From: Oscillospiraceae bacterium
Lineage (GTDB): Bacteria; Bacillota; Clostridia; Oscillospirales; Ruminococcaceae
DNA: 64,000 nucleotides
Assembly: GCA_017505635.1 (NCBI GenBank)
Contig: JAFVOU010000022.1
Coordinates: forward strand, 37,915 to 101,914
Reading direction: 5' to 3'
Numbering within the stretch: position 1 is the stretch's first letter; every line of letters starts with the position of its first letter. The notes beneath the pieces were generated by a model that saw only the letters and a list, made by a program, of their open reading frames with translations, was not told where the DNA came from and did not search any database. The position numbers were made by a program, and so were the translations under genes. This document shows, in pieces, positions 1 to 64,000 of this stretch.

Positions 1-286
1 GTGGTACCACCCAAATTTCCGCATATAAAATGCGGACACTCAAGACCTTTTAACGCAAGGAATACGGCAATGCCTAATGGTAAAAACGTTCAGCAAAGCT
101 TCTGTCAGGGGAACTTCCAAAGTATGTTTCTGCATCCCTTTCAGCCGTGGAGATGCTCTCTTTTTCAAAAACTGTACAATGTACTTTTCCTGATAAGCGA
201 ATTTATATTAATACTAAAGTATAATATCATATTTATATGGTAAAAATCAAGTGCAAATAATGATATTTCCACCGCACAAAACCTGC

Positions 287-328
287 AAAAAAACTTATCC
301 CCCTCGCCTGACTGTCGGTGTGGGGGAT
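287..328 (-). terminator. rho-independent terminator after the membrane-protein gene
   Basis: The stem ATCCCCC...GGGGGAT (297-328) is followed on the minus strand by a T-run (A-run 287-293 on +). It lies just 3' of the stop at 357. Confidence 0.55.
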
Positions 329-356
329 ATTTGCATTTTATTGTATAATCAGCAGT

Positions 357-1100
357 TTAAACAAGCGTTTTTTTAACGCCGCAAAGCTTTTCGACTGCTG
401 TAAACAGCTTTTCAATATGAGGCAGAAACAGGTTTATAAGCACACCGTTTGCCGCCGCAAAGATAACCGTGCCTTCACGCACAATGCCAAAGTCCAGCCC
501 TGCCACAAAGCAGATAAGCAAGGTTGCACCCACATAGCAGAAATCCACTATCAGCTTTGCTGTGCCGAACTGCATGTTTTTTCTTTTTGCCAGCAGTGCA
601 CAGAAGGTATCCGGCGGATAGTTTGCAAAACCCGATGCTTTTGTGCCGCAGAAACCTATGCTGATAAGAACAACACCCACAGCATAAACCGCAAAACGTT
701 CCAGATAGCTTTGCGGGTCAAGGGCAAGAAACGGTGCAAAATCGTATTTGAAAAAGTTTAAAATCCAGCCGTGAAGCACAACAGGGATAATCTGTATAAA
801 AAACAGCGGCTTGAATTTTCTTTTAAGCATAAGCATCTGCAGCAGCATAAAAAAGCAGTACAGGATTATAAGTCCGTTGCCCACCTTTATATTCAGTGCC
901 AGTGCTATTGCATAGCTTGTACCGGTGGAGGTTGTCTGTCCCAGTGCTGCAATAATGCCCAATGCCGCACCTGCACACACAAATACAATGCCTGCACTCA
1001 TTTCAAGAAAAAGGACAAGTGCTCTTTTAACGCCTTTCACTGTATATGTATGGCTTATAAATGCAATTATCTCGCAAAACAGCATCTTAACTTTCTTCAT
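357..1100 (-). CDS. multipass membrane protein (YczE/DUF6198-like)
   Basis: The ORF was trimmed to an internal ATG (MKKVKMLF...) that overlaps the acpS stop by 1 nt (TAATG). It has several hydrophobic helices. The family assignment is from memory of similar YczE-like proteins. Confidence 0.6.
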   Translation of the reverse strand: MKKVKMLFCEIIAFISHTYTVKGVKRALVLFLEMSAGIVFVCAGAALGIIAALGQTTSTGTSYAIALALNIKVGNGLIILYCFFMLLQMLMLKRKFKPLFFIQIIPVVLHGWILNFFKYDFAPFLALDPQSYLERFAVYAVGVVLISIGFCGTKASGFANYPPDTFCALLAKRKNMQFGTAKLIVDFCYVGATLLICFVAGLDFGIVREGTVIFAAANGVLINLFLPHIEKLFTAVEKLCGVKKTLV

Positions 1101-1471
1101 TATTTCACCTCTATAACAACAAAGGCAACCGCCTTGTCCTTTTCGTGTGACAAGGATACTTTGCATTCCAGCTTTTTGCTTTCCACAATCTGCTGTGCCC
1201 TGCCGCCAAATTTAAAATACGGTGCACCAAGGCTGTCCCGCAAAATCTGCACCTCGTCAAAATCAAAGCCCCGCACACCTGTGCCCAATGCTTTTGAAAA
1301 AGCCTCCTTTGCCGCAAAATTTGCCGCAAGGGAGTTTGTTTTTATTTTATTCTCCGATACAAAAAGGGCAATTTCGTCTGCACCGTAGATGCGTTTTATA
1401 AAGCTTTCTTTTTCAAGGCTTTTTGCAATTCTGTCAATGGATACAATATCCACTCCGATGCCATAAACCAT
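1100..1471 (-). CDS. acpS: holo-[acyl-carrier-protein] synthase
   Basis: It starts MVYGIGVDIVSIDRI, carries the AAKEAFSKALGTG motif and is about 123 aa, all typical of AcpS. The start was trimmed to the ATG at 1471, which has an upstream AG-rich RBS. Confidence 0.85.
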   Translation of the reverse strand: MVYGIGVDIVSIDRIAKSLEKESFIKRIYGADEIALFVSENKIKTNSLAANFAAKEAFSKALGTGVRGFDFDEVQILRDSLGAPYFKFGGRAQQIVESKKLECKVSLSHEKDKAVAFVVIEVK

Positions 1472-1542
1472 ATATGCCCTCTCTTTCCGCAAAAATTAAA
1501 GGGAGAAAAACTCTCCCTTTTAAATTAAATGATATCTGCTGT

Positions 1543-2466
1543 TTATTTAAGGAAGCCGTTGATAATCTGTTCTTCTGCTTCTTTTTCTGTAAGACCAAGT
1601 GTCATAAGCTTTGTAAGCTGTTCCCCTGCAATTTTGCCGATTGCTGCCTCGTGGATAAGGCTTGCATCGGTGTGGTTTGCCTGAATCTGCGGAATTGCAC
1701 TTACAACAGCCTTGTCCATAACGATGGCGTCGCATTCTGTGTGACCGTTGCAGGCATTGTTGCCGTTAACGTTGGAAAGGAAAAGCTGTTTGGATTCGTC
1801 TCTTGCTACAGAACGGCTGATAACGTGTGTTGCACTGTTTTCGCCGTCAAGGTCAACTTCAAATTTTGTTGTTGCAACCTGTCTGCCGTGTGTCATAAGC
1901 TTTTCGCTTACGATAAGTGTTGCACCTTTTGCAATTTTTGCTGTTGTAACACGGTCTGTGCTGTCCACACCTTTAATCTGCACTGTGTCCATTTCCACAT
2001 ATGCATTTTCTTCAAGGTTGATAACGGTTGTCGGGTTCATAACATTTTTGCCGTTGCCGTCGCCAGCGCCGTAGTGTTTTTCAACATAGCGCATCTTTGC
2101 GTTTTTGCCAACGTAGAATGTGTGTATACCGTCGTGGCGGGATTCGCTGTCGCCTGTGTTGTGGATACCGCAGCCTGCAACGATTGTTACGTCAGCGCCT
2201 TCGCCGATGTAGAAATCGTTGTACACCATTTCACTGTGGCCTGTTTTGCTGATGATAACAGGAATGTGCACACTTTCATTTTTTGTAAAAGGTTTGATAA
2301 CGATATCAATGCCCGGTTTGTCTGTTTTTGTTACGATATCGATATTTGCTGTTGTGCTGCGTGCTGCAGCTTCGCCGTTTGCACGGATATTATATGCGCC
2401 CTGAGGAACTTCGTGCAGGTCTGCAACTTTTTCCAAAAGGTCTTTCTGAATCGCATCCATTGCCAT
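1543..2466 (-). CDS. SufB/SufD-family Fe-S cluster assembly protein
   Basis: The 307-aa product has beta-helix-like repeats and the C-terminal HEAAIGKI...EQLFYLMSRG-like block (HEAAIGKIAGEQLTKLMTLGL) typical of SufB/SufD. It lies directly downstream of a SufC-like ATPase. Confidence 0.8.
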   Translation of the reverse strand: MAMDAIQKDLLEKVADLHEVPQGAYNIRANGEAAARSTTANIDIVTKTDKPGIDIVIKPFTKNESVHIPVIISKTGHSEMVYNDFYIGEGADVTIVAGCGIHNTGDSESRHDGIHTFYVGKNAKMRYVEKHYGAGDGNGKNVMNPTTVINLEENAYVEMDTVQIKGVDSTDRVTTAKIAKGATLIVSEKLMTHGRQVATTKFEVDLDGENSATHVISRSVARDESKQLFLSNVNGNNACNGHTECDAIVMDKAVVSAIPQIQANHTDASLIHEAAIGKIAGEQLTKLMTLGLTEKEAEEQIINGFLK

Positions 2467-2483
2467 TTTAAATTCCTCCTTTA

Positions 2484-3200
2484 TTAAACTTTAATCTGTT
2501 CGCAAACAGGATTTGGATTAAGGATAAGTGGCATAATTTCTTCCTGATTGCCTATTTTTCTGATTTCGCCGTCGGAAAGCAGCACAATTCTGTCAGCAAA
2601 ATTGAGAATTCTTTCCTGATGGGAAATAATAAGGATATTGCCCTTGATTGTGTCGTGCATATTTTCAAACACTTTGATAAGGCTCTGGAAACTCCAAAGG
2701 TCGATACCTGCTTCAGGTTCATCAAAGATGGAAAGTTTTGTGCCGCGTGCAAGAATCATTGCAATTTCGATACGTTTAAGTTCGCCGCCGGAAAGGGATT
2801 CGTTAACTTCACGGCTGATATAGTCTCTTGCGCAAAGACCAACTTCGGACAGATATTCGCAAGCCTGACCGATGTTAAGTTCCTTGCCTGCTGCAAGGCT
2901 GATAAGGTCGTGCACTGTGATGCCTTTAAAGCGCACAGGCTGCTGGAATGCAAAGCTTACGCCTTCCTTTGCACGTTCTGTGATATTGAGTCCTGTGATA
3001 TCCCTGCCGTCCAGCAGAATCTGACCGCTGGTAGGTGTGATGATACCTGCGATAATTTTTGCAAGTGTGGATTTGCCCGAACCGTTAGGACCGGTGATAA
3101 CAACAAAACGGTCGTCAATTTTAAGGCTTACATTTTTAAGGATATCCTTTGTGCCGTCAGGTGTTTCTACACTGTAACATATATTTTTAAGTTCTAACAT
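2484..3200 (-). CDS. sufC: Fe-S cluster assembly ATPase SufC-like (ABC ATPase)
   Basis: It has Walker A GPNGSGKST, signature LSGGELKR and Walker B LSIFDEPEAGID, with no membrane domain. It is paired with the SufB/D gene. Confidence 0.8.
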   Translation of the reverse strand: MLELKNICYSVETPDGTKDILKNVSLKIDDRFVVITGPNGSGKSTLAKIIAGIITPTSGQILLDGRDITGLNITERAKEGVSFAFQQPVRFKGITVHDLISLAAGKELNIGQACEYLSEVGLCARDYISREVNESLSGGELKRIEIAMILARGTKLSIFDEPEAGIDLWSFQSLIKVFENMHDTIKGNILIISHQERILNFADRIVLLSDGEIRKIGNQEEIMPLILNPNPVCEQIKV

Positions 3201-3454
3201 CTGTTTTCTCCGATTTATATATAAATAATTTATTACAATTTATTATGGCTGTAAAAGCCCACATTTAAATATACAACAAAATTGCGCCGTTATCAAGGTT
3301 TTTTCTTCCTTATATGACAATTATTTCACTATCATTATATAAAATTGTATCACATTTATTGTTTATAACCTCAAAAACTTTTCTTTGTGTTGACATACAT
3401 ACAAATATGTGCTAATTTTTTATTTGTGATAATACATATCAATAAATAGATTTT

Positions 3455-3616
3455 CGATAGAGGCGCAGAGCGCATAAGTAAGCTGTAACATATGCAAAAC
3501 GGCAGTTACAGCCAAAAGGGCAATCTGCCGAAGCACCGGTTTTTCGTTTTAAAAATCTGTGCTGGGCTGATGTATAAGATATATCAGACTGTCACGCAAG
3601 TGGAGAGCTATCTTGT
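3455..3616 (+). promoter_or_regulatory. lysine (L-box) riboswitch
   Basis: All conserved L-box blocks occur in the correct order: AGAGGCGC, AAGTA, GCCGAAG, ACTGTCAC and TGGAGAGC. A closing P1 helix GATAG/CTATC is present. The element sits in the 5' leader of the NhaC-family gene. Confidence 0.85.
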
Positions 3617-3640
3617 TTATATAACTGTTTTACAGTTTTA

Positions 3641-3677
3641 ACCCTGATAATTCTCTTGTCAGGGTTTTTATTTTTTT
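3641..3677 (+). terminator. riboswitch expression-platform terminator
   Basis: The stem ACCCTGA...TCAGGGT is followed by TTTTTATTTTTTT, between the aptamer and the start codon at 3732. Confidence 0.7.
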
Positions 3678-3731
3678 GACAGATAACTGTATCGTAATTT
3701 ATTTGGAAAATTTTATTAAAGGAGAAAAACT

Positions 3732-5222
3732 ATGGAGTTCATAGGCACAGCGTGGTCACTTCTGCCACCAATCATTGCCATCGTATTGGCTTTGATTACA
3801 AAAGAAGTATATCTTTCCCTTTTCATCGGTATTGTTTCCGGTGCACTGCTTTACACAAACTTTTCCCCTATCGCAACAGTTAATGCCATCTTTGATATGA
3901 TGGGCGAAAAACTTGGCGACAGCTGGAACATCGGCATTCTCACTTTCCTTGTATTTCTTGGCATTATGGTTGCTCTTATGACAAAAGCAGGCGGCAGCGC
4001 AGCTTATGGCGAATGGGCAAACAAAAAAATCAAATCCAAAAAAGCAGCAAGCCTTGCAACAGTTGGTCTTGGCGCACTTATCTTTGTTGACGACTACTTT
4101 AACTGTCTCACAGTTGGTTCTGTTATGAGACCTGTTACAGACCGTTTCAACATTTCCAGAACAAAACTTGCTTATCTTATCGACGCAACAGCAGCACCAA
4201 TCTGTATTATTGCACCTATCTCCAGCTGGGCAGCAGCAGTTAGCGGCTACACAAGCGGTGACGGCTTCCAGCTTTTCCTTCGCACAATTCCTTTCAACCT
4301 TTATGCACTTCTCACTCTTGTAATGGTTGTTTACATCTCTGTCAGCGGCTTTGACTTTGGCGGTATGAAACAGTACGAAATGAAAGCCCTTGAAGGCGAC
4401 CTTTTCGGTGGCGAAGAAGTTACAGGCGAAGAAATTGACTACAATCCTAACGGCAAGGTAATCGACCTTGTTCTGCCTGTACTTGCACTTATCGCTTTCT
4501 GTGTAATCGGTCTTGTTTACACAGGCGGTTTCTTTGACGGCGAAACATTTATCAATGCATTTGCAAACTGCGACGCAGCAAGAGGTCTTGTTCTTGGTTC
4601 CTTTGCAGCACTCGTATTTACATTCCTGCTTTACATTCCAAGAAAAGTTGTTTCCTTCCGCGAATTTGCAGACTGCATTCCACAGGGCTTTAAAATGATG
4701 GTAAGCGCAATCCTTATCCTTATCCTTGCATGGAGCCTTGGCGGTTTCTGTTCCGACAGACTTGCTATCGGCACATTTGTTGCAACAGCACTTGAAAACA
4801 GCACACTCTCCGTTGCAATTCTTCCTGCAATCTTCTTTGCAGTTGCAACAGGTCTTGCATTTGCAACAGGTACATCCTGGGGTACATTCGGTATTCTTAT
4901 CCCAATTGCAACAGCTATCTTCCCAGAAGGCGACCCAATGCTTGTTATCGCTATCGCTTCCTGCCTTGCAGGTGCTGTTTGCGGCGACCACACATCCCCA
5001 ATCTCCGACACAACAATCATGGCAAGTGCAGGTGCACAGTGCAACCACGTAAACCACGTTTCCACACAGATTCCTTACGCAATGGTTGTTGCAGCAGCCT
5101 GTGTTGTTGGTTACCTTGTAGCAGGCTTTACACAGAATGTTGTATTTACATTCCTCGCAGGCCTTGCAACACTTGCAGTTATCCTTGCAGCACTTAACCT
5201 TGCACAGAGAAAAAACGGTTAA
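3732..5222 (+). CDS. NhaC-family Na+/H+ antiporter-like transporter (probably lysine-related)
   Basis: The 496-aa protein is highly hydrophobic and multipass, with a good RBS (AAAGGAGAAAAACTATG). NhaC-family resemblance was recognised by eye. It is controlled by the L-box. Confidence 0.8.
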   Translation: MEFIGTAWSLLPPIIAIVLALITKEVYLSLFIGIVSGALLYTNFSPIATVNAIFDMMGEKLGDSWNIGILTFLVFLGIMVALMTKAGGSAAYGEWANKKIKSKKAASLATVGLGALIFVDDYFNCLTVGSVMRPVTDRFNISRTKLAYLIDATAAPICIIAPISSWAAAVSGYTSGDGFQLFLRTIPFNLYALLTLVMVVYISVSGFDFGGMKQYEMKALEGDLFGGEEVTGEEIDYNPNGKVIDLVLPVLALIAFCVIGLVYTGGFFDGETFINAFANCDAARGLVLGSFAALVFTFLLYIPRKVVSFREFADCIPQGFKMMVSAILILILAWSLGGFCSDRLAIGTFVATALENSTLSVAILPAIFFAVATGLAFATGTSWGTFGILIPIATAIFPEGDPMLVIAIASCLAGAVCGDHTSPISDTTIMASAGAQCNHVNHVSTQIPYAMVVAAACVVGYLVAGFTQNVVFTFLAGLATLAVILAALNLAQRKNG

Positions 5223-5243
5223 TAAAATTTAACAAAATATAAA

Positions 5244-5294
5244 AAATGTCATTCTGAACAGCTTTTGCTGTGAAGAATGACATTTTGTTTTTTC
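5244..5294. terminator. bidirectional terminator hairpin (AAAATGTCATTC...GAATGACATTTT family)
   Basis: A long stem is flanked by an A-run and a T-run, between the convergent genes 3732-5222 (+) and 5303-5863 (-). Confidence 0.65.
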
Positions 5295-5302
5295 AGATTT
5301 AC

Positions 5303-5863
5303 TTAAAACAGATAATTCACCAGCCCGTCATATATCGCCTGTGCAAAAATCTGCTGGTCGCTGCGCAGTTTTTCGGCATCTGCTTCGTTTGTTATAAAGG
5401 CAAGTTCAACAAGCATTGCAGGCATATCTGTCCGACGCAGTACATAGAACTGCGGATTGATTTTTACCCCTCTGTCCCGCAGGCTTAACTGCCGTGTTAT
5501 CTGTGTGAGGATTTCCCTTGCCATATACCAAGCCTGATTTCTGCTGCGGTAAACATAAACCTCGCTGCCCTGTGCATTGGGGTTGGTGGAGGAATTGCAG
5601 TGTATGCTTAAAAACCAGTCGGCATCCCAGCGGTTTGCCAGCCCCACCCTTTCCTCAAGGCTGGAGGTGTTGCTGTAGCCAACCACCTGGGTTATGCAGG
5701 TGCGGCTTGTAAGCACCTCAAACCGTTCGTCGTTTCTCAACAGCTCTGCAAGATAAATACCCACGTTATAGGTTATGTCCTGTTCCTTAAGTCCGTTTCC
5801 CTCGGCGCCGCTGTTGAAACCAAAGGGATTGTGTCCCTGGTCGATAAATATTTTTATTGCCAT
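5303..5863 (-). CDS. N-acetylmuramoyl-L-alanine amidase (Amidase_3, CwlD-like)
   Basis: It has the KIFIDQGHN start, the LSIHCNS motif and a VELAFITN block, all characteristic of Amidase_3. Confidence 0.85.
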   Translation of the reverse strand: MAIKIFIDQGHNPFGFNSGAEGNGLKEQDITYNVGIYLAELLRNDERFEVLTSRTCITQVVGYSNTSSLEERVGLANRWDADWFLSIHCNSSTNPNAQGSEVYVYRSRNQAWYMAREILTQITRQLSLRDRGVKINPQFYVLRRTDMPAMLVELAFITNEADAEKLRSDQQIFAQAIYDGLVNYLF

Positions 5864-6004
5864 AAAAATCTCCTTTGCACTGAATTGATGCTGTATATTA
5901 TTTTATGGCAGATTTTATGCAAATGTTAATTTACTATTGCCCTGTTGTGTGGTAAAATAAACGCAGAAATTAATTTTGCACAATTTATATATATGGAGGA
6001 TACT

Positions 6005-7105
6005 ATGGAAAAACAGATTACCAGCCGCCTTGGTTTTGGCTGTATGCGTCTGCCTGTTGACGAAAACAAGGAAATAGATATGGAACAGTTTAAAGCAATG
6101 GTAGACTGTGCTATGGAAAACGGCATCAATTACTTTGACACCGCTTATGGCTACCACAGCGAAAAAAGCGAAGGTGCAGTAAAAACCGCCCTTGTTGACC
6201 GCTACCCGCGTGAAAGATTTCTTCTTGCAGACAAACTGCCGCTTTGGATTATCGAAAGCGAAGAAGATGTTGAAAAAACCTTCAACACACAGCTTGAAAG
6301 AACAGGTGCAGGATATTTTGACTACTATCTTCTTCATGCAGTAAACAAAGACCGCGTGGAAACTATCCGCAAGTTCAATATAGTGGAATTATTGAAGAAA
6401 AAACTTGCCGAAGGCAAAATAAAAAGACTTGGTTTTTCCTTCCATGACACAGCAGAAGTGCTGGAGGATTTTATCGGCGACTACAACTGGGATTTTATCC
6501 AGCTTCAGCTTAATTACTACGATATGGAACGCGAAGACTATAAACAGCAGTACGAACTTGTAAAAAGCCGCAACATCCCCCTTGCTGTTATGGAACCTGT
6601 GCGCGGCGGTTTTCTTGCAAGAACAGTGCCGGAAGCCCAGAAGGTTATCGAAGCTGCCTACGGCGAAAATAAATCCGCAAGCCTTGCACTCAGTTATGTA
6701 AACAGCCTTGAAGGTGTTTATATCGTGCTGAGCGGTATGAGCAATATGGAACAGGTAAAGGATAATATCAACACCTTTGCAAACCCAATTCCAATGGATG
6801 AAAAAGCACAGCAGACAATTGCTGAAGTTCTTAAAGAAATCAACGCTTTCAAGGTTGTTGACTGTACAAAATGCGAATACTGTATGCCTTGTCCTGTTGG
6901 TATCAATATTCCAAAAGTTTTTGAAATCTACAACAAGTACGAAATGTTCAAAAGCGAATGGATAATCAAGGACTACATCAAAGAAGCGGAAGTTAACCCT
7001 GCCGAATGTATCGGATGCGGTGTATGTGCTTCCAGCTGTCCGCAGGCTATTGCAATTCCGGAAAGAATTGCAGAGTTCAATGCAATTGCAGAAAAACTTA
7101 AATAA
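6005..7105 (+). CDS. aldo/keto reductase with C-terminal 4Fe-4S ferredoxin domain
   Basis: It has LGFGCMRLP and the DTAYGYH AKR motifs. The C-terminal Cys clusters are CTKCEYCMPCP and CIGCGVCASSCP. The start was trimmed to the ATG at 6005, behind GGAGGA. Confidence 0.85.
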   Translation: MEKQITSRLGFGCMRLPVDENKEIDMEQFKAMVDCAMENGINYFDTAYGYHSEKSEGAVKTALVDRYPRERFLLADKLPLWIIESEEDVEKTFNTQLERTGAGYFDYYLLHAVNKDRVETIRKFNIVELLKKKLAEGKIKRLGFSFHDTAEVLEDFIGDYNWDFIQLQLNYYDMEREDYKQQYELVKSRNIPLAVMEPVRGGFLARTVPEAQKVIEAAYGENKSASLALSYVNSLEGVYIVLSGMSNMEQVKDNINTFANPIPMDEKAQQTIAEVLKEINAFKVVDCTKCEYCMPCPVGINIPKVFEIYNKYEMFKSEWIIKDYIKEAEVNPAECIGCGVCASSCPQAIAIPERIAEFNAIAEKLK

Positions 7106-7117
7106 CAGCAGTTTTAA

Positions 7118-7145
7118 ACGGGCGGCCGCAAACCGCCCGTTTTTC
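7118..7145 (+). terminator. rho-independent terminator
   Basis: The stem ACGGGCGG...CCGCCCGT is followed by TTTT, directly after the stop of the AKR gene. Confidence 0.75.
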
Positions 7146-7273
7146 GCATATTCACGACATATATTTACATAATAATATTTATAAATATTGTGGTTTTGCA
7201 ATATATATGTTATTATACCAATACCAAAAAACTGTTTTTTCCCTGCAAATTTACATATATAAAGGTTGTTTTA

Positions 7274-8779
7274 ATGAAAAAGAAATTTTTAGCCCTGCTT
7301 GCAGCTGCAAGCTGTATAATAATGACCGCCTGTTCCTCGGCAGGTGCCATATCCACATATACCATATCACTCGGCGAAATGCCAAAGAACTTTGACCCTC
7401 AGGTTGCCAGCAGCGAAAGTGAGCTTATGGTGCTGGCAAATATATATGACGGCCTTTTCGAATACCGCGGCGGCCAGATTGTGCCGGATGTATGCGAAAG
7501 CTACACTGTATCTGCAGACGGACTTACATATACATTTGTCCTGCGCAGCGACAGCACATTTTTCCTCAGCAAAAAGGAACAGATTACCGTTACAAGCCAC
7601 GATTTTGCCTTTGCCCTTGAACGCGTGCTGGACAGCAGAACCCACTCGCCTTACTACAGAGATTTCAGCCATATCGACAGCATCTCCACCCCTGACAGCA
7701 GCACTCTTGTGATAAAGCTTAAACATCAGGATTCCAGTTTTCTTTACAGGCTGTGCAGTCCTGCTGCATACCCTTGTAACAAAGAGTTTTTCACAAATAC
7801 AAACGGTGCCTATGGTCTGCGTGTAAATGACATTCTTTCCAACGGACCATACACCATAAACTATCTTGCTGATGACGGCAGCTATGCCACAATTATCCGC
7901 ATTGACGGCAACGAAAAAGCAATAAGCCGTATCCGCATATCCCTTGCAGACAGCGAAACTGATATTGCCGCCGAATATAAAGAAGACAGGATAAGCGGCT
8001 TTTTTGCAGACAGCAGTATTGCAGGCGATATTTCCGGCACAGTTTTCAGCTATGAAAATCAGAACTTCAATATGCTGCTTAACCCGTATGTAAAATCCCT
8101 TGGCAGCAAATATACCCGCGGTGCTCTGGCAAAATATGCCTTTGCCATGGAAAACAGCGGCGCAAACCTTGCTGCTGTAAACCAGAGCCGCAGCTTTTTC
8201 AACAGCTCGGTTATCTTTTTGGGCAGACCTGTAACGGAACTTCTTGGCAGTTTCACTCCGTCCTATATGGAAAAAAATGCAAAACCGCTGCTTCAGGAAG
8301 GTCTTGCCGCACAGGAGATGACACAGATGGATACACTGACTGTGCTTATTCCAAGCGATGTAAGCTACAGGGTGGTTGCCGAAAACATCAATCAGCTGTG
8401 GCAGAAGGAACTGGGGCTGTTTTTCACCCTTGAATTTATCCCAAACAGCGAAATTGCCGCCCGTGTTTCAGAAGGCGATTTTGACATTGCCTTTTTAAGC
8501 AGCAAACCGCTAAGCAGCAACCCTGCAGATATACTGAAACAGTACCGTGGATTTGGCGGCGATATTGCAACACACATCGGTATGCTTGAACAGGGCTATC
8601 TTTCTGATGAAGAGGCTTTAGAAGCTATTGAATGCGCCCATAATGATATAATGGAAGCTGCATACATCGTGCCTATGTGCACCGACACCTCGCACTATAT
8701 CCACAAGGATTATTTTGAAGGTGTGGAGATAAATCCGTTCGGCAGCATAGTAAACCTTAAACACGCAACAGTAAAATAA
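7274..8779 (+). CDS. ABC-transporter substrate-binding lipoprotein (peptide/nickel family 5)
   Basis: It has a signal peptide with a lipobox (LLAAASCIIMTAC|SS). The roughly 500-aa body resembles SBP family 5. The start was trimmed to MKKKFLALL. Confidence 0.75.
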   Translation: MKKKFLALLAAASCIIMTACSSAGAISTYTISLGEMPKNFDPQVASSESELMVLANIYDGLFEYRGGQIVPDVCESYTVSADGLTYTFVLRSDSTFFLSKKEQITVTSHDFAFALERVLDSRTHSPYYRDFSHIDSISTPDSSTLVIKLKHQDSSFLYRLCSPAAYPCNKEFFTNTNGAYGLRVNDILSNGPYTINYLADDGSYATIIRIDGNEKAISRIRISLADSETDIAAEYKEDRISGFFADSSIAGDISGTVFSYENQNFNMLLNPYVKSLGSKYTRGALAKYAFAMENSGANLAAVNQSRSFFNSSVIFLGRPVTELLGSFTPSYMEKNAKPLLQEGLAAQEMTQMDTLTVLIPSDVSYRVVAENINQLWQKELGLFFTLEFIPNSEIAARVSEGDFDIAFLSSKPLSSNPADILKQYRGFGGDIATHIGMLEQGYLSDEEALEAIECAHNDIMEAAYIVPMCTDTSHYIHKDYFEGVEINPFGSIVNLKHATVK

Positions 8780-8783
8780 CAAT

Positions 8784-8826
8784 AAAAAATCACTTATCCA
8801 AATTAAATGGATAAGTGATTTTATTT
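8784..8826. terminator. bidirectional terminator
   Basis: The stem ATCACTTATCC...GGATAAGTGAT is flanked by an A-run and a T-run, between convergent genes. Confidence 0.7.
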
Positions 8827-8844
8827 TCTTGTCCGCAGGTGTTT

Positions 8845-9456
8845 TTACCACTCTTTGTTTTTTACAATTTTAACGCTTAAGTAAATCGAACAAACATACA
8901 TTACTGCTATAACTGCAGCTGTTGCAGCTGCAAAATACAATGGTGATATATTTTGCAGGGCTGTCACTGCATTTTGTATAATCTCGCCGTCACTGAGTGT
9001 CATTATTACCACAAATGGAATAAGAAACGCCGCCATTGTTATATATCGGCTTTTTTCCACACCCCACTTGTACATAACAGGCACTGTAAATACCTGATAA
9101 ACCAGCGGCACTGCTATACCTGCCATTGCACCTTCAGCCCAGTTGTTTCCGCTTATTGCCAAAGCAACAATGGAAACTGCTGCAGCTGCAATGCAGATTA
9201 CAAATCCAGAAATATACCTTGCCAGCACTATCTGTGTATTTGTAATAGGCAGTATTTGGGCAAATCGGTTAAAACGGCAGCTTTCGTCATAAGCCATAAG
9301 GTTTAAAGGCATAATGGCTGCATATACCGCTGCATATGTTACAAGAAAGGTATTTCCGCTAACAATACCCGAAAACATAAATATGCCAATTATTAATATT
9401 ATAGTTTTAATAATGGATTTAAGGGCAAGCAAATCCTTTAAAACAAGACCTTTCAT
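8845..9456 (-). CDS. ABC-2 type transporter permease
   Basis: The 203-aa product has about 6 hydrophobic helices. It lies immediately downstream (2-nt gap) of the ABC ATPase, in a YtrA-type operon. Confidence 0.7.
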   Translation of the reverse strand: MKGLVLKDLLALKSIIKTIILIIGIFMFSGIVSGNTFLVTYAAVYAAIMPLNLMAYDESCRFNRFAQILPITNTQIVLARYISGFVICIAAAAVSIVALAISGNNWAEGAMAGIAVPLVYQVFTVPVMYKWGVEKSRYITMAAFLIPFVVIMTLSDGEIIQNAVTALQNISPLYFAAATAAVIAVMYVCSIYLSVKIVKNKEW

Positions 9457-9457
9457 A

Positions 9458-10303
9458 CTACTTTACCTCCTTTACACAGTAAAGCATTATATCCTCTACA
9501 GACGGTTTTTCAGCTGTATATTCTCCGCTTATTTTATCTTTAAGCACAAGGGCGCTCACATTATAATCGGTAAATTTTGCCCCCACAACCGCTGTTTTAT
9601 CCAGCTGTGCATACTGCTCTTTTGCAAGGTGAACAACTGCATATTTCTCCTGCAAAGTATCCTTGTTTTCCACAAAGACAATACTGCCGTTGTTGATAAA
9701 CGCAATATAGTCACAGATTTTTTCAAGGTCGCTGGTGATATGACTGGACATAAGAATGCTGTGGTTTTCGTCACATACAAAATCCTGCAAAATATCCAGT
9801 ATCTCATCACGCACCACAGGGTCAAGGCCGCTTGTGGCTTCGTCCAACACCAGCAGCTGAGGACTGTGGCTTATGGCTATGGATATGTTAAGCTTTGCAC
9901 GCATACCTGTGGAATAGTCTTTAATCTGTTTTTTCTCCGGCAGATTAAATCTGCTGCAAAGGGATAAAAATTTTTTGCTGTCCCAGCTGGTATATACGTT
10001 CTTAAGCACTGTGTTTATATCTTTAAGGGTAAACATCGGCGCAAAAGGCACACCTTCCATAACCACACCTATTTTTTCTTTGTCAGTAGCGGTAAGCTTT
10101 GCTGTTTCTTTGCCAAAAATTTTAACACTGCCGCTGTCGGCTTTAATCATGCCAAGCAGGCAGCCCATTGTTGTGCTTTTGCCTGCGCCGTTTGCCCCCA
10201 CAAAACCCATAATGTAGCCTTTTGGCAGGGACAGGTTTACGTCTTTAAGAGCAAAATCTTTATATGTCTTGTTTAAATTTACAATCTCAAAAGCTTTTTC
10301 CAT
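9458..10303 (-). CDS. ABC transporter ATP-binding protein
   Basis: It has Walker A GANGAGKST and Walker B LLVLDEATSGLD, plus a C-terminal accessory domain. Confidence 0.9.
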   Translation of the reverse strand: MEKAFEIVNLNKTYKDFALKDVNLSLPKGYIMGFVGANGAGKSTTMGCLLGMIKADSGSVKIFGKETAKLTATDKEKIGVVMEGVPFAPMFTLKDINTVLKNVYTSWDSKKFLSLCSRFNLPEKKQIKDYSTGMRAKLNISIAISHSPQLLVLDEATSGLDPVVRDEILDILQDFVCDENHSILMSSHITSDLEKICDYIAFINNGSIVFVENKDTLQEKYAVVHLAKEQYAQLDKTAVVGAKFTDYNVSALVLKDKISGEYTAEKPSVEDIMLYCVKEVK

Positions 10304-10306
10304 AGC

Positions 10307-10681
10307 TTATTTCTCCTCATATATCCAGGATAAAATATCTGTCAGTTCCTGCTGCGAAATGTTGCACATTCCGGCAATTTCCACCGCTTTTACAAGCAGT
10401 TTTTCAATCTCTTTAAGCTGCTCTTCCCGCACAAGCTGTGTGTTTTTTGCCGATACAAAACAGCCTTTGCCCGCAACAGTGACGATAAAACCGTCACGTT
10501 CCAGTTCTTCGTAGGCACGTTTTGTGGTGATAAGACTTATGCGCAGGTCCTTTGCCAGGCTGCGCATACTTGGTAAAGAATCTCCTTCTTTGAGTTTTGA
10601 CTGCATTATAAGTGCTTTAATCTGATTTTCTATCTGGGCGTAGATAGGTTCGTCCGAATGGTTTGATATTATAATATCCAT
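10307..10681 (-). CDS. GntR-family (YtrA subfamily) transcriptional regulator
   Basis: It has PIYAQIENQIK...LPSMRSLAKDLRISLITTKRAYEELERDG, which is a GntR winged HTH. The short C-terminus (124 aa in total) is typical of YtrA. Confidence 0.9.
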   Translation of the reverse strand: MDIIISNHSDEPIYAQIENQIKALIMQSKLKEGDSLPSMRSLAKDLRISLITTKRAYEELERDGFIVTVAGKGCFVSAKNTQLVREEQLKEIEKLLVKAVEIAGMCNISQQELTDILSWIYEEK

Positions 10682-10703
10682 AATAAATACTCCTTTTGTA
10701 TTT

Positions 10704-10728
10704 ACTGTGTATATTCAGTATATACAGT
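10704..10728. promoter_or_regulatory. imperfect palindrome, candidate YtrA-type operator
   Basis: ACTGTGTATATTCAGTATATACAGT is a 25-nt near-palindrome located 23 nt upstream of the GntR start. Confidence 0.35.
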
Positions 10729-10880
10729 TATGCACAGTTTGTCAATACAATTGCAGAATTTTCACATTTTCAAAAAAACAGCATCAATATTGCCCTAAAC
10801 GGTTTATTTCTCCGATAAAATATAGTATAATATAATGTCAGAAAAGAAATTTGCAAATAACACCCAAAGGGGATTTTGAT

Positions 10881-12239
10881 ATGAGTATTTTAGACGGCAA
10901 AAAAGTTATACATTTTATCGGCTGCGGCGGCAGCGGTATGTTTCCTATCATTCAGATACTTCACGGCAAAGGTTATACAATCACAGGCAGTGACGTAAAC
11001 GAAGGCGACATTATCAACTACGAACGCAATATGGGCATCAAAGTTACTCTGCCACACAGTGCAGAAGCTGTTGAAGGCGCCGACCTTGTGGTTTATTCCG
11101 CCGCAATTTTCAAGGACAACTGCGAACTTGCAAAAGCAAAGGAACTTGGCATTCCATGCGTGGAGCGCAGCATTATGCTGGGCGAAGTTTGCCGTCTTTT
11201 CCCTAAAAGCATCTGCGTAAGCGGCACCCACGGCAAGACCACCACAACAAGCCTTATCAGCCAGATACTTATTATGGCAGACAAGGACCCTGCCTGCGTT
11301 ATCGGCGGCAAGCTGCCCCTTATCAACGGCTACGGCAAGGACGGCAACGGCGAAAATGTGGTTATCGAAGCCTGCGAATACAGCTACACCTTCCTTGAAC
11401 TGCTGCCGTATATGGCGGTGGTGCTTAACATCGACCACGACCACCTTGAGTTTTTCAAAACCTTTGAAAACCTTAAAAACAGCTTTTACCGCTTTACACA
11501 GCTTGCCACAAACAGTGTAATCATCAACGGCGACAACCAGCACACAACAGACACTATAAAAGACCTTAATGTGCCAATCATCACATTCGGCATCGAAAAC
11601 GACTGTGACTATGTTGGTGTAAACATCCGCAAGGAACACAAAAGCTTTTACAGCTTTGATGTAAAGCACAATGGCGAAATTATTGCTACTGTGCACCTTT
11701 CCATTCCGGGCAGACACAATGTTTACAATGCACTTGCAGCATTTGCGGCAACACATCAGATTGGTGTTGAACCTGCAAAAATCGCCGAAGCTATCGGCAA
11801 ATTCGGCGGTGCAGGCAGACGTTTTGAAATTCACGGCACAGTCAACGGCATAACAATTGCCGACGACTATGCACATCACCCGGAAGAAATTACCGCAACA
11901 CTTAACGCGGCACAGGATATGGGCTTCAACAAAGTGTGGGCAGTGTTCCAGCCTTTCACATACAGCCGCACAAAGATGCTGCTGGACGACTTTGCAACCA
12001 GCCTGCAGATTGCAGACCGCGTGGTTATGACCGAAATTATGGGCAGCCGCGAGGTTAACACAATCGGCATCTACACAAAGGACCTTGCCGAAAAAATCCC
12101 AGGCAGTGTGTGGTTTGACACCTTTGATGAGGTGGAAAATTATGTTATGAGCCACGCCGAAAGCGGCGACCTTGTTATCACAATGGGCTGCGGCGATGTT
12201 TATAAAATTGCAAAAAGCATTGTTGCAAAAAACAGATAA
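10881..12239 (+). CDS. murC: UDP-N-acetylmuramate--L-alanine ligase
   Basis: It has HFIGCGGSGM and GTHGKTTTT, with Mur ligase central and C-terminal domains. The start was trimmed to the ATG at 10881, behind AAAGGGGA. Confidence 0.95.
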   Translation: MSILDGKKVIHFIGCGGSGMFPIIQILHGKGYTITGSDVNEGDIINYERNMGIKVTLPHSAEAVEGADLVVYSAAIFKDNCELAKAKELGIPCVERSIMLGEVCRLFPKSICVSGTHGKTTTTSLISQILIMADKDPACVIGGKLPLINGYGKDGNGENVVIEACEYSYTFLELLPYMAVVLNIDHDHLEFFKTFENLKNSFYRFTQLATNSVIINGDNQHTTDTIKDLNVPIITFGIENDCDYVGVNIRKEHKSFYSFDVKHNGEIIATVHLSIPGRHNVYNALAAFAATHQIGVEPAKIAEAIGKFGGAGRRFEIHGTVNGITIADDYAHHPEEITATLNAAQDMGFNKVWAVFQPFTYSRTKMLLDDFATSLQIADRVVMTEIMGSREVNTIGIYTKDLAEKIPGSVWFDTFDEVENYVMSHAESGDLVITMGCGDVYKIAKSIVAKNR

Positions 12240-12255
12240 AATATATTCTTGATAT

Positions 12256-12300
12256 AAAATGTCATTTCTGGCACGAAACTGCCGGGAATGGCATTTTCTT
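12256..12300 (+). terminator. rho-independent terminator (same stem family as 5244)
   Basis: The hairpin AAAATGTCATTTCTGGC...GCCGGGAATGGCATTTT is followed by a T-rich run after murC. Confidence 0.65.
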
Positions 12301-12476
12301 TTATCTTCTTTTATCTGCATCAATTTATGCTGTTTTTCCGAATGATGAAAAAACTGTGAAAAAGCTGTACATTTATTGACAGATTTATTAAGGTACCTTA
12401 TAATATATTCAGGTACCTGAACAAAAAGTTTGTCCGAAGATTCAGGACCAACAGTTTTAAAGATTAAGAAAGGAAG

Positions 12477-12920
12477 ATGCAGATGATTATTATGGAACAG
12501 AAACTTATGCGCAATCTTATGCGTGCCGCCGGCACAGCCCGCCGCCGCACAGAGGGTGACGGCGCCCACACCGGTCATCACAGCCGTGGCTTTGGCCACA
12601 TTCTTGACCTGCTTGACAAGGACGGCATAAGCCAGCAGCAGATTGCCGATACACTGGGCATCCGTCCGCAGTCGGTATCGGAAGCAGTGACCGTGCTGGA
12701 AAGCCGCGGTTATGTATGCCGCATTCCAAGCGCAACCGACAAGCGAAAACTGCTTATCTGTATAACAGACACCGGTGCTGAACACAGGCAGGAACTTGCA
12801 CAGCGCCGCAAGGTGCACGCACAGCAGTTTTTTGCAGCACTGAACCAGGAGGAAAAGGCACAGCTGCTGACTTTGCTGGAAAAGCTCAACAGTCATCATT
12901 CCGATAAGGAGAATGTATAA
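12477..12920 (+). CDS. MarR-family transcriptional regulator
   Basis: Its winged HTH reads ISQQQIADTLGIRPQSVSEAVTVLESRGYVCRIPSATDKRK. Its stop overlaps the start of the ABC exporter (TAATG). Confidence 0.85.
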   Translation: MQMIIMEQKLMRNLMRAAGTARRRTEGDGAHTGHHSRGFGHILDLLDKDGISQQQIADTLGIRPQSVSEAVTVLESRGYVCRIPSATDKRKLLICITDTGAEHRQELAQRRKVHAQQFFAALNQEEKAQLLTLLEKLNSHHSDKENV

Positions 12921-14842
12921 TGTGGGGGGCTATGGGGCAGAAAATGCCTTTTGAACACAAAAAAATTGCTCCTCCAAAAAATTTAAGACAGCTTTTCCCT
13001 TATCTCAAAGAGCTTATGGGCGGTTTTTTCTGCCGCTTTGGCTATATTGTAAAGCTTGTATGGGACACAGGTCGCTGGATTTTGTTTCTTCTCACCTTTA
13101 TGGCAGTTTTCAAAGGGGTTACCCCCCTTATCGGCGCACTGCTTTCCCAGAGTGTGCTTAACGAACTGCAGTCGGTTATCGCCGCAGGCTATCTGCCGCA
13201 AAACACATTTTTCTCTTCAAAGGTTTTTTATCTGCTTGTGGTTCTCTTTATCTACCGCACAGTTACACAGATAATATCAAATCTTAACCGCGCACTTAAC
13301 CGTATTGCAGGGGAAAAGGTGGTAAAACAGGTGCGCCTGCAGATGATGGAAAAATCAAAACAGCTGGACCTTGCCTCCTTTGACAATCCGCTTTTTTATG
13401 AAAAACTGGAAAACGCAGGCCGTGAGGCAGGCAGCCGTCCGCTTAATATACTCAGCGAAACCTTTAACATTGTCAGCACAATTATAGAGTTTGCAGGCTA
13501 TCTTGCCATACTTTTTACAGCACCGGGCCTTGCAGGCGCAACGGTGGTTATAATTGCCGTTTCGGTGCCAAGTGCGGTAATCAACTTTGTATACCGCAAA
13601 AAGAACTACAGCTATATGCGTTTCCGTTCCAGAGAACGCAGGGAAATGAACTATTATTCCGGGCTTCTCACCGACAAGGACCTTATAAAAGAGGTGCGCA
13701 TATTTGACCTTGCCGACACATTTATAAAACGTTACACCGACGTTTTTTCGGCATATTACAAAGGTCTGCGCCGCCTTATAATCGGCGAAACCGCATGGCA
13801 TGCCGCCATAGGCATTGTATCGGGCATTACCAACCTTGTATTCTATGTGGTTATTGCCCTGCAGGTTTTTACCGGCAGAATAATGATTGGTGACTACACC
13901 CTTTACACCGGGGCAATAGCATCGGTTGCCGCCTGCATAAGCACACTTATCTCGCAGTCGGGCAGTATCTACGAAGGCACCTTGTTTATCGACAACCTTA
14001 TTGCCTTTATGGAAGAAAAGCCAACCGTTGTAACCCATGCCGCAGTGCCTGCACAGGTTAAAAAAGGCACAGGACACACAATAGAATTCCGCAATGTCAG
14101 CTTTTGTTATCCCGGCACAGAAAGAAACATTCTGCACAGACTGAACCTCACCATAAACGCAGGAGAAACAATAGCTCTTGTCGGGCTCAACGGTGCAGGC
14201 AAGACAACCTTTATCAAGCTTCTGCTTCGCCTTTATGACCCTACCGAGGGCACAATTCTGCTGGACGGCAGAGATATACGGGAATATGACCTTAAAAGCC
14301 TTTACAGCACATTCGGCATAATTTTTCAGGATTTCGGCAGATATGCCGTCAGTGCCGAAGAAAACATACGTTTTGGCAATATAAACGCAGAAGCCGACAG
14401 CAAAAAAATCGCATATGCCGCACAGCAGAGCGGTGCAGATGAATATATAAAAAAACTGCCGAAAGGCTATGACACTCCGCTTATGCGCATATTTGAACAG
14501 GACGGCACCGAGCTTTCGGGCGGGCAGTGGCAGAAACTTGCAATTGCAAGGGCATTCTATGCCGACAGCGATATACTTATCCTTGACGAACCAACCGCCA
14601 GCCTTGATCCCGTTGCCGAACAGAGTGTATTCTCTCAGATGGACAGTCTGCGCAAGGGCAAGACAAGCATATTTGTTTCCCACCGTCTTTCCAGTGCAAC
14701 AACCGCCGACAGAATTATAGTGCTGGAAAACGGCCGCATATCCGAAAACGGCAGTCACAGTCAGCTTATGGCAAAAGGTGGCAGCTATGCACAGCTTTTC
14801 AGCACACAGGCAAAAAGATATATAGCCGAAAAAGCAGTATAG
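12920..14842 (+). CDS. ABC exporter, fused permease/ATPase (MsbA/multidrug-like)
   Basis: It has an N-terminal 6-TM domain, Walker A GLNGAGKTT, signature LSGGQWQK and Walker B ILILDEPT. Confidence 0.9.
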   Translation: MWGAMGQKMPFEHKKIAPPKNLRQLFPYLKELMGGFFCRFGYIVKLVWDTGRWILFLLTFMAVFKGVTPLIGALLSQSVLNELQSVIAAGYLPQNTFFSSKVFYLLVVLFIYRTVTQIISNLNRALNRIAGEKVVKQVRLQMMEKSKQLDLASFDNPLFYEKLENAGREAGSRPLNILSETFNIVSTIIEFAGYLAILFTAPGLAGATVVIIAVSVPSAVINFVYRKKNYSYMRFRSRERREMNYYSGLLTDKDLIKEVRIFDLADTFIKRYTDVFSAYYKGLRRLIIGETAWHAAIGIVSGITNLVFYVVIALQVFTGRIMIGDYTLYTGAIASVAACISTLISQSGSIYEGTLFIDNLIAFMEEKPTVVTHAAVPAQVKKGTGHTIEFRNVSFCYPGTERNILHRLNLTINAGETIALVGLNGAGKTTFIKLLLRLYDPTEGTILLDGRDIREYDLKSLYSTFGIIFQDFGRYAVSAEENIRFGNINAEADSKKIAYAAQQSGADEYIKKLPKGYDTPLMRIFEQDGTELSGGQWQKLAIARAFYADSDILILDEPTASLDPVAEQSVFSQMDSLRKGKTSIFVSHRLSSATTADRIIVLENGRISENGSHSQLMAKGGSYAQLFSTQAKRYIAEKAV

Positions 14843-15096
14843 CGTTTAAGACCGCTGTGCTGCAAATCAGCCCGTAATACAGAATTTCAATTTGTTCAAT
14901 AACAAAAAAGCCTCCCTCTGACGAGGAAGGCTTTTATTTGTTCTCCAAATCCCAATTTTTCTGACTCCCCCTGCGTTACACCACAATATACAAAATAAAA
15001 ATCGTCCCTGTGATATTTTCACCGGGACGATTGATGTTTCTGGTACATTATGCCAAATCTGCTGGATTTATTTTCAGCATATATTCAGTTGTCTGA

Positions 15097-15654
15097 TTAT
15101 GGTCTGTTATCTGTTTTGCAGCCGAACATCCAGTAGTTATTGTTGTTGTAGGTAAACTGTGTAACCTCGTCCATAAGTGCTTTGCGTGTGTGTGCTGCAT
15201 AGCTGCGAGGGTTAACCTTGTTTACAAATGTAATCATATAAGGAAAACGTTTTTCCATATTGCTGAGGGATGCAAAGAACACCTTTTCAAAGATGCCCTG
15301 ACCGCGGTAATCCTTGTCAACACAGACAGGGCCGTACTGATAGCTGTTTTTTGTTGTGAGTACTTCTCCGTTGTAGCTGTTCTGTGGAAGAATTTCAATC
15401 ATATACTGGAAGAATGGCCATTCTTTCCAGTAGTCCCAGCTTGCTGCAAGGGCAAAAGCCACAATTTTGTCGCCGTCCTTTGCAATTGTAACGCCGTCTT
15501 CTTCCTCAACAAGGCGCACAAACTGTTCTTCTGTCATATTTGTGGTAACAAAACCGTTTTTCTTTTCTTCTTCGGTCATATTGCTTACATGGTTTGCTTT
15601 AAGCAGTGCCAATACGCCTTCCATATCCTTTACTGTTGCCTGTGTGATAACCAT
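15097..15654 (-). CDS. GNAT-family N-acetyltransferase
   Basis: The 185-aa product has the acetyl-CoA-binding-like block VCVDKDYRGQGIFEKVF. Confidence 0.7.
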   Translation of the reverse strand: MVITQATVKDMEGVLALLKANHVSNMTEEEKKNGFVTTNMTEEQFVRLVEEEDGVTIAKDGDKIVAFALAASWDYWKEWPFFQYMIEILPQNSYNGEVLTTKNSYQYGPVCVDKDYRGQGIFEKVFFASLSNMEKRFPYMITFVNKVNPRSYAAHTRKALMDEVTQFTYNNNNYWMFGCKTDNRP

Positions 15655-15719
15655 AAGTTTTCTCCTTTATTTACTGATACGTTATTCCAAAAGCGAACCC
15701 CAGGTCCGCTGTATATACA

Positions 15720-16169
15720 TTATTTTTTGCGCAGTTTTTCAAAAAAGCCTTTAAGCAGACTGCGGGCTTCGTCCTCCATAACACCGATTATAATTTCGGG
15801 TTTGTGGTTAAAGGGAAGTTCAGTCAGATTGCACATTCCCCCCATTGCCCCTGCCTTGTAATCTTCGGCAGAAAACACCACCAGCTTTATGCGGCTGTTG
15901 ATGATTGCCCCCGTGCACATTGCGCAGGGTTCCAGCGTTACATACAAAGTGCAGTTTTCCAGCCTCCAGCTGCCAAGGGTTCTGCAGGCGGCTTCGATGG
16001 CAAGTATCTCTGCGTGGGCAATAGCACTGCCGTCGGTTTCGCGGCGGTTGCAGCCTTCGCCAATTATTTTATTGTCCTTTACCACAACGGCGCCCACCGG
16101 CACCTCGCCCATATCGGCGGCAAGCTGTGCCAGTTCCAGCGCACGGGCCATAAAATCTCTGTGTGCCAT
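15720..16169 (-). CDS. tadA: tRNA adenosine(34) deaminase
   Basis: It has the HAEILAIEAAC and PCAMCTGAI zinc-binding deaminase motifs and is about 149 aa. Confidence 0.9.
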   Translation of the reverse strand: MAHRDFMARALELAQLAADMGEVPVGAVVVKDNKIIGEGCNRRETDGSAIAHAEILAIEAACRTLGSWRLENCTLYVTLEPCAMCTGAIINSRIKLVVFSAEDYKAGAMGGMCNLTELPFNHKPEIIIGVMEDEARSLLKGFFEKLRKK

Positions 16170-16178
16170 AATAACCTC

Positions 16179-17084
16179 TTAAACAAGCAAGTGAAAACTG
16201 TTGTATGCCGCCATAAACAGCAGCAATGCCAGTGCACATAGTGCTGCATAGCTGTTTGCCAGACTGCTTATTTTATATTTTATATCCCTCATGCGTGTAA
16301 AGCTGAAAGCAAGATTTATCTTTCGTTTCTGTATATGCTTAAACCCTGCATATCCCAGCAGCATGGCCATAAGGTAGATGTAGATTGAAAAAAACACTGC
16401 AGACTGTGCATTTGCGCTCTGCCCGAAAGAAAGCTGAACAAAGCTTACAGTATTGTTGACAAAATGCAGCAGAACACAGGGCCATATGCTGTCAAAGGCA
16501 ATATAAATTTTTGCCAGCACCACACCGCAGACAAAGTACAGCACAAAGCTGTGCAGAGAAGAATGCATAAGTGCAAAAATCACCGATGAAACAAAAACCG
16601 CAAAAGGTACACCCCAGCCCCTGAAAACATTAAGCACCAGTCCACGGACAAAAATTTCTTCCAGCAAAGGCGGCAGTACACATATGTACAGAAAGTACAT
16701 CAGTGCCGCAGAAAATTCTTCCGGGATTGTGGGGTTATTCGGCGCAAACTGCAGCCCTGCTTTTTCCAGCAGCATAAGGATAATGCTGTTTGCTATTCCC
16801 GCTGCAAGAATTATAAGATAGCCAAATCCCGCTGTGGCGGCTGCGTCGGCAGCTTTTACCTTTTTAAACAGCAGCGGATGTATGCCAAGCATATTTTCCA
16901 GCATCACTACCGGCACAAAACAGGCAAGAATATATATCACAATGCTCAGAATCACAAACAGCGGTGTTTCTATGTCCAGAGGTGTGCGCAGCAGAACAAC
17001 CGACAGACTTTCTCTTAAAGCAAGAAAAACAATAAGCGCAAAACCCACCACATTGTAGGTGTATTTAAGATTTTTATACTTCAC
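16179..17084 (-). CDS. CPBP-family intramembrane glutamic endopeptidase (CAAX protease-like)
   Basis: It has the EEIFVRG and FALMH motifs plus HFVNN, and is multipass. The start was trimmed to the GTG at 17084, which follows a strong RBS (AAAGGAGGTG). Confidence 0.75.
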   Translation of the reverse strand: MKYKNLKYTYNVVGFALIVFLALRESLSVVLLRTPLDIETPLFVILSIVIYILACFVPVVMLENMLGIHPLLFKKVKAADAAATAGFGYLIILAAGIANSIILMLLEKAGLQFAPNNPTIPEEFSAALMYFLYICVLPPLLEEIFVRGLVLNVFRGWGVPFAVFVSSVIFALMHSSLHSFVLYFVCGVVLAKIYIAFDSIWPCVLLHFVNNTVSFVQLSFGQSANAQSAVFFSIYIYLMAMLLGYAGFKHIQKRKINLAFSFTRMRDIKYKISSLANSYAALCALALLLFMAAYNSFHLLV

Positions 17085-17237
17085 GCCGCACCTCCTTTTA
17101 CAGTATATTCCAATTATAGCCCATACCTGCGTCAAAATCAAACATATAGTGGTTTTTACACAATTTACACATCATAATATTGATTATTACAATGTTTTTC
17201 TATATAATATAAATCCGTTAAAAGAAAGGGTTACCAT

Positions 17238-17846
17238 ATGAACAGTTTTAATCTTTCAAACGGGGATATGCCTCGTTTTCACATTGGTATGCGCACGGTA
17301 AAAACCATTGTGGTTGTGTTTTTAAGCCTTTGCCTTGCCTATGTGCGTCAGGGTGCCGCAAACCCGCTGTATATTGCCATTTCCGCAATTCTGTGCATAC
17401 AGCCAACAATGTCCAGCAGCCGCAAGGCAGGCACCGACCGTCTTATCGCAACAGTTATCGGCGGTTTCTGGGGTATTATTGTTTTTGTATCAAACAACTA
17501 CTTTTTCCCACAGTTTCATCCGATTTTCAAATATGCCATTATCTCGGTATGTCTGATACCGCTTATATACACAAACATCCGTATAAAGCGTCCGTCAAAT
17601 GTTTCCACAAGTGCGGTTGTGTATCTTATCATCACAGTTTCTTCAACCGGTGCCATGGCAAATGTGCATTATCTGTACAACCGACTGCTTGACACCTTTA
17701 TGGGTTTTCTTATTGCCATTGCGGTAAATGCAGTTAAACTGCCAAGCGAAGAAGAACTTGCCGCAAAAATAAATGCAGCACAGAAAACCACAGATGCCAC
17801 AGACACCTGCACTGATACAGACAGCAGCAAGAACAATAACAAATAA
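17238..17846 (+). CDS. membrane protein, aromatic-acid-exporter/FUSC-like
   Basis: The N-terminal MRTVKTIVVVFLS...IAISAIL block and 4-5 TM helices resemble the ArAE/FUSC family. Confidence 0.55.
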   Translation: MNSFNLSNGDMPRFHIGMRTVKTIVVVFLSLCLAYVRQGAANPLYIAISAILCIQPTMSSSRKAGTDRLIATVIGGFWGIIVFVSNNYFFPQFHPIFKYAIISVCLIPLIYTNIRIKRPSNVSTSAVVYLIITVSSTGAMANVHYLYNRLLDTFMGFLIAIAVNAVKLPSEEELAAKINAAQKTTDATDTCTDTDSSKNNNK

Positions 17847-17917
17847 ATAAAAGCTTACGGTTGTTAGCCGTAAGCTTTTTTGTTTCTAAGTGTGCACTTA
17901 GTTTGACAATTCATCTT

Positions 17918-19033
17918 TTATTTCAGTTCTTCCCTGCACACATTGAGTGCCTTTTCGATAACTGCATCCATATCGTAGTATTTGTACTCGCCCAGACGTC
18001 CGCCAAAGATAACCTTTTCTTCCTTTTCCGCAAGGGCTTTGTACTGTGCGTAAAGGCCATTGTTTTTATCGTCATTTACAGGATAGTAAGGTTCGTCACC
18101 CGGGTTCCATTCGCTGGAGTGTTCACGGCTGATAACTGTTTTTGGCAGCATATTGCCTTCTTCGTCTTTGCCGAACTCAAACCATTTGTGCTCGATAATT
18201 CTTGTGTACGGTGTTTCGCCGTCGGTGTAGTTTACCACAGCATTGCCCTGGAAATTGTCGGTATCCAGCAGTTCGGTGTCAAAGCGTACACTGCGGTATT
18301 CAAGATAGCCAAGGCTGTAGCCAAAGTATGCATCTATCGGACCTGTGTAAACCACCTTTTGTGCCATTGCATCATACTCTGCCTTGCTTTCAAGATAGTC
18401 AACACCAAGGCGAACTTCGATGCCCTCCAGCATATTGGCAATCATCTTTGTGTAGCCGCCCATAGGGATGCCCTGATAAAGCGCATTGAAATAGTTGTTG
18501 TCAAAGGTAAAGCGCACAGGCAGACGTTTGATGATAAAGCTTGGCAGCTCGGTGCATTTGCGGCCCCACTGTTTTTCGGTATAGTGTTTAACCAGCTTTT
18601 CGTAGATATCCACACCTACAAGGCTGATTGCCTGTTCTTCAAGGTTTTTCGGTTCTGTAATGCCTGCTTCTTTTCTCTGCTGTTCAATTTTTTCTGCCGC
18701 CTGCTGCGGTGTAATCACACCCCACATTTTATTGAAGGTGTACATATTGAAAGGCAGCGAATAAAGCTCGCCGTAATAGTTTGCCACAGGGCTGTTTGTA
18801 TAGCGGTTAAATTCGGCAAACTGTGTTATATAGTTCCACACCTCTTTGCTGTTGGTGTGAAAGATATGTGCACCGTATTTGTGCACATTGATACCCTCGG
18901 TTTTTTCGGTATAGATATTGCCTGCGATGTGGCTGCGCTTATCTATAACAAGCACTTTTTTGCCCTGTGCCTTTGCCTGCTGTGCAAAAACCGCACCAAA
19001 AAGGCCTGCGCCTACAACTAAATAATCGTACAT
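17918..19033 (-). CDS. glf: UDP-galactopyranose mutase
   Basis: It has the MYDYLVVGAGLFGAVFA FAD fold and the characteristic Glf blocks (NVHKYGAHIFHT, YTEKQWG) across its 371 aa. Confidence 0.95.
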   Translation of the reverse strand: MYDYLVVGAGLFGAVFAQQAKAQGKKVLVIDKRSHIAGNIYTEKTEGINVHKYGAHIFHTNSKEVWNYITQFAEFNRYTNSPVANYYGELYSLPFNMYTFNKMWGVITPQQAAEKIEQQRKEAGITEPKNLEEQAISLVGVDIYEKLVKHYTEKQWGRKCTELPSFIIKRLPVRFTFDNNYFNALYQGIPMGGYTKMIANMLEGIEVRLGVDYLESKAEYDAMAQKVVYTGPIDAYFGYSLGYLEYRSVRFDTELLDTDNFQGNAVVNYTDGETPYTRIIEHKWFEFGKDEEGNMLPKTVISREHSSEWNPGDEPYYPVNDDKNNGLYAQYKALAEKEEKVIFGGRLGEYKYYDMDAVIEKALNVCREELK

Positions 19034-19105
19034 AACTTTCTCCTTATCTGTGCCGGAACATCTCTGTCCGGCGCTGTAATATGCTGTATATAAACAGATT
19101 GAAAT

Positions 19106-19534
19106 CTACTGTTCGTCCCTGTGGTTTTTGCGGTAAGCCATAAAGTTTTCCAGAATAACGGTTGCCGCAACTGCGTCCAGCACTTCCTTGCGTTTTTTGC
19201 CGTAGGTGCCGTTGTCACTGAGCATATTGAGTGCTGTTTTTGTGGTTGCGCGTTCGTCCCACATTTTAACGGGGATATCCACCAGCTTTGCAACTTCTTC
19301 TGCCACAAAGGTGCATTTTTCACTGCGCTCGCCACGGCTTCCGTCCATATTTACAGGGTTGCCGATAACAATCATCTGTGCGCCAAGTTTTTTTGATTCC
19401 TCTGCAATTTTTTCGATTGCTTTAAGTGTGTTTTTTTCTTTTATAATACCTACGGGACTTGCCAGAAACTCGGTGACATCGCTTACCGCAATGCCTGTTC
19501 TGCTTTCGCCGTAGTCTACTGCCATAATTTTCAT
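19106..19534 (-). CDS. ruvX: Holliday-junction resolvase-like nuclease RuvX/YqgF
   Basis: It has MAVDYGESRTGIAVSD, is 142 aa, and has a WDERATT-like block (MWDERATT). Confidence 0.9.
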   Translation of the reverse strand: MKIMAVDYGESRTGIAVSDVTEFLASPVGIIKEKNTLKAIEKIAEESKKLGAQMIVIGNPVNMDGSRGERSEKCTFVAEEVAKLVDIPVKMWDERATTKTALNMLSDNGTYGKKRKEVLDAVAATVILENFMAYRKNHRDEQ

Positions 19535-19722
19535 AAATATCAGTTCCTTTACAAGAATGTCATATTTATATAAATTTTACCACCTTGTTGCTTTTTTTAC
19601 AAGCACAGCCGCTGTGCATATGCAAACAATCAGATACAATTCACCCTTTAAAAGCACATTTACAACCGCAAATCTGTGTGGTAAAATTAACTTATTGAAA
19701 AATCCCTCAAAGGAGAATACAT

Positions 19723-20136
19723 ATGAAAAACTTTTTAGACGAATTTAAAAAATTTATAAGCCGCGGCAACGTGGTTGATATGGCAGTCGGTGTTATTGTC
19801 GGCAGTGCTTTCACCGCTATCGTAAACAGCCTTGTAAAAGATGTTGTTACACCTCTTATCGGCGTAATCACAGGCGGTGTGGATTTTACACAGATGAAAT
19901 ATGTTATAACACCTGCTGTGGGTGAAACACCTGAAGTTGCAATCCTTTACGGCAACTTTATCCAGGCTATCATCAACTTCATTATCATTGCATTTGTTGT
20001 ATTCTGTATGGTTAAACTTATCAACAATATGCGTGCAAAAATGGAAAAAGAAAAAGAAGAAGCACCTGCTGAACCACCAAAACCAAGCGAAGAAGTTGTT
20101 CTTCTCACCGAAATCCGCGACCTGCTTAAAAAATAA
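19723..20136 (+). CDS. mscL: large-conductance mechanosensitive channel
   Basis: It has FKKFISRGNVVDMAVGVIVGSAF, two TM helices and a charged C-terminus. Confidence 0.95.
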   Translation: MKNFLDEFKKFISRGNVVDMAVGVIVGSAFTAIVNSLVKDVVTPLIGVITGGVDFTQMKYVITPAVGETPEVAILYGNFIQAIINFIIIAFVVFCMVKLINNMRAKMEKEKEEAPAEPPKPSEEVVLLTEIRDLLKK

Positions 20137-20150
20137 TGGTATACAAAACG

Positions 20151-20185
20151 GACCTCTTATCACACGATAAGAGGTCTTTGTTTTT
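20151..20185. terminator. bidirectional terminator
   Basis: The stem GACCTCTTATC...GATAAGAGGTC is followed by a T-run, between convergent mscL and the oxidoreductase gene. Confidence 0.7.
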
Positions 20186-20190
20186 ATGTA

Positions 20191-20967
20191 TTATTTCTGT
20201 TTTTTAACACCTGTAACGCGTTCCATAATTGCATCAAGGGCAATCTGCCAGTGGCGGAAAGCCTCGTTGTCTTTAAGGTAGTTTGTTGCCTGCCAGTTAA
20301 GGCCGCCCGGTGTCATTTCTTCGGCAAGTTCTTTAAGCTTGCCTTCTTCTGTCTGGCTTGCCATAGTTGCAAGTGCACCGAAAAAGCTTGTTGTATAGGC
20401 TTTTGATGCAGGTTCGGACAGGGAGTTTTCGATGCCCCATTCTGTAACAGCATAGCACAGTTCATAGAACGGGCTCATAAGTGCTGTTATTGTGCGCATT
20501 GCCGCCATTTCGGTTTTGTCTTCCACCGCAATAAGTGTGCCCAGAGGTCTGATTAAGTCTTCAATTTCTTTGCAAGGCGGGTTGATAACCACAGGTCCGA
20601 TGCGCTGGCGGATAAACGGCAGTGGCAATACATCAACAAGAATTTCTGTTTCGCCGATAATCTGACCGATTTTTTCAAGACCAAGCACAGGAATAAGGCT
20701 GATAACCTTGAGTTCTTTGCGGAATGTAAGCTGGCTTAAAATTTCTTCCGCTTTCTGTGGAACAACAGCAAGGATAACAGCTTCGCAGTTATCCAGCACG
20801 TCCTGGTTGTCCTTTGCAACTGTGCAGTTTGGATATTTTGCTGCAAGTGCTGCAGATTTTTCTGCATTGCGTGGGGAAAGGATAAATTCGTGTTCGCATT
20901 CCCAGTCACAGAAACCTGTAACCATGGCAGAAGCGATAACACCTGTACCGATAACACCTATTTTCAT
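20191..20967 (-). CDS. NADP-dependent oxidoreductase, pyrroline-5-carboxylate-reductase-like
   Basis: It has an N-terminal Rossmann motif MKIGVIGTGVIASAM, and its length and layout resemble ProC. The specific activity is not established. Confidence 0.55.
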   Translation of the reverse strand: MKIGVIGTGVIASAMVTGFCDWECEHEFILSPRNAEKSAALAAKYPNCTVAKDNQDVLDNCEAVILAVVPQKAEEILSQLTFRKELKVISLIPVLGLEKIGQIIGETEILVDVLPLPFIRQRIGPVVINPPCKEIEDLIRPLGTLIAVEDKTEMAAMRTITALMSPFYELCYAVTEWGIENSLSEPASKAYTTSFFGALATMASQTEEGKLKELAEEMTPGGLNWQATNYLKDNEAFRHWQIALDAIMERVTGVKKQK

Positions 20968-20977
20968 AATGTATCTC

Positions 20978-22282
20978 CTATTTTACTGTATAATAATTTT
21001 CATTTTTAACTATCGTACTTTCGTAGAACACTTTACAGATTGCAGCAAAGTCCTCGGTATCCTTTACACCTGCTGTTTCAAAACAGGAGTGCATCGCAAA
21101 CTGCGGCAGACCGATATCCACTGTATTGAGTGCCACCTGTGTGTTGCTGATATTGCCCAATGTGGAACCGCCCACAGAGTCACTGCGGTTTGCAAAGTGC
21201 TGAATTTCTGCACCTGCTTTTGCGGCAATTTCCTTGAAAATTGCATTGGAAACTGCATCGGTTGTATATTTCTGGTTTGCGGAATGTTTAACCGCCACAC
21301 CCTTGTTTATAACAGGGCGGTTTGTCGGGTCTGCAATCTGCGGATAGTTAGGGTGGAGAGAATGTGCATTGTCTGCCGAAATCATAAAGGAATTTGTCAG
21401 TGCACAGATATATTTTTCGCTGTCATATCCCAGTGCATTGTTGATGCGTGTAAGTGTGTCGTAAAGCATTGTTGATGCCGCACCCTGTTTTGTGCCGCTG
21501 CCCACTTCCTCGTTGTCAAACACTGCAAGCACCGCAATGCTGTCGCTTTCGCCGCTGTTAAGAAAACCTTCCATAGATGTGTATGCACACTGCAGGTCGT
21601 CAAGTTTCGGGCCGCAGATAAACTCGCTGTTCATGCCCACAAAGCCTGCCTGCTGGCGCACATAGAGGAACAAATCCTTGGCAACTATATCTTCTTTCGC
21701 CACACCTGCGGATTTTGCGATGATATCTTCAAAAGTGCCTTTTGCAGACATATCACCCATAACAGGCATAAGGTCTGTCTGTGCATTGTATTTTTTGCCG
21801 TCATTTACTGTGCGGTCCATATGGATTGCAAGGTTAGGGATAACCAGCCAGTCCTTGTCCACATTTACAAGTTTTGTGGTAAAGCCTTTTTCGTCCTTTA
21901 CGATAATTCTGCCTGCAACGGACAGCGGGCGGTCAAACCATGTGGACATTATCATACCGCCGTAACGTTCGGTGTTAAGACAGATAAAACCGCTTTTTTC
22001 AAGCTCTGCATTTTCCTTGATTTTAAAGGTAGGGCTGTCGCTGTGACTTGCCACAATATTAAAGCCCACATATTCATTCTGCGGCACCTTAAAGGCAATA
22101 ACGGAAGAATCGTTCTTTGTTACAAAGTATTTTCCGCCTTTGGAAAGTGACCATTTTTCGCCTTCCCAAAGCTGAATAAAGCCATTTGCCATAAGCTGAT
22201 TTTTAATGTTTTCAACAGCGTGAAAAGCTGAATAGCTGCTGTTTAAAAGTCCGATAATTTTTTCTGAAACTGTATTATTCAT
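20978..22282 (-). CDS. M18-family aminopeptidase
   Basis: The blocks ASHSDSPTFKIK, DNEEVGS and HSANQKYTTD are typical of M18/M42 aminopeptidases. The start was trimmed to MNNTVSEK at 22282. Confidence 0.85.
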   Translation of the reverse strand: MNNTVSEKIIGLLNSSYSAFHAVENIKNQLMANGFIQLWEGEKWSLSKGGKYFVTKNDSSVIAFKVPQNEYVGFNIVASHSDSPTFKIKENAELEKSGFICLNTERYGGMIMSTWFDRPLSVAGRIIVKDEKGFTTKLVNVDKDWLVIPNLAIHMDRTVNDGKKYNAQTDLMPVMGDMSAKGTFEDIIAKSAGVAKEDIVAKDLFLYVRQQAGFVGMNSEFICGPKLDDLQCAYTSMEGFLNSGESDSIAVLAVFDNEEVGSGTKQGAASTMLYDTLTRINNALGYDSEKYICALTNSFMISADNAHSLHPNYPQIADPTNRPVINKGVAVKHSANQKYTTDAVSNAIFKEIAAKAGAEIQHFANRSDSVGGSTLGNISNTQVALNTVDIGLPQFAMHSCFETAGVKDTEDFAAICKVFYESTIVKNENYYTVK

Positions 22283-22468
22283 ATGCTGACCGTCCTTGTT
22301 TTGTCTATGTACTAAATATACTCTTTTTGCAAATGCATTGTCAACAAAGTGACGGATTTTATACAACCCGATTTTCCATACATACGCCCTATATATCTGC
22401 ATAAAAATGCCCTGCACCGCAGTTGCCCGCCGCACAGAGCATCAGATAAAAATATTATGTTAAGTAAA

Positions 22469-22816
22469 CTATTCGTTAAGACCAAAACTGATGTTGAGGG
22501 CATTGTTCAGCCGCTTTATGTCCTCGTTTGACAGCCGTCCTGTTTTTTCACGCAGTCGCTGTTTGTCTATAGTGCGTATCTGTTCCAGCAGCACCACGCT
22601 GTCCTTTGCAAGTCCACAGCTTTCTGCCTTTACGCTGATGTGGGTAGGCAGGCTTGTCTTGTCCTGCTTTGATGTGATTGCCGCCGCAATAACAGTTGGC
22701 GAATGGCGGTTGCCCACATTGTTCTGCACAATCACAACAGGCCGCGTGCCGCCCTGTTCGCACCCTACAACAGGGCTTAAATCGGCATAGTAAACCTCTC
22801 CCCGGTTTATCTCCAT
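22469..22816 (-). CDS. mazF: MazF/PemK (EndoA-like) endoribonuclease toxin, with no adjacent antitoxin
   Basis: It closely resembles B. subtilis EndoA (RGEVYYADLSPVVGCEQGGTRPVVIVQNN...LLEQIRTIDKQRL). It has a strong RBS (AAGGAGAG). No ORF lies between it and the terminator at 22907-22931. Confidence 0.9.
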   Translation of the reverse strand: MEINRGEVYYADLSPVVGCEQGGTRPVVIVQNNVGNRHSPTVIAAAITSKQDKTSLPTHISVKAESCGLAKDSVVLLEQIRTIDKQRLREKTGRLSNEDIKRLNNALNISFGLNE

Positions 22817-22906
22817 ACAGTCACTCTCCTTTGTTTTTATTCCTTTGACTGTATTATTCGCCGTTCCTGTCTGTTTTATTCAAAATAAAATATTTTCACT
22901 AAATAC

Positions 22907-22931
22907 AAAAGCGGAGATTACTCTCCGCTTT
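22907..22931 (-). terminator. rho-independent terminator (copy 1 of an identical 25-nt hairpin)
   Basis: On the minus strand the stem is GCGGAGA-GTAA-TCTCCGC followed by TTTT. The 25-nt string AAAAGCGGAGATTACTCTCCGCTTT recurs exactly at 25440-25464. Confidence 0.7.
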
Positions 22932-22934
22932 CGG

Positions 22935-23729
22935 TTAAGTTATCAAATTCAACGCATCAAATAGTGATAACCAAAACATATTGCTGATTAAATTGTTACT
23001 TTCGCCTAAACAGCTCAAAAATCCTAACAAATAAAATGCCGAGTGTCCGATAAAACAATTCAATGTAGCAAATAAACTTTTACTCATCCTGAAATGCTCA
23101 CCATAAACAGGTAAAGATATAATTACAAACACGGCCGTTATAACAAACAATATTCCTGTTGTTACTACAAACAGAATTTGATTCATAAACACATTTGATA
23201 TGCAACTCAAACCTCCGATAACAAGAAAGCCCGGCATAAAAAACAGCATAGACAGTGCATCCATAAGATGCCATTTCATTTCTTCATATGATTCTGGTTT
23301 TTGTGGAATTGTAATTTTTGTTTTAAGTCTCTTTAACCACAAATATAGGATTACAATAATCACAATAAATAATATTCCAAGTATATCTGTAACAGGCAAA
23401 TAGTGCACATCATAAGCTGCCGATAACAAACTGCCTACTGTGTAATCCACGACAAAATATGTTGAAACCGCAAATACAAGTGGTGAAAATTTCACCTGAA
23501 CAGAATACAACCATAAACTTATTGCATAAAAGCCAACCCATATCAGGTGTGCAAACAGTATTTTATCTGCTCCGGACTGAACATCTTTGCTCATCTCCGC
23601 AAGAATCATACTGATAGATATGCTGCTGAGCGCAAACATTATACCCAATACAGGGTTATATATTTTTTTATTATACACAAATGCTTTCAATTTAGGGGAT
23701 GTGATTACAAATTTTCTTCTTCTCAGCAA
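22935..23729 (-). CDS. multipass membrane protein (paralog of 24372-25124)
   Basis: The ORF was trimmed to the TTG at 23729, which lies 8 nt after GGAGGTG. It has two blocks of TM helices separated by a charged linker. Its C-terminus SLFDALNLIT resembles PMFEALGLM of the paralog. Confidence 0.55.
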   Translation of the reverse strand: MLRRRKFVITSPKLKAFVYNKKIYNPVLGIMFALSSISISMILAEMSKDVQSGADKILFAHLIWVGFYAISLWLYSVQVKFSPLVFAVSTYFVVDYTVGSLLSAAYDVHYLPVTDILGILFIVIIVILYLWLKRLKTKITIPQKPESYEEMKWHLMDALSMLFFMPGFLVIGGLSCISNVFMNQILFVVTTGILFVITAVFVIISLPVYGEHFRMSKSLFATLNCFIGHSAFYLLGFLSCLGESNNLISNMFWLSLFDALNLIT

Positions 23730-23759
23730 AATTTTCACCTCCAAAAAAATCTTTATCAT

Positions 23760-23789
23760 ATTATATAACCGCCTAAATATTCGGGTCAA
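23760..23789 (-). promoter_or_regulatory. sigma-A-like promoter for the 22935-23729 gene
   Basis: On the minus strand it reads TTGACC-N18-TATAAT. It lies inside the untrimmed N-terminal extension of the track ORF. Confidence 0.5.
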
Positions 23790-23801
23790 TATCAACCTTG
23801 A

Positions 23802-24200
23802 CTAAAAGGTAGAAATCATAGCTTTTACATAATCATTTGCTATTTTCTCGACCAATTCGTTCATACTGAACTTAACATTTTTATTTTGTGCGGACAAATC
23901 AATCATATAGTTAAGTGCATATTCAAGAACATTTTTTGACATTTTAAGGCCATGTTTTGCAAATTCTTCACTTAACACCATTTGTCCTGCTTCACTACAT
24001 GAAAAATCAAATATATCATTTGCTGATACTTTTTCCGAAACGGCAGAAATTCCTGCATTTACAGCACCATTTACAAAATCCTGCCCTGCTGTACCACCCG
24101 ATGAGTTTATTTCGTGCATTTTTTCAGAAGATTCGTTGATAATATCCGTGGCTAACAAATACCCCGGAACATATTTATTAATAACTACTTTCGGCACCAA
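23802..24200 (-). CDS. hypothetical protein; its C-terminal ~59 aa are paralogous to 25204-25425, and its start is uncertain
   Basis: HGLKMSKNVLEYALNYM...FSMNELVEKI aligns with YGAPVSKEVIDYVAKYM...FDIEELLGKV of the other module. The track start is a TTG without an RBS, and an in-frame TAA lies immediately upstream. Confidence 0.4.
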   Translation of the reverse strand: MVPKVVINKYVPGYLLATDIINESSEKMHEINSSGGTAGQDFVNGAVNAGISAVSEKVSANDIFDFSCSEAGQMVLSEEFAKHGLKMSKNVLEYALNYMIDLSAQNKNVKFSMNELVEKIANDYVKAMISTF

Positions 24201-24371
24201 TTATATTGCATTTGTTGATATATTATATAACCCTTTTTCAAAAGCACTCAACCCTTTCACAGCTTTATCCTCATATTTTTCCGCTCTTTCCATAGCTCTG
24301 TAGGCATTTGTGGTTGTGTCTATATTTTATAAAAAACAAAAAATCAGAGGGCAATTACCCTCTGATTTCTG

Positions 24372-25124
24372 TCACATTAACCCTAATGCTTCAAACATAG
24401 GTTTTAAAAACGATTCATTGTAATATTCAACAGGACCATGTTCTATTATCCCTCCAACATATAACAGTGTAAATGGCCATACTATTTTGGAGGTCAGCCT
24501 GTATCCGAAATTGTGCCAATAAGCTCCACTCAAAAAAAACAGACCTATAAAATGCATAAAGAAAAATATTACCATCGAAACAGTTGTTATATTAAAACCT
24601 GTCAGCTTCTCAATAATAAAAACAATTTCTCCAAGCTGACTAAAAGCAGTTATTGCAAAAATATCCGTTGTGTATCTAAAAACAAGTTCAAGACCTTCAT
24701 CTTTGATGTGATATTCAGTCAGAGTTTTATTATGTTCCACTAATTTTAACAATACATAAATCACCGCTATAACAGCAATAAATCCCATTTTAACAACAGA
24801 AGTTACAGGCATTAGAACACCTTTGCCAAAAGTGACAAGAATATTGCCAATGCAACTGTCGGTAAAAAGATAAATTGACATTGCATATGTAAGAGGTTTA
24901 AACCCCATTATCTCCATAAACCTAAACCAAGAGGTAAAATACAACGCCATACCGCAAATTATAGCTATTATCCTTGATGTCATCCATTCTCCGCCGATAA
25001 CCTGAGAAAAACTTGCACTATTACCGCAAGCCATACTACCACATACAAATATAATACCCAGATAAACATCCATAGCTTTATCATTGGTTAAGAAAAAATC
25101 ATCTGCTGGAGGTCTTCTTGACAT
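24372..25124 (-). CDS. multipass membrane protein (paralog of 22935-23729)
   Basis: The ORF was trimmed to the ATG at 25124, which lies 6 nt after AAAGGTG. It has the same two-block TM architecture as its paralog. Confidence 0.6.
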   Translation of the reverse strand: MSRRPPADDFFLTNDKAMDVYLGIIFVCGSMACGNSASFSQVIGGEWMTSRIIAIICGMALYFTSWFRFMEIMGFKPLTYAMSIYLFTDSCIGNILVTFGKGVLMPVTSVVKMGFIAVIAVIYVLLKLVEHNKTLTEYHIKDEGLELVFRYTTDIFAITAFSQLGEIVFIIEKLTGFNITTVSMVIFFFMHFIGLFFLSGAYWHNFGYRLTSKIVWPFTLLYVGGIIEHGPVEYYNESFLKPMFEALGLM

Positions 25125-25203
25125 ATCTGCCACCTTTTATATACTTTGTGTTTTACCCAATGATATCATTTTTGCAATACAATGTCTATTTAATTATTTG
25201 TTA

Positions 25204-25425
25204 TTATATGAATCCTTTGGCTACACCATTTTCGACATCTATCATTATCGCAATTTTCAACACTTTCCCTAACAATTCTTCGATGTCAAATTCCGCATAA
25301 GGGTTATGATACACCTCATCTGCCATATACTTTGCTACATAATCGATTACTTCCTTGGAAACCGGTGCTCCGTATTTTTCAAGTGTATCTCTAACCACAG
25401 TATATTTCATATCCTCTGCGGGCAT
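25204..25425 (-). CDS. small soluble hypothetical protein (paralog of the C-terminus of 23802-24200)
   Basis: The start is at ATG 25425 or 25410. The longer track ORF would run through the terminator hairpin at 25440-25464. Confidence 0.45.
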   Translation of the reverse strand: MPAEDMKYTVVRDTLEKYGAPVSKEVIDYVAKYMADEVYHNPYAEFDIEELLGKVLKIAIMIDVENGVAKGFI

Positions 25426-25439
25426 TTTTTGTGCAGCAA

Positions 25440-25464
25440 AAAAGCGGAGATTACTCTCCGCTTT
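25440..25464 (-). terminator. rho-independent terminator (copy 2 of the identical 25-nt hairpin)
   Basis: It is the same 25-nt sequence as 22907-22931. It overlaps the last codons and the stop of the 150-aa membrane-protein gene. Confidence 0.65.
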
Positions 25465-25903
25465 TCTGTTTTTTATTGCTAAATTTTTCACAACAAAATT
25501 TAATAATAATTATTAAAACAAATATTACTGTGACAATCGTGTATGCGGTAATCACAATAGCCACAACTAATGCACCTACAATGCTGCCGCCAAAAGCATA
25601 ATCATACGAAAGCCAGCTTTGTGCAATACCACACAGTCCCACTGCATTAATCCATGAATAAACAAACAATATACCTATACGGCGAACAATAATATAATAT
25701 AAAACAGCCAAAAAGGCAAAAATCACAATGCCTTTTCCTATTACAGTTTCTGTTGTATAAAGTTTTATTGACTCGGAAACCATTTCGTATACAGGTGTAT
25801 TTTTCAAAACTATATCACGAGTTTTATCCACAACAGGTATAAAAATTATAAATGGCAGAAAAAAGAAAACAACTTCAAATATCCAGAATTTAATCTTACT
25901 CAC
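25451..25903 (-). CDS. small 4-TM membrane protein
   Basis: It has a GTG start behind GGAGGAAATATT and four hydrophobic helices. It lies directly downstream of the 527-aa protein gene. Confidence 0.6.
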   Translation of the reverse strand: MSKIKFWIFEVVFFFLPFIIFIPVVDKTRDIVLKNTPVYEMVSESIKLYTTETVIGKGIVIFAFLAVLYYIIVRRIGILFVYSWINAVGLCGIAQSWLSYDYAFGGSIVGALVVAIVITAYTIVTVIFVLIIIIKFCCEKFSNKKQKSGE

Positions 25904-25983
25904 AATATTTCCTCCTGCTGCAATTATTTATATAAAAATTATACCATGGGATTGTCTGCTGACGCAATTCGGCACAACATAAT

Positions 25984-27567
25984 TTATTCGAGAAAATCCC
26001 AGATTACAGACACCTGATTATCATCTATAGCCTTCAACGCTTTTTTCATCATCAAAATCTGTCTGTCGGTCAAGTTAGGATATGCGTGCCGCAGATAGCC
26101 AATAGTTTCTCCTTTATCTAAATATTCAGACAATTCATCCTCTATTTCAGTCTGTGAATATGGTGTAGTCAAAGCTATCTGTATACCTATATCGTTGTTT
26201 TGCAAATCCATTTCTGCGTGGTGTTTTTTGGTTGGATATAGTTTTTCTTTATTATAATATTCTGTGTCAATTTCTATCGGCACTTCCTGTTGAATCGCCA
26301 AAATATTATTGTCATACTCCAAATCAGAAAAAGTTTCATGTGCCGTCAGAAATTTTCTTGCTTCAGATTCTCCAACAGCATCAGTAATTAAAGCTGCTAA
26401 AAACATATACTGAAATGCATTAGGCAATCCACCATCAAGCCCTGCTGCATATTTAGAATACTTTTTATTATTATTCATTTCCCCAATTTCGTTTTCATTA
26501 TAATAAAAAATATCATTTTTTATTGGTATAACAGTGCTTTTAGCCTTAATTAGTTCAGGAATATTTGATACATACGGTAGAGGATTTTCTATTATTGTAC
26601 GTATTTCAGCACGATTAAACGGCGTGTGTTCTTCAATAAGCGAATTGATATATTCATTTTGTTTACCATATCCGTTGTAAGAAATTTCTCTCCAGAAATT
26701 CTCATCATATTGATATTTTTCATCCGGCGGATTAATCATATCATCATAATCAAGTATTGGATTTTTAAAAGGACTTTTCCCCTGTGTACCTGCTGTTAAA
26801 TCAGCTTGTTCTTTTTTTCCAACAGTTGTATTTGCCACTTCACTGTTTGGTCCTTTATTGTTTCCAAAATCATCCATCCAGTCAAACAGTTTCCAGCCAC
26901 CTTTTGCATAGTTTACCGACTGATTTTCCACCTTTTCAAGAAAAGGTGTTTCTTTCTTTGCAGTAACTGCTGCCTTTGCCATCTCCCCATTTGGGCCTGT
27001 TGCCTTTGGTTTTGTGTCACTGCCTGTCAACTGTGCGCCATATTTGTTCCACAAAGCATTTAAATCGTTATCATACTGTGATGTCCTTTTGGTTACATCC
27101 CCTGATGTTGCTGCCGATACTCCGTTTTTCTGCGGATACCAGCTTTTTGCCGCACCGCCGTAGCTGTTGTCTGACCGTCCGCCATATTCTTTTGGTTGTC
27201 TCTGCTGCATTCGGCCGATATAGCTTTCCCTCGCCTTGTTCTGCTGCTGTCGCTGTGCAGCCGTTGTATATTCGTTGCCGCCAAAAGTGTTCTTAGGTTT
27301 ATCTGCCTTCGCATTGCCCGCCCCTCCGTAACTGCCTGTATTTTTGGCAGGTGCCGTCTTTGGGGCTGTATACGATGATGTGTATGACGGTGTAGGCTGC
27401 GGTTCTGTCTTTGGCGGCGTATCGGCAGGTCTTGGAGCAGGCTGAGGTGTCGGGCTTATTGCAGGGGTTGGTGTGATTGATTTCTGCCGTTCCTGCTGTT
27501 CTCTCTTTTTCTGCTCCTGGCGTCTTCGCTGTTCTTCCTGTCTCTGTGCTATTCTCGGGTCTAACAT
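25984..27567 (-). CDS. signal-less chimeric protein: charged and Pro/Thr-rich N-terminal half, with an AT-rich C-terminal domain carrying NAFQYMF...AHE...MDLQNNDIG motifs
   Basis: Its ATG overlaps the holin stop (ATGTTAG, 7-nt overlap) and follows GGAGGAGG. There is no N-terminal hydrophobic segment. Composition shifts visibly at about 26.8-26.9 kb inside the ORF. Confidence 0.8.
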   Translation of the reverse strand: MLDPRIAQRQEEQRRRQEQKKREQQERQKSITPTPAISPTPQPAPRPADTPPKTEPQPTPSYTSSYTAPKTAPAKNTGSYGGAGNAKADKPKNTFGGNEYTTAAQRQQQNKARESYIGRMQQRQPKEYGGRSDNSYGGAAKSWYPQKNGVSAATSGDVTKRTSQYDNDLNALWNKYGAQLTGSDTKPKATGPNGEMAKAAVTAKKETPFLEKVENQSVNYAKGGWKLFDWMDDFGNNKGPNSEVANTTVGKKEQADLTAGTQGKSPFKNPILDYDDMINPPDEKYQYDENFWREISYNGYGKQNEYINSLIEEHTPFNRAEIRTIIENPLPYVSNIPELIKAKSTVIPIKNDIFYYNENEIGEMNNNKKYSKYAAGLDGGLPNAFQYMFLAALITDAVGESEARKFLTAHETFSDLEYDNNILAIQQEVPIEIDTEYYNKEKLYPTKKHHAEMDLQNNDIGIQIALTTPYSQTEIEDELSEYLDKGETIGYLRHAYPNLTDRQILMMKKALKAIDDNQVSVIWDFLE

Positions 27568-28022
27568 ATATCCTCCTCCGCTGTCATTTTATTTTCGGTT
27601 TTCTCCTTGACCAGTTCCACCAGTTTTGTCAAAAACGGCGGCAGCGGTGTGCCGATATCGGCGATGTTTTCCAGTATGCTTATAAGTTCGTTTGCCAGCA
27701 GCCAGAATATCACCGCAAGTGCCACAAGACAGTCAAAGCCAAATTCTATATGCATTGTATGCCCCATTTCCACAATAATAAAATCGGTGATATACCCCAC
27801 CAGCACCAGCAGCCACATACACACCTTTTTGGCAATGCCGTGAAAGCCCACATCGCTGGACACCCTTTCTCCTCGATAAACCGCCGCCATTATGCCTGTT
27901 GCATAGTCAACAATATTTACAAGCAGCAAAAAATAAAACGGCAGTGCCAGCACCCCCAGCCAGCCGTTGACCGCTGTCATCACCGCCACAAATGTTATTT
28001 TGATTTTATCTGTAATGTTCAT
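27561..28022 (-). CDS. phage holin (toxin-secretion/phage-lysis holin, TcdE-like family)
   Basis: The 153-aa product has 3-4 TM helices and the YATGIMAA...GIAKK block typical of the holin_4 family. It lies downstream of the endolysin. Confidence 0.8.
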   Translation of the reverse strand: MNITDKIKITFVAVMTAVNGWLGVLALPFYFLLLVNIVDYATGIMAAVYRGERVSSDVGFHGIAKKVCMWLLVLVGYITDFIIVEMGHTMHIEFGFDCLVALAVIFWLLANELISILENIADIGTPLPPFLTKLVELVKEKTENKMTAEEDIC

Positions 28023-28091
28023 TTTTCTCTCCTTTCATTATACAAAACAAGGGCAGATGTTCCTCGCGGTTCATCTGCCCTTTTGTTATGC

Positions 28092-28835
28092 TCAGCCTGC
28101 CGCAAGCTCTTTTATCCTGCTGAGGGCAGTTTTCAGTTTTTTGTTTTCCTCTTTGAGTTTTTCGCAGTTCCGGCAGATATGACCGCCGTCGCCGTCAGCC
28201 TTTCTGCCAAATCCGTTAAGCCCCGCACCCTTGATAATGGATGCAAAATCCTTATAGCAGTTGCTCATATACACCCTGCCGCCTATGCCTGCAACCGATG
28301 CACCGCTTGTGTACTGATGCATATCACAAGGAATAGTTTTGTCATATGCTGTGCGGTAGTCCGCTTTCCACAGAGTGTATTTTCTGCTCAAAGCCTCTGT
28401 GTCCAGCTTGTTTACAAGCCAGCTTGTGGAAGCATAAAAGCCCACATAATAACCCGCCTTTTCCACTTTGGAACAGAACGCATCGACAATCTGTGTAAGC
28501 AGTGCTTTAGACAAACTGCCCTGTCTCTGGCTGTTTTCCACATCATAGTAGATTGGCAGTTCAAACTGTTTGCCTTTCATCAGTTCAAGGCAGTATGCCG
28601 CCTCTTTTTCCGCCATTGCAACGCTGTCAGCCGCAGAGTAATAATAAACCCCAACAGGACAGCCAACAGCTTTAAATCCGGCATAGTGTTTTTCAAAACA
28701 CTCATCTCTGCCCATATTCTGTGCACCCCAGTATGTAAGGCCGATACGCAGAATAACACCGTCCACTGCCCCTGCAGTCTGTGCATAATTTACATTGGGC
28801 TGATATTTTGATATGTCCAGAATTTTATATTCCAT
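28092..28835 (-). CDS. GH25 muramidase (phage endolysin)
   Basis: It has DISKYQ, GVILRIG, YYYS and the YYDVE motifs of GH25 lysozymes, and a coiled C-terminal tail. Confidence 0.9.
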   Translation of the reverse strand: MEYKILDISKYQPNVNYAQTAGAVDGVILRIGLTYWGAQNMGRDECFEKHYAGFKAVGCPVGVYYYSAADSVAMAEKEAAYCLELMKGKQFELPIYYDVENSQRQGSLSKALLTQIVDAFCSKVEKAGYYVGFYASTSWLVNKLDTEALSRKYTLWKADYRTAYDKTIPCDMHQYTSGASVAGIGGRVYMSNCYKDFASIIKGAGLNGFGRKADGDGGHICRNCEKLKEENKKLKTALSRIKELAAG

Positions 28836-28852
28836 AATTCAGCCCTCCTTTG

Positions 28853-29218
28853 TTAAATGCCCAGCTTTTTAAGCTGTTCTTCAATATAAGTGCGTTTGCC
28901 CAGCTTGAACACAAGTCTGTCGGTATAAACCGCCGGCATATCAGGTGTTTCGCTTTTCACAAGGCGGTTTTCGATGCCGCATTTAAGCTTGAGCTGATAG
29001 TCGTCATAGATGTTAACCGCATTTTCTTCGGCATTTTCAAGTGTGATGCTCTTTGTGTTTTCTTCATTGCTTAACACTGAGTTAAGCAGGTCAACACCGA
29101 TTGCTTCTGCCTCGCACTCAAAAGTGAGAGTTCTTCTGCTTGCACCGTTGTAAAACTCCTCTGTTTCAACGGCATCAATGTATTCAAAAGCTGTTCCGTT
29201 TAAAAATTTAATATTCAT
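28853..29218 (-). CDS. phage hypothetical protein
   Basis: It is tightly packed (about 6-nt gaps) within the tail and lysis gene string, and no motif was recognised. Confidence 0.55.
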   Translation of the reverse strand: MNIKFLNGTAFEYIDAVETEEFYNGASRRTLTFECEAEAIGVDLLNSVLSNEENTKSITLENAEENAVNIYDDYQLKLKCGIENRLVKSETPDMPAVYTDRLVFKLGKRTYIEEQLKKLGI

Positions 29219-29224
29219 ATCTCT

Positions 29225-29773
29225 TTACTCCAATCTTATCGAACTTATTTTTACTGTTGCTGTTTCGCCGCTGTGCAGCTGCGCGATAATATAATGCACA
29301 CCGCTTATGCCGGTCAGGTCAAATTCGTATTTGCCTGCCTTTGTAATCGGTTTCTGATAAACTGTGCTGTTTTCCACAGCGCCGTACACCTTGCGGCTTG
29401 TATAAAAACCAACCCTGTGGTTGCTGTTTATAGCCGCCCCCGAAATGCTGTCCACCACAAAGGTCAGCTTTGAATAACCCGTAAGGTCAAAACTTATTGT
29501 CGGCGAAATACCTTTAAGGTCATTTGTAACCGACCACTCCAGCACGTTGCCCGAAAATGTAATGTCATTTACCTTGTTGCCTGTGGAAGTATCATACACT
29601 CCCCATTTGTAGGCAGTATTGGGATACACATCCAGACCGTCTTCGTATATCAGAGCATTCACCGAACCGTTGTAATCATATACTTCGCCTATCTGCGTAT
29701 TTTTTGCACCGTCATAGTCATAAACTTTTCCGATTTCTCTGTTGGTTGTTCCATCGTAATCATAAATTGCCAT
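29225..29773 (-). CDS. phage tail-fibre/receptor-binding-like protein with N-terminal YDYDG repeats
   Basis: It has three tandem ~15-aa repeats (YDYDGTTNREIGKV / YDYDGAKNTQIGEV / YDYNGSVNALI) followed by a beta-rich domain. Confidence 0.5.
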   Translation of the reverse strand: MAIYDYDGTTNREIGKVYDYDGAKNTQIGEVYDYNGSVNALIYEDGLDVYPNTAYKWGVYDTSTGNKVNDITFSGNVLEWSVTNDLKGISPTISFDLTGYSKLTFVVDSISGAAINSNHRVGFYTSRKVYGAVENSTVYQKPITKAGKYEFDLTGISGVHYIIAQLHSGETATVKISSIRLE

Positions 29774-29784
29774 AACAACACCCT

Positions 29785-30864
29785 TTACACCTTACGCCTG
29801 AAAACTATATTGTTTGTGGACACATTGTATTGTGCCCCTGTACCTTCACTTGATGTTACTCTGTTGTTTCTGATATACGGTCCGGGCACCAGATTTGAAG
29901 TTGCTTTTGCTGTTCCGGTAAATTCACCCCCAGCGACAGGCATATATGCCGCAAGGTCAGCCTGCAAGGTAACTTTATTCCACACACCTGTCGGTACACC
30001 GCTTGTGTCGATTGTTGCAATATGCATTTCGCCAAGCGAACTTACAGCTATTGCCGAAACCTGTCTTGTTCCGTATCTGCGTGTTATTTCGATATAGCCC
30101 TGTGATATAGGCAGTTTCCAGCTTACATCGGTCAGCGAGTTAGGCTGAAGAAAAACCCTTGTATATCCGGGCACCGCAGCCACCGTTTCTGCAAAGTTGG
30201 CTGTGGCGTCCAACCCTAAATCTGTCATTGCCGAAAGTGTTTTCATCTTCGCTTCCGCCTTCACTGCATAATAGCCTGGCAGTTCACCGCCCAGTCTCTC
30301 CGCATTGTCAACAACGCCGCTGTTATTTGCGTCGTACACCCCTTTGGTCATATCCCCCGCACCTGCATTTATCAGACTGTCCGAAACAACCTCCAGAACC
30401 TCTTCTTTTGTGTAGTACCCCGCAAATTTTCCGGCAACCGCATCGATAAAGCTGTTCAGCCTGCCTGCAATAAGCTCCGGCAGCCTGTCAAACACAAGAT
30501 ATTCACCCGAGGTAAGTATATAAAAACCGCCGTCATTGCCATTTACAGCATAAAATCCACAGCCTTTGCCGTCTGTTACACCTGTTTTAAGCACCACCGC
30601 TGTATCTCCAAGCGAATAAATTTTATCCCCGCAGTGACACAGCATATATTTTTCGCCTTTAACTGTGCACAGCCATATATTGTGCACCACCCCGGTCAGA
30701 CTGTATTTTGTCTGCCAGCCGGGTCTTTTCACAGGGCTTTTGCTCTCATCAGGCATCATATTCTCACAGTATGGCGAACGGCTGCGGTCAACCAGTGCAG
30801 CGTCTCTGGAAAAATCAACGCCTTTCAGATTTTCATATGTCACTGTGACTGTCCTGTTCTGCAT
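29785..30864 (-). CDS. phage tail/tail-fibre protein
   Basis: The central GDMTKGVYDANNSGVVDNAERLGG motif is common in phage tail fibres, and the gene sits in the structural module. Confidence 0.55.
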   Translation of the reverse strand: MQNRTVTVTYENLKGVDFSRDAALVDRSRSPYCENMMPDESKSPVKRPGWQTKYSLTGVVHNIWLCTVKGEKYMLCHCGDKIYSLGDTAVVLKTGVTDGKGCGFYAVNGNDGGFYILTSGEYLVFDRLPELIAGRLNSFIDAVAGKFAGYYTKEEVLEVVSDSLINAGAGDMTKGVYDANNSGVVDNAERLGGELPGYYAVKAEAKMKTLSAMTDLGLDATANFAETVAAVPGYTRVFLQPNSLTDVSWKLPISQGYIEITRRYGTRQVSAIAVSSLGEMHIATIDTSGVPTGVWNKVTLQADLAAYMPVAGGEFTGTAKATSNLVPGPYIRNNRVTSSEGTGAQYNVSTNNIVFRRKV

Positions 30865-30867
30865 AAC

Positions 30868-31227
30868 CTATTCCACCTCCATTTCCACAGCAGGTGAAGT
30901 AACGGTAAGCAGTGTTATATACTGGTTGTTGTACAAAGTGGCAAGGTTGTAGTCCTCCTGAGCCGCCAGCAGTTTTGCCGCAAATCCATAACTCAGAGCC
31001 GCATAAAGTTCCTCCTCACAGTCAATCTGGCCCTCCAGACTTTCCACCTTCAGTGGCTTTTCAAGCGGTTTTTTGCCTTTTTTCAGTCGCATCTGGTCAT
31101 TGTAAATCCTTATTTCATCAAGCAGTATATTGAACAGCTTTACCGCATAAAAATCCAGATTTTCTTCTTCATCTGTACGGGATATACTCAAAGCAAGGGC
31201 GTTTTCATAAATTTCCTTTACATTCAA
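30868..31227 (-). CDS. phage structural-module hypothetical protein
   Basis: It is compactly placed between the capsid and tail genes, and no motif was recognised. Confidence 0.5.
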   Translation of the reverse strand: MNVKEIYENALALSISRTDEEENLDFYAVKLFNILLDEIRIYNDQMRLKKGKKPLEKPLKVESLEGQIDCEEELYAALSYGFAAKLLAAQEDYNLATLYNNQYITLLTVTSPAVEMEVE

Positions 31228-31303
31228 AGCAATTCCTCCTTTTTGTGCACAGCCCCTGTGCCTGTATGGCGCAGGGGCTGTACTGTATTATTCAGGTCAA
31301 AAA

Positions 31304-32047
31304 TCAGATTGTTTTTTCTGCAACCGCAGAGTCAAACATACCGTTTTTAAAAGCATATGCCTTTACAGTTGTACCTTCCGGAACATCTTCCGGCTGGCCT
31401 GCAACTGCTGTTTTTGAGTATCTTGGGTCTGTGCCGTCAAGTGTATATTTAAACTGCGCTGCCTGTGTTGCGCTTGTAAGTGCACCCGTTGCAGAAATTT
31501 CAGGCACTGCACAGATTTCTGCCTTGGAAGTGTCCACCTCTACATAAACACCGTTTGCACGGGAAGCAATAACAAAGCAGTCATAGTAGTTTCGGCCTTC
31601 AAGCAGATTGCCGGACACACCCGGAGGGTCCTTGTGGATTTTTGCATCTTCAATTGTTGTCGGTGCAGTTGCCGCAGCCTTCTGAACAATGATAAAGTTT
31701 ACATTTTCAGGCCAGCGGCCTTTTGGCACTTTAACCACCTTCATATTGTCAAACTTGCCCACAACACCTTTTGTAACCGCTTCAAGAGCCACCTTGTCGA
31801 TGCTTACAAATTCATCGGAAAGTTTAAGCAGTTTATATGCTGCCGCATTCACAAAAAGTGTGCGGTTGTTCTGTGCAATTTCCGCATCGTCAAGATAAAC
31901 CGTGCCGTCACAGATTCTGTCCACAATATTGGATTTTGAAAGTGCTGTTGAGTTGCCCACAATTCTGCCCGCCTTGCGGCTGAGAACACCAAGGGCATAA
32001 CGGTCAAATTCAGGGATAGCGCGTTCTGCAAGCTGAAGTGTAAGCAT
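31304..32047 (-). CDS. putative major capsid protein (possibly N-terminally truncated) with a C-terminal FN3-associated/chitobiase-like tail
   Basis: It is positioned next to the portal gene. The C-terminal FKYTLDGTDPRYS...AYAFKNG block resembles the Fn3-associated domain. The reading frame stays open upstream of the ATG without another start codon. Confidence 0.45.
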   Translation of the reverse strand: MLTLQLAERAIPEFDRYALGVLSRKAGRIVGNSTALSKSNIVDRICDGTVYLDDAEIAQNNRTLFVNAAAYKLLKLSDEFVSIDKVALEAVTKGVVGKFDNMKVVKVPKGRWPENVNFIIVQKAAATAPTTIEDAKIHKDPPGVSGNLLEGRNYYDCFVIASRANGVYVEVDTSKAEICAVPEISATGALTSATQAAQFKYTLDGTDPRYSKTAVAGQPEDVPEGTTVKAYAFKNGMFDSAVAEKTI

Positions 32048-32103
32048 CTTTCTTGCAAAATCCTCTGTATCGTTTTTATCCTGGCTGTTACCCTTGTCAA
32101 TTG

Positions 32104-32862
32104 TCAGCGCAAAGGAGCACCCATACCGTGATAGCTGCCCCTCACTGCCTCCCAGTTCATAAACACAACAGGATACAAAGTCTGCCCTGTGTCAGTTTCC
32201 TCCGTCACCACCTGGTTTTCGGTTGTCTGCATAAAATGCACCCTGCCGTCCTTCTTGTAAAGTCGTATAAGCACAGTAACCGTATCCTCATCTTCAAAAC
32301 CAAAGGAAAAGCTGTTTTCCTCACTGCAGTGCGGATACTGCTGTCTGAAAACCTCCCTGTTCATCTTCTTTACAATAATTATGTACGGCTGCTTTTCCAC
32401 CTCAGCAGTGGAACGGTCGCCAAACACAATATTGGTTCCTGCCACAATCTCACTTTCCACCGTGTCGGTTTCGGGGTTATACCTCATATACATTGCACCG
32501 TCTCCGTCAATGGCAGCATTCTTAATAACATTTCTCAGCTTTGTTTTAAAACGGGAAGCCTCATTGATTTTTTCCATCTCCTTTTCCAGTGCATCTGCAA
32601 GCACAAACTCGCTGTCCCTGCATTTAAGATTGATAGCCACATCCTGCACCATAAGCATGCTGATAAGATAGTTGACCACCCTTTTAACAAAATTCAGCAC
32701 AGGCTTTTCAAGGTCGGGAGCATTCAGTCCCTCCCACTGTCTGCCAAGAAAAAATTTGTGATGCTGCTTTGATTTGCTGAACAGGTCCAGACTGTTTTTA
32801 TACGTCAGGTCTTTCTGATATTCCTGCCATATGCTGCGGCAGGTAAGCTTGTTTTCCGTCAT
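32104..32862 (-). pseudogene. phage portal protein, N-terminal fragment
   Basis: It has a portal-like N-terminus (FFLGRQWEG). It stops after 252 aa, whereas portals are typically more than 400 aa, and it abuts the capsid gene with only 56 nt between them. Confidence 0.45.
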
Positions 32863-32866
32863 AGGT

Positions 32867-33040
32867 CTAGCACTCCTTTCCGCCGTATGCCATCAGCCTT
32901 TCAAGCTGTGCATACAGCTGTCTGTCCTTATCCTTTTCATTACAGGCAAGTTCCGCACTGCGATACTTTCCGTCACAAAACCGGTGATATGCCACCGCCC
33001 CTGCCGCTGCACCTGCCATAAAAGCTACAATAATATCCAT
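32867..33040 (-). CDS. small phage protein with one TM helix
   Basis: The ATG at 33040 follows GGAGGA. The product starts MDIIVAFMAGAAAGAVAY. Confidence 0.45.
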   Translation of the reverse strand: MDIIVAFMAGAAAGAVAYHRFCDGKYRSAELACNEKDKDRQLYAQLERLMAYGGKEC

Positions 33041-33050
33041 CTTCGTCCTC

Positions 33051-33659
33051 CTATACATTAAGCAGCTGCTGCAGATATTTACGTTCCAGTTCATTCAGGT
33101 CGTCGTTATATTTCTGCTGAATATCACCAAGAATACCTGCATAGTTTCTGTTTTCCTGCGCGCGGCCGCTTTCATAATTAAGTCTGCTGCGGTTTTTCAG
33201 GCTTTCAATCTCACCGCCCGCACCCCACATTGCAGTTTTCTGCGGCACTCCCTGCAGTCCCTGCATATACGCAATATAAAGCTGTCGCAGGTTATCTCTG
33301 TTGGTCAGTCCCGCCGCCTTCTTCTGCGCCTCAAAGTTTTCACCAATCAGTTTTCTCTCCCTGTCTCTGTTTGCATTTATGGCATTTATCCTTTCCTGAC
33401 GGCATCTGGCCTCCTCCGCAGCCTTTGCCTGCTCGGCTTCGCGTTTTTTCCTCATTTCTTCTGCCAGTTTTGCCGCACCGTCATCTTCCGATGCCGTTAC
33501 AGTCTGTCTTCCGGCAGACGTTTTTTTAGTGCTCATACCGGTATTGTCCGGCACTGTTTCCGTAACATATGTTCTGTACGGCATGCTGTGCGTATTGGTA
33601 TTGCCATACACAGGCACTTTCTTGCCGTTGTTTAGATACATATATTTCTGTGTTGCCAT
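33051..33659 (-). CDS. phage hypothetical coiled-coil protein
   Basis: It has a good RBS and a Lys/Glu/Ala-rich central region, and it lies between terL and the portal gene. Confidence 0.55.
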   Translation of the reverse strand: MATQKYMYLNNGKKVPVYGNTNTHSMPYRTYVTETVPDNTGMSTKKTSAGRQTVTASEDDGAAKLAEEMRKKREAEQAKAAEEARCRQERINAINANRDRERKLIGENFEAQKKAAGLTNRDNLRQLYIAYMQGLQGVPQKTAMWGAGGEIESLKNRSRLNYESGRAQENRNYAGILGDIQQKYNDDLNELERKYLQQLLNV

Positions 33660-33673
33660 CTTCTGTTCTCCTT

Positions 33674-34927
33674 TCAGAATTCAATAAATTTTTCAATCTG
33701 TCTGTCATAGCTGTTTTCTTCATCGTCCTCCACCGGACGCACAGCAGGTGTAGGGCGTCCCGCCACAAAATACCGCAGTGCATCAGGTGCATGGGTCAGC
33801 TCGTGGGGTGTGTCCGCCACATCATTGGGGTTTGTCTTGTCAAAGGTCAGCCCGGGCAGTGTCCGTATCAGATTAGGGCAGGTTTCAAAGATAACAAGAT
33901 TGGCTGTAATGTTTCCCCCTTCGTCCTTAAAAGGCATCAGCCATTCCTTCAGGTTGTACCAGCCCTGCACCCTGTTGTTTTCAGCTCTGGCAAGCAGAAT
34001 ACCGTTTTCTGCAAATATTTCGGCAACGCTTTTGCCGGTATCCTGCCGCCGGTTATACATATCAGGCGGTGCATAATAAACACTTATATCCTTTTCCTCT
34101 GCAGCAAGTATCTCCTTTGCCGCTGCCGAAATTATCAGATTGGGTTTGTATATCTCCCTGTACACATAAGCCCTGCCCCGTGTGTCCACCGCAATAAAAT
34201 ATCCCGCCAGCATATCAAGACCGTAGTCCATGGTAAAATACCTTTTCCAGTGTTTTGGTATAGCAAAGGGCTTTACAACGTGTATGCTTCTGCGGAACTC
34301 GCTGAAATACTGTCCTTCAAAAATATCCCAGTCACCGTAAAGCAGAGCACGGCGGTCCTTTTCGCCAAGGCGGTTAAGCCGGTTTATATAATGTCTGTCA
34401 TTCTTCATAAGAAAACTGTTGTCACTGACCCTTGCGGGTATAAACTGCCGTGTTCCGTTTTCGTCGCTGTAAATGCCGTTGCAGCACCGGTCGATAAACC
34501 TTGCCTTTACCCAGCTGTGCCCCACACCGCCCGGGTTTGTGCTGCTTTTTATCTGCTTTGGATAGCTGTTCACACCGCGTATACGGCTCATAAGATAGAT
34601 GTACATATCCTCGGTAAAATGCGTCAGTTCATCAAAACGGATAACATCATATTCTGCCGACTGATATCTGAACACATCATTCTCCCTGTCACAGTAACCA
34701 AAATCTATTATGCTGCCGTTTGCAAAACTGCCCGTGTGTTTTGCCGAATTGTACCTGTACACCGACATATCAAACAGCCCCAGAGACACACGGATAAGAC
34801 TTTTTTCAAGTTCGGGCAAAGTGCGGCGCAGAATAAGCTGTTTGGATTTGGGATATTTCATTGCATATAAAAAGGAATCTATCAACTGGGCATAGCTTTT
34901 TCCGCCCCCTGCCGCACCGCCAAACAA
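33674..34927 (-). CDS. terL: phage terminase large subunit (start codon unresolved)
   Basis: It has Walker A GGAAGGGKS, Walker B VIRFDELTHF and a C-terminal nuclease block. The track start is a TTG only 2 codons before Walker A. The frame stays open for 25 more codons upstream with no ATG, GTG or TTG. Confidence 0.8.
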   Translation of the reverse strand: MFGGAAGGGKSYAQLIDSFLYAMKYPKSKQLILRRTLPELEKSLIRVSLGLFDMSVYRYNSAKHTGSFANGSIIDFGYCDRENDVFRYQSAEYDVIRFDELTHFTEDMYIYLMSRIRGVNSYPKQIKSSTNPGGVGHSWVKARFIDRCCNGIYSDENGTRQFIPARVSDNSFLMKNDRHYINRLNRLGEKDRRALLYGDWDIFEGQYFSEFRRSIHVVKPFAIPKHWKRYFTMDYGLDMLAGYFIAVDTRGRAYVYREIYKPNLIISAAAKEILAAEEKDISVYYAPPDMYNRRQDTGKSVAEIFAENGILLARAENNRVQGWYNLKEWLMPFKDEGGNITANLVIFETCPNLIRTLPGLTFDKTNPNDVADTPHELTHAPDALRYFVAGRPTPAVRPVEDDEENSYDRQIEKFIEF

Positions 34928-35087
34928 AACCTCATCTGCCGTGCTGTCGATAAATTCCCTCTGTTTTTTTGTTATTTCAAATTTTATCCTTATCCCCCCT
35001 TAAAAATATGTATATAAAAAGCCGGTCAAAGCAAACCTCTCAGATGCAATCTTTCCCGCTTTTACCGACCTGTACACATATTAATTT

Positions 35088-35357
35088 TTAATCAACCACC
35101 TTTATCTCCACACTGAAAGGCTTTTCCTCTGCATCCTGGCTGCCCACCGTGCTGAGAATTGTTTCAAAGGCATTCTTGTCGCCTTTTATGGCTTTTGCCA
35201 CCTGAGCGTACACAATGGCCTGCCCGGCTGTCATACGCCGTGTGTTCACATTCAGCACACCGCATATCTCATCCCTCACAGTGTCCGCAACACTTGTTTT
35301 AAGTGCCTTGCCAAGATTGTTTCTGATATCGGTGTCCGTTTTGTTTTCCATTGGCAT
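35088..35357 (-). CDS. short terminase-small-subunit-like protein (possibly truncated)
   Basis: It lies upstream of terL. The AIVYAQVAKAIKGDKNAFETI block resembles the C-terminal part of small terminases, and no HTH region is present. Confidence 0.4.
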   Translation of the reverse strand: MPMENKTDTDIRNNLGKALKTSVADTVRDEICGVLNVNTRRMTAGQAIVYAQVAKAIKGDKNAFETILSTVGSQDAEEKPFSVEIKVVD

Positions 35358-35485
35358 TACCTCCTTTCCCCAACCTTCGACGATACTATCATATCACGGT
35401 TTTAAGGCCCTGATGACGCATCTTTTGCTGCATCTTTTGATGCATACAATGTTGCCGTTTATGTTTACATTTTATTTTCACCCAC

Positions 35486-35520
35486 AAAAAAAGAACACAT
35501 TCCCATATAAGAATGTGTTC
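35486..35520 (-). terminator. strong rho-independent terminator after the repressor gene
   Basis: On the minus strand the stem GAACACATTC...GAATGTGTTC is followed by TTTTTTT. Confidence 0.75.
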
Positions 35521-35584
35521 ACTGCATAATGAATATCTTTAATATAAATACTTTATCCCTCTGTATGCACAGCATTTTAAACCA

Positions 35585-36199
35585 CTAAAACTTTACCCTC
35601 AGTTCTATTACCCTGCCAAGAATTACAATGTTTTTTTCTTCTGCATCCCTGCGGGTAAAAAACATCGGTTCGTATTTTGAATTGTTGGATATAAGCACCA
35701 GCCCGTCCGAATGCTTGACCACCTTTTTGCAGGTTGCCTCTCCGTCCACCATAACAATGGCTATCTCGCCGCTATCCACATCGCTCTGCTGCTTTACAAT
35801 CACAATATCCCCCGCAGCCATACGCGGCTCCATGCTGTCGCCTTTAAGCTTAAGGGCAAACAGTGTATCGTTCTTCACCCATTCACGGGGCACTTCTTCC
35901 CATCCGGTTATATCCTCCTGTGCAGCAACAGGCAGTCCTGCCGCCACCGTCCCGATAACAGGAATTTTGACAGTAGCAGATTCTGCATACTCCTCTGCCG
36001 TGGCAGCTTCCTCAGCCAGAAGCATTTCCGGGCTCACTTTAAGTATTTCGCTCAGTTTTTTTATTCGGTCACGGCGCATATTGCTTATACTGCCCGTTTC
36101 CCAGCGCTGCACAGTAGCCTTGGAAACGCCCACATATTTACCTATATCTTCAAGGGTTATCCCCAGTTCTTTGCGCCTGGTTTTTATAAAGCTATCCAT
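35585..36199 (-). CDS. phage cI/LexA-like repressor (XRE HTH + S24 peptidase)
   Basis: The HTH reads LEDIGKYVGVSKATVQRWETG. The S24 domain has GDSMEP and a downstream Lys (CKKV). Confidence 0.9.
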   Translation of the reverse strand: MDSFIKTRRKELGITLEDIGKYVGVSKATVQRWETGSISNMRRDRIKKLSEILKVSPEMLLAEEAATAEEYAESATVKIPVIGTVAAGLPVAAQEDITGWEEVPREWVKNDTLFALKLKGDSMEPRMAAGDIVIVKQQSDVDSGEIAIVMVDGEATCKKVVKHSDGLVLISNNSKYEPMFFTRRDAEEKNIVILGRVIELRVKF

Positions 36200-36424
36200 A
36201 CAAAAAACTCCTTTTCCGTGTTTTTTATCATACTATAAAATAAAGGTTTAATCAACTTGTCAAACTTCACGTTGCCAAAACGCAACCTGTTTTTTTTAAT
36301 ATCCGTGTCATAATCCGACACCATTCTCCCCCCTTCGACATTCCTCACCCTTGACAAAAATCGCTTATATGCGACTTCAACAAATTTAAAACCAAATATT
36401 TTACAACCTTTGGTTGTTTTTCGG

Positions 36425-36454
36425 TTGACTTTGGGGTAGATAAAATAGTATTAT
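36425..36454 (+). promoter_or_regulatory. sigma-A-like promoter for the divergent regulator gene
   Basis: TTGACT-N18-TATTAT lies about 55 nt upstream of the ATG at 36509. Confidence 0.45.
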
Positions 36455-36508
36455 ATGTTACAGAAATGCAACTTTTCTCGCAGAGCCTCAAAGGAAAGGA
36501 GACCACAG

Positions 36509-36955
36509 ATGATTTACCAAGAACTTAAAAAGCAGGCAATAAAAGACCTGACCGATTATTATTTTCTAAAATCCAGCCTGGACACCCTGACAAAGGAAAT
36601 AAGCCTTTTAAAAAACTCCGGTTTTTATTCCAGCCCTTCCTTCAGTCATTCGGTTATGTCCTCTCATTCCTCTGACAACGTGATGTTAAAACACATTTCC
36701 AGAATTGAAGCCCTGGAAAAACAGCTTGCACGCAACAAATCAAGGCTGGAAAACATAGACCTTGCCCTTAACGCCCTGCGCACCCCACAGCGCGAAATAC
36801 TTTTCAGCTACTACATAAACCGTCAGCGCACGGCAGTCACCCGCCTTGCAATAGACAGCCACACCGACCGCAGCGCCCTTTACCGCCGGGCAAACCGCGC
36901 GCTGGACAAGTATATCCTTGCCTATTTCGGCACTTTAGGTGACAGGGAACTGTAA
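36509..36955 (+). CDS. phage sigma-70 region-4-like / late-gene regulator-like protein
   Basis: The C-terminal LRTPQREILFSYYINRQRTAVTRLAIDSHTDRSALYRRANRALDK resembles a sigma region-4 HTH. The start was trimmed to the ATG behind AAAGGAGA. Confidence 0.55.
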   Translation: MIYQELKKQAIKDLTDYYFLKSSLDTLTKEISLLKNSGFYSSPSFSHSVMSSHSSDNVMLKHISRIEALEKQLARNKSRLENIDLALNALRTPQREILFSYYINRQRTAVTRLAIDSHTDRSALYRRANRALDKYILAYFGTLGDREL

Positions 36956-37019
36956 ATTTCTGCATTGTTGATATCCATCATTTATATACGGGCGGGCTGT
37001 ACGCAATGTCATTAAGATA

Positions 37020-37114
37020 ACAAAATATGTCATTCTGAGGAATTTTAATTCCGAATAATCTCTCGGTTTTATCAGACAAAGAGATTCTTCGCTATGCTCA
37101 GAATGACATTTTGT
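37020..37114. repeat. 95-nt compound inverted repeat (largest member of the AAAATGTCATTC...GAATGACATTTT family)
   Basis: The outer arms are ACAAAATATGTCATTCTGAG and CTCAGAATGACATTTTGT. The inner palindromes are GGAATTTTAATTCC and GAATAATCTCT...AGAGATTCTTC. Confidence 0.6.
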
Positions 37115-37245
37115 TTTATCCTATTAAGCAGAACCCTGAAACATAAGTTTAATTTAATAATAGACATCAGTCCTACCGTTATGTTATACTGTAAGTTGAT
37201 AAGATATGTTTGTCACTTACAGTATTTTTGCAGGGAGGTTTCGGT

Positions 37246-38391
37246 TTGAAATTCATCATATTCTCCGCACAATATCTGCCAACAGTAGGCGGTGTTGAGC
37301 GCTACACAAATTCCCTTGCAAAAAAACTTATTGCAAAAGGTCACTCTGTTACAGTGGTAACCTCGGCACTTGACGGTCAGCCCCACTGCGAAACAGACAC
37401 TGACGGCATAAAAATTTTCCGTCTGCCCTGCCTTATGCTTATGGGCGGCAGATTTCCCGTAATAAAACCAAGTGCACAGAAAACTGCTTTCGAAAAGCAC
37501 TTTGCTGCCGAAAAATACGATTTCTGTGTTATACAGACACGCTTTTACATCAACAGCCTGTTTGCCGCACAGCTTTGCAGAAAATATAATGTTCCGTCTC
37601 TGGTTATCGACCACAGCACCAGCCACCTTATGGGCGGCGGCATTGTGGGAAAATGCGGTGACATCTACGAACATTTTGCAGCAGATTATATAAAAAAACG
37701 CACCGATAAATTCTTTGGTGTTTCGGGCAGATGTGCCCACTGGCTTAAACACTTTGGCATAAATGATGCAGGTGTTATGTACAACTGCCCAAACCTTGAC
37801 GCAATCAGCACTTTGCCTGCTGCCGCAAAAAGCGATTACGGCTGCAGCGAAGACGAAATTCTTGTGGTTTTTGCCGCACGTCTTATTGCCGAAAAAGGTG
37901 TTTTAAAGCTGATTGAAGCCTTTAACAAAATTTCCACAACCAACAAGGCAAAACTTGTTATCGCAGGGGACGGCGCCCTTTACAGTCAGGTCAAAGCCAT
38001 GGAAACCAAAAACATCTCGGTTGTAGGGGCCCTTAAATTTGACGATGTTATCGCCCTTTACAAAGCAGCAGATATATTCTGTCTGCCAACCGATTACCCC
38101 GAAGGTTTTCCTACCACCGTGCTGGAGGCTGCCGCCTGCAACACAATGGTTATCGCCGCAGACAAGGGTGGCACGGGAGAAATTATTTCTTCCGATGAGT
38201 ACGGCATTCTCATCACCGACAACACAGTGGAAAACCTTGTAAAAGCCCTCGAAAAGGCAATTGACGACAAAACCTACCGAAACACTGCAATAAAAAATGC
38301 CCATGCAAAACTTATGGAAAGCTTCACATGGGAAAAAACAGCCGCAAAACTGGAGGCAGAAGCAGTTAAAATTATAAACGACAGAGGATAG
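37246..38391 (+). CDS. glycosyltransferase family 4 (GT-B)
   Basis: The TTG start at 37246 follows AGGGAGG. It has an N-terminal YLPTVGGVERY block and the EGFPTTVLEAAACNTMVI (E-x7-E) motif. Confidence 0.85.
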   Translation: MKFIIFSAQYLPTVGGVERYTNSLAKKLIAKGHSVTVVTSALDGQPHCETDTDGIKIFRLPCLMLMGGRFPVIKPSAQKTAFEKHFAAEKYDFCVIQTRFYINSLFAAQLCRKYNVPSLVIDHSTSHLMGGGIVGKCGDIYEHFAADYIKKRTDKFFGVSGRCAHWLKHFGINDAGVMYNCPNLDAISTLPAAAKSDYGCSEDEILVVFAARLIAEKGVLKLIEAFNKISTTNKAKLVIAGDGALYSQVKAMETKNISVVGALKFDDVIALYKAADIFCLPTDYPEGFPTTVLEAAACNTMVIAADKGGTGEIISSDEYGILITDNTVENLVKALEKAIDDKTYRNTAIKNAHAKLMESFTWEKTAAKLEAEAVKIINDRG

Positions 38392-38392
38392 T

Positions 38393-39091
38393 ATGAAAAC
38401 ACTTATAGTTATTCCTGCATACAACGAAAAAGACAATATCGAACGTGTTGTGGACAACCTTATCGAAAATTTCCCGCAGTACGACTACGTTGTGGTCAAC
38501 GACGGCAGCACCGACATTACAGGTGACATCTGCCGCATAAGAGGCTACGAACTTATCGACCTGCCTGTAAACCTTGGTCTTGCAGGCGGCTTTCAGGCGG
38601 GGCTTCGCTATGCAAGAAGCCGCGGCTACGATGCCGTGCTCCAGTTTGACGCAGACGGTCAGCATCTGCCGGAATATATTGCACCGATGATTGAATGCAT
38701 GGAAAAAACCAACTGCGACATCGTTATCGGCAGCCGTTTTGTAACAGTAAAAAAACCAAAAACACTGCGCATGGTAGGCAGCTATCTTATCAGCTGGGCA
38801 ATGCGCTTTACAACAGGCAAAAAAATCTGCGACCCTACAAGCGGCATGCGCCTGTTCAACCGCAGAATGATAAAGGAATTTGCCCTTGATGCAAACTTTG
38901 CCCCGGAACCTGACACAATCAGCTTTTTGCTTAAAAACGGCGCAACAATCCGCGAAGTACAGGTAGAAATGGCAGAACGCATTGCAGGCGAAAGCTACCT
39001 TAACCTTAAAAATGCCGCAAAATATATGTTCAAAATGGGCATATCCATTGTGCTTATCCAGTGGTTCAGAAAGAGAAAGGAGATTAAATAG
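38393..39091 (+). CDS. glycosyltransferase family 2 (polyprenyl-phosphate glycosyltransferase, GtrB/DPM1-like)
   Basis: It has IPAYNE, VVNDGSTD and the FDADGQH (DxD) motif, is 232 aa, and is followed by a DUF2304-type membrane protein. Confidence 0.85.
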   Translation: MKTLIVIPAYNEKDNIERVVDNLIENFPQYDYVVVNDGSTDITGDICRIRGYELIDLPVNLGLAGGFQAGLRYARSRGYDAVLQFDADGQHLPEYIAPMIECMEKTNCDIVIGSRFVTVKKPKTLRMVGSYLISWAMRFTTGKKICDPTSGMRLFNRRMIKEFALDANFAPEPDTISFLLKNGATIREVQVEMAERIAGESYLNLKNAAKYMFKMGISIVLIQWFRKRKEIK

Positions 39092-39093
39092 AT

Positions 39094-39459
39094 ATGAGCA
39101 GTACACTTATCGGTCTTTTGCTTATAGGCAGTGTCTTTACATTTCTGTTTGTAATGCGCCTTATCCGCAAATCTGCCGTGCGCATTGAAGACACATTCTT
39201 CTGGATTTTCTTCTCCCTCATTATAATCATCCTTGCCGCATTCCCCCGCATCCCTTACAGACTTGCAGCAGTTCTGGGCTTCCAGTCACCTATCAACCTT
39301 GTTTACCTTGTTATCATCTTTGTTCTTATTGTAAATCAGTTTCTTATGTCCCTCAAAATCAGCAAGCTGACCATCAAGCAGAAAGAACTTGTTCAGGCAA
39401 TTGCAATCAACGCAAAGCAGAGCAAAGACGAAATGGACGGAAAAAACAGCCTTAATTAA
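39094..39459 (+). CDS. small membrane protein (DUF2304-like)
   Basis: It has four short TM helices and a C-terminal coiled tail. This family commonly partners GtrB-like GT2 genes. Confidence 0.65.
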   Translation: MSSTLIGLLLIGSVFTFLFVMRLIRKSAVRIEDTFFWIFFSLIIIILAAFPRIPYRLAAVLGFQSPINLVYLVIIFVLIVNQFLMSLKISKLTIKQKELVQAIAINAKQSKDEMDGKNSLN

Positions 39460-39509
39460 TGCAAACAAAAAATCTCACGGTTCTCCGTGAGATTTTCTTT
39501 TTGTGTATA

Positions 39510-40790
39510 TTATTCAATTATCTTTTCAAAACAGTCCAGCATACTTTCGGCAACATATTCCACCGTTGCTGTTCTGTACAGTTCCTTTACTGTGGCAAAA
39601 TCAACATTTCTGCCTTTTGCATTTTCCAGAAAATTTTTCAATTCTGCAACCTCTGCACTTTTCCATTCCTGCAGATTATGCACCAGCGGATATTTTGCAA
39701 AATACTCTGCCGCAGGGCAGTTTTCAATTCTCTGAAGATTTAAAATCGGTTTGCCCATTGCAAAATAGTCAAAGATTTTGCTTGGCACCTGATTGTCGAT
39801 TTTATTGCTTATGTTAAACAGCACATCCGCCTTTTCCATTGTGGCAAGGGCAACATCCGCACTCACCTTTTCCTTAAAGAAAACATTCTGCGGATATTTT
39901 TCTATATACTCATCCAGCACCGCGCTGTTGTTTGTGCCCATAAAATATATGCGCACCTTTTCGCCTTTATCAAACAGACTGCTTAAAGCTTTAAGGGCAT
40001 ATTCAGGGCTGCGAAAGCTGTCTGCCACCACGCCTCCAAAAAGAATATTGATATATTCCCCGTCAAAATCAATTGCGGATTTTACCGTTTTTCTGCCGTC
40101 TGTTTCCGCCTTTGCCTTAACATTCGGAAAATCCACCGCCGTCATTTTATCTGTATATTTTTTATACAGTTCATCTTCAGCATACTGTCTTTTAAGCACA
40201 GGTGTGGTAAAAATATGTTCCACCTTGTCAAAAGCGGCACATTCCTTTTCAATAACAGCAACGTCACCGTTTGGGTTGTCAATGCGGTGCAACCCCCACG
40301 GGTCCATCTGATATGCCACCATCGGCACATCAATACCGCCGTTTACAACCTTTTCAAAGCTGTTTATCGGTTTGTACGGCAGCACCATAACATCAGGCGC
40401 AAATTCTGCCGCAAAGCCTTTCAGCTGTTTCAAACAGGACGGCTGTTCCACCTTTTCGATATATGCGGCATTGTATCTTGCCGCCAGCCATACAGCTTTA
40501 AGCGGATGTTTTTTTATAAATTCTCCCCGCAGGGAATTTCTGTCCCCTTTGCTGATAAACTCCTCAAAAGCTTCACTTGCCGTTACTATTGCCTTTGGCG
40601 CACTGAATTTTTTAAGCAGCACACCATTGTAAAATTCATCACAAGGCTTGTAATAGCAGATGCCGTACATCGCAACTTCGTGCCCCTGTCCTGCCATATA
40701 TTCTGCAAGCTGCAGCACTATTTTTGTATTGGCGTTAAGTTCTTTGTCAAGTTCCCCTGCCGAAAACAGTATCTTCACGGTATGCACCAC
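39510..40790 (-). CDS. GT-B fold glycosyltransferase-like protein
   Basis: The C-terminal SKIFDYFAMGKPIL block is similar to the GT4 donor-binding motif. The N-terminal half was not recognised. Confidence 0.55.
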   Translation of the reverse strand: MVHTVKILFSAGELDKELNANTKIVLQLAEYMAGQGHEVAMYGICYYKPCDEFYNGVLLKKFSAPKAIVTASEAFEEFISKGDRNSLRGEFIKKHPLKAVWLAARYNAAYIEKVEQPSCLKQLKGFAAEFAPDVMVLPYKPINSFEKVVNGGIDVPMVAYQMDPWGLHRIDNPNGDVAVIEKECAAFDKVEHIFTTPVLKRQYAEDELYKKYTDKMTAVDFPNVKAKAETDGRKTVKSAIDFDGEYINILFGGVVADSFRSPEYALKALSSLFDKGEKVRIYFMGTNNSAVLDEYIEKYPQNVFFKEKVSADVALATMEKADVLFNISNKIDNQVPSKIFDYFAMGKPILNLQRIENCPAAEYFAKYPLVHNLQEWKSAEVAELKNFLENAKGRNVDFATVKELYRTATVEYVAESMLDCFEKIIE

Positions 40791-40859
40791 CTTCCAAAAC
40801 TACATTTTGTATAAACAAGTCACAATATTACATTTTGCATACACCCCTGAAGCACAACC

Positions 40860-41906
40860 CTATCTTGCCACAAAGCGGGAATACACCTTAACCAGCAGAT
40901 AAAGCGGTGTGTACAGTTTATATCTCATTAAAATCCAGAACAGTTTAACCTGAAATTCCACACAGCTTAAATCGTCCCTGCTGAAAGACAAATCAACCCT
41001 GTTGCCATCGATTGTCTCTTTAAGATATCTTTTAACTTCGCCCAGCGGCAAAGCATCAATTTTCTTTTTAACCACCGCAGAAAAGGTAACGATAAACCTT
41101 ATGCGGTTGCGTTTTTCCACTTCCCGTGCATCAAGGCCCAGTCTTTTTCCAATCTGCTTTGTGTACTCTGCAAAGCGTTTAAGGGCAGGTACAGTATAAT
41201 CGTGCACTCTGTTGGAAACCGAACCCATATGCCTGCGGTAAAAATAAAGGGGACTGTTGACAGCCTTTGCCCTTTCTGCATAGGACAAAAACTCTATATT
41301 GAAAAAGTTATCCTCACTGAAAACTTCTTCCATAGGTTTAACCGCAAGATTATTTTTTTCAATAATGCTTCTGCGGTAAACCGCCATACACATACTGCCT
41401 GCAATTTCAACCCCCGCTTTTGTGCTTGCAATCAGCGGCAGAATCATCTGCTGTGCAATCTCTCCGTTGGTTGTACAGTCACTTTCGCTTATATTGCGCA
41501 TACTGCGGTTGGACAAATCATCATCAAAAAAGCGGTAGCAGGTACAGTACACTGCATCGAGATTGTTTTCTTCAATCTCCTTCATCAGCTGACAGTACAT
41601 ATCGGTGTCGATAACATCATCCCCGTCCACAAAGGTCACATATTCGCCCTTTGCCACTGCCATACCGCAGTTGCGGCTGTCTCCCGGGCCTTTGCCCTCA
41701 CTTTTAACAATGGTGATATTGTCATATTTTTCTGCAAACTGACGGCATATCTCCATACTTTTGTCGGGATAACCGCCGTCCACAATAATAATTTCAAAAT
41801 TTTGCCGTGATTGACTAATCACCGACTGCAGGCAGTCGGTGATATATTTTTCGGTATTATAAACGGTTACAATTACGCTGAGTTTTGGATTCAATACTTT
41901 CTGCAT
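40860..41906 (-). CDS. glycosyltransferase family 2
   Basis: It has LSVIVTVYNTEKYI, IIIVDGGYPD and the FVDGDD motifs. Confidence 0.85.
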   Translation of the reverse strand: MQKVLNPKLSVIVTVYNTEKYITDCLQSVISQSRQNFEIIIVDGGYPDKSMEICRQFAEKYDNITIVKSEGKGPGDSRNCGMAVAKGEYVTFVDGDDVIDTDMYCQLMKEIEENNLDAVYCTCYRFFDDDLSNRSMRNISESDCTTNGEIAQQMILPLIASTKAGVEIAGSMCMAVYRRSIIEKNNLAVKPMEEVFSEDNFFNIEFLSYAERAKAVNSPLYFYRRHMGSVSNRVHDYTVPALKRFAEYTKQIGKRLGLDAREVEKRNRIRFIVTFSAVVKKKIDALPLGEVKRYLKETIDGNRVDLSFSRDDLSCVEFQVKLFWILMRYKLYTPLYLLVKVYSRFVAR

Positions 41907-42676
41907 AATTTTTTAATTCCTCTCAGGCAGTAGGCACCGCCGATTAAAACCTTGTCCTTTATTGCTGCAGGGCCTGCCATAAGTTCCTTTACATACAGCG
42001 AATATCCCTGCCAGTTGGTTATAAGATTTTTGTCCACATTTTTTGTCATACCGTCTTCAAGGTATTCGGTTATGTGCACAATTTCATTGAACCATCTTAT
42101 TTTGTATCCCGCCTTTGCAATGCGGTTCCAGATAAGTGCTTCCGGCACAAACTTTTCCCCCGCAAATTCAGGAAACGGAAACTGTCTTATCACTTCGGTA
42201 AAAAACATTTCGGATTTATCCCCACCAATGTTGTGACTTGCCCTTTCCAATGTTGTGGCGTCCACATATTCACCCTCAAAGGTTGTACCGATTATACCGC
42301 CGCTTTTATCGCCGCGCAGACCGCCCACACCTGCAAACTTTTCGCCTTCAGGCAGATTTTTTATCCATTTAAGGCAGGTTTCCACACCTTTTGGTGTCGC
42401 TGTATCATCGCTGTCGATAATCCAGAAATATTCACCCTGTGCAAGCTGCAGGCCGCAGTTTATTGCACTTGGCTTGCCGCCGTTTGCCTTTTTATGGTAT
42501 CTCACCGCAAACTTGCCGTTATCAAGCCAGTCCCTCACCAGTTCTTCGGTGTTGTCGGTGCTGCCGTCATCCACAATAAGCCACTCAAAATCAAAACAGG
42601 TCTGATTAAGCAGGCTGTTGTACAAATCCCCAAGGGTATATGCACGGTTGTAGGTAGGTGTAAAAACAGTAATCAT
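41891..42676 (-). CDS. glycosyltransferase family 2
   Basis: It has ITVFTPTYNRA, LIVDDGSTDNT and the IIDSDD motifs. It overlaps the next GT2 gene by 16 nt. Confidence 0.85.
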   Translation of the reverse strand: MITVFTPTYNRAYTLGDLYNSLLNQTCFDFEWLIVDDGSTDNTEELVRDWLDNGKFAVRYHKKANGGKPSAINCGLQLAQGEYFWIIDSDDTATPKGVETCLKWIKNLPEGEKFAGVGGLRGDKSGGIIGTTFEGEYVDATTLERASHNIGGDKSEMFFTEVIRQFPFPEFAGEKFVPEALIWNRIAKAGYKIRWFNEIVHITEYLEDGMTKNVDKNLITNWQGYSLYVKELMAGPAAIKDKVLIGGAYCLRGIKKLCRKY

Positions 42677-42685
42677 AACATCACC

Positions 42686-43795
42686 TTAAAGCCGGGAAAA
42701 TTTTTCAAGATAGAATTTCTGCACCTTGTCGGCAACTTCGCCGATGTCATAGCCGCATTCTCTTATGCGGTCGTGGTTGTTTTTCTTTTCGCTTACATCT
42801 GTGTTAAGTATAACATCTGCCCAGTACTGCGCACCTTTTTCAAGAGGGATAAACACAATGTCATCACTCACTTTTGCTTCCATAGGCACACGGTCACTTG
42901 CAATGCATTTTACACCGCAGGCCTGTGCTTCCACAAACACAATGCCAAGGCCTTCAAACAGACTTGGCAGACACATAATGTCTGTTCTCTGCAGCAGTGC
43001 ATTTACATCGTTGCAGTCGCCCATAAACTCCACAGCCCCGTTCAGACCAAGTGCTGCAACCTTATCTTTAAGCATAGCTTCGGTGTCGCCTGTGCCGGCA
43101 ATAACAAGCTGTGCATTTTTGTTTTTCTTATAAACTTCGCTGAATATATCTATAAGGAATGTATGATTTTTTTCTGCAGCCAGTCTGCCAACGCAGGCTA
43201 TGGTAAGCTTGCTGCGGTCGCGTTTGTCCTCGCAGCTGAATTTTTTAAGGTCAATACCGTTCTTAACCACATTTACATCATCGCGGTCCCTGCCAAACAG
43301 CCAGTCACCAGCCTCCTTGCTGCAGGCAAAGCGGTCGGTACAGTTAGGGTTAATCATAAAGCCATAATAACCCTTAACCACCTTGTATGCCAGCATACCG
43401 CTGGATGCAACCGAATGGCTGTGGCTGATGCGCACAGGAATACCTGCACGTTTTGCCTCACGCATGATATGTCCCGAAAACTTGTCCATATGGGAATGAA
43501 CAATTTTGTATTCCGGATGGGATGCAAAGAATTCCCTTACATATTTTGTATATGCAAAAGGCCCTTTTTCGGTAATAAACGGAATTTTGTACAGCCTGCC
43601 GCCAAGAGCTTCTATCTCCGGCTTATACACGCCGCCAAAGCTGTACAGAAAGTCAAACTGAACCTTTGTGCGGTCGATGTTGCGGTAGAGGTTCATAATA
43701 TAAGTCTCATAACCTCCGCGTCCTATGCCTGCAACACAGTGCAGAATACGGACAGGTTCGCCGTTATTCATTTGTTTTTCGTTTAAAGTGTTCAT
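42686..43795 (-). CDS. glycosyltransferase family 4 (GT-B)
   Basis: It has the N-terminal ILHCVAGIGRGGYETY block and the EGLGIVFVEAQACGVKCI (E-x7-E) motif. Confidence 0.85.
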   Translation of the reverse strand: MNTLNEKQMNNGEPVRILHCVAGIGRGGYETYIMNLYRNIDRTKVQFDFLYSFGGVYKPEIEALGGRLYKIPFITEKGPFAYTKYVREFFASHPEYKIVHSHMDKFSGHIMREAKRAGIPVRISHSHSVASSGMLAYKVVKGYYGFMINPNCTDRFACSKEAGDWLFGRDRDDVNVVKNGIDLKKFSCEDKRDRSKLTIACVGRLAAEKNHTFLIDIFSEVYKKNKNAQLVIAGTGDTEAMLKDKVAALGLNGAVEFMGDCNDVNALLQRTDIMCLPSLFEGLGIVFVEAQACGVKCIASDRVPMEAKVSDDIVFIPLEKGAQYWADVILNTDVSEKKNNHDRIRECGYDIGEVADKVQKFYLEKFSRL

Positions 43796-44074
43796 ACATT
43801 CACCTTTTATATAAGAGTGTCACAATCATGCCCAAGCATCGGCACGATGACACACTACGGCTATTTTATTATCCATATAATTATACTATATCCCATACCA
43901 AAAATCAACAACAGGTGTCGCCTCCGCCGCCATACACGTTTTGCTGTATAGGCATTTTTTTGAGACTGTAGCAATAACCGTGCAAATTTTCGCCCTTCCC
44001 GCCTTTACACATATTTTTCATTTGACATAGATATTATTTTGCCATATAATCCATATGTTAAGGGGGGTGACCGC

Positions 44075-46459
44075 ATGAAAAAGAAAAAGCTTTTATTTAT
44101 TTTATTACCAATCATATCTGCACTTTGTATCGGTGCATTTTTTGTATACACAAATGGCCTTACAACACCAAATCCGCACATCACCTGCATCGAATCAAGC
44201 GGCAAACCGGAAATATCCTGGAGTGCTGTGGAAGGTGCCGGCAAATACGAAATATGGCGGTCTGCAACAGGCAAAGCAGTTTCCTTTAAAAAAATACACA
44301 CTACAGAAACAACATCATTTGCCGACACAACTGCTGTTGCCGGAGAAAAATATTTTTACAAGGTAAAATCCGTATCAGGCATCAAAGGTGCTTTTTCTCA
44401 CCCTGTAAACATTGTATGCACCCTTGCCGCACCGGAACTTACAGATTTTTCCAACGATGCCATCACAGGCAAAATCATAATCAACTGGAATGCTGTTGAA
44501 GGTGCTTCAGAATACGAGGTATACCGCAGTGAAACAGGCGAAGAAGGCAGTTTTCAGCTTATTGCAGATACAGCCTCAGCAAGTTTCACCGATAAAGATA
44601 CTGCCGCAGGCGCAGTATATTACTACAAAGTAAAAGCAATCCACGCAAACTCCGTGGCAGACAGTGTGTTATCCTCTGCCCGCAGTCATATATGTGTCCT
44701 TCCATCTCCAACCGGTCTTACCCTTTCCAACATTGGCAAAACGGGCAAAATCCAGCTTAAATGGTCCCCTGTCGAAGATGCATCTGAATATGCGGTTTAC
44801 CGCAGTGAGACAGGCGAAGAAGGCAGTTTCACCTTCCTTTCCGGCACAGAAAAAACTTCATTTACCGACAGCACTGCCCTTGCCGGCAGCACATACCATT
44901 ACAAAGTAACGGCTGTGCACTCCAATGCCGAAGCAGAAAGCGCATTTTCTGCTGCTGAAAAACAGGTATGCATACTTGCAAAACCTGTAATCTCAAATCT
45001 TTACCGCAATGCTTCCGGTGTTGCTGTTATGGAGTGGACTGCGGTTGAAGGCGCTTCAGTATACGAAATTTACCGCAGCACAACAGGTGAAGACGGCAGC
45101 TTCAAGCTTCTTTCCGAAACTGCATCCGCAGCTTTTGCCGACGAAAATGCTTCTACAGATAAAATCTATTACTACAAAGTCAAGGCAATTCACAGCGACA
45201 AAGATGCAAACAGCAAACTTTCCGACAGCCATATGCTGTCAAGCAAACTTTCCTCTCCTGTAATCACAATCGAAACCAATCAGGACGGCAACCCTGTTAT
45301 CAGATGGGAAAGACAGTATAATGCAACAGGTTACGAAATTTACCGTGCGGTAAACGAAAACGGCATCTACCGCAAACTGTCCACAGCAAAAGGCAACTCC
45401 TATGTAAGCACCGACATTTTTGACGGCGCAGAATATTTCTACAGAATAAAAGCCCTTGCAAAGTCCGAAACCGACAGCTCTGACTTTTCAAACACTGTCA
45501 GCTTTATCAAAGGCGGAACACCTGCAGAGTTTACAACCGCATATGTTTCATCCCTTATGATTACCGCATATGCAGAACCCGTAAAAGGTTACGAACCTGT
45601 AGTAATTCCATATATGTACGAAGTTCAGCTTGGCCCGACAATATCCCAATCTCCAAAAGGCAGCTGGATTCAGATTAAACATCAGGACAAAACTCTCTAC
45701 ATCGTGGCCGAAGAATGTGCTTCATCCTTCACCGATACTCAAAGCAGTTTTGACTATATAAAACCGGAACACACTGCAATCCAGAACGAAATTCTCGAAC
45801 TTGCAATGAGCTGGCTGGATAAGCCTACCTGTTACATCCTCAACGCCCTCCCCGGTGACATAGACCTTGCAACAGGCAAATACGCCTTTGACTGTTCCGG
45901 ATTTGCAAAGTATGTTATTGATACTGTTATGAGCAGATACGTCCCTTGTTTCTTCCTCACCACAAACATCACCGACCTCTACTGCTATGGTCCTCTTTAC
46001 AACAAAGGTTTCAACAATCAGTTTGACGCCATTGATGTTCCTCTGGAAGAAATCCGTCCGGGTGATGTTGTGTTCTTCAAACTTAACGAAAACGACCCTA
46101 AAATCGTTACCCACTGCGGAATTTATATGGGCAACGATGAATATATCCACTGTACAGATGCAACTGACGGTGTTTTTATTGCACCTCTGAACGAAATACG
46201 CAGAGAAAAAATTGTAGGTGTAAAACGTTATTATCCTGATAAGGTTGAACCTGCAAACCAGCCTATACGAAACACCGAAAAACGCAAGGTTGCTATTTTC
46301 AGCGAGCCTGATACAGAGTCCCTGCAGATTGGCAAGGTTGCAAAAAGCGGCGAGGTAACACTTCTTTTTACAACCATTACAGAAAACTGGGGATATGTAC
46401 AGACAGCCGACGGCCAGAACGGCTATGTGCTTATGAGGTATTTCGAAGCCGTGCAATAA
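44075..46459 (+). CDS. cell-wall hydrolase: signal anchor + 5 FN3-like repeats + NlpC/P60 + C-terminal SH3b
   Basis: The ATG at 44075 follows AAGGGGGG. The repeats have the consensus W..VEGA..YE.YRS.TG..GSF....YYYKVKA. The catalytic residues are FDCSGF and HCGIYMG, and the SH3b-like tail reads NWGYVQTADGQNGYV. Confidence 0.85.
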   Translation: MKKKKLLFILLPIISALCIGAFFVYTNGLTTPNPHITCIESSGKPEISWSAVEGAGKYEIWRSATGKAVSFKKIHTTETTSFADTTAVAGEKYFYKVKSVSGIKGAFSHPVNIVCTLAAPELTDFSNDAITGKIIINWNAVEGASEYEVYRSETGEEGSFQLIADTASASFTDKDTAAGAVYYYKVKAIHANSVADSVLSSARSHICVLPSPTGLTLSNIGKTGKIQLKWSPVEDASEYAVYRSETGEEGSFTFLSGTEKTSFTDSTALAGSTYHYKVTAVHSNAEAESAFSAAEKQVCILAKPVISNLYRNASGVAVMEWTAVEGASVYEIYRSTTGEDGSFKLLSETASAAFADENASTDKIYYYKVKAIHSDKDANSKLSDSHMLSSKLSSPVITIETNQDGNPVIRWERQYNATGYEIYRAVNENGIYRKLSTAKGNSYVSTDIFDGAEYFYRIKALAKSETDSSDFSNTVSFIKGGTPAEFTTAYVSSLMITAYAEPVKGYEPVVIPYMYEVQLGPTISQSPKGSWIQIKHQDKTLYIVAEECASSFTDTQSSFDYIKPEHTAIQNEILELAMSWLDKPTCYILNALPGDIDLATGKYAFDCSGFAKYVIDTVMSRYVPCFFLTTNITDLYCYGPLYNKGFNNQFDAIDVPLEEIRPGDVVFFKLNENDPKIVTHCGIYMGNDEYIHCTDATDGVFIAPLNEIRREKIVGVKRYYPDKVEPANQPIRNTEKRKVAIFSEPDTESLQIGKVAKSGEVTLLFTTITENWGYVQTADGQNGYVLMRYFEAVQ
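44168..45512 (+). repeat. five tandem ~90-codon FN3-like repeats (coding)
   Basis: The repeat boundaries were read from the translated sequence and are approximate. Confidence 0.7.
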
Positions 46460-46645
46460 AGCGGAAATCCTTATTGCCACAACGCAATCAATCTCTGTAA
46501 CAACAGATATCCTGAATAAACAAACAGCACCCGTGTACTGCAAAGCAGCACATGGGTGCTATTTTTTTCTGTACTTTTTCAACTCGCGCTTTTATTTGAC
46601 ATATCACAATTTATGCTTTATAGTTAAAACGAGAGAGGTGTATTT

Positions 46646-49027
46646 ATGAAAATAAAAAAATATCTATCAGTTTTAATTGCTGTAACATTTATCTTCTGCC
46701 TGTGTGCAGTCACCGCCAGCGCAGCCAAGCTGACCGCTCCTGTGGTAACTATTTCCTGCGCAGAAAAAACAGGCAAACCTACACTTAAATGGGAAGCTGT
46801 TGAAGGCGCAACAAAATATCAGATATGGCGCTCCAAAACAGGCAAAGTCGGCAGCTTTGCACTTATCAACACAGTTACAGGCACAAGCACAACCAACAAC
46901 AATGCTGTAGCCGGCACAAAATACTTCTACAAAGTTAAAGCTGTAAATGCAAACAGCAGTGTCTTTTCACAGCCTGTAAGTATTGTATGCGACCTTCCAA
47001 GCCCGGAAAATCTTACCATTACAAATGACGCCGCAACAGGCAAGCCAAAACTTACCTGGAACAAGGTGGAAGGTGCGGTAAAATATCAGATTTACCGTTC
47101 CAAAACAGGCAAGGACGGCTCCTTCAGCCTTATTAACACAATCACAGGTACAAATACCATCAACAAAAATGCTGTTGCCGGTACAAATTACTACTACAAA
47201 GTTAAAGCTGTGCACACAAACACAAATGCAAACAGCGCATTTTCCGCAAAGGTAAGCTGTGTATGTGATCTTGCACGTCCTGCAAACCTGACTGTTTCAA
47301 ACGATGATGCAACAGGAAAACCTGTTATAAAATGGGACGCTGTTGACGGTGCTGCAAAATATCAGGTTTACCGTTCCAAAACAGGCAAGGACGGCAGCTT
47401 TGCACTTATCTCCACAACAACAGCAAAAAGTCTTATCAACAAAAATGCTGTGGCAGGCACAAATTATTACTACAAAGTTAAAGCTGTACACACAAATGCA
47501 AATGCAAACAGCGCATTCTCCTCTTCTGCAACCTGTCTGTGCAAACTTGCAAAACCTGAAATCATCTCCGTAACAAACGATGCATCAGGCAAACCTGTTA
47601 TAAAATGGAATGCTGTTGAAGGTGCAGTTAAATATCAGATTTACCGTTCCAAAACAGGCAAAGACGGTTCCTTCAGCCTTATCAATACAGTTACAGGCAC
47701 ATGCACAACCAACAACAATGCCGTTGACGGACAGACCTATTACTACAAAATCAGAGCCGTACATACAAACACAGATGCAAACAGCGTTTTCTCTGATGTA
47801 AAAGTACGTTCAGGCAAACTTTCCGCACCTGTAATCTCCATCCAGGCAAACAGCGACGGAAACCCATATATCACTTGGAATGCCATTGACGGTGCAGCAG
47901 GTTACGAAATCTACCGTGCAGTAAACGAAAACGGTCTTTACCGCAAAATATTCACAGCACAGGGCGCATCATTCACAAACAGTAATTTGTGCAATGGCGC
48001 AACATATTATTACAGAGTAGTAGCCGTTTCAGAAAATACAGACTTAAACTCTGAATTTTCCAACACTGTAACCTTTATTGCCGGCGGCAGACCCAAAGCT
48101 TTCCGTGCAATGTATGTTACACAGCTGCTGATAAAAGCTTACGAAGAACCTGTAACCGACTACAACACAATAACAATTCCATATATGTACGAAGTGTATG
48201 TAGGACCAAACATCTCCGAATCTGCAGACGGTGTGTGGACACAGATCAGATACAATGAAAAAATCTATTACACATGGATTGCAGCAGGCGATACAAAATT
48301 TACTGACACGCAGAGCAACTTTGACTACACACGTTCTGACTACACCGAAATTCAGAACAAAATCCTTGCCTCTGCAGTACCTTGGAAAGACCAGCCAACA
48401 TACTATGCTCATGGTCAGTCCAATGGTGTTATCGACCCTGCAACAGGCAAATACGGTTTTGACTGTTCCGGCTTTGTAAGATACATTATCGCAAATGTTA
48501 TGCAGCAGTACAATCCGTCCTACTTCATCTCCTCCAACATCGTTGACCTTTACAACCACAAAACACTCTACAATAAAGGCTTCAAACATCAGTTTGACGT
48601 TATTGATGTAGACAAAGAAGACCTGCAGCCGGGCGATGTTATATTCTTCAAGCTTGACCCGACAGACTCAAGACCTGTAACCCACTGTGTGCTTTATCTG
48701 GGCAACAACGAGTACATTCACTCCACAGATACCACAGACGGTGTTTATATTGCCCCTCTCACACAGGAACGTATCGACAACATCGTTGCTATCAAACGTT
48801 ATTTCCCTGAAGCAGTAAAACCTGCAAACCAGACTCTTGTAAACACAGAAGGCCGCACACTCGGTCTCTTTGCCGAAGCAAGCACAGATTCCGAAAGAAT
48901 CGGTGACATTCCACGCGACAGCACAGTAACTTTGCTCTATACAAACTACTTTGAAAACTGGGGCTATGTACAGACTGATGACGGTGTAAAAGGCTATGTG
49001 CTTCTGAAATACTTCGCTATTGCATAA
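46646..49027 (+). CDS. cell-wall hydrolase paralog: signal peptide + 5 FN3-like repeats + NlpC/P60 + SH3b
   Basis: It has the same architecture as 44075-46459, with FDCSGF, HCVLYLG and NWGYVQTDDGVKGYV. Repeats 2-4 are very similar to one another. Confidence 0.85.
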   Translation: MKIKKYLSVLIAVTFIFCLCAVTASAAKLTAPVVTISCAEKTGKPTLKWEAVEGATKYQIWRSKTGKVGSFALINTVTGTSTTNNNAVAGTKYFYKVKAVNANSSVFSQPVSIVCDLPSPENLTITNDAATGKPKLTWNKVEGAVKYQIYRSKTGKDGSFSLINTITGTNTINKNAVAGTNYYYKVKAVHTNTNANSAFSAKVSCVCDLARPANLTVSNDDATGKPVIKWDAVDGAAKYQVYRSKTGKDGSFALISTTTAKSLINKNAVAGTNYYYKVKAVHTNANANSAFSSSATCLCKLAKPEIISVTNDASGKPVIKWNAVEGAVKYQIYRSKTGKDGSFSLINTVTGTCTTNNNAVDGQTYYYKIRAVHTNTDANSVFSDVKVRSGKLSAPVISIQANSDGNPYITWNAIDGAAGYEIYRAVNENGLYRKIFTAQGASFTNSNLCNGATYYYRVVAVSENTDLNSEFSNTVTFIAGGRPKAFRAMYVTQLLIKAYEEPVTDYNTITIPYMYEVYVGPNISESADGVWTQIRYNEKIYYTWIAAGDTKFTDTQSNFDYTRSDYTEIQNKILASAVPWKDQPTYYAHGQSNGVIDPATGKYGFDCSGFVRYIIANVMQQYNPSYFISSNIVDLYNHKTLYNKGFKHQFDVIDVDKEDLQPGDVIFFKLDPTDSRPVTHCVLYLGNNEYIHSTDTTDGVYIAPLTQERIDNIVAIKRYFPEAVKPANQTLVNTEGRTLGLFAEASTDSERIGDIPRDSTVTLLYTNYFENWGYVQTDDGVKGYVLLKYFAIA
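46727..48080 (+). repeat. five tandem ~90-codon FN3-like repeats (coding)
   Basis: K(Y)QIYRSKTGKDGSF...NYYYKVKAVHTN recurs nearly verbatim in repeats 2-4. The boundaries are approximate. Confidence 0.7.
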
Positions 49028-49040
49028 CAGCATTACAACA

Positions 49041-49072
49041 AAAACCACCAACCATACAGTTGGTGGTTTTTT
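49041..49072 (+). terminator. rho-independent terminator
   Basis: The stem AACCACCAA...TTGGTGGTT is followed by TTTT after the stop at 49027. Confidence 0.75.
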
Positions 49073-49170
49073 ATTGCCCTTCACACAAAAAGCTCCCGCT
49101 TAGGCGGGTGTCCGTAAAACAGCAAAAATTAAAAGTCCCGATTTTCGGGGAGAGTACGGCGTGACTTCGG

Positions 49171-51241
<2,071 letters not shown>

Positions 51242-52260
51242 TCATTTCCTCCTTCGTGTATTGTCTGCAACTTCCACCCCAATTGGTTGGAAGAAAAACA
51301 AAAAAGCTGTCACACAGAGCATCAAGAAATAAGCACAAGAGCGCCTGCACTTTTCTGATGATTCTATGTAACAGCCAACGTGAAGAAGGACTCGTCCTTT
51401 CACAAATATGTCGGACTTCAAATCGGGTAATCCCGCAAAACTATAAATCTCTTTTTGAACCGCTTATTCAATTTTCTGTGATTATTATAATTTACGCATG
51501 AAGAAATTACAAGTATGTCGAGCTGTGTGAATACTCAACTTCGACGCAACTTGCGTCGAAGTGGTTTTCAAAAATATGACTTCGGTCTGTGATCAAGTTA
51601 TTCAAAATTGAAATTTCGAAAACGTTCAGAATGAACGAGCAGCCATCATCGCAAGATGATGTTCGAAGGGGATTGGGGATGTTGCCCCAACAAGCGAATG
51701 AGCAAAAGTAGTAAACAGGGCCCTGTTTACACTGCTTGCGAATTTGTGAACCTGTACAGGTTTACACTGCTTGCCAATTTGTGAAAGGTCAAAATATCGC
51801 CCTAAGCCATTTCTGGTTTAGATTAAATTCGTTGTCTAACTTGTGGCCGATTTGTCCACAAGTAGAAAGTTTCTTTTTGCTTTTTTGAACTTGTACTCGA
51901 CTTGGATATAACTGATTTTGAAAAATCCTTCGATCAGTCTTATTCCCGATTTTGGAATAAGTGAAATATCAGTTGCTACACCTCTTGCCAAATTGGCGAG
52001 AAGTTATTTTTATTTCCGACGAGTTGTCTGGGATTTCACTTTCCGACAATTCGTCGGGAAGTTGTGGTGTAACTTCAGACCAACTTGGTCCGAAGTGGTA
52101 TGTCGAAATACAGATTGGCAAGCAGTGGAAAGTGGTACCACTTTCCGATTTTTGAAAATCCCCTCCGGGACATTCTGCAAAAATGCTTGCAAGGGAAGCA
52201 TCCCTATAACCCTTTGAACAGTATCGTTGATACTGGCTACACGATTATCGTAATCGCTTC

Positions 52261-52298
52261 AAAAAAGGACTTCGTCCCAAATTGAGACGAAGTCCTTT
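52261..52298 (-). terminator. rho-independent terminator of the hsd operon
   Basis: On the minus strand the 13-bp stem AAAGGACTTCGTC...GACGAAGTCCTTT is followed by TTTTTT, 16 nt after the hsdR stop. Confidence 0.8.
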
Positions 52299-52313
52299 CG
52301 TATAATTACTATA

Positions 52314-55300
52314 TTACGCCACCCAGTTATAACCGGTCATCGCCTGATCAACGATATGATCAAACACCAGCGTACTCTTTCTCAAGAATATTTCTCTGTC
52401 GTAACTCTCTGGCAAAAACTTATTTAGGATATAGACAATCTCGCCCTTCACTCGTTCCTTCGGCTGCGGATCATTTTGCCATCCAACAATAAACAACTCA
52501 TTACGTTTTTCGGTAAGCGTGTTGTACAGTTCTTTAGCTGCCAGTTTTACACGCTTTTCCTCATCCGAAGTAAGATGTTCTTTTCTCAGAAGGTCAAACA
52601 ATTCCAACTCAGCTTCTGATAGCTCTTCCTTGATATGTCGTTCTTCCTCTGCACGAAGTTCTTCCATCAGCTTCAGAAGTTTTTCATAGAAATCATCATT
52701 TTGAGAGCCACCGGCATTGTACTCATCAATGATATTTCTGAAACGCTCTGCAAACTTTGTACGGGTTGTGTTGCGTCGCAGCATTTTCTGAAGCTTTTCT
52801 TCGATATGCTTACGAAGATTTACAATTTCAAGATTCTTGTTCTTCAGCTTTTTGAATTGAGATCTAAGTTCATCAATATCCAACTTGGACAGATCCAGTT
52901 CTTTTCCCGCTTCTGTAATGGTATATTTTCTCGCATCAGCGGCAGTAATAACGCTCTGATCTAACAGCTCATTGATTCTGGCTTGTGCTGCTTCGATCTT
53001 TTCCGGACGGATTTTGCCATCAATGATTCCCTTCAAATAGAGGATAGCATCTTTGTATGCAGGCTCAAAATCCATCTTGAAAATATCCGGTCGTAGGGAT
53101 TCGTACAGACCATCAACGGTATTTGCCATTACAGCAAACTCATTCTTCACATCGTCATTACCTACGATGGTATTTGCATAATCCTCAAACAGCGACAAAT
53201 TCTTGAATGTATCGCCGTCTTCAACAACCTTACTTAAATCTACGTCATGGCTCATACAGAATGTTTTGGTCAGGTCGATTGCTTCATGCAACTGCCCCAA
53301 AAGCTTTTCTACGTCTTTCACCGGCATTAAACCGCCATCATCAGACGCATAATCTGCCAGGGCACGTTTCAGATATTTGAACACATCCAGATAGTCGATG
53401 ATCAGACCACATTCCTTACCGTTATAGACACGGTTTGCACGGGCAATAGTCTGCATCAGGGTATGACCCTTCATCGGTTTGTCCAAATACAGGGTAGAAA
53501 CGGACGGTGCATCAAAACCTGTTAGCCACATAGCGCAGACAAAAACCAATTGCAACGGATTATTTGGGTCTTTGAAGTTATCTTCAATGTCAAAACCGTT
53601 TTCATCAACCTTGTTCATGCGGTCACGATGCGGTTTTATGGACAATCCTTCTGCTGCAAATTTAGCTTCTTCATCGGCATCTTCACTGATGACAACAGCC
53701 ATTTCCACTTTGCGCATATAATCTACCATATCTTTTAGGCGAAGTTTTTCAGCCTCACCCTTGGCTTTGGTTATCTGCGCATTTAACTTTTTAATTTCTT
53801 CTTTCCAGTAGTAGCTTACTTTATCGTACATCTTCACGGCAGTAAACTTGTCTACGGAAACAACCATGCCCTTTCCTCGGAAACCACGGCGAGGGAAATG
53901 GTAAACGATGTGCTGAGCAATGGCATCCAGACGGTCATCACGCTTGATGACTTCCAGTTCCTTTGCGTAGTGATTTTCCAATCGGCGCTGCTCTGCATCA
54001 GTCAGGTTTTCTTCTTCCAGAATTTCTGCAAAATCAGAATCAAGGAAATCGTTCTGCAACTCTACCTCCGGTACACGCTTCACATAGTAGAGTGGTACGG
54101 TAGCATTGTCTTTGATTGATTCTGCAAAATTGTATTCGCTGACATAATCACCGAACCACGCATTAGTCAGTCGCTTTGCGCCGAGCAGAGGTGTACCTGT
54201 AAATGCCAGGAACTGTGCATTAGGCAGGCCGGTGCGCATATTCTCAGCTAAATCCTTATACTGTGTGCGGTGCGCCTCATCAACGATAACGATGATGTCA
54301 TCACGCTCAGACAGGACAGGATATTTCTTTCCCTTGTCATATCTGAACTTATGAATCAGCGTAAACAGAATGGATTTATTGGTTTTCAGTTCTTCACGCA
54401 ACTGCTTACTGTTTGCAGGCTGTACCTTGTCCTTATCGGTAATAAATTCGGTACGCAAGAAATTCTTATAAATCTGTGTATCCAGATCTTCACGGTCTGT
54501 AACGATAAGAAATGTAAAGTTGCCCGTACATTTATGCTTGATCTTACGGGTGAGCATAACCATAGAATAACTCTTGCCACTACCCTGTGTATGCCAGAAT
54601 ACACCCAACTTGCCTTTCAATTCCTCACGACGCAGGAAAGCATTGTAAGCGTTATTTACACCAAAGAATTGGTGATTCTTTGCAATGATTTTTGTTCTGC
54701 GGCGGTCGTAAAGAATGAAGTTCTCTATGTAATCCAGCAGATTGTTCGGTTCGCAAAGACCGGCAATAAAATACTCCAAACTGGTGCAGTTCTCTCGGAT
54801 GGCTTTTCTGTCCGGGTTTTCTTTTTCGTTCTCCACCTTCAGCCATTCAAAGAAGAACTCATACCCAGCGGCAAAGCTACCCAGACGAGTTTCCATACCA
54901 TTAGACAGAACACAAATCTGGTTGTAGTTGAACAGATACGGAATGTCCTTCAGATAGTTCTTCAGGTTGATGTCATAGGCGTTCTTCACCGGAATATTGC
55001 TGTTTTTCAGTTCAATGAAAACCATAGGGAATCCATTGATGAAGATAATCAGATCCGGTCTGCGCCAATGGGTTTCACCCTTGATCCACATCTGAGAAGC
55101 AACCGTAAATGTGTTGCTCAAAGCATCATTATAGGACAACAGACGGAGGATGTTGGAGGTCTTCTTGCCGTTCATGTTGTATTCTACAGTTATACCGTTA
55201 CGGATCTTCTGATAGTTATGGTAATTGGTCAGCATTAGATCACCGGAAACTGGAGTACGACACAGCTCGTCCACCACAGTGCGAACAGTCTGTTCCGGAA

Positions 55301-55496
55301 TATCCGGATTGATCCTGCATAAGCTCTCAAACATCACATCGGGCAGAACAACCTGTTTCTTATCTTTACGTCCGGTTCCGTCAGGAAGTGTATCCGGTTC
55401 TTCTGTCATACAGTTCAGAACAATATAATCATGCCGCTCATGCAAAGCCTTGATGGCAGCCTGCTCTATCATATCTTCTGTTATGATTTTCGGCAT
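52314..55496 (-). CDS. hsdR: Type I restriction enzyme R subunit
   Basis: The 1060-aa product has an N-terminal nuclease region, helicase motifs (HTQGSGKS, IVIVDEAHRTQ, FTGTPL) and a C-terminal helical domain. Confidence 0.95.
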   Translation of the reverse strand: MPKIITEDMIEQAAIKALHERHDYIVLNCMTEEPDTLPDGTGRKDKKQVVLPDVMFESLCRINPDIPEQTVRTVVDELCRTPVSGDLMLTNYHNYQKIRNGITVEYNMNGKKTSNILRLLSYNDALSNTFTVASQMWIKGETHWRRPDLIIFINGFPMVFIELKNSNIPVKNAYDINLKNYLKDIPYLFNYNQICVLSNGMETRLGSFAAGYEFFFEWLKVENEKENPDRKAIRENCTSLEYFIAGLCEPNNLLDYIENFILYDRRRTKIIAKNHQFFGVNNAYNAFLRREELKGKLGVFWHTQGSGKSYSMVMLTRKIKHKCTGNFTFLIVTDREDLDTQIYKNFLRTEFITDKDKVQPANSKQLREELKTNKSILFTLIHKFRYDKGKKYPVLSERDDIIVIVDEAHRTQYKDLAENMRTGLPNAQFLAFTGTPLLGAKRLTNAWFGDYVSEYNFAESIKDNATVPLYYVKRVPEVELQNDFLDSDFAEILEEENLTDAEQRRLENHYAKELEVIKRDDRLDAIAQHIVYHFPRRGFRGKGMVVSVDKFTAVKMYDKVSYYWKEEIKKLNAQITKAKGEAEKLRLKDMVDYMRKVEMAVVISEDADEEAKFAAEGLSIKPHRDRMNKVDENGFDIEDNFKDPNNPLQLVFVCAMWLTGFDAPSVSTLYLDKPMKGHTLMQTIARANRVYNGKECGLIIDYLDVFKYLKRALADYASDDGGLMPVKDVEKLLGQLHEAIDLTKTFCMSHDVDLSKVVEDGDTFKNLSLFEDYANTIVGNDDVKNEFAVMANTVDGLYESLRPDIFKMDFEPAYKDAILYLKGIIDGKIRPEKIEAAQARINELLDQSVITAADARKYTITEAGKELDLSKLDIDELRSQFKKLKNKNLEIVNLRKHIEEKLQKMLRRNTTRTKFAERFRNIIDEYNAGGSQNDDFYEKLLKLMEELRAEEERHIKEELSEAELELFDLLRKEHLTSDEEKRVKLAAKELYNTLTEKRNELFIVGWQNDPQPKERVKGEIVYILNKFLPESYDREIFLRKSTLVFDHIVDQAMTGYNWVA

Positions 55497-55526
55497 AAAG
55501 TCACCTCCTTGTACTTAAAGGGCCAG

Positions 55527-56582
55527 TTATAGTCCCATAAAATTCAAAATATCCTTAAATTCAGTTTTGATATGTTCGGTAAGAGGAAGTCCCTTGGCAT
55601 CCTTTATAAACTCCATAAATTCAGGAAGATCTAATAGGATTTTCTGAACAATTCGTTTTTCCTTGATTTGATGAATTGCACGAGTAGGATCACCTAAAGC
55701 TTCAATCTGCTCTTGTAATTCTTTTTCTACCTTTGCCCAATATAAGCTGTATGTAGTCTGTCCTTCAAGAGAATATACTTTTGCCCCAATGGAAGGCAAA
55801 GATTGATCTTGATAGTATTGAATATCACCATCAGAGAGGACAATAAAAGCAAGCTTCTTTTGGAATTGGGAATCCTTGATTACTTCCAGCACTTCAAACA
55901 TACAGTTTCTGGATTTCAAATAGTGATCACTGATGATCATTATTACAAAATCATGCGTCTCAATAGTCTGCATGAATTTTTTGAAGCTTTCATGATACTC
56001 AACATCACGAATATCTCGTGAGATTCTTGCCTTTCCATTGATGTGTGGTGCAAGTCCACCCTCTATCATGTTCGCAATATCAGAATCTTTCTGACAATAG
56101 GACAAAAATAGTGTTTTCTCCTGTAATTCAGTAGTCACTTCAGATTCATTTTCTGGGCAGTCAAGCAAAGAGAGTTCCAGATAACTCTTGACCGCTGTTA
56201 CAAACGGCTCAACGGTTTTACGCATAAAAGCAGCAATCATATCTTTGAATTTTTTGCTACTGGAATAACCGTAAGCCAAGGCGTGTAATTGCTTCGGACC
56301 ATCCAAGATATATTGCAACAACTGGTATCCGTAGTCGATAATCGCTTCCTGAGAGTCGGGCAATGTCAGCATATCGTTCCAGGATTTGTTTTTATATATT
56401 TCTGCAAAGTCATAATTCTCTTTATGGCATTCAGAAATATACTCCATAATGAACGAAGTATTAGTAATGTAATCGAAGAAAATCTTGACACAATTGATTT
56501 CCTCCTGGGAATCTATCTTCAACATCTGAGAAGATAGCGTTCTATACTGCAATGAAATTTTTCTTAGCTCTTTCTTTGTCAC
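55527..56582 (-). CDS. TIR-domain protein with an uncharacterised helical N-terminal domain
   Basis: Residues ~166-290 read LFLSYCQKDSDIA...FVIMIISDHYLKSRNCMFEVLE. This matches the canonical TIR (F/V)xSYxxxD and SxxYxxSxxCxxE motifs. The GTG start overlaps the upstream stop (GTGA) and follows GGAGGGG. Confidence 0.75.
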   Translation of the reverse strand: MTKKELRKISLQYRTLSSQMLKIDSQEEINCVKIFFDYITNTSFIMEYISECHKENYDFAEIYKNKSWNDMLTLPDSQEAIIDYGYQLLQYILDGPKQLHALAYGYSSSKKFKDMIAAFMRKTVEPFVTAVKSYLELSLLDCPENESEVTTELQEKTLFLSYCQKDSDIANMIEGGLAPHINGKARISRDIRDVEYHESFKKFMQTIETHDFVIMIISDHYLKSRNCMFEVLEVIKDSQFQKKLAFIVLSDGDIQYYQDQSLPSIGAKVYSLEGQTTYSLYWAKVEKELQEQIEALGDPTRAIHQIKEKRIVQKILLDLPEFMEFIKDAKGLPLTEHIKTEFKDILNFMGL

Positions 56583-57034
56583 AGCTTAGCCCCTCCACAC
56601 AATGGACAATAAATGCCAATTTCCTTATCAAAATACTGTACTTTTACAGAAGAATCACAGCATTTCAGTTCAACAGTTTCATACTCATTAACGGGTTGAT
56701 ATAATTCTTTCTCCGGCTCCTTTTTAGGAATATCCATCGACATTTTCACGAAGCCATTCTTATTGAACTTCTTAATGGATTTCCCCAAAGTTCTCTCTAA
56801 TTCTGAATACATATAATTCAATGCAACCTGTTCCATCTTTTCCAGAACTTCCGTGCAATAAAATGTATCGGTTCCATTAGGGAGCCCACATACTGGACAA
56901 AAGAAGTGCAAATAGCTTTCATCTTGAAATGTATCTGCATGAAGCATAAAACGATTCTTGCAAAAATCGCATTCCATCTCCAAAAAACCATCTTTATCTA
57001 CAGGTATTCCAATTTCAAAAGTTTTTTCACTCAT
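56579..57034 (-). CDS. double zinc-ribbon protein
   Basis: It has CDFC...CPVCG near the N-terminus and CC...CPLCGG at the C-terminus, around a helical core. It is translationally coupled to the TIR gene. Confidence 0.65.
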   Translation of the reverse strand: MSEKTFEIGIPVDKDGFLEMECDFCKNRFMLHADTFQDESYLHFFCPVCGLPNGTDTFYCTEVLEKMEQVALNYMYSELERTLGKSIKKFNKNGFVKMSMDIPKKEPEKELYQPVNEYETVELKCCDSSVKVQYFDKEIGIYCPLCGGAKL

Positions 57035-57046
57035 TTTCTTTACCTC

Positions 57047-57823
57047 TTACGCCTCTGAACTCACCATGTGCGAGGGTTTGTACTCTATTGACTCGTATGT
57101 CATAGAATTGCAACGATAAACACAAACTCTTGGTAAAGACACAGGAGGTTCAATGTGTTGAAAATGTTTGTACGGCGTAAACCAGACAAAATAATCGATG
57201 TCAGAACCAATAAATACATCAAGAAAAGCTTTGTCAAAAAACCAAGCATGAGGTGTTCCTGCTTCGCCTTCATTGGAAAATACATTGGTCTCACGCTCAG
57301 CTTCAAAGTATGCTGATGATTCATCGTAAACGAAAAATATCAACTTACTTCCAGGATGGTTTTTTCGATACAATGAAATTCTTTGCTTATGATGCTCAAC
57401 AGTTCTCATAAAATTATCTCTGTAGTAACGATAATTATGATCTTCCAAGGTCGGTAAATCTGTTACGGCGTTAATTACAATGTGTTGGAGGTTTGGATAT
57501 GCATCCATAACTCCAAGGTCACGCAATTCTTTTTCCAATTTATGTTGTCGTTCATAATTGGGATTTCGCACCTTGCCTTTTTTCTTGAACCCGTGATCAT
57601 CCACACGCATTACTTCTAACATCAAGTGCTGTGTATCGTTATAAAAATCTGGTGGTGGAGCATCCTTGGATGATGCATCTGTCCACTCTTTCCACTCAGA
57701 TTCATCATATATAGAATTAAACACCTCTACAGTTTCCTTATCATCATTTACAAGAAATATTTCTTGCGGAAAAACAAGGCGAAGATCATCCAACAAATTT
57801 GCTTCTTTTTCTTCAAATAACAT
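57047..57823 (-). CDS. hypothetical 258-aa protein (function unknown; weak PD-(D/E)xK-like PPDF...LEVMR segment)
   Basis: It has a good RBS (GGAGGTG). It lies 19 nt after the hsdS stop and 12 nt before the zinc-ribbon gene. No confident family was recognised. Confidence 0.65.
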   Translation of the reverse strand: MLFEEKEANLLDDLRLVFPQEIFLVNDDKETVEVFNSIYDESEWKEWTDASSKDAPPPDFYNDTQHLMLEVMRVDDHGFKKKGKVRNPNYERQHKLEKELRDLGVMDAYPNLQHIVINAVTDLPTLEDHNYRYYRDNFMRTVEHHKQRISLYRKNHPGSKLIFFVYDESSAYFEAERETNVFSNEGEAGTPHAWFFDKAFLDVFIGSDIDYFVWFTPYKHFQHIEPPVSLPRVCVYRCNSMTYESIEYKPSHMVSSEA

Positions 57824-57842
57824 AGCTTCACCTCCAGAATTG

Positions 57843-59066
57843 TTAATTAACCTCCAGTTTACCGCTCATCAGGCGAGGTAACAACATATCACGCTGTGTA
57901 GCAAGGTTTCTGTTTTTATCCATCAGGGTCATAATTTCCCGGTCAATCGGTTCAATCACTTCTGTAAACGCAACGATAAGGTATGCATCGGGTTTTAAGA
58001 GTTTAATTCTTTTGATGTTATAAAGCGGCAACTTAGGTTGAGTTGCTCCAACAATTCCTGCTTGAATTGCGCCTTTTCCCGCATCAGAGTTCAAGAAATG
58101 ATACAAAAAAGAATTTGTAAAATGTCTTACATTAACGAGCTTCACACAGTTTTCTGTCAGATTTGCCCCATCAAGACTTTTTCCAACGCAAGCTATGGCT
58201 CCGATTGTTCCGACAATGGAAACCAAAACATCGTTTGTGTTAACTGTGAAACGCTGAATAATGTCAAATGTTTCGTCATCTATGTACTCAAAACTATTGG
58301 TTAGAGAAATAAATTTCGATGCTGTAATATCTCGTATTCTAATATAAGGGTGCTCTGTTATCCTGCCACAAAGAGTCTTTCCTTCGGGTAATCTTTTTCC
58401 ACCCTTGATGTCCACATAATCGCCCAATTTAACTACATTCCATCCCTTTGGGAGACCATTCTCGAACTTAGTGTTTTCATACCCCGGAAAGCGAAAACGG
58501 ACAAACCATTCCTTATACAGCTCCTGTGCTGTCTGCTCCAACAATTCAATTCTACGGTTGTTTGCTTCAATCAGATCGTCGTAGGCAGAGAGAATATCTG
58601 CTATGCGTTCCTGCGTAGGAAGATCTGGCAAGTTGAGCTTTAAGCGCTGTATAAACCTTTTATCCGCACGCTGTCTGCCGCTTGCACCGGTCATGCTGTT
58701 GATTGCTGGCAACACAACTGCATCACTGGAAGTAAGATAATAGGTGAATCGTGCATCAGCCTTTTTCTTTTTTGCTCTAAAGACATAGAACTCAGTTGAG
58801 CCAAACGCAGCATCACCATCAATGGCTACTTTGGCGATCTTTCTATTCTCCAAGCAAGGTGTAATGCGGGAAAAAACAGTATCACCATCACAAAATTTAC
58901 TGCTACTTTGTCCGTCATAAACTTTTACTTCTTCGTTCGTCACCGAACGGCGGGTGGGTGATACTTTATCAATATCAATAAAAGGGTAAGATTCTCCCTT
59001 TTTCAGCTTCACAGGCGGATTTACATCAATAATATCTTCTAATCTTTTTTCTTCCCATTTACTCAA
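57843..59066 (-). CDS. hsdS: Type I restriction enzyme S (specificity) subunit
   Basis: It has two target-recognition domains separated by the conserved LPTQERIADILSAYDDLIEANNRRIELLEQ helix, and a C-terminal repeat of that helix (NLATQRDMLLPRLMSG). The TTG start follows GGAGG. Confidence 0.9.
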   Translation of the reverse strand: MSKWEEKRLEDIIDVNPPVKLKKGESYPFIDIDKVSPTRRSVTNEEVKVYDGQSSSKFCDGDTVFSRITPCLENRKIAKVAIDGDAAFGSTEFYVFRAKKKKADARFTYYLTSSDAVVLPAINSMTGASGRQRADKRFIQRLKLNLPDLPTQERIADILSAYDDLIEANNRRIELLEQTAQELYKEWFVRFRFPGYENTKFENGLPKGWNVVKLGDYVDIKGGKRLPEGKTLCGRITEHPYIRIRDITASKFISLTNSFEYIDDETFDIIQRFTVNTNDVLVSIVGTIGAIACVGKSLDGANLTENCVKLVNVRHFTNSFLYHFLNSDAGKGAIQAGIVGATQPKLPLYNIKRIKLLKPDAYLIVAFTEVIEPIDREIMTLMDKNRNLATQRDMLLPRLMSGKLEVN

Positions 59067-59778
59067 CTTTTTCCGCCTCCTTCCGTTCTATATATTCCAA
59101 CAAAAAATTAATACATGACTCAACAAAATAATATTTGAATCGCTCATACTGCATTGTTGTATTAAAGATATAGGTGCGAGTCATTTTCATTTGATTCTGA
59201 TATTTATACGACTTGAGAATCTGTCTATCTGTTTCTAATGAAGCAATCCAGGTTGAATCGTTGTCATGTGCAAAAAATTGCATTTTCCAATAGTTCCCCT
59301 CATGGGCCACAATATCTCGCACAGCTTTAATAATCTCAAAGAAATCATCAATGGTCAATTCATGGCTCGCTTCATATTGATGATTCATATATACATCTTC
59401 AAAACCTGTCAACGAAAAGTTTTCAAGTATATATGCTTTTCCCTCATCACTCATGTATGATGGAAAACCTTCATAAAAAACCGGCTTCTTCATACCGGAT
59501 AACGCACACAGTGCTTCTAAGCAAGTTTTGATAAAGAAAATCCTAAGCGGATCTCGTCCGGGACGAATCTGATCAATATCGTTCGCAATAGAAACGAGGT
59601 GTTGGATCTGATTCATCATTCGACGAGGCGTTTTATCTTTGTCGTCATTTTGGAACACCTTTACGAAGAACGAAATCATATCCCGTTCTGATTCGAAGTT
59701 GTCCCTATAGAATTCAGACATCTGCACATAATATTCTTTATCAAATCCGACCGATTCAAATAGTTCTTCTGCTGTCAT
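59059..59778 (-). CDS. HEPN-like (Rx4H) hypothetical protein embedded between hsdM and hsdS
   Basis: The 239-aa product is mostly helical, with AVRDIVAHEG fitting the HEPN Rx4-6H signature. It shares an ATGA overlap with the hsdM stop and an 8-nt overlap with the hsdS start. Confidence 0.6.
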   Translation of the reverse strand: MTAEELFESVGFDKEYYVQMSEFYRDNFESERDMISFFVKVFQNDDKDKTPRRMMNQIQHLVSIANDIDQIRPGRDPLRIFFIKTCLEALCALSGMKKPVFYEGFPSYMSDEGKAYILENFSLTGFEDVYMNHQYEASHELTIDDFFEIIKAVRDIVAHEGNYWKMQFFAHDNDSTWIASLETDRQILKSYKYQNQMKMTRTYIFNTTMQYERFKYYFVESCINFLLEYIERKEAEKVE

Positions 59779-61523
59779 TCAAATAATCCCTTTAAATTCT
59801 CTGCAATCTTATTTTCCAAACTGTGTGCTTCTTCGTTCAGCTTGGACAGTGCCGTATAATATGCCATCATTCGTTGCTTGAACTCATCCTGTGTTAAACC
59901 GTCATCCTCGATCACAACACCGACATAACGACCAGGATTCAGGGAGAAGTCCTGATCACCGATACTGTCATCCTCATAGCCAACAAACTTTCCCTTGTCA
60001 TCATAAACCTTGCCAATTGTTGCTACCTTGCACAGACCGACAACATCTCTGTATTTCCCTTCAGGGAAACGCTCTGTCAGCCAATCAATGTTGGACTGCC
60101 AGTAGCTCTTAGGCATTATATCTTCGTCATCAGATACTTCCGGTGCTTCTGCCAGTTTTGCACGGTAATCCGCCAACAGAGTTTCGAAGTCCTCTGTTTT
60201 TCCTTCGTAAAGTCTGGTGATGATACCAAGATTGCGAATCTGTTCGTCAGAGAACTTTCGGTGCGCACGGTCAATCTGAGTAAAGATATTTCTGGCATCA
60301 ATAAACAGGATTTCATCCTTCTTTATCTTCGCCTTATCAAAGAACCACAAGGTGGCAGGCAGCGTAACAGAGGTAAACATATTGGACGGCAGTGTTACCA
60401 TCTGGCTGATAATTCCGCTTTCAATCAGCTTTACACGAATATCCTTTTCGCTGTTGCCTGCGTCGGATGCGGAGTTTGCCATAACCAGAGCAGCACGACC
60501 ACCATCATTCAGCGCAGTTGCAAACTGGTTAATCCAAAGGTAGTTGCCGTTCGGCACAGTTTCTTTTGCATCTTTCTTTTTGTTCTTGGTTTTGTTCTGA
60601 GGTACACCGTATGTGTTAAAACGGGGCTGATCTTTTACCTGATCCAGTTCTACGCCATCTACATTAAACGGAGGATTTGCCATAACATAGTCGAAATTAC
60701 CGAAGCTGTCGTATGGGTCACGGTAATAGGAGTTTGCGTGGGTAATGGTGCCACGGACATTGTTCAGGACAAGGTTCATCTTTGCCAGTCGAACAGTTGC
60801 ACCGGTCTTTTCTACGCCATATGCACGCAGGTTCATCTGCTTGCCCTGAGCTTTGTGCTTTTCGATATAATGAGCGGTCTGAACGAACATACCACCACTG
60901 CCACAGGCAGGGTCAAGAATCTTGCCTTCAGTAGGCGCAAGAACTTCAACCATGTAACGGACAACGGATGCAGGGGTGAAGAATTCACCGCCACCCTGAC
61001 CTTCAGCCAGTGCAAATTCGCCCAGGAAGTATTCGTAAATCTCACCAAAGATGTCCAGTTCCACATCAGCAGGAATGTCCTTGAAGTTCTTCAAGAGCTT
61101 TGCCAATACGAGCGGATCATCTTCGCTGTTAACGCTATAATAAATATCTTTCGGAAGTGTATCTTCCAATTCGGCGGTGTATTTTTCAACCGCTTCCATA
61201 GCTTCCTTAACCTTTTTAGCAAGATCTTCGCTTTCAGGCAGATTCAGCAGCCAATCATATCGGGCTTCTTCAGGTAGATAAAAACCGCATTTTTCGATAG
61301 CAATTTCGTGGATAGGGCGTTCCATACGAGTGCCCTTGATAGAAGCAAACTCTGCCTTAATCTCAGCTTCGAACTTGCTGTATTTTACATCTGCAAATCG
61401 CAGGAAAATCAGGCCGAGAATAGGCTCGGCATATTCAGTAGACTTCAATCCGGAATTAGCACGCAGCTGATCGGCAGTCGTCCACAATGTATCTTTTAAG
61501 TTTTTCAACTGTTTATTAGTCAT
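59775..61523 (-). CDS. hsdM: Type I restriction enzyme M subunit (N6-adenine methyltransferase)
   Basis: It has an HsdM N-terminal domain, DPACGSGGM (AdoMet binding) and NPPF (catalytic). The start was trimmed to the ATG at 61523 behind GGAGGAG. Confidence 0.95.
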   Translation of the reverse strand: MTNKQLKNLKDTLWTTADQLRANSGLKSTEYAEPILGLIFLRFADVKYSKFEAEIKAEFASIKGTRMERPIHEIAIEKCGFYLPEEARYDWLLNLPESEDLAKKVKEAMEAVEKYTAELEDTLPKDIYYSVNSEDDPLVLAKLLKNFKDIPADVELDIFGEIYEYFLGEFALAEGQGGGEFFTPASVVRYMVEVLAPTEGKILDPACGSGGMFVQTAHYIEKHKAQGKQMNLRAYGVEKTGATVRLAKMNLVLNNVRGTITHANSYYRDPYDSFGNFDYVMANPPFNVDGVELDQVKDQPRFNTYGVPQNKTKNKKKDAKETVPNGNYLWINQFATALNDGGRAALVMANSASDAGNSEKDIRVKLIESGIISQMVTLPSNMFTSVTLPATLWFFDKAKIKKDEILFIDARNIFTQIDRAHRKFSDEQIRNLGIITRLYEGKTEDFETLLADYRAKLAEAPEVSDDEDIMPKSYWQSNIDWLTERFPEGKYRDVVGLCKVATIGKVYDDKGKFVGYEDDSIGDQDFSLNPGRYVGVVIEDDGLTQDEFKQRMMAYYTALSKLNEEAHSLENKIAENLKGLFE

Positions 61524-61734
61524 TTGTATTCTCCTCCGGCACATATTGCATCAGATCGCCATAATCACAGTTCAACACATCGCAAATCCTACCAAGGATC
61601 GCAAGATTGACTGGTTCGTCTCTGCGAAGTTTCGTCATTGTATTTGGAGCAATATCTGCCGCTTTTCGTAAATCTGCTTTACTCATTTTCTTATCGACAA
61701 GCAGTTTCCACATTCGGTTATATGAAATAGCCAT
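61516..61734 (-). CDS. XRE-family HTH protein, first gene of the hsd operon (controller-like)
   Basis: It reads MSKADLRKAADIAPNTMTKLRRDEPVNLAILGRICDVLNCDYGDLM and is 72 aa. It overlaps the hsdM start by 8 nt. The RBS is ACAGGAGGT. Confidence 0.85.
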   Translation of the reverse strand: MAISYNRMWKLLVDKKMSKADLRKAADIAPNTMTKLRRDEPVNLAILGRICDVLNCDYGDLMQYVPEENTND

Positions 61735-61947
61735 GCTTCTACCTCCTGTTTCTTCTTTCACGCTTACTGTGTATAATAATAGCAAAGTTTGTCGCAATTT
61801 TCAAGATACTTTCGCAACTATATGCGATACTCGACTTCTTTTTAGGATTTTCGATGTTAATGGTCATTTCGCTTCGATTCCATTCCGGATAGGATAGGAA
61901 AGGATCAGTATCACTATAGTCAGTATTATTTATATCAGTATTATTAC

Positions 61948-61992
61948 ATTGTGCTTTTGACAACTCTTGAATTGTCAAAAGCACAATTCAAG
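61948..61992. promoter_or_regulatory. two overlapping perfect palindromes upstream of the HTH-hsd operon
   Basis: The first is ATTGTGCTTTTGACAA-N8-TTGTCAAAAGCACAAT (61948-61987). The second is CTTGAATTGT-N7-ACAATTCAAG (61966-61992). Their role as operator or terminator is undetermined. Confidence 0.4.
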
Positions 61993-62086
61993 AACTTTCC
62001 AAAAGACAATTCAGTAATTGTCTTTCCACAACAAAATGCCACCCGAAGGATTTCTCCCACGGGTGGCATCAAATAGTTTATCGTTT

Positions 62087-62350
62087 TTATTCATCCATGA
62101 CTTCTAACATCATCCTGGCTCCCAGTTTGAAGCTATTTTGGAATATCAGGCACTCCGTAAAGGTTTGATGTTCTCGGACACAATCAGTGTATTTCTCGAA
62201 CAATGCTTTCTGCTCGTCCGTCATAGCTGCTCGGAGTTTTTCTTCATTCCGGCAAATCATTTCCTGTAATTTCTTATACTCTTTACAGGAAGAAGTATCG
62301 TAGTCGGTAGGCTCGATATTGCCATACCAAAATTCTTCAAGGATTTTCAT
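62087..62350 (-). CDS. small conserved transposon-associated protein
   Basis: The N-terminal ILEEFWYGNIEP motif and its 87-aa length resemble a family that accompanies TnpV in clostridial elements. It shares an ATGA overlap with the TnpV-like stop. Confidence 0.55.
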   Translation of the reverse strand: MKILEEFWYGNIEPTDYDTSSCKEYKKLQEMICRNEEKLRAAMTDEQKALFEKYTDCVREHQTFTECLIFQNSFKLGARMMLEVMDE

Positions 62351-62709
62351 ACGATGTCCTCCTCATAAACCAGTTCCCGGAGGACGAGTTCTTCTGCCTG
62401 CGCTTTCAAGCTATTCATGTGCGACACCCATGCAAGTTGCTGTGTTGCCTTGTCTGGAGCTGGATTCTTCGCCAGCAATTTCTCCATCAGCAACTCCATT
62501 CGATTCTCACAGGTCTGCTGTACTTCCCACAGATGCGGGAACAATGTTTCTGTTAAAACCATGTCGTTGAAAAGCATCGGTTTGTTCTGTTCCAGGAATG
62601 CTCTGCGCATCCTGCCGTATTTGCCAAGCGTCTGTGTTCCCGTATGTTCCAATCTAATGTCAGGGATATAGTAATCACCATATTGGGTGTAAGTTAAGTT
62701 CTGAGCCAT
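62347..62709 (-). CDS. TnpV-like transposon accessory protein
   Basis: It reads LTYTQYGDYYIPDI...GKYGRMRRAFLEQNKP...HLWEVQQTCENRMELLMEKL, which resembles the TnpV family. The start was trimmed to the ATG at 62709 behind GGAGGT. Confidence 0.6.
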   Translation of the reverse strand: MAQNLTYTQYGDYYIPDIRLEHTGTQTLGKYGRMRRAFLEQNKPMLFNDMVLTETLFPHLWEVQQTCENRMELLMEKLLAKNPAPDKATQQLAWVSHMNSLKAQAEELVLRELVYEEDIV

Positions 62710-63011
62710 AATAGTACCTCCAATCAATCCTCTGTTTTCACTTAGATTGTACTGGATGGAACAGGAAAAGGGAAGTTTGTTGTATACGAAAATGAGCGAT
62801 ACCTGGTCATTCAAACCAAGTATCGCTCATTCTGTTTTGCTAACCTCGACTGCCAGATGCCGTAATCATAGAAAATTTGTTGTTTCCTGTATTATGGGCA
62901 CCCGGCATTTGACGGTGGCTTTTCTTTTTCAGCACAACAAAATCCCCGTACACAATAAATGTACGGGGATTTATCAATTCTGATGTGCAGCTGTACAACA
63001 GTCACTGCCTG

Positions 63012-64000
63012 TTATTTCTTAAAGTAATCAACTGCGCCTCTGAACATTTCCAGACCACGGCTGTTTGGCACGTTCTTGTAGTTGCGGTCGCACCATCTTT
63101 CGTCGTGGAGCATTTTACCGAACACACGGCCGTCAGGGCTTGTAATGCCTTCGATAGCCATCATGGAGTTGTTAGGGTTAAACATAATATCGCTTGTTGC
63201 ATTGCCGCTGAGGTCAACATACTGTGTAGCAACCTGACCGTTGGCGATAAGCTGGTCGATAACTTCCTGCGGAGCAATAAATCTGCCTTCGCCGTGGCTT
63301 GTTGCAGCTGTTGCAATGTCGCCTACTTCGTGGTACATAAGCCATGGAGACTTGTTGGATGCAACGCGTGTATGTGTAAGACGGGACTGGTGACGTGCGA
63401 TAGAGTTGAATGTAAGTGTTGGGATATCAGCACTTGGAGCAACAATTTCGCCGTAAGGAACAAGACCAAGTTTAACCAAAGCCTGGAAGCCGTTGCAGAT
63501 ACCTGTCATAAGACCGTCACGGTTGTCCAGAAGTTCGTGAATCTGTTCTGCAACCAGTGGGTTTCTCATAAGGGAGATGATAAATTTAGCAGAACCGTCC
63601 GGTTCGTCACCGCCGGAGAAGCCGCCAGGAATTGCAAGAATGTTTGCAGTTTTGATAAGTTTTGCAAGGTCTTTTGCAGACTGCATAACTTCTTCAGGTT
63701 TGCGGTTTCTTACAACAAAGATTTCTGTGTCTGCACCTGCACGGTCAAATGCTCTTGCAACGTCATATTCACAGTTTGTGCCTGGGAATACAGGGATGAT
63801 AACTTTTGGTGTTGCTGTTTTGATAAGTGGGCTTGGACGTGTGCCTTTAAAGTCGTAGCAGATGTTTTCCACTGCTTTTACAGGCTGCAGAGGTGTGTTG
63901 CTTGGGTAAACACCTTCAAGTTTTGCTTCCCACTTTTCTTCAAGCTTAGCAAGTTTGATGTGTTTGCGGTTGTAGATAACTGTGTATTTGTCGATTGTTG
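63012..64000 (-). CDS. purL: phosphoribosylformylglycinamidine synthase, C-terminal glutamine-amidotransferase part (partial; the gene continues beyond the window)
   Basis: It has the GATase block GICNGFQALVKLGL and HGEGRF. The frame stays open from 63872 to the window end (..KYTVIYNRKHIKLAKLEEKWEAKLEGVYPS..), so the track Met is an internal GTG. Confidence 0.85.
   Translation of the reverse strand, partial: TIDKYTVIYNRKHIKLAKLEEKWEAKLEGVYPSNTPLQPVKAVENICYDFKGTRPSPLIKTATPKVIIPVFPGTNCEYDVARAFDRAGADTEIFVVRNRKPEEVMQSAKDLAKLIKTANILAIPGGFSGGDEPDGSAKFIISLMRNPLVAEQIHELLDNRDGLMTGICNGFQALVKLGLVPYGEIVAPSADIPTLTFNSIARHQSRLTHTRVASNKSPWLMYHEVGDIATAATSHGEGRFIAPQEVIDQLIANGQVATQYVDLSGNATSDIMFNPNNSMMAIEGITSPDGRVFGKMLHDERWCDRNYKNVPNSRGLEMFRGAVDYFKK

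Follow-up and report, generated by a model that had tools for sequence, protein, structure and literature searches.

Sequence analysis of a 64,000-nt stretch of contig JAFVOU010000022.1 from an Oscillospiraceae bacterium (hereafter the window) suggests, with a probability that we estimate at about 0.6, that the 527-aa ORF at 25984..27567 (minus strand) occupies the active position in a polymorphic toxin-immunity array that is carried by a prophage and has lysis-linked release. The ORF combines a family-defining N-terminal/central region with a C-terminal DUF6973 module, and a TcdE-family holin and a peptidoglycan hydrolase are encoded beside the signal-less toxin. Its identification as a polymorphic toxin is well supported by comparison with its relatives. 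As in polymorphic toxins sensu Zhang/Aravind 2012, a shared N-terminus is joined to unrelated C-termini, DUF6973 is found behind other trafficking contexts (five Rhs proteins, locus L014, and the T6SS effector BteO), a type-specific candidate immunity gene lies directly 3′ of the toxin gene, and orphan C-terminal-plus-immunity modules occur further downstream. From the same genes we infer release of the toxin via holin or lysis, as well as toxicity and immunity.

Coupling of the toxin gene to a phage holin

The lysis cassette begins with the gene of a GH25 endolysin (28092..28835, minus strand; Pfam Glyco_hydro_25, E=1e-21), which shows 73–77% full-length identity to the lysins of the related loci L001 and L004. 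The holin gene (27561..28022, minus strand), whose stop overlaps the toxin start, encodes a TcdE-type protein with hydrophobic segments that matches Phage_holin_4_1 (E=1.3e-32) and the NCBIfam model TIGR01593, "toxin secretion/phage lysis holin" (63.5 bits vs. a cut-off of 40.2). Across the holin/toxin junction the minus strand reads ...GCGGAGGAGGATATATGTTAGACCCG. The holin ends in frame with GAG GAG GAT ATA TGT TAG (…EEDIC*), and the toxin ORF opens with the ATG of ATGTTAG and shares 7 nt with the holin 3′ end, bearing out the overlap with the holin stop claimed in an earlier note on this DNA; GGAGGAGG ends 4 nt 5′ of this ATG. The automatic gene call (P0001) began at M120 instead of the long start, which is supported because the N-terminus is conserved, with MLDPRIAQRQ in the window and MIDPRIAQRQ and MLDPRIVQRQ in L004. 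Start-stop overlaps with the holin are also found in L001 (TGATG), L009 (TAATG), and L004 (ATGA), and in these three loci as in the window a Shine-Dalgarno sequence inside the holin gene precedes the overlapping start. The overlap is thus kept across loci though its sequence differs. Overlap, Shine-Dalgarno sequence, and conservation in relatives strongly support the idea, already put forward in that note, that the toxin is translated as part of the lysin-holin cassette.

The family-defining region (aa 1–262; 26782..27567, minus strand) was delimited by alignments, AlphaFold2 pLDDT, motif counts, and its GC3 of 0.42. It consists of a charged helix (aa 4–29) followed by a disordered Pro/Thr/Gln-rich stretch, and carries the motifs NEYTT..QR..QN (aa 98) and, twice, GPNxE (aa 191 and 239), as well as a conserved block, EKVENQ…LFDWMDDF..NKGPN…ADLTAG. 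In the AlphaFold2 model of the full-length protein, the helix at aa 4–29 is the one confidently predicted element of this part, and nearly all of aa 32–∼330 have a pLDDT <50. The highest 19-residue Kyte-Doolittle mean of the toxin is 1.07, below the value of 1.6 used as cut-off for a hydrophobic segment, and the holin and the partner proteins exceed 2; the lack of a signal peptide or TM segment noted earlier is therefore confirmed. DUF6973 was the only Pfam match in the toxin at E≤1, with no MuF (Phage_Mu_F) domain, no other trafficking domain (LXG, WXG) or signal-peptide feature, and no LXG/WXG100 helical domain at the N-terminus, which is predicted to be disordered apart from the helix.

In L005-L007 a full-length homologue and its partner are encoded without holin or phage genes upstream, and therefore holin linkage is not obligatory. 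The idea that L005 is a deletion derivative retaining the repressor of the window was rejected, as the HTH protein upstream in L005 is not homologous to that repressor. The second toxin copies in L004 and L008 have a holin fragment in front. The region from lysin to att is a classic place for lysogenic-conversion genes, and together with the holin-free L005 gene this speaks for a gene that merely landed in a cargo slot after the lysis genes and uses another export route (T7SS or an unrecognised signal), the overlap reflecting operon packing. We consider this improbable: the absence of LXG, WXG, MuF, and signal-peptide features in Pfam searches, the conservation of the overlap despite its differing sequences, and the holin fragment that displaced toxin copies bring along all argue against it, as does the absence of secretion-system genes beside the element among the ORFs read.

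Composition break and exchange of C-terminal modules

GC content within the toxin ORF drops from 0.52–0.54 to 0.29–0.33, and GC3 is 0.42 for aa 1–262 vs. 0.26 for aa 263–527. For reference, GC3 is 0.39–0.55 in the phage genes, 0.42–0.45 in the host flank, and 0.25–0.34 in the downstream cargo. Both measures agree with the abrupt change in composition inside the ORF that had been described before and place it at about aa 262. A mere effect of Pro/Ala/Gln-rich composition was rejected, since GC3 shifts too. The relatives show the same GC gradient, and the point at which their C-termini switch coincides with the GC3 break: they keep the N-terminal/central region, and the C-terminus changes right after ADLTAGxQG (aa 255–263, nt ∼26780), and the L004 and L009 type-2 toxin is similar only up to nt ∼26779–26780. 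The exchangeable AT-rich C-terminal module, as defined by this similarity break and the low GC3, spans aa 263–527 plus the stop codon (25984..26781, minus strand), and aa 259–527 are modeled by AlphaFold2 as an all-helical structure (pLDDT 81, pTM 0.83).

In the few relatives, the N-terminal/central region is combined with three unrelated C-termini. N-terminal type A (M[LI]DPRIAQRQ) precedes C-terminal type 1 in the window, type 2 in P0008, and type 3 in the second copy of L004, and N-terminal type B (MNYYTT..RRRQNEWR) precedes type 1 in P0003 and P0006 and type 2 in P0009. C-terminal type 1 is DUF6973, with a partner of 142–150 aa and 3–4 predicted TM segments; type 2 is a helical "SSGGTAGQ" tail, with a polytopic membrane protein of 253–289 aa as partner; and type 3 is a glycine-zipper tail (Gly-zipper_Omp, 33.4 bits, cut-off 25), with a soluble partner of 278–291 aa. 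Each C-terminal type is accompanied by its own partner family in every locus. The identities of toxin modules and of their partners rise and fall together (type 1, r=0.77; type 2, r=0.83; from few, non-independent pairs); the pair L008a and L008b runs against this trend, with C-terminal tails that are 97% identical and partners that are 46% identical. Between the window and L010, DNA identity is 93.8% for an orphan type-2 cassette and 71.7% for the DUF6973 cassette, and the two cassettes appear to have independent histories. Three C-termini with matched partners, together with the orphans and the Rhs occurrences described below, strongly support the earlier reading of the ORF as a polymorphic toxin that swaps its C-terminal domain.

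The DUF6973 core (aa 371–484; 26116..26457, minus strand) scores 32.8 bits against Pfam PF22322 (E=5.8e-8; gathering score, 27) and carries the motifs NAFQY (383–387), AHE (409–411), and MDLQNN (453–458). The signature xAFRHxxW...AHE...MDLxNN, to which the first reading of this DNA had pointed, is correct, and Pfam now identifies the domain as DUF6973. The AFRH motif itself is, however, not borne out in the window protein, which has NAFQY at this place: the codon TAT at 26407..26409 (minus strand) encodes Tyr387 at the otherwise invariant His of AFxH, present in 28/28 other aligned members. The invariant set AFxH/AHE/(M)DLxNN is therefore incomplete, with AHE and MDLQNN retained. By homology the window toxin is a member of the family, with an atypical putative active or binding site.

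A DUF6973 family profile matched BteO (PDB 9uu0) with E=1.8e-12 over all three motifs. BteO, a Bacteroides T6SS effector and the one family member characterised so far, exerts its toxicity in the periplasm only, where it causes blebbing and lysis, and its reported targets are OmpA C-domains (PMC12541434). Its essential residues, R143/H144, H167/E168, and D191 (PMC12541434), correspond to the invariant motif of DUF6973, and the exchange H144A, at the equivalent of Tyr387, abolishes toxicity (PMC12541434). Because Tyr387 replaces a His that is essential in BteO, and because the prophage is defective (see below), the window allele may be attenuated or inactive. DUF6973 also directly follows the Rhs core-end motif (NNP…DPxG) in P0027, P0029, P0031, P0035, and P0036, is part of a typical array of Rhs orphans in L014, and has membrane-anchored partner proteins in other systems. 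In view of these Rhs C-termini, the L014 array, the homology to BteO, and the membrane-anchored partners elsewhere, DUF6973 is, by comparison across systems, a genuine toxin module. Foldseek searches with the model of the C-terminal part returned two phage DUF6973 proteins from BFVD (prob 0.97–1.0) and nothing below E=1 from the PDB, where weak phospholipase-C-like rows at E∼4 were disregarded.

Partner genes, orphan modules and boundary hairpins

The gene downstream of the toxin (25451..25903, minus strand) encodes a 150-aa protein with four predicted TM segments, a candidate DUF6973 immunity protein. A homologue follows every DUF6973-type toxin (L001, L005, L008 twice, and L010), and its divergence tracks that of the C-terminal module with the r=0.77 given above. 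An extended −10 element, TGGTATAAT (25938..25946, minus strand), lies in the 80 nt that separate the toxin stop from the partner start and is a candidate promoter for independent expression of immunity. The consensus TGnTA(T/C)A(A/T/C)T is found at the same place in 6/6 type-1 loci and TATAAT in 4/4 type-2 loci; in total, a conserved −10 element belonging to the partner gene itself is present in 10/10 loci examined. These elements were read by eye against the consensus, from sequence only; region-wide, 29 promoter-like matches vs. 20.9±4.9 expected in AT-rich DNA are not significant. Searches with PADLOC and PHROGs yielded no match for the toxin or the partners.

Further downstream the window contains two degraded C-terminal remnants, and an intact gene for a membrane protein comes after each of them. 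The first remnant, a 95-aa ORF (25204..25491, minus strand) identified by BLASTP, is an orphan toxin fragment derived from a type-2 C-terminal tail; it matches the last ∼50–70 aa of P0009 (E=3e-9) and P0008 (E=9e-8), as well as the other orphan. The accompanying polytopic membrane protein of 253 aa (24372..25133, minus strand) is, based on BLASTP and TM segments, a candidate orphan immunity protein of a divergent type 2. In BLASTP it weakly but consistently matches the proteins that accompany the type-2 toxins of L009, L010, and L004 (E from 2e-8 to 6e-6), as well as the product of 22935–23795, and its gene is followed by a terminator-like hairpin (24339–24370). The second remnant (23802..24326, minus strand) is the pseudogenised 3′ part of a type-2 toxin gene, in which an in-frame stop (24201–24203) takes the place of Glu and which translates as NIDTTTNAYRAMERAEKYEDKAVKGL…NAI*LVPKVV…. 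A 132-aa ORF within it shares 89% identity with the C-terminal end of the L010 toxin and 63% with P0009. The polytopic membrane protein next to it (22935..23795, minus strand; ORF of 286 aa) is an intact type-2 orphan immunity candidate, which probably starts at a TTG near 23729 and thus has ∼264 aa. It shares 93% identity with the protein that accompanies the type-2 toxin in L010 and 33–39% with those of L004 and L009, and a promoter-like TTGACC-18-TATAAT lies at 23789–23760, with the −10 conserved in relatives. Judging from gene order, this remnant-plus-partner arrangement is a classic orphan array, and the same downstream arrangement is present in L001, L008, and L010.

The ends of the cassettes are marked by a 25-nt hairpin, AAAGCGGAGAGTAATCTCCGCTTTT. 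One copy (25440..25464, minus strand), a cassette boundary and terminator, encodes the KSGE-stop end of the 150-aa gene, and is repeated exactly at 22907..22931 (minus strand), where it forms a terminator with a 12-bp stem at the end of the cassette array; 0 such matches are expected by chance. Hairpins at cassette ends in L001 and L008 (twice) match by 97–100%, and longer alignments with L004, L009, and L010 (75–94%) reach the hairpin copies of the window. In every locus read, at least one cassette end is hairpin-marked. A scan of metagenomes for the hairpin retrieved one unrelated locus (L012) without a relative of the toxin family; the exact 25-mer by itself is unusable as a probe in that collection.

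The toxin gene lies within a lysis cassette to which it is translationally coupled, a BteO-family domain causes blebbing and lysis, and the partners are membrane proteins like antiholins and Sie proteins. These features would also suit a lysis accessory protein that destabilises the envelope of its own host after holin triggering, with partners acting as lysis-timing or superinfection-exclusion factors. We regard such a role as unlikely, as three unrelated C-termini with matched partners and orphan arrays would be unexpected for it, the domain is shared with Rhs toxins, and a bacteriocin-like glycine-zipper alternative exists; moreover, the L005 homologue has no lysis genes, and no PHROG match was obtained.

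Prophage setting and possible release of the toxin

At its head the element carries a gene for an XRE-HTH and S24 peptidase repressor of the CI/LexA-like kind (35585..36199, minus strand; Peptidase_S24 E=3e-30, HTH_3 E=1e-12), a possible SOS switch; its match to the lexA model falls under the cut-off of that model. The portal gene (32104..32862, minus strand) encodes 252 aa compared to 500 aa in L001 and covers only positions 11–223 of 594 of the P22_portal profile. Relative to L001 and L004, a 2.1-kb deletion has removed the C-terminal half of the portal, two genes, and the 5′ end of a capsid-like gene. With the portal truncated, the prophage is defective. Between the repressor and a glycosyltransferase cluster no integrase or replication genes were found. 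The genes of lysin, holin, toxin, and partner are intact nonetheless, which fits the idea of a domesticated lysis cassette raised in the earlier note.

The same deletion bears on two other explanations. In one, the system is a toxin system whose window copy is decaying or non-functional, with only the immunity genes being kept against the toxins of others. This is compatible with the main reading, and we hold it to be possible while leaning against it. It would account for Tyr387 where 28/28 others have His (cf. the non-toxic BteO H144A), the loss of portal and capsid-region sequences, the missing integrase and replication genes, and the pseudogenised state of the adjoining orphans. On the other hand, the 527-aa ORF is intact throughout, AHE, MDLxNN, the coupled start, and the lysin and holin genes are all kept, and the exchange of His for Tyr, a single and rather conservative one, may leave a metal or hydrogen-bond function in place. 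In the other, the toxin would travel in a MuF-like manner, inside particles or bound to them, and reach the interior or the surface of the next host. Phage-borne MuF polymorphic toxins are thought to be particle-borne (PMC5576092), and the long disordered N-terminal half could pass through a channel. Delivery by virions is nevertheless highly improbable here: the toxin has no MuF or other structural domain, its gene follows the lysis genes outside the morphogenesis block and is kept in an element unable to build capsids, the homologous domain acts extracytoplasmically, and the candidate immunity proteins are membrane or extracytoplasmic proteins.

According to our preferred reading, that of a toxin-immunity array with lysis-linked release, the toxin would be made alongside the late lysis genes, possibly once the CI/LexA-like repressor is cleaved, and would be harmless in the cytoplasm owing to its extracytoplasmic target. 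It would get out as holin and GH25 endolysin permeabilise or lyse a subpopulation of producers, and the released toxin could then damage the envelope of nearby non-immune relatives, with sister lysogens surviving through the constitutive membrane immunity protein. In a monoderm host of the Oscillospiraceae type, such a scheme would resemble that of colicins or of T10SS. Cassettes made up of a new C-terminal module and its immunity gene seem to enter by recombination between the holin/N-terminal region and the hairpin, pushing old modules downstream. Several points weigh against this explanation: the OmpA C-domain target of BteO is not obviously present in a monoderm host, the family is tiny and its co-variation comes from few, non-independent pairs, the L005-L007 homologue lacks a holin, and the window copy carries Tyr387 in a defective prophage.

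A near parallel is BteO-BtiO, a T6SS pair of Bacteroides fragilis GA3 (PDB 9uu0; PMC12541434), whose toxic domain is homologous to the window module and whose extracytoplasmic action, disturbing cell-wall integrity, matches the membrane or extracytoplasmic partners of the window system. In contrast to BteO, which has an N-terminal TM helix and is delivered by the T6SS, the window toxin has no TM segment and is presumed to be delivered by lysis or holin; its host is a monoderm without obvious OmpA, and Tyr replaces the equivalent of His144. BtiO is a soluble periplasmic OmpA mimic, whereas the window partner has four predicted TM segments. As in Rhs/YD-repeat and CDI systems, a constant N-terminal part, a variable C-terminus, and a downstream immunity gene are combined with displaced 5′-truncated orphan modules and lower-GC cassettes, and DUF6973 also occurs as an Rhs C-terminus. 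The junction is sharp in both cases, marked by ADLTAGxQG in the window family and by PxxxxDPxGL or VENN in Rhs/CDI. Unlike these, the window system has no YD repeats, TpsA domain, or T6SS/T5SS link, and its constant part of ∼260 aa is mostly disordered and coupled to a phage holin. MuF toxins (PMC5576092; Bxa, PMC11699363) are likewise polymorphic toxins that prophages of Firmicutes and Bacteroidales encode together with immunity genes further downstream; they differ in their MuF head-morphogenesis domain and structural-module position from the window toxin, which has no MuF domain and lies behind the holin.

With TcdE-TcdL of C. difficile and other type 10 secretion systems (PMC12150058, PMC9527704, PMC10847048) the window system shares the holin family (TIGR01593), an adjoining peptidoglycan hydrolase, signal-less cargo, and a phage-derived cassette. 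Those systems release anti-eukaryotic toxins or chitinases, in contrast to a candidate polymorphic antibacterial toxin with an immunity array in the window, where the cassette still lies within the late operon of a (defective) prophage. If our explanation is true, the type-10/TcdE field, concerned with anti-host toxins, would be linked to interbacterial competition. The window system may further resemble colicin and pyocin operons and C. perfringens BCN5 with UviB, which are under SOS-type repressor control and encode signal-less toxins whose N-terminal part is disordered and whose killing domain is C-terminal, released by lysis functions at the cost of the producer cell. Colicin-type immunity genes have their own promoter, and immunity to membrane-acting colicins is conferred by polytopic membrane proteins. 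To our knowledge, none of these toxins has a sequence relationship to the window toxin, which differs from colicins and pyocins in its Gram-positive host, a complete phage holin-endolysin pair as presumed release function, and diversification by cassette arrays.

Beyond the T7SS, the delivery of large signal-less antibacterial toxins by monoderm anaerobes of the gut is poorly understood. From our analysis, gut Firmicutes may release such toxins against competitors in a largely undescribed way, by bursting a few cells; if true, a holin- or lysis-linked route would join the trafficking modes of polymorphic toxins, of which a list from 2022 has no holin/lysis class (PMC9424270). It would also offer a concrete selective reason for keeping the lysis cassettes of defective prophages. 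More tentatively, at somewhat less than even odds, these systems could constitute a previously unrecognised Gram-positive class of polymorphic toxins, with obligate TcdE-type holin coupling in place of a secretion-system adaptor as trafficking mode, carried by (defective) prophages of gut Oscillospiraceae for lysis/T10SS-dependent, colicin-like warfare and diversified by cassette exchange between the holin/N-terminal region and the 25-nt hairpin. As a corollary, DUF6973/BteO domains may have an envelope target of a more general and possibly catalytic kind, going beyond OmpA binding, because they occur in monoderms without OmpA and the His/His-Glu/Asp motif is invariant across phyla. Our main explanation, if true, would also place the recently characterised BteO domain in Gram-positive bacteria and phages, where the proposal of an OmpA-specific, non-enzymatic action could be tested in a new setting.

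The family is tiny, with <20 distinct proteins per protein search, mostly from metagenomes. No match was obtained by tblastn of the toxin against 50,697 phage records, no relatives in IMG/VR scans with the family alignments A1 and A4, and nothing in phmmer searches of the type-2 and type-3 toxins against the PDB. Profile searches with the N-terminal region contributed only fragments, and when the C-terminal module was compared exhaustively by phmmer with 1.84 billion representatives, just 15 of them matched. The combination of boundary hairpin and junction motif provides a simple handle for mining more cassettes. A scan of GTDB genomes detected the family in one species only, the Oscillospiraceae MAG SIG522 (L011), which has the same ORF layout as L001.

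Prophage context and the holin–toxin junction

From 36.2 kb to 22.9 kb all genes of the window lie on the minus strand, in the order repressor (CI/LexA-like, XRE-HTH and S24; 35585–36199, minus), terminase (33674–34927, minus), portal, capsid-like/structural genes, lysin, holin and toxin array; neither an integrase nor replication genes were seen in this element. Relative to the related loci L001 and L004, the window carries a clean 2.1-kb deletion (junction at ~32115; compare L001 61–2165). The portal has thereby lost its C-terminal half (252 of ~500 aa remain; 32104–32862, minus) and the capsid-like gene its 5′ end, and two genes, encoding 63 and 268 aa, are missing altogether. The window prophage therefore cannot make particles and is defective, despite intact lysis and toxin genes. 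L001 has the same flank as the window (PemK, Peptidase_M18, F420_oxidored), and the DNA identity between the two is about equal in the host flank (76.7%) and the phage genes (75–79%), which suggests long co-residence.

Between the array and the host genes (M18 aminopeptidase and others) lies a solitary MazF/PemK gene (22469–22816, minus; Pfam E=2e-35) with a GC content of 0.51, whose product is 96.5% identical to the L001 copy, far above the conservation of its neighbours; the ~90 nt upstream hold no antitoxin-sized ORF. A weak RinA-like regulator (36455–36955, plus; TIGR01636, E=2e-4, below cut-off) is divergent from the repressor gene, and from 37.2 kb glycosyltransferase genes follow (GT1, GT2, GT4; cluster 37210–43795), presumably for host cell-wall polysaccharide synthesis.

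The 527-aa ORF of the putative toxin (25984–27567, minus) follows a GH25 endolysin gene (28092–28835, minus; Pfam) and, directly after it, a holin gene (27561–28022, minus; Phage_holin_4_1, E=1.3e-32) that also scores above the NCBIfam TIGR01593 ‘toxin secretion/phage lysis holin’ cut-off (63.5 bits vs 40.2). The earlier note had claimed that the toxin start overlaps the stop of a TcdE-type holin, and this is what we observe: the junction reads …GCGGAGGAGGATATATGTTAGACCCG… on the minus strand, the holin gene ends in GAG GAG GAT ATA TGT TAG, and the toxin ATG lies within ATGTTAG (7-nt overlap), with GGAGGAGG upstream ending 4 nt from the ATG. In four loci the toxin start is coupled in this way to a TcdE-type holin. 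The public gene call P0001 (408 aa) begins at Met120 and omits 27210–27567. The coupled ATG and the first 10 residues, which are conserved in the L004 proteins, argue for the 527-aa form as the real product.

Two further claims of that note were confirmed, namely the lack of a signal peptide or TM segment and an abrupt change of composition within the ORF. The toxin has no hydrophobic segment (maximal 19-residue hydropathy 1.07, compared to >2 in the holin and in the membrane proteins encoded downstream), and for the full-length protein AlphaFold2 predicts a single confident charged helix (aa 4–29) followed by ~300 residues nearly all with pLDDT below 50. GC falls from ~0.53 to ~0.30 inside the ORF, and GC3 from 0.42 (aa 1–262) to 0.26 (aa 263–527), which rules out an amino-acid artefact; GC3 is 0.39–0.55 in phage genes, 0.42–0.45 in the host flank and 0.25–0.34 in the downstream genes.

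Exchange of C-termini and partner genes

The toxin family is rare, with 9 relatives among 5.8 billion clustered proteins and, for the C-terminal half, 15 matches in an exhaustive phmmer search of 1.84 billion representatives; phage records and IMG/VR contigs contained no relative, and GTDB species none beyond one Oscillospiraceae MAG. Proteins P0002–P0006 are similar to the window toxin over their whole length. P0007–P0009 have only the N-terminal and central part in common with it, as far as the block EKVENQ…LFDWMDDF..NKGPN…ADLTAGxQG, after which an unrelated ~350-aa helical C-terminus (type 2) ends in …MHEINSSGGTAGQ…HGL.ISK.VLEY…. The window DNA loses similarity to the type-2 loci L004 and L009 at nt 26779–26780, i.e., at aa 263, the point of the GC3 break. 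A third C-terminus (type 3) ends in a glycine zipper (Gly-zipper_Omp, 33.4 bits vs cut-off 25; weak Bacteriocin_IIc); L004 has it in its second toxin gene, L001 and L008 in truncated copies. Two N-terminal subtypes, M[LI]DPRIAQRQ… (A) and MNYYTT..RRRQNEWR… (B), are joined to different C-termini in all tested combinations.

The disordered N-terminal half contains short motifs, found across the family, at aa 98–110, 191–195 and 239–243 (nt 27262–27276, 26983–26997 and 26839–26853). NEYTT..QR..QN doubles as the extreme N-terminus of subtype B proteins, and GPNxE[MT] occurs in 1–3 copies in most of these proteins, in each case before the C-terminal junction; a processing site, wall binding or a recombination hot spot are possibilities.

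Each C-terminal type is paired with its own downstream gene: type 1, the DUF6973 C-terminus of the window, with a protein of 142–150 aa and 3–4 predicted TM segments (four in the window; 25451–25903, minus), type 2 with a polytopic membrane protein of 253–289 aa, and type 3 with a soluble protein of 278–291 aa. Identities of toxin modules and partners are correlated (r=0.77 for type 1, r=0.83 for type 2), over few, non-independent pairs of which one is discordant. In the short gap between toxin stop and partner start lies a conserved, putative extended −10 element, TGGTATAAT (25938–25946), with equivalents in 6/6 type-1 loci and TATAAT in 4/4 type-2 loci, although promoter-like matches are not enriched region-wide. 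This fits an expression of the partner genes that is independent of the late operon.

Downstream, the window carries two displaced type-2 remnants. The first (23802–24326, minus; 89% identical to the L010 toxin C-terminus) begins abruptly behind a terminator, is interrupted by a stop codon in its reading frame (…NAI*LVPKV…) and is followed by an intact partner gene (22935–23795, minus; 93% identical to the L010 partner), whereas the second is shorter (25204–25491, minus) and precedes the gene of a 253-aa membrane protein (24372–25133, minus). DNA identity between window and L010 amounts to 93.8% for the orphan type-2 cassette but only 71.7% for the DUF6973 cassette, which shows that the two cassettes differ in their history.

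The window contains two copies of a 25-nt hairpin, AAAGCGGAGAGTAATCTCCGCTTTT (25440–25464 and 22907–22931; no matches in 100 shuffles), which also lies at cassette ends in L001 (10095–10121) and L008 (763–787, 4400–4424) with a 97–100% match, while the genes around it are merely 70–80% identical. For L009 (~3330–3378), L004 (~10505–10592) and L010 (~1768–1792), longer alignments (75–94%) extend to the window copies. The hairpin is probably a terminator and may also be the downstream crossover site. After type-1 partner genes it codes for their KSGE-stop end. Holin gene fragments precede the second full-length toxin genes of L004 (10658–10975) and L008 (1936–2088), and the first codons of the truncated type-3 copy in L001 are holin-derived (10132–10233). 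Such fragments are the trace to be expected if cassettes are inserted through recombination within holin genes.

The DUF6973 domain and BteO

The C-terminal motif proposed in the note was right and corresponds to Pfam DUF6973 (aa 371–484, 32.8 bits vs gathering score 27). One point needs correction: in the window toxin the histidine position of the AFxH motif is occupied by Tyr387, with His in 28/28 other aligned members; by homology the domain is assigned to the DUF6973/BteO family, with an atypical motif. Tyr387 and the defective prophage make it possible, though less likely than not, that the window copy is a relic kept alongside useful immunity genes.

Among wider DUF6973 proteins collected by profile search, five carry an Rhs/YD core-end motif (…NNP….DPxG…) immediately before the domain. 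One such protein, P0029, belongs to an Rhs array in which a >2,000-aa YD-repeat protein is followed by orphan fragments, each with a small gene after it. The family profile matched one solved structure, 9uu0 (E=1.8e-12, spanning all three motifs), an MBP fusion of the B. fragilis T6SS effector BteO. BteO is toxic only when directed to the periplasm, causes elongation, blebbing and lysis, binds the C-terminal domains of OmpA, and loses its toxicity in R143A, H144A, H167A, E168A, D187A and D191A (PMC12541434). R143/H144, H167/E168 and D191 align with the AFRH, AHE and DLxNN motifs; these residues, reported as the OmpA-binding interface (PMC12541434), form the invariant motif of our family alignment A3, which is kept in phage proteins and in ones annotated as Oscillospiraceae, Anaerolineales and Mucilaginibacter. 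Since the interface residues are invariant in a family that includes monoderm bacteria and phages, this hints that the motif is a conserved site with a more general and possibly catalytic role, not a binding surface peculiar to one lineage.

The restriction of BteO toxicity to the periplasm, the periplasmic location of BtiO, the membrane-anchored partners of the module in two Rhs-associated loci (L013, L014) and the predicted TM segments of the window partner point to an action outside the cytoplasmic membrane, so that a toxin released into the medium would require no import machinery. The AlphaFold2 model of aa 259–527 is confident and all-helical (pLDDT 81, pTM 0.83); by fold it matched only two DUF6973 proteins of phages (BFVD), and nothing in the PDB below E=1.

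Proposed release with the lysis genes, and known systems

The modularity of the family, the partners specific to each type, the orphan arrays and a domain common to Rhs and T6SS effectors make it likely that the locus is a polymorphic toxin–immunity array, and it has every property of such a system that can be judged from sequence. For the whole reading, an array combined with lysis- or holin-mediated release, we estimate a probability of about 0.6. The toxin would be produced together with the late lysis genes, stay inert in the cytoplasm until holin and endolysin open the cell, and then attack the envelope of non-immune neighbors, whereas sister cells would be protected by constitutive expression of the membrane partner; cassettes may turn over via recombination between the holin/N-terminal region and the hairpin. 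Other readings agree less well with the data: a lysis-accessory role of the protein appears improbable, as does its export through another system, no known export signal being found in its sequence, and delivery by virions is very improbable.

Phage-borne MuF toxins are a known class (PMC5576092, PMC11699363) to which the window toxin does not belong, nor is it an LXG/WXG toxin (Pfam). In function, the locus is similar to TcdE/T10SS release (PMC12150058, PMC9527704, PMC10847048). It is also similar to colicin operons. The polymorphic-toxin trafficking modules listed in a 2022 paper include no holin-linked class (PMC9424270), and we found no description of one in the literature searched. The sole exception to the holin linkage is a full-length DUF6973-type homolog with a TTG start and a partner gene (L005 7504–10109, also L006 and L007). 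An HTH gene upstream of the L005 copy is unrelated to the window repressor, and in place of a holin or lysin these homologs are preceded by host genes and a 500-nt non-coding leader.

What the first reader, a model, noticed from the sequence alone, without database searches (positions are those of the whole stretch)
55527..57823. Three-gene TIR / double-zinc-ribbon / unknown cassette wired between hsdS and hsdR
Three tightly coupled genes sit inside the Type I R-M operon, with a 19-nt gap after hsdS, a 12-nt gap, a GTGA overlap, and then 30 nt to hsdR.
- The first is a 258-aa protein of unknown family, with only a weak PD-(D/E)xK-like PPDF...LEVMR segment.
- The second is a 151-aa protein with two Cys4 zinc ribbons (CDFC...CPVCG and CC...CPLCGG).
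- The third is a 351-aa protein whose C-terminal half shows the canonical TIR motifs, LFLSYCQKDSD and SDHYLKSRNCMFEVLE (SxxYxxSxxCxxE, which includes the catalytic-Glu position). Its N-terminal ~160 aa form an uncharacterised helical domain.

Bacterial TIR proteins are NAD+-consuming or signal-producing immune modules, as in Thoeris, CBASS/Pycsar effectors and SPARTA. None of the usual partners is present here: no SIR2, SLOG, Macro, pAgo, cyclase or STING domain. The position mirrors the classical prr locus, where the PrrC anticodon nuclease sits between hsdS and hsdR and is kept latent by the R-M complex. This cassette may therefore be an undescribed abortive-infection backup that fires when the restriction enzyme is inhibited.
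Basis: partly seen in the sequence, partly recalled or inferred. Interest (0 to 1): 0.85.

Follow-up and report, generated by a model that had tools for sequence, protein, structure and literature searches.

The report
Two defence cassettes inside restriction operon
The three genes between hsdS and hsdR are real, but they are two separate mobile defence-type cassettes (a lone nuclease-like gene, and a zinc-ribbon + TIR pair already listed as the untested PADLOC candidate PDC-M14) sitting in a known cargo hot spot of type I restriction operons, so this is a useful candidate rather than a new kind of system.

Summary
Observation confirmed. Three minus-strand genes (258, 151 and 351 aa) lie between hsdS and hsdR with exactly the stated junctions. 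The 351-aa protein has a genuine TIR domain with the catalytic Glu position conserved.

Interpretation only partly supported.
1. The trio is not a unit.
   - The 258-aa gene (geneA) and the Zn-ribbon/TIR pair co-occur only in near-identical copies of this element: 2 of 78 geneA loci and 2 of 80 TIR loci.
   - A relative with a ~90% identical backbone has the pair without geneA and carries Drt4 instead.
2. The pair is already catalogued. The Zn-ribbon protein matches PADLOC PDC-M14A over its full length. The N-domain of the TIR protein matches PDC-M14B. PDC-M14 is an untested candidate derived by "guilt-by-embedding" (Payne et al. 2024). The new element here is the effector swap: TIR plus a helical tail replaces the canonical helical C-terminus.
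3. A PrrC-like dependence on HsdMSR is unsupported. About half of the evaluable pair loci lie outside type I operons.
4. GeneA is an uncatalogued family spread across several phyla and strongly, but not exclusively, linked to hsd. Its structure model is confident yet has no match among solved structures, and it shows only a weak link to DpnII/MboI-type nucleases.

Most likely function: autonomous abortive-infection modules in a cargo hot spot of a mobile type I R-M operon.

The parts
57047..57823 (-). geneA: 258-aa single-gene cassette. It belongs to an uncatalogued, hsd-linked family with a conserved acidic/His residue set. It is possibly a nuclease or hydrolase.
   Evidence: - Family size: 277 homologs.
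- Invariant residues: D59, D75, D76, D128, H129, H145, N155, H156, D167, E168, S169, D197, D210, K219.
- AF2 model: pLDDT 89, pTM 0.88.
- No significant PDB or BFVD fold match.
- 14 of 41 members touch Pfam DpnII-MboI below threshold.
- No PADLOC, NCBIfam or PHROG hit.
- 78 loci in several phyla.
- 25 of 42 evaluable loci have hsd genes nearby, and 18 of 42 are bracketed by them.
56579..57034 (-). Zn-ribbon protein of 151 aa with two Cys4-type ribbons. It is a PADLOC PDC-M14A homolog. Its proposed role is sensor or regulator partner of the downstream protein.
   Evidence: - PDC-M14A E = 5.6e-41 over the full length.
- Conserved cysteines.
- Lies directly upstream of the TIR gene in 67 of 70 evaluable loci.
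- Co-diverges with the TIR protein.
- 32% identical to the partner in the canonical B. cereus pair, with all Cys positions kept.
56133..56582 (-). N-terminal all-helical domain (aa 1-150) of the 351-aa protein. It is the domain shared with canonical PDC-M14B.
   Evidence: - PADLOC PDC-M14B E = 3.3e-37, but covering only profile positions 3-143 of 267.
- hhalign against canonical PDC-M14B: probability 99.96%, E = 6e-39, limited to residues about 4-150.
- 179 clusters in the representative library, most 255-280 aa long.
- Helical in the AF2 model, with no PDB match for this part.
55527..56132 (-). TIR domain (aa about 156-256) plus a conserved C-terminal helical hairpin (aa about 272-348). This is the proposed effector module.
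   Evidence: - Pfam TIR_2 above the gathering score.
- TIR fold hits.
- E230 aligns with the catalytic Glu.
- The same module is fused to a C5-MTase domain (L175) and to an AlbA_2/SLFN domain (L177, L180).
52314..55496 (-). hsdR: downstream border of the cargo slot.
   Evidence: Pfam HSDR_N, SWI2_SNF2, T1R_D3-like and T1RH-like_C; PADLOC REase_I E = 1.2e-174.
57843..59066 (-). hsdS: upstream border of the cargo slot.
   Evidence: Pfam Methylase_S E = 4.3e-32. The N-terminal half is 89% identical to L005, while the C-terminal TRD differs.
59059..59778 (-). orf239: a further embedded ORF, sitting in a second variable slot between hsdM and hsdS.
   Evidence: - No Pfam, PADLOC or NCBIfam hit.
- Weak hit to PHROG 2158 'abortive infection resistance protein', E = 9.6e-4.
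- Replaced by an unrelated 167-aa gene in L005.
59775..61797 (-). HTH_26 regulator gene (61797..61516) and hsdM (61544..59775): the start of the operon.
   Evidence: Pfam. The best promoter-like site on the minus strand, 61804..61776, lies at the annotated TTG start (61797) of the HTH gene and overlaps its first codons.

Best explanation
The interval holds two independent cargo cassettes. Both were inserted into the hsdS-hsdR hot spot of a type I R-M operon. The operon is carried on a TnpV / TnpX-serine-recombinase mobile element.

Cassette 1 (geneA) is a single-gene module.
- It is found in many phyla and is usually translationally coupled to hsdR.
- It also occurs in other defence neighbourhoods.
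- It probably encodes a metal-dependent nuclease or hydrolase that acts on its own as an extra defence layer (inferred).

Cassette 2 is an obligate two-gene module.
- It consists of a double-zinc-ribbon protein and a protein built from a helical N-domain plus an effector.
- It is the TIR-effector variant of the PADLOC candidate PDC-M14.

Proposed mechanism for cassette 2 (inferred):
- The zinc-ribbon protein and the N-domain form the conserved sensing or restraining core.
- An infection cue releases or oligomerises the protein.
- The TIR domains then assemble into an active NADase, deplete NAD+, and abort the infection.

The module works autonomously. Its place inside hsd reflects a shared cargo slot, co-regulation and co-transfer. 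It does not reflect control by HsdMSR.

Shown: gene structure, domain identities, modularity and distribution. Inferred: defence role, NADase activity and the trigger.
For: Modularity:
- The window and L005 share a ~90% identical backbone, and the pair is 84.5% identical. GeneA is missing from L005, and Drt4 sits between TIR and hsdR there.
- L100 has geneA, the pair and an extra gene.
- GeneA occurs without the pair in 76 of 78 loci.
- The pair occurs without geneA in 78 of 80 loci.

Obligate pairing:
- The Zn-ribbon gene lies directly upstream of the TIR gene in 67 of 70 loci.
- The two proteins co-diverge.
- The pairing is kept in the canonical B. cereus pair at 32% identity.

PDC-M14 relationship.

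Effector nature of the TIR module:
- TIR_2 scores above the gathering cut-off.
- The fold matches TIR domains.
- The catalytic Glu is aligned and invariant.
- The same module is fused to other N-terminal domains.
- No ThsA-type partner is present.

Autonomy from hsd:
- 15 of 34 evaluable loci lack hsd genes.
- Alternative contexts include a DISARM-like locus, a Bpu10I REase, and Cap4 with SLFN.

Hot-spot nature of the slot:
- Other occupants are Drt4, PDC-S20, a PD-T4-6-like kinase and PDC-S31.
- Published examples are TgvAB, DarTG2 and PrrC.

Mobile element: DUF6809, TnpV and a large serine recombinase flank the operon.

GeneA:
- Its neighbours in the loci without hsd genes are mostly defence genes.
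- The family shows a recurrent weak DpnII-MboI signal.
Against: - No experimental data exist for any member. PDC-M14 itself is untested.
- The Trp of the common TIR WxxxE motif is an invariant Asn here (RNCMFE). NADase competence or product type is therefore uncertain.
- Foldseek E-values for the whole TIR-protein model do not reach 1e-3.
- The roles assigned to the zinc-ribbon protein and the N-domain are inferred only from conservation.
- GeneA has no significant fold or profile match, so 'nuclease' is weakly based.
- Many metagenome loci are near-duplicates, so the 17-versus-15 split is not a count of independent events.
- My Hsd HMMs may miss divergent type I systems.
Confidence: 0.6

Rival explanations
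1. PrrC-like guard. The cassette is held latent by the HsdMSR complex and fires when a phage anti-restriction protein inhibits the enzyme.
For: - The pair sits in the same position as prrC, between hsdS and hsdR, in the window and in at least 10 distinct contexts.
- The genes are tightly coupled and co-transcribed.
- GeneA is often 3-16 nt upstream of hsdR.
Against: - The pair lies outside type I operons in 15 of 34 evaluable loci and in Anaerocolumna.
- The canonical PDC-M14 pair is not in an R-M locus.
- 17 of 42 evaluable geneA loci have no hsd genes.
- PrrC is almost exclusively embedded.
- There is no similarity to PrrC.
Confidence: 0.1
2. The three genes form one co-functional three-component system, for example geneA as nuclease effector or sensor together with the Zn-ribbon and TIR proteins.
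For: Adjacent, on the same strand, with short gaps in the window. The same trio is present in L017, L019, L100 and L149.
Against: - All trio loci belong to close relatives of one element, with 88-100% protein identity.
- The families are otherwise separate.
- The DNA comparison shows a clean presence/absence of geneA.
- The gene next to the pair in L001 is unrelated to geneA.
Confidence: 0.04
3. The Zn-ribbon/TIR pair is mainly a toxin-antitoxin addiction module. The TIR protein would be the toxin and the zinc-ribbon protein the antitoxin. Its role would be to stabilise the mobile element or the R-M operon, not to sense phage.
For: - Small upstream gene overlapping a larger downstream effector gene.
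- Obligate pairing.
- Location on mobile elements.
Against: - The neighbourhoods are overwhelmingly defence genes rather than plasmid-maintenance genes.
- The effector part is swappable on a conserved N-domain, which is typical of sensor-effector immune proteins.
- TA and Abi roles are not mutually exclusive.
Confidence: 0.15
4. Thoeris-like signalling. The TIR protein makes a nucleotide signal that activates a separate effector encoded elsewhere.
For: Weak PADLOC hits to ThsB profiles, E = 0.0025-0.022. The Trp-to-Asn change near the catalytic Glu could fit an altered product.
Against: - No ThsA-type gene (SIR2/SLOG, Macro, TM or caspase-like) is next to the pair in any locus examined.
- In canonical PDC-M14B a non-enzymatic helical tail stands in place of the TIR, which argues that this position holds the terminal effector.
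Confidence: 0.08

Closest known systems
PADLOC phage defence candidate PDC-M14 (Payne, Hughes, Fineran & Jackson 2024, bioRxiv 10.1101/2024.01.29.577857; PADLOC-DB v2)
   Same: - The Zn-ribbon protein matches PDC-M14A over its full length, E = 5.6e-41.
- The N-terminal 140 aa of the second protein match PDC-M14B (E = 3.3e-37; hhalign probability 99.96%).
- Same two-gene order.
- Same discovery logic, namely embedding in R-M, BREX or DISARM loci.
   Different: - Canonical PDC-M14B is about 255-280 aa. It ends in a G-Q-V-N-x-A linker and an amphipathic helical tail.
- Here that part is replaced by a TIR domain plus a helical hairpin, giving 348-362 aa.
- PDC-M14 is only a candidate, with no experimental test found.
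prr locus / PrrC anticodon nuclease in EcoprrI
   Same: A cell-suicide-type gene located between hsdS and hsdR of a type I R-M operon.
   Different: - No sequence or domain similarity: PrrC is an ABC-ATPase plus an anticodon nuclease.
- PrrC is almost exclusively hsd-embedded, whereas the pair and geneA are each often found elsewhere.
- Latency under Hsd is untested here.
Other defence systems embedded in type I R-M operons: TgvAB (V. cholerae VPI-2, PMC11411939) and DarTG2 with RptR (EPEC, PMC12255303)
   Same: - Independent defence modules inserted between hsdS and hsdR.
- A small HTH regulator gene at the head of the operon, as in the RptR island.
- The slot is regarded as a recombination hot spot.
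   Different: The proteins are unrelated: GmrSD-like in TgvAB, an ADP-ribosyltransferase TA system in DarTG2. Those systems have been experimentally validated.
TIR-effector abortive-infection proteins (TIR-SAVED/CBASS, SPARTA TIR-APAZ, TIR-STING, AbTir-type NADases) and Thoeris ThsB
   Same: TIR fold with the conserved catalytic Glu, attached to a separate sensing module. The expected output is NAD+ cleavage.
   Different: - No SAVED, APAZ/pAgo, STING, cyclase or ThsA partner.
- The sensor is a novel helical domain plus a zinc-ribbon partner.
- The WxxxE Trp is Asn.
- There is an extra conserved C-terminal helical hairpin.
DpnII/MboI-type restriction endonuclease domain (Pfam PF18742), as a comparison for geneA
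   Same: Recurrent weak profile match of geneA residues about 146-180 in 14 of 41 family members (best E = 1.2e-5). The context is R-M loci.
   Different: - The score is below the Pfam cut-off (17 against 27 bits for the window protein).
- No structural match to any solved nuclease.
- No adjacent cognate methylase of its own.

Membership tests
PADLOC PDC-M14 | Gene A of the system: a PDC-M14A (double zinc-ribbon) protein | tested here: met
   PDLC04447 E = 5.6e-41, residues 1-148 against profile positions 1-149 of 152.
PADLOC PDC-M14 | Gene B of the system: a full-length PDC-M14B protein | tested here: inconclusive
   - Five PDC-M14B profiles match, but only over the N-domain. The best is E = 3.3e-37, profile positions 3-143 of 267.
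- hhalign confirms that homology stops at about residue 150.
- Whether PADLOC's coverage rules would call the system was not run.
PADLOC PDC-M14 | The two genes adjacent on the same strand | tested here: met
   4-nt overlap in the window; adjacent in 67 of 70 loci.
TIR-domain NAD+ hydrolases | TIR domain by profile and by fold | tested here: met
   Pfam TIR_2, 37.2 bits against a cut-off of 28. Foldseek top hits are TIR domains, with probability about 1 and TM per target 0.5-0.61.
TIR-domain NAD+ hydrolases | Catalytic Glu in the alpha-C helix | tested here: met
   E230 is invariant in 37 sequences and aligns to the Glu of ...WCLDEL... in plant TIR NADases. The preceding Trp is Asn.
TIR-domain NAD+ hydrolases | NAD+ cleavage activity | not testable with these tools
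   Needs a biochemical assay.
Thoeris | ThsB-type TIR together with a ThsA effector (SIR2/SLOG, Macro-TM, or caspase-like) | tested here: not met
   Only weak ThsB hits, E = 0.0025-0.022. No ThsA-type domain in the window operon or in related loci.
PrrC-type hsd-guarded abortive infection | Located between hsdS and hsdR | tested here: met
   and many related loci.
PrrC-type hsd-guarded abortive infection | Near-exclusive association with type I R-M | tested here: not met
   Pair: 17 embedded, 2 partial and 15 not embedded out of 34 evaluable loci. GeneA: 25 of 42 evaluable loci have hsd genes nearby. PrrC is described as almost exclusively embedded.
PrrC-type hsd-guarded abortive infection | ABC-ATPase plus anticodon-nuclease architecture; physical masking by HsdMSR | tested here: not met
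   No PrrC or ABC-ATPase profile hit. Physical association cannot be tested here.
PD-(D/E)xK / DpnII-MboI restriction endonucleases (geneA) | Profile match above threshold, or a nuclease fold match | tested here: not met
   - PF18742 scores 17.1 bits against a cut-off of 27.
- 14 of 41 members hit at E <= 0.05.
- No PDB or BFVD fold hit at E <= 1e-3.
- No relation to the HsdR N-terminal nuclease domain.

The most novel reading that the evidence does not exclude
The zinc-ribbon protein plus the helical N-domain is a previously uncharacterised infection-sensing module that can drive interchangeable effectors (a TIR NADase here, a helical tail in canonical PDC-M14). Separately, geneA is a new-fold enzyme family that has co-evolved with type I R-M operons across bacterial phyla and archaea. 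GeneA could act as an accessory or back-up to HsdR, for instance against modified or restriction-resistant DNA.
Probability: 0.25. Interest if true: 0.65.

Novelty: new variant of a known kind. Interest (0 to 1): 0.42.

Why it matters
If validated, the pair would turn an untested PADLOC candidate (PDC-M14) into a defined sensor-effector family. It offers a natural effector swap between a TIR domain and a helical tail, which helps separate sensing from killing.

GeneA would add an abundant gut-Clostridia and multi-phylum defence or R-M accessory gene that current defence-finding tools miss.

The locus is also a clear example of cassette shuffling (geneA, PDC-M14-TIR, Drt4, and others) in the hsdS-hsdR slot of a mobilisable type I R-M element. 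That is useful for 'guilt-by-embedding' discovery in MAG-rich lineages that RefSeq-based screens under-sample.

Tried and rejected
- Trio as a unit: rejected by distribution and by DNA comparison.
- GeneA homolog next to the pair in Anaerocolumna: none.
- GeneA as a diverged HsdR N-terminal nuclease domain: hhalign probability 0.25%.
- GeneA fold search against PDB and BFVD: nothing significant. Profile against PDB sequences: nothing.
- Sequence searches of the three proteins against PDB: only marginal TIR and generic zinc-ribbon hits.
- NCBIfam and PHROGs: uninformative for the three proteins.
- Literature search for 'PDC-M14', or for a named zinc-ribbon + TIR system: none found.
- Promoter and terminator scan: counts do not exceed shuffled expectation, and there is no convincing internal terminator. 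It says little.
- GeneA and orf239 in plasmid records: no match.
- My first tblastn-based hsd detection was too insensitive and read only part of the loci. It was replaced by iterative HMMs.
Full report
**1. Observation**

The minus strand of the window carries one operon:
- an HTH_26 regulator gene (61797..61516)
- hsdM (61544..59775)
- an unassigned 239-aa ORF (59778..59059)
- hsdS (59066..57843)
- geneA (57823..57047, 258 aa)
- a 151-aa gene (57034..56579)
- a 351-aa gene (56582..55527, GTG start)
- hsdR (55496..52314)

Pfam and PADLOC confirm HsdM, HsdS and HsdR.

The junctions were read at base level, and each gene has a Shine-Dalgarno sequence:
- 19 nt after hsdS
- 12 nt between geneA and the 151-aa gene
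- a GTGA overlap between the 151-aa and 351-aa genes
- 30 nt before hsdR

G+C falls to 0.35-0.38 across 55.5-58.2 kb, against 0.43-0.47 in hsdR and hsdM.

The 351-aa protein has a TIR_2 domain above Pfam's cut-off (residues 159-251, 37.2 against 28 bits). Its AF2 model (pLDDT 84) has four parts:
- a helical N-domain (3-141)
- a disordered linker (145-152)
- a beta/alpha TIR core (156-256)
- a C-terminal helical hairpin (272-329)

Foldseek's top PDB hits are TIR domains: SARM1, L6, Roq1, RUN1, RPS4, BtpA, MyD88, PdTIR and AbTir. They have probability about 1 and TM per target 0.5-0.61, although whole-model E-values stay above 1e-3.

E230 is invariant in 37 homologs. It aligns with the Glu of WCLDEL in plant TIR NADases. 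The Trp four residues upstream is an invariant Asn.

The 151-aa protein keeps eight cysteines in two ribbons.

All three proteins have 100-400 database homologs.

**2. The 'trio' is two independent cassettes**

*Contexts of diverged TIR-protein homologs:*
- Lachnoclostridium-type contigs (88% identity): TnpV, HTH, hsdM, a 167-aa gene, hsdS, Zn-ribbon, TIR, RT, hsdR, serine recombinase. GeneA is absent.
- A 63%-identity relative: hsdS, Zn-ribbon, TIR, KAP-NTPase, kinase, hsdR.
- Anaerocolumna cellulosilytica: the pair lies outside any hsd operon, and its upstream neighbour is unrelated to geneA.
- L095 and L098: the minimal arrangement hsdS, Zn-ribbon, TIR, hsdR.

*Contexts of diverged geneA homologs.* Four homologs at 45-52% identity, including one from a Lentisphaeria MAG, all lie between hsdS and hsdR. 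None has the pair.

*Wider surveys:*
- In 78 geneA loci from species-representative genomes, only the two near-identical ones (98-100%) hold the pair.
- In 80 metagenome loci of the TIR protein, only two hold geneA.

*DNA alignment* makes the cassette structure explicit.
- The window and L005 are about 90% identical across TnpV-HTH-hsdM, the hsdS N-half and hsdR. They are 84.5% identical across the pair.
- The geneA segment (about 57843-57034) has no counterpart in L005.
- L005 has a 1.5-kb gene between TIR and hsdR, where the window has 30 nt. That gene is Drt4 (PADLOC E = 8e-219).
- L100 carries geneA, the pair and an extra ~1.5-kb segment.

**3. The Zn-ribbon/TIR pair**

*Match to PDC-M14:*
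- PADLOC-DB matches the Zn-ribbon protein to PDC-M14A over its full length (E = 5.6e-41).
- It matches the first ~140 residues of the TIR protein to five PDC-M14B profiles. The best is E = 3.3e-37, covering profile positions 3-143 of 267.
- PDC systems are the 145 untested 'phage defence candidates'. Payne et al. derived them from genes embedded in BREX, DISARM and type I R-M loci and added them to PADLOC.
- No paper in the library mentions PDC-M14 or a named zinc-ribbon + TIR system.

*The N-domain family and the effector swap:*
- A library-wide search with the N-domain finds 179 clusters. Most are 255-280 aa long, and the 348-362-aa ones carry TIR_2.
- Canonical members continue into a conserved G-Q-V-N-x-A / D-x-S-x-I-x-A linker and an amphipathic helical tail. 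That tail shows only a weak resemblance to coiled coils.
- hhalign shows that homology with the TIR form stops at about residue 150 (probability 99.96%).
- A canonical pair on a B. cereus megaplasmid keeps the Zn-ribbon partner at 32% identity, with all cysteine positions conserved. It is not in an R-M locus.

*Pairing:*
- The Zn-ribbon gene lies directly upstream of the TIR gene in 67 of 70 evaluable loci.
- It diverges in step with its partner: 65% against 66%, and 62% against 63%.

*The TIR module as a portable effector.* The TIR plus C-terminal-hairpin module is also found in two other architectures:
- fused to a full-length C5-DNA-methylase domain in L175
- fused to an AlbA_2/Schlafen domain next to a GHKL ATPase, in L177 and on a B. 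cereus plasmid

The Zn-ribbon/N-domain partnership is therefore the conserved core, and the TIR part is a portable effector.

**4. Relation to hsd**

Of 34 pair loci with at least 3 kb on both sides, 17 are bracketed by hsdS and hsdR, 2 are partial, and 15 have no hsd genes.

The non-embedded contexts are still defence-rich:
- between an Eco57I/MmeI-like methylase and a DEAD-MZB helicase (DISARM-like)
- next to a Bpu10I REase
- next to a Cap4 nuclease and a SLFN/AlbA protein
- in the order Fic-HTH, pair, RT

The hsdS-hsdR slot also holds Drt4, PDC-S20, a PD-T4-6/mad6-like kinase and PDC-S31 in related operons. In the literature it holds TgvAB, DarTG2 and PrrC.

This pattern fits a recombination and cargo hot spot with co-transfer and co-regulation. 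It does not fit a PrrC-type functional dependence, since PrrC is almost exclusively embedded. The PrrC-like model cannot be excluded experimentally, but it is disfavoured.

**5. GeneA**

*Lack of annotation and fold match:*
- The family has 277 hits, 245-277 aa long. It has no PADLOC, NCBIfam or PHROG model.
- The alignment shows a dense invariant set of acidic, His and Lys residues.
- The AF2 model is confident (pLDDT 89, pTM 0.88).
- The model has no PDB or BFVD match at E <= 1e-3. The best PDB hit is E = 0.42 with TM <= 0.21.
- The family profile finds nothing among PDB sequences.

*Possible nuclease link:*
- The only recurrent profile signal is a sub-threshold match to the DpnII-MboI REase family, seen in 14 of 41 members (best E = 1.2e-5).
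- GeneA is not related to the HsdR N-terminal nuclease domain.

*Taxonomic spread.* It occurs in Clostridia, Bacilli, Erysipelotrichia, Coriobacteriia, Lentisphaeria, Saccharibacteria, Gastranaerophilales, Selenomonadaceae and two archaeal MAGs.

*Linkage to hsd*:
- 25 of 42 evaluable loci have hsd genes in the flanks.
- 18 of 42 are bracketed by hsd genes on the same strand.
- Where hsdR follows, the gap is at most 60 nt in 18 of 25 loci.

*Neighbours elsewhere.* In the remaining loci its neighbours include other DNA methylases, RE_XamI, UvrD/AAA_15/AAA_21 ATPases, Fic, an SLFN helicase, JetA and a SMODS-associated NUDIX.

GeneA is thus an uncatalogued single-gene family with strong but not exclusive linkage to type I R-M. 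A metal-dependent nuclease or hydrolase role is my best guess, and it is weakly based.

**6. Mechanism**

*Shown:*
- operon structure
- domain identities
- obligate Zn-ribbon/N-domain pairing
- effector swapping
- independence of the cassettes
- defence-island contexts

*Inferred:*
- The Zn-ribbon protein and the N-domain sense an infection cue or hold the protein inactive.
- Activation lets the TIR domains oligomerise into an active NADase, which depletes NAD+ and aborts infection.
- GeneA acts separately as an extra nuclease-type layer.

*Rival explanations* (toxin-antitoxin addiction, Thoeris-like signalling, PrrC-like guarding, true three-gene system) are listed with their tests.

**7. Verdict**

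The features are real and make good experimental candidates. But the embedding concept is published, the pair is a variant of a catalogued candidate, and the trio is a juxtaposition of cassettes.

- Novelty: new variant of a known kind (the TIR-effector form of PDC-M14), plus an uncatalogued hsd-linked family (geneA).
- Interest: moderate.

Noticed in passing
window 59059-59778 (- strand): A fourth embedded gene, orf239, sits between hsdM and hsdS and overlaps both neighbours. It has no Pfam, PADLOC or NCBIfam hit, and only a weak PHROG 'abortive infection resistance protein' match (E = 9.6e-4). The same slot holds unrelated genes in relatives: a 167-aa gene in L005, 296-aa and 160-aa genes in L008, and DUF1016/YhcG in L012. 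This is a second variable cargo slot.
   Followed up: partly
window 62087-62814 and 49171-50925 (- strand): The whole R-M operon lies between DUF6809 + TnpV genes and a TnpX-like large serine recombinase (Resolvase + Recombinase + Zn_ribbon_recom + DUF4368). A relative (L008) also has Mob_Pre. From my own knowledge this resembles a Tn4451-type mobilisable transposon, here carrying a defence island.
   Followed up: partly
L175 5933-7594: A 553-aa fusion of a full-length C5 DNA-methylase domain (Pfam E = 1.8e-43) to the same TIR + helical-tail module. Motif IV reads PFQ instead of PCQ, so the catalytic Cys appears replaced. This may be a dead methylase used as a DNA sensor for a TIR effector.
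   Followed up: partly
L177 1822-5247; L180 (B. cereus plasmid CP009368) 1241-4624: A different two-gene arrangement: an ~800-aa GHKL-type ATPase (HATPase_c_3) followed by an AlbA_2/Schlafen-TIR protein that uses the same TIR module. It was not checked against defence databases.
   Followed up: partly
L150 957-13544: The Zn-ribbon/TIR pair is embedded between a 1586-aa Eco57I/MmeI-like methyltransferase and a 2099-aa DEAD + MZB (DUF1998-type) helicase. This is a DISARM-like locus, not a type I system.
   Followed up: partly
L004-L007 10113-11615; L102/L103 8113-9615: A Drt4 reverse transcriptase (PADLOC E = 8e-219) directly follows the pair inside hsd operons. A 500-aa RVT_1 gene at the same position follows the pair outside them (Fic-HTH, pair, RT). 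The pair and the RT may therefore move together as a mini-island.
   Followed up: partly
window 57843-58439 vs L005 7974-8546: The hsdS N-terminal half is 89% identical to the relative, but the C-terminal target-recognition half is not alignable. This indicates TRD swapping, that is, a different specificity on the same backbone.
   Followed up: no
L031, L037, L047, L057, L058, L070 (upstream of geneA): Extra partial hsdS ORFs in inverted orientation lie next to the main hsdS. This looks like invertible (phase-variable) hsdS shufflons in operons that also carry geneA.
   Followed up: no
window 46646-49027 (+ strand): A 793-aa secreted-looking protein with about five tandem fn3-like repeats, an NlpC/P60 domain and a C-terminal SH3_3 domain. 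It lies just outside the recombinase end of the element.
   Followed up: no
geneA model mcc93597d54fb (window 57047-57823): A high-confidence AF2 model (pLDDT 89, pTM 0.88) with no PDB or BFVD neighbour at TM above about 0.2. It may be a new fold, or a strongly rearranged nuclease fold. No AlphaFold DB library was available to check.
   Followed up: partly
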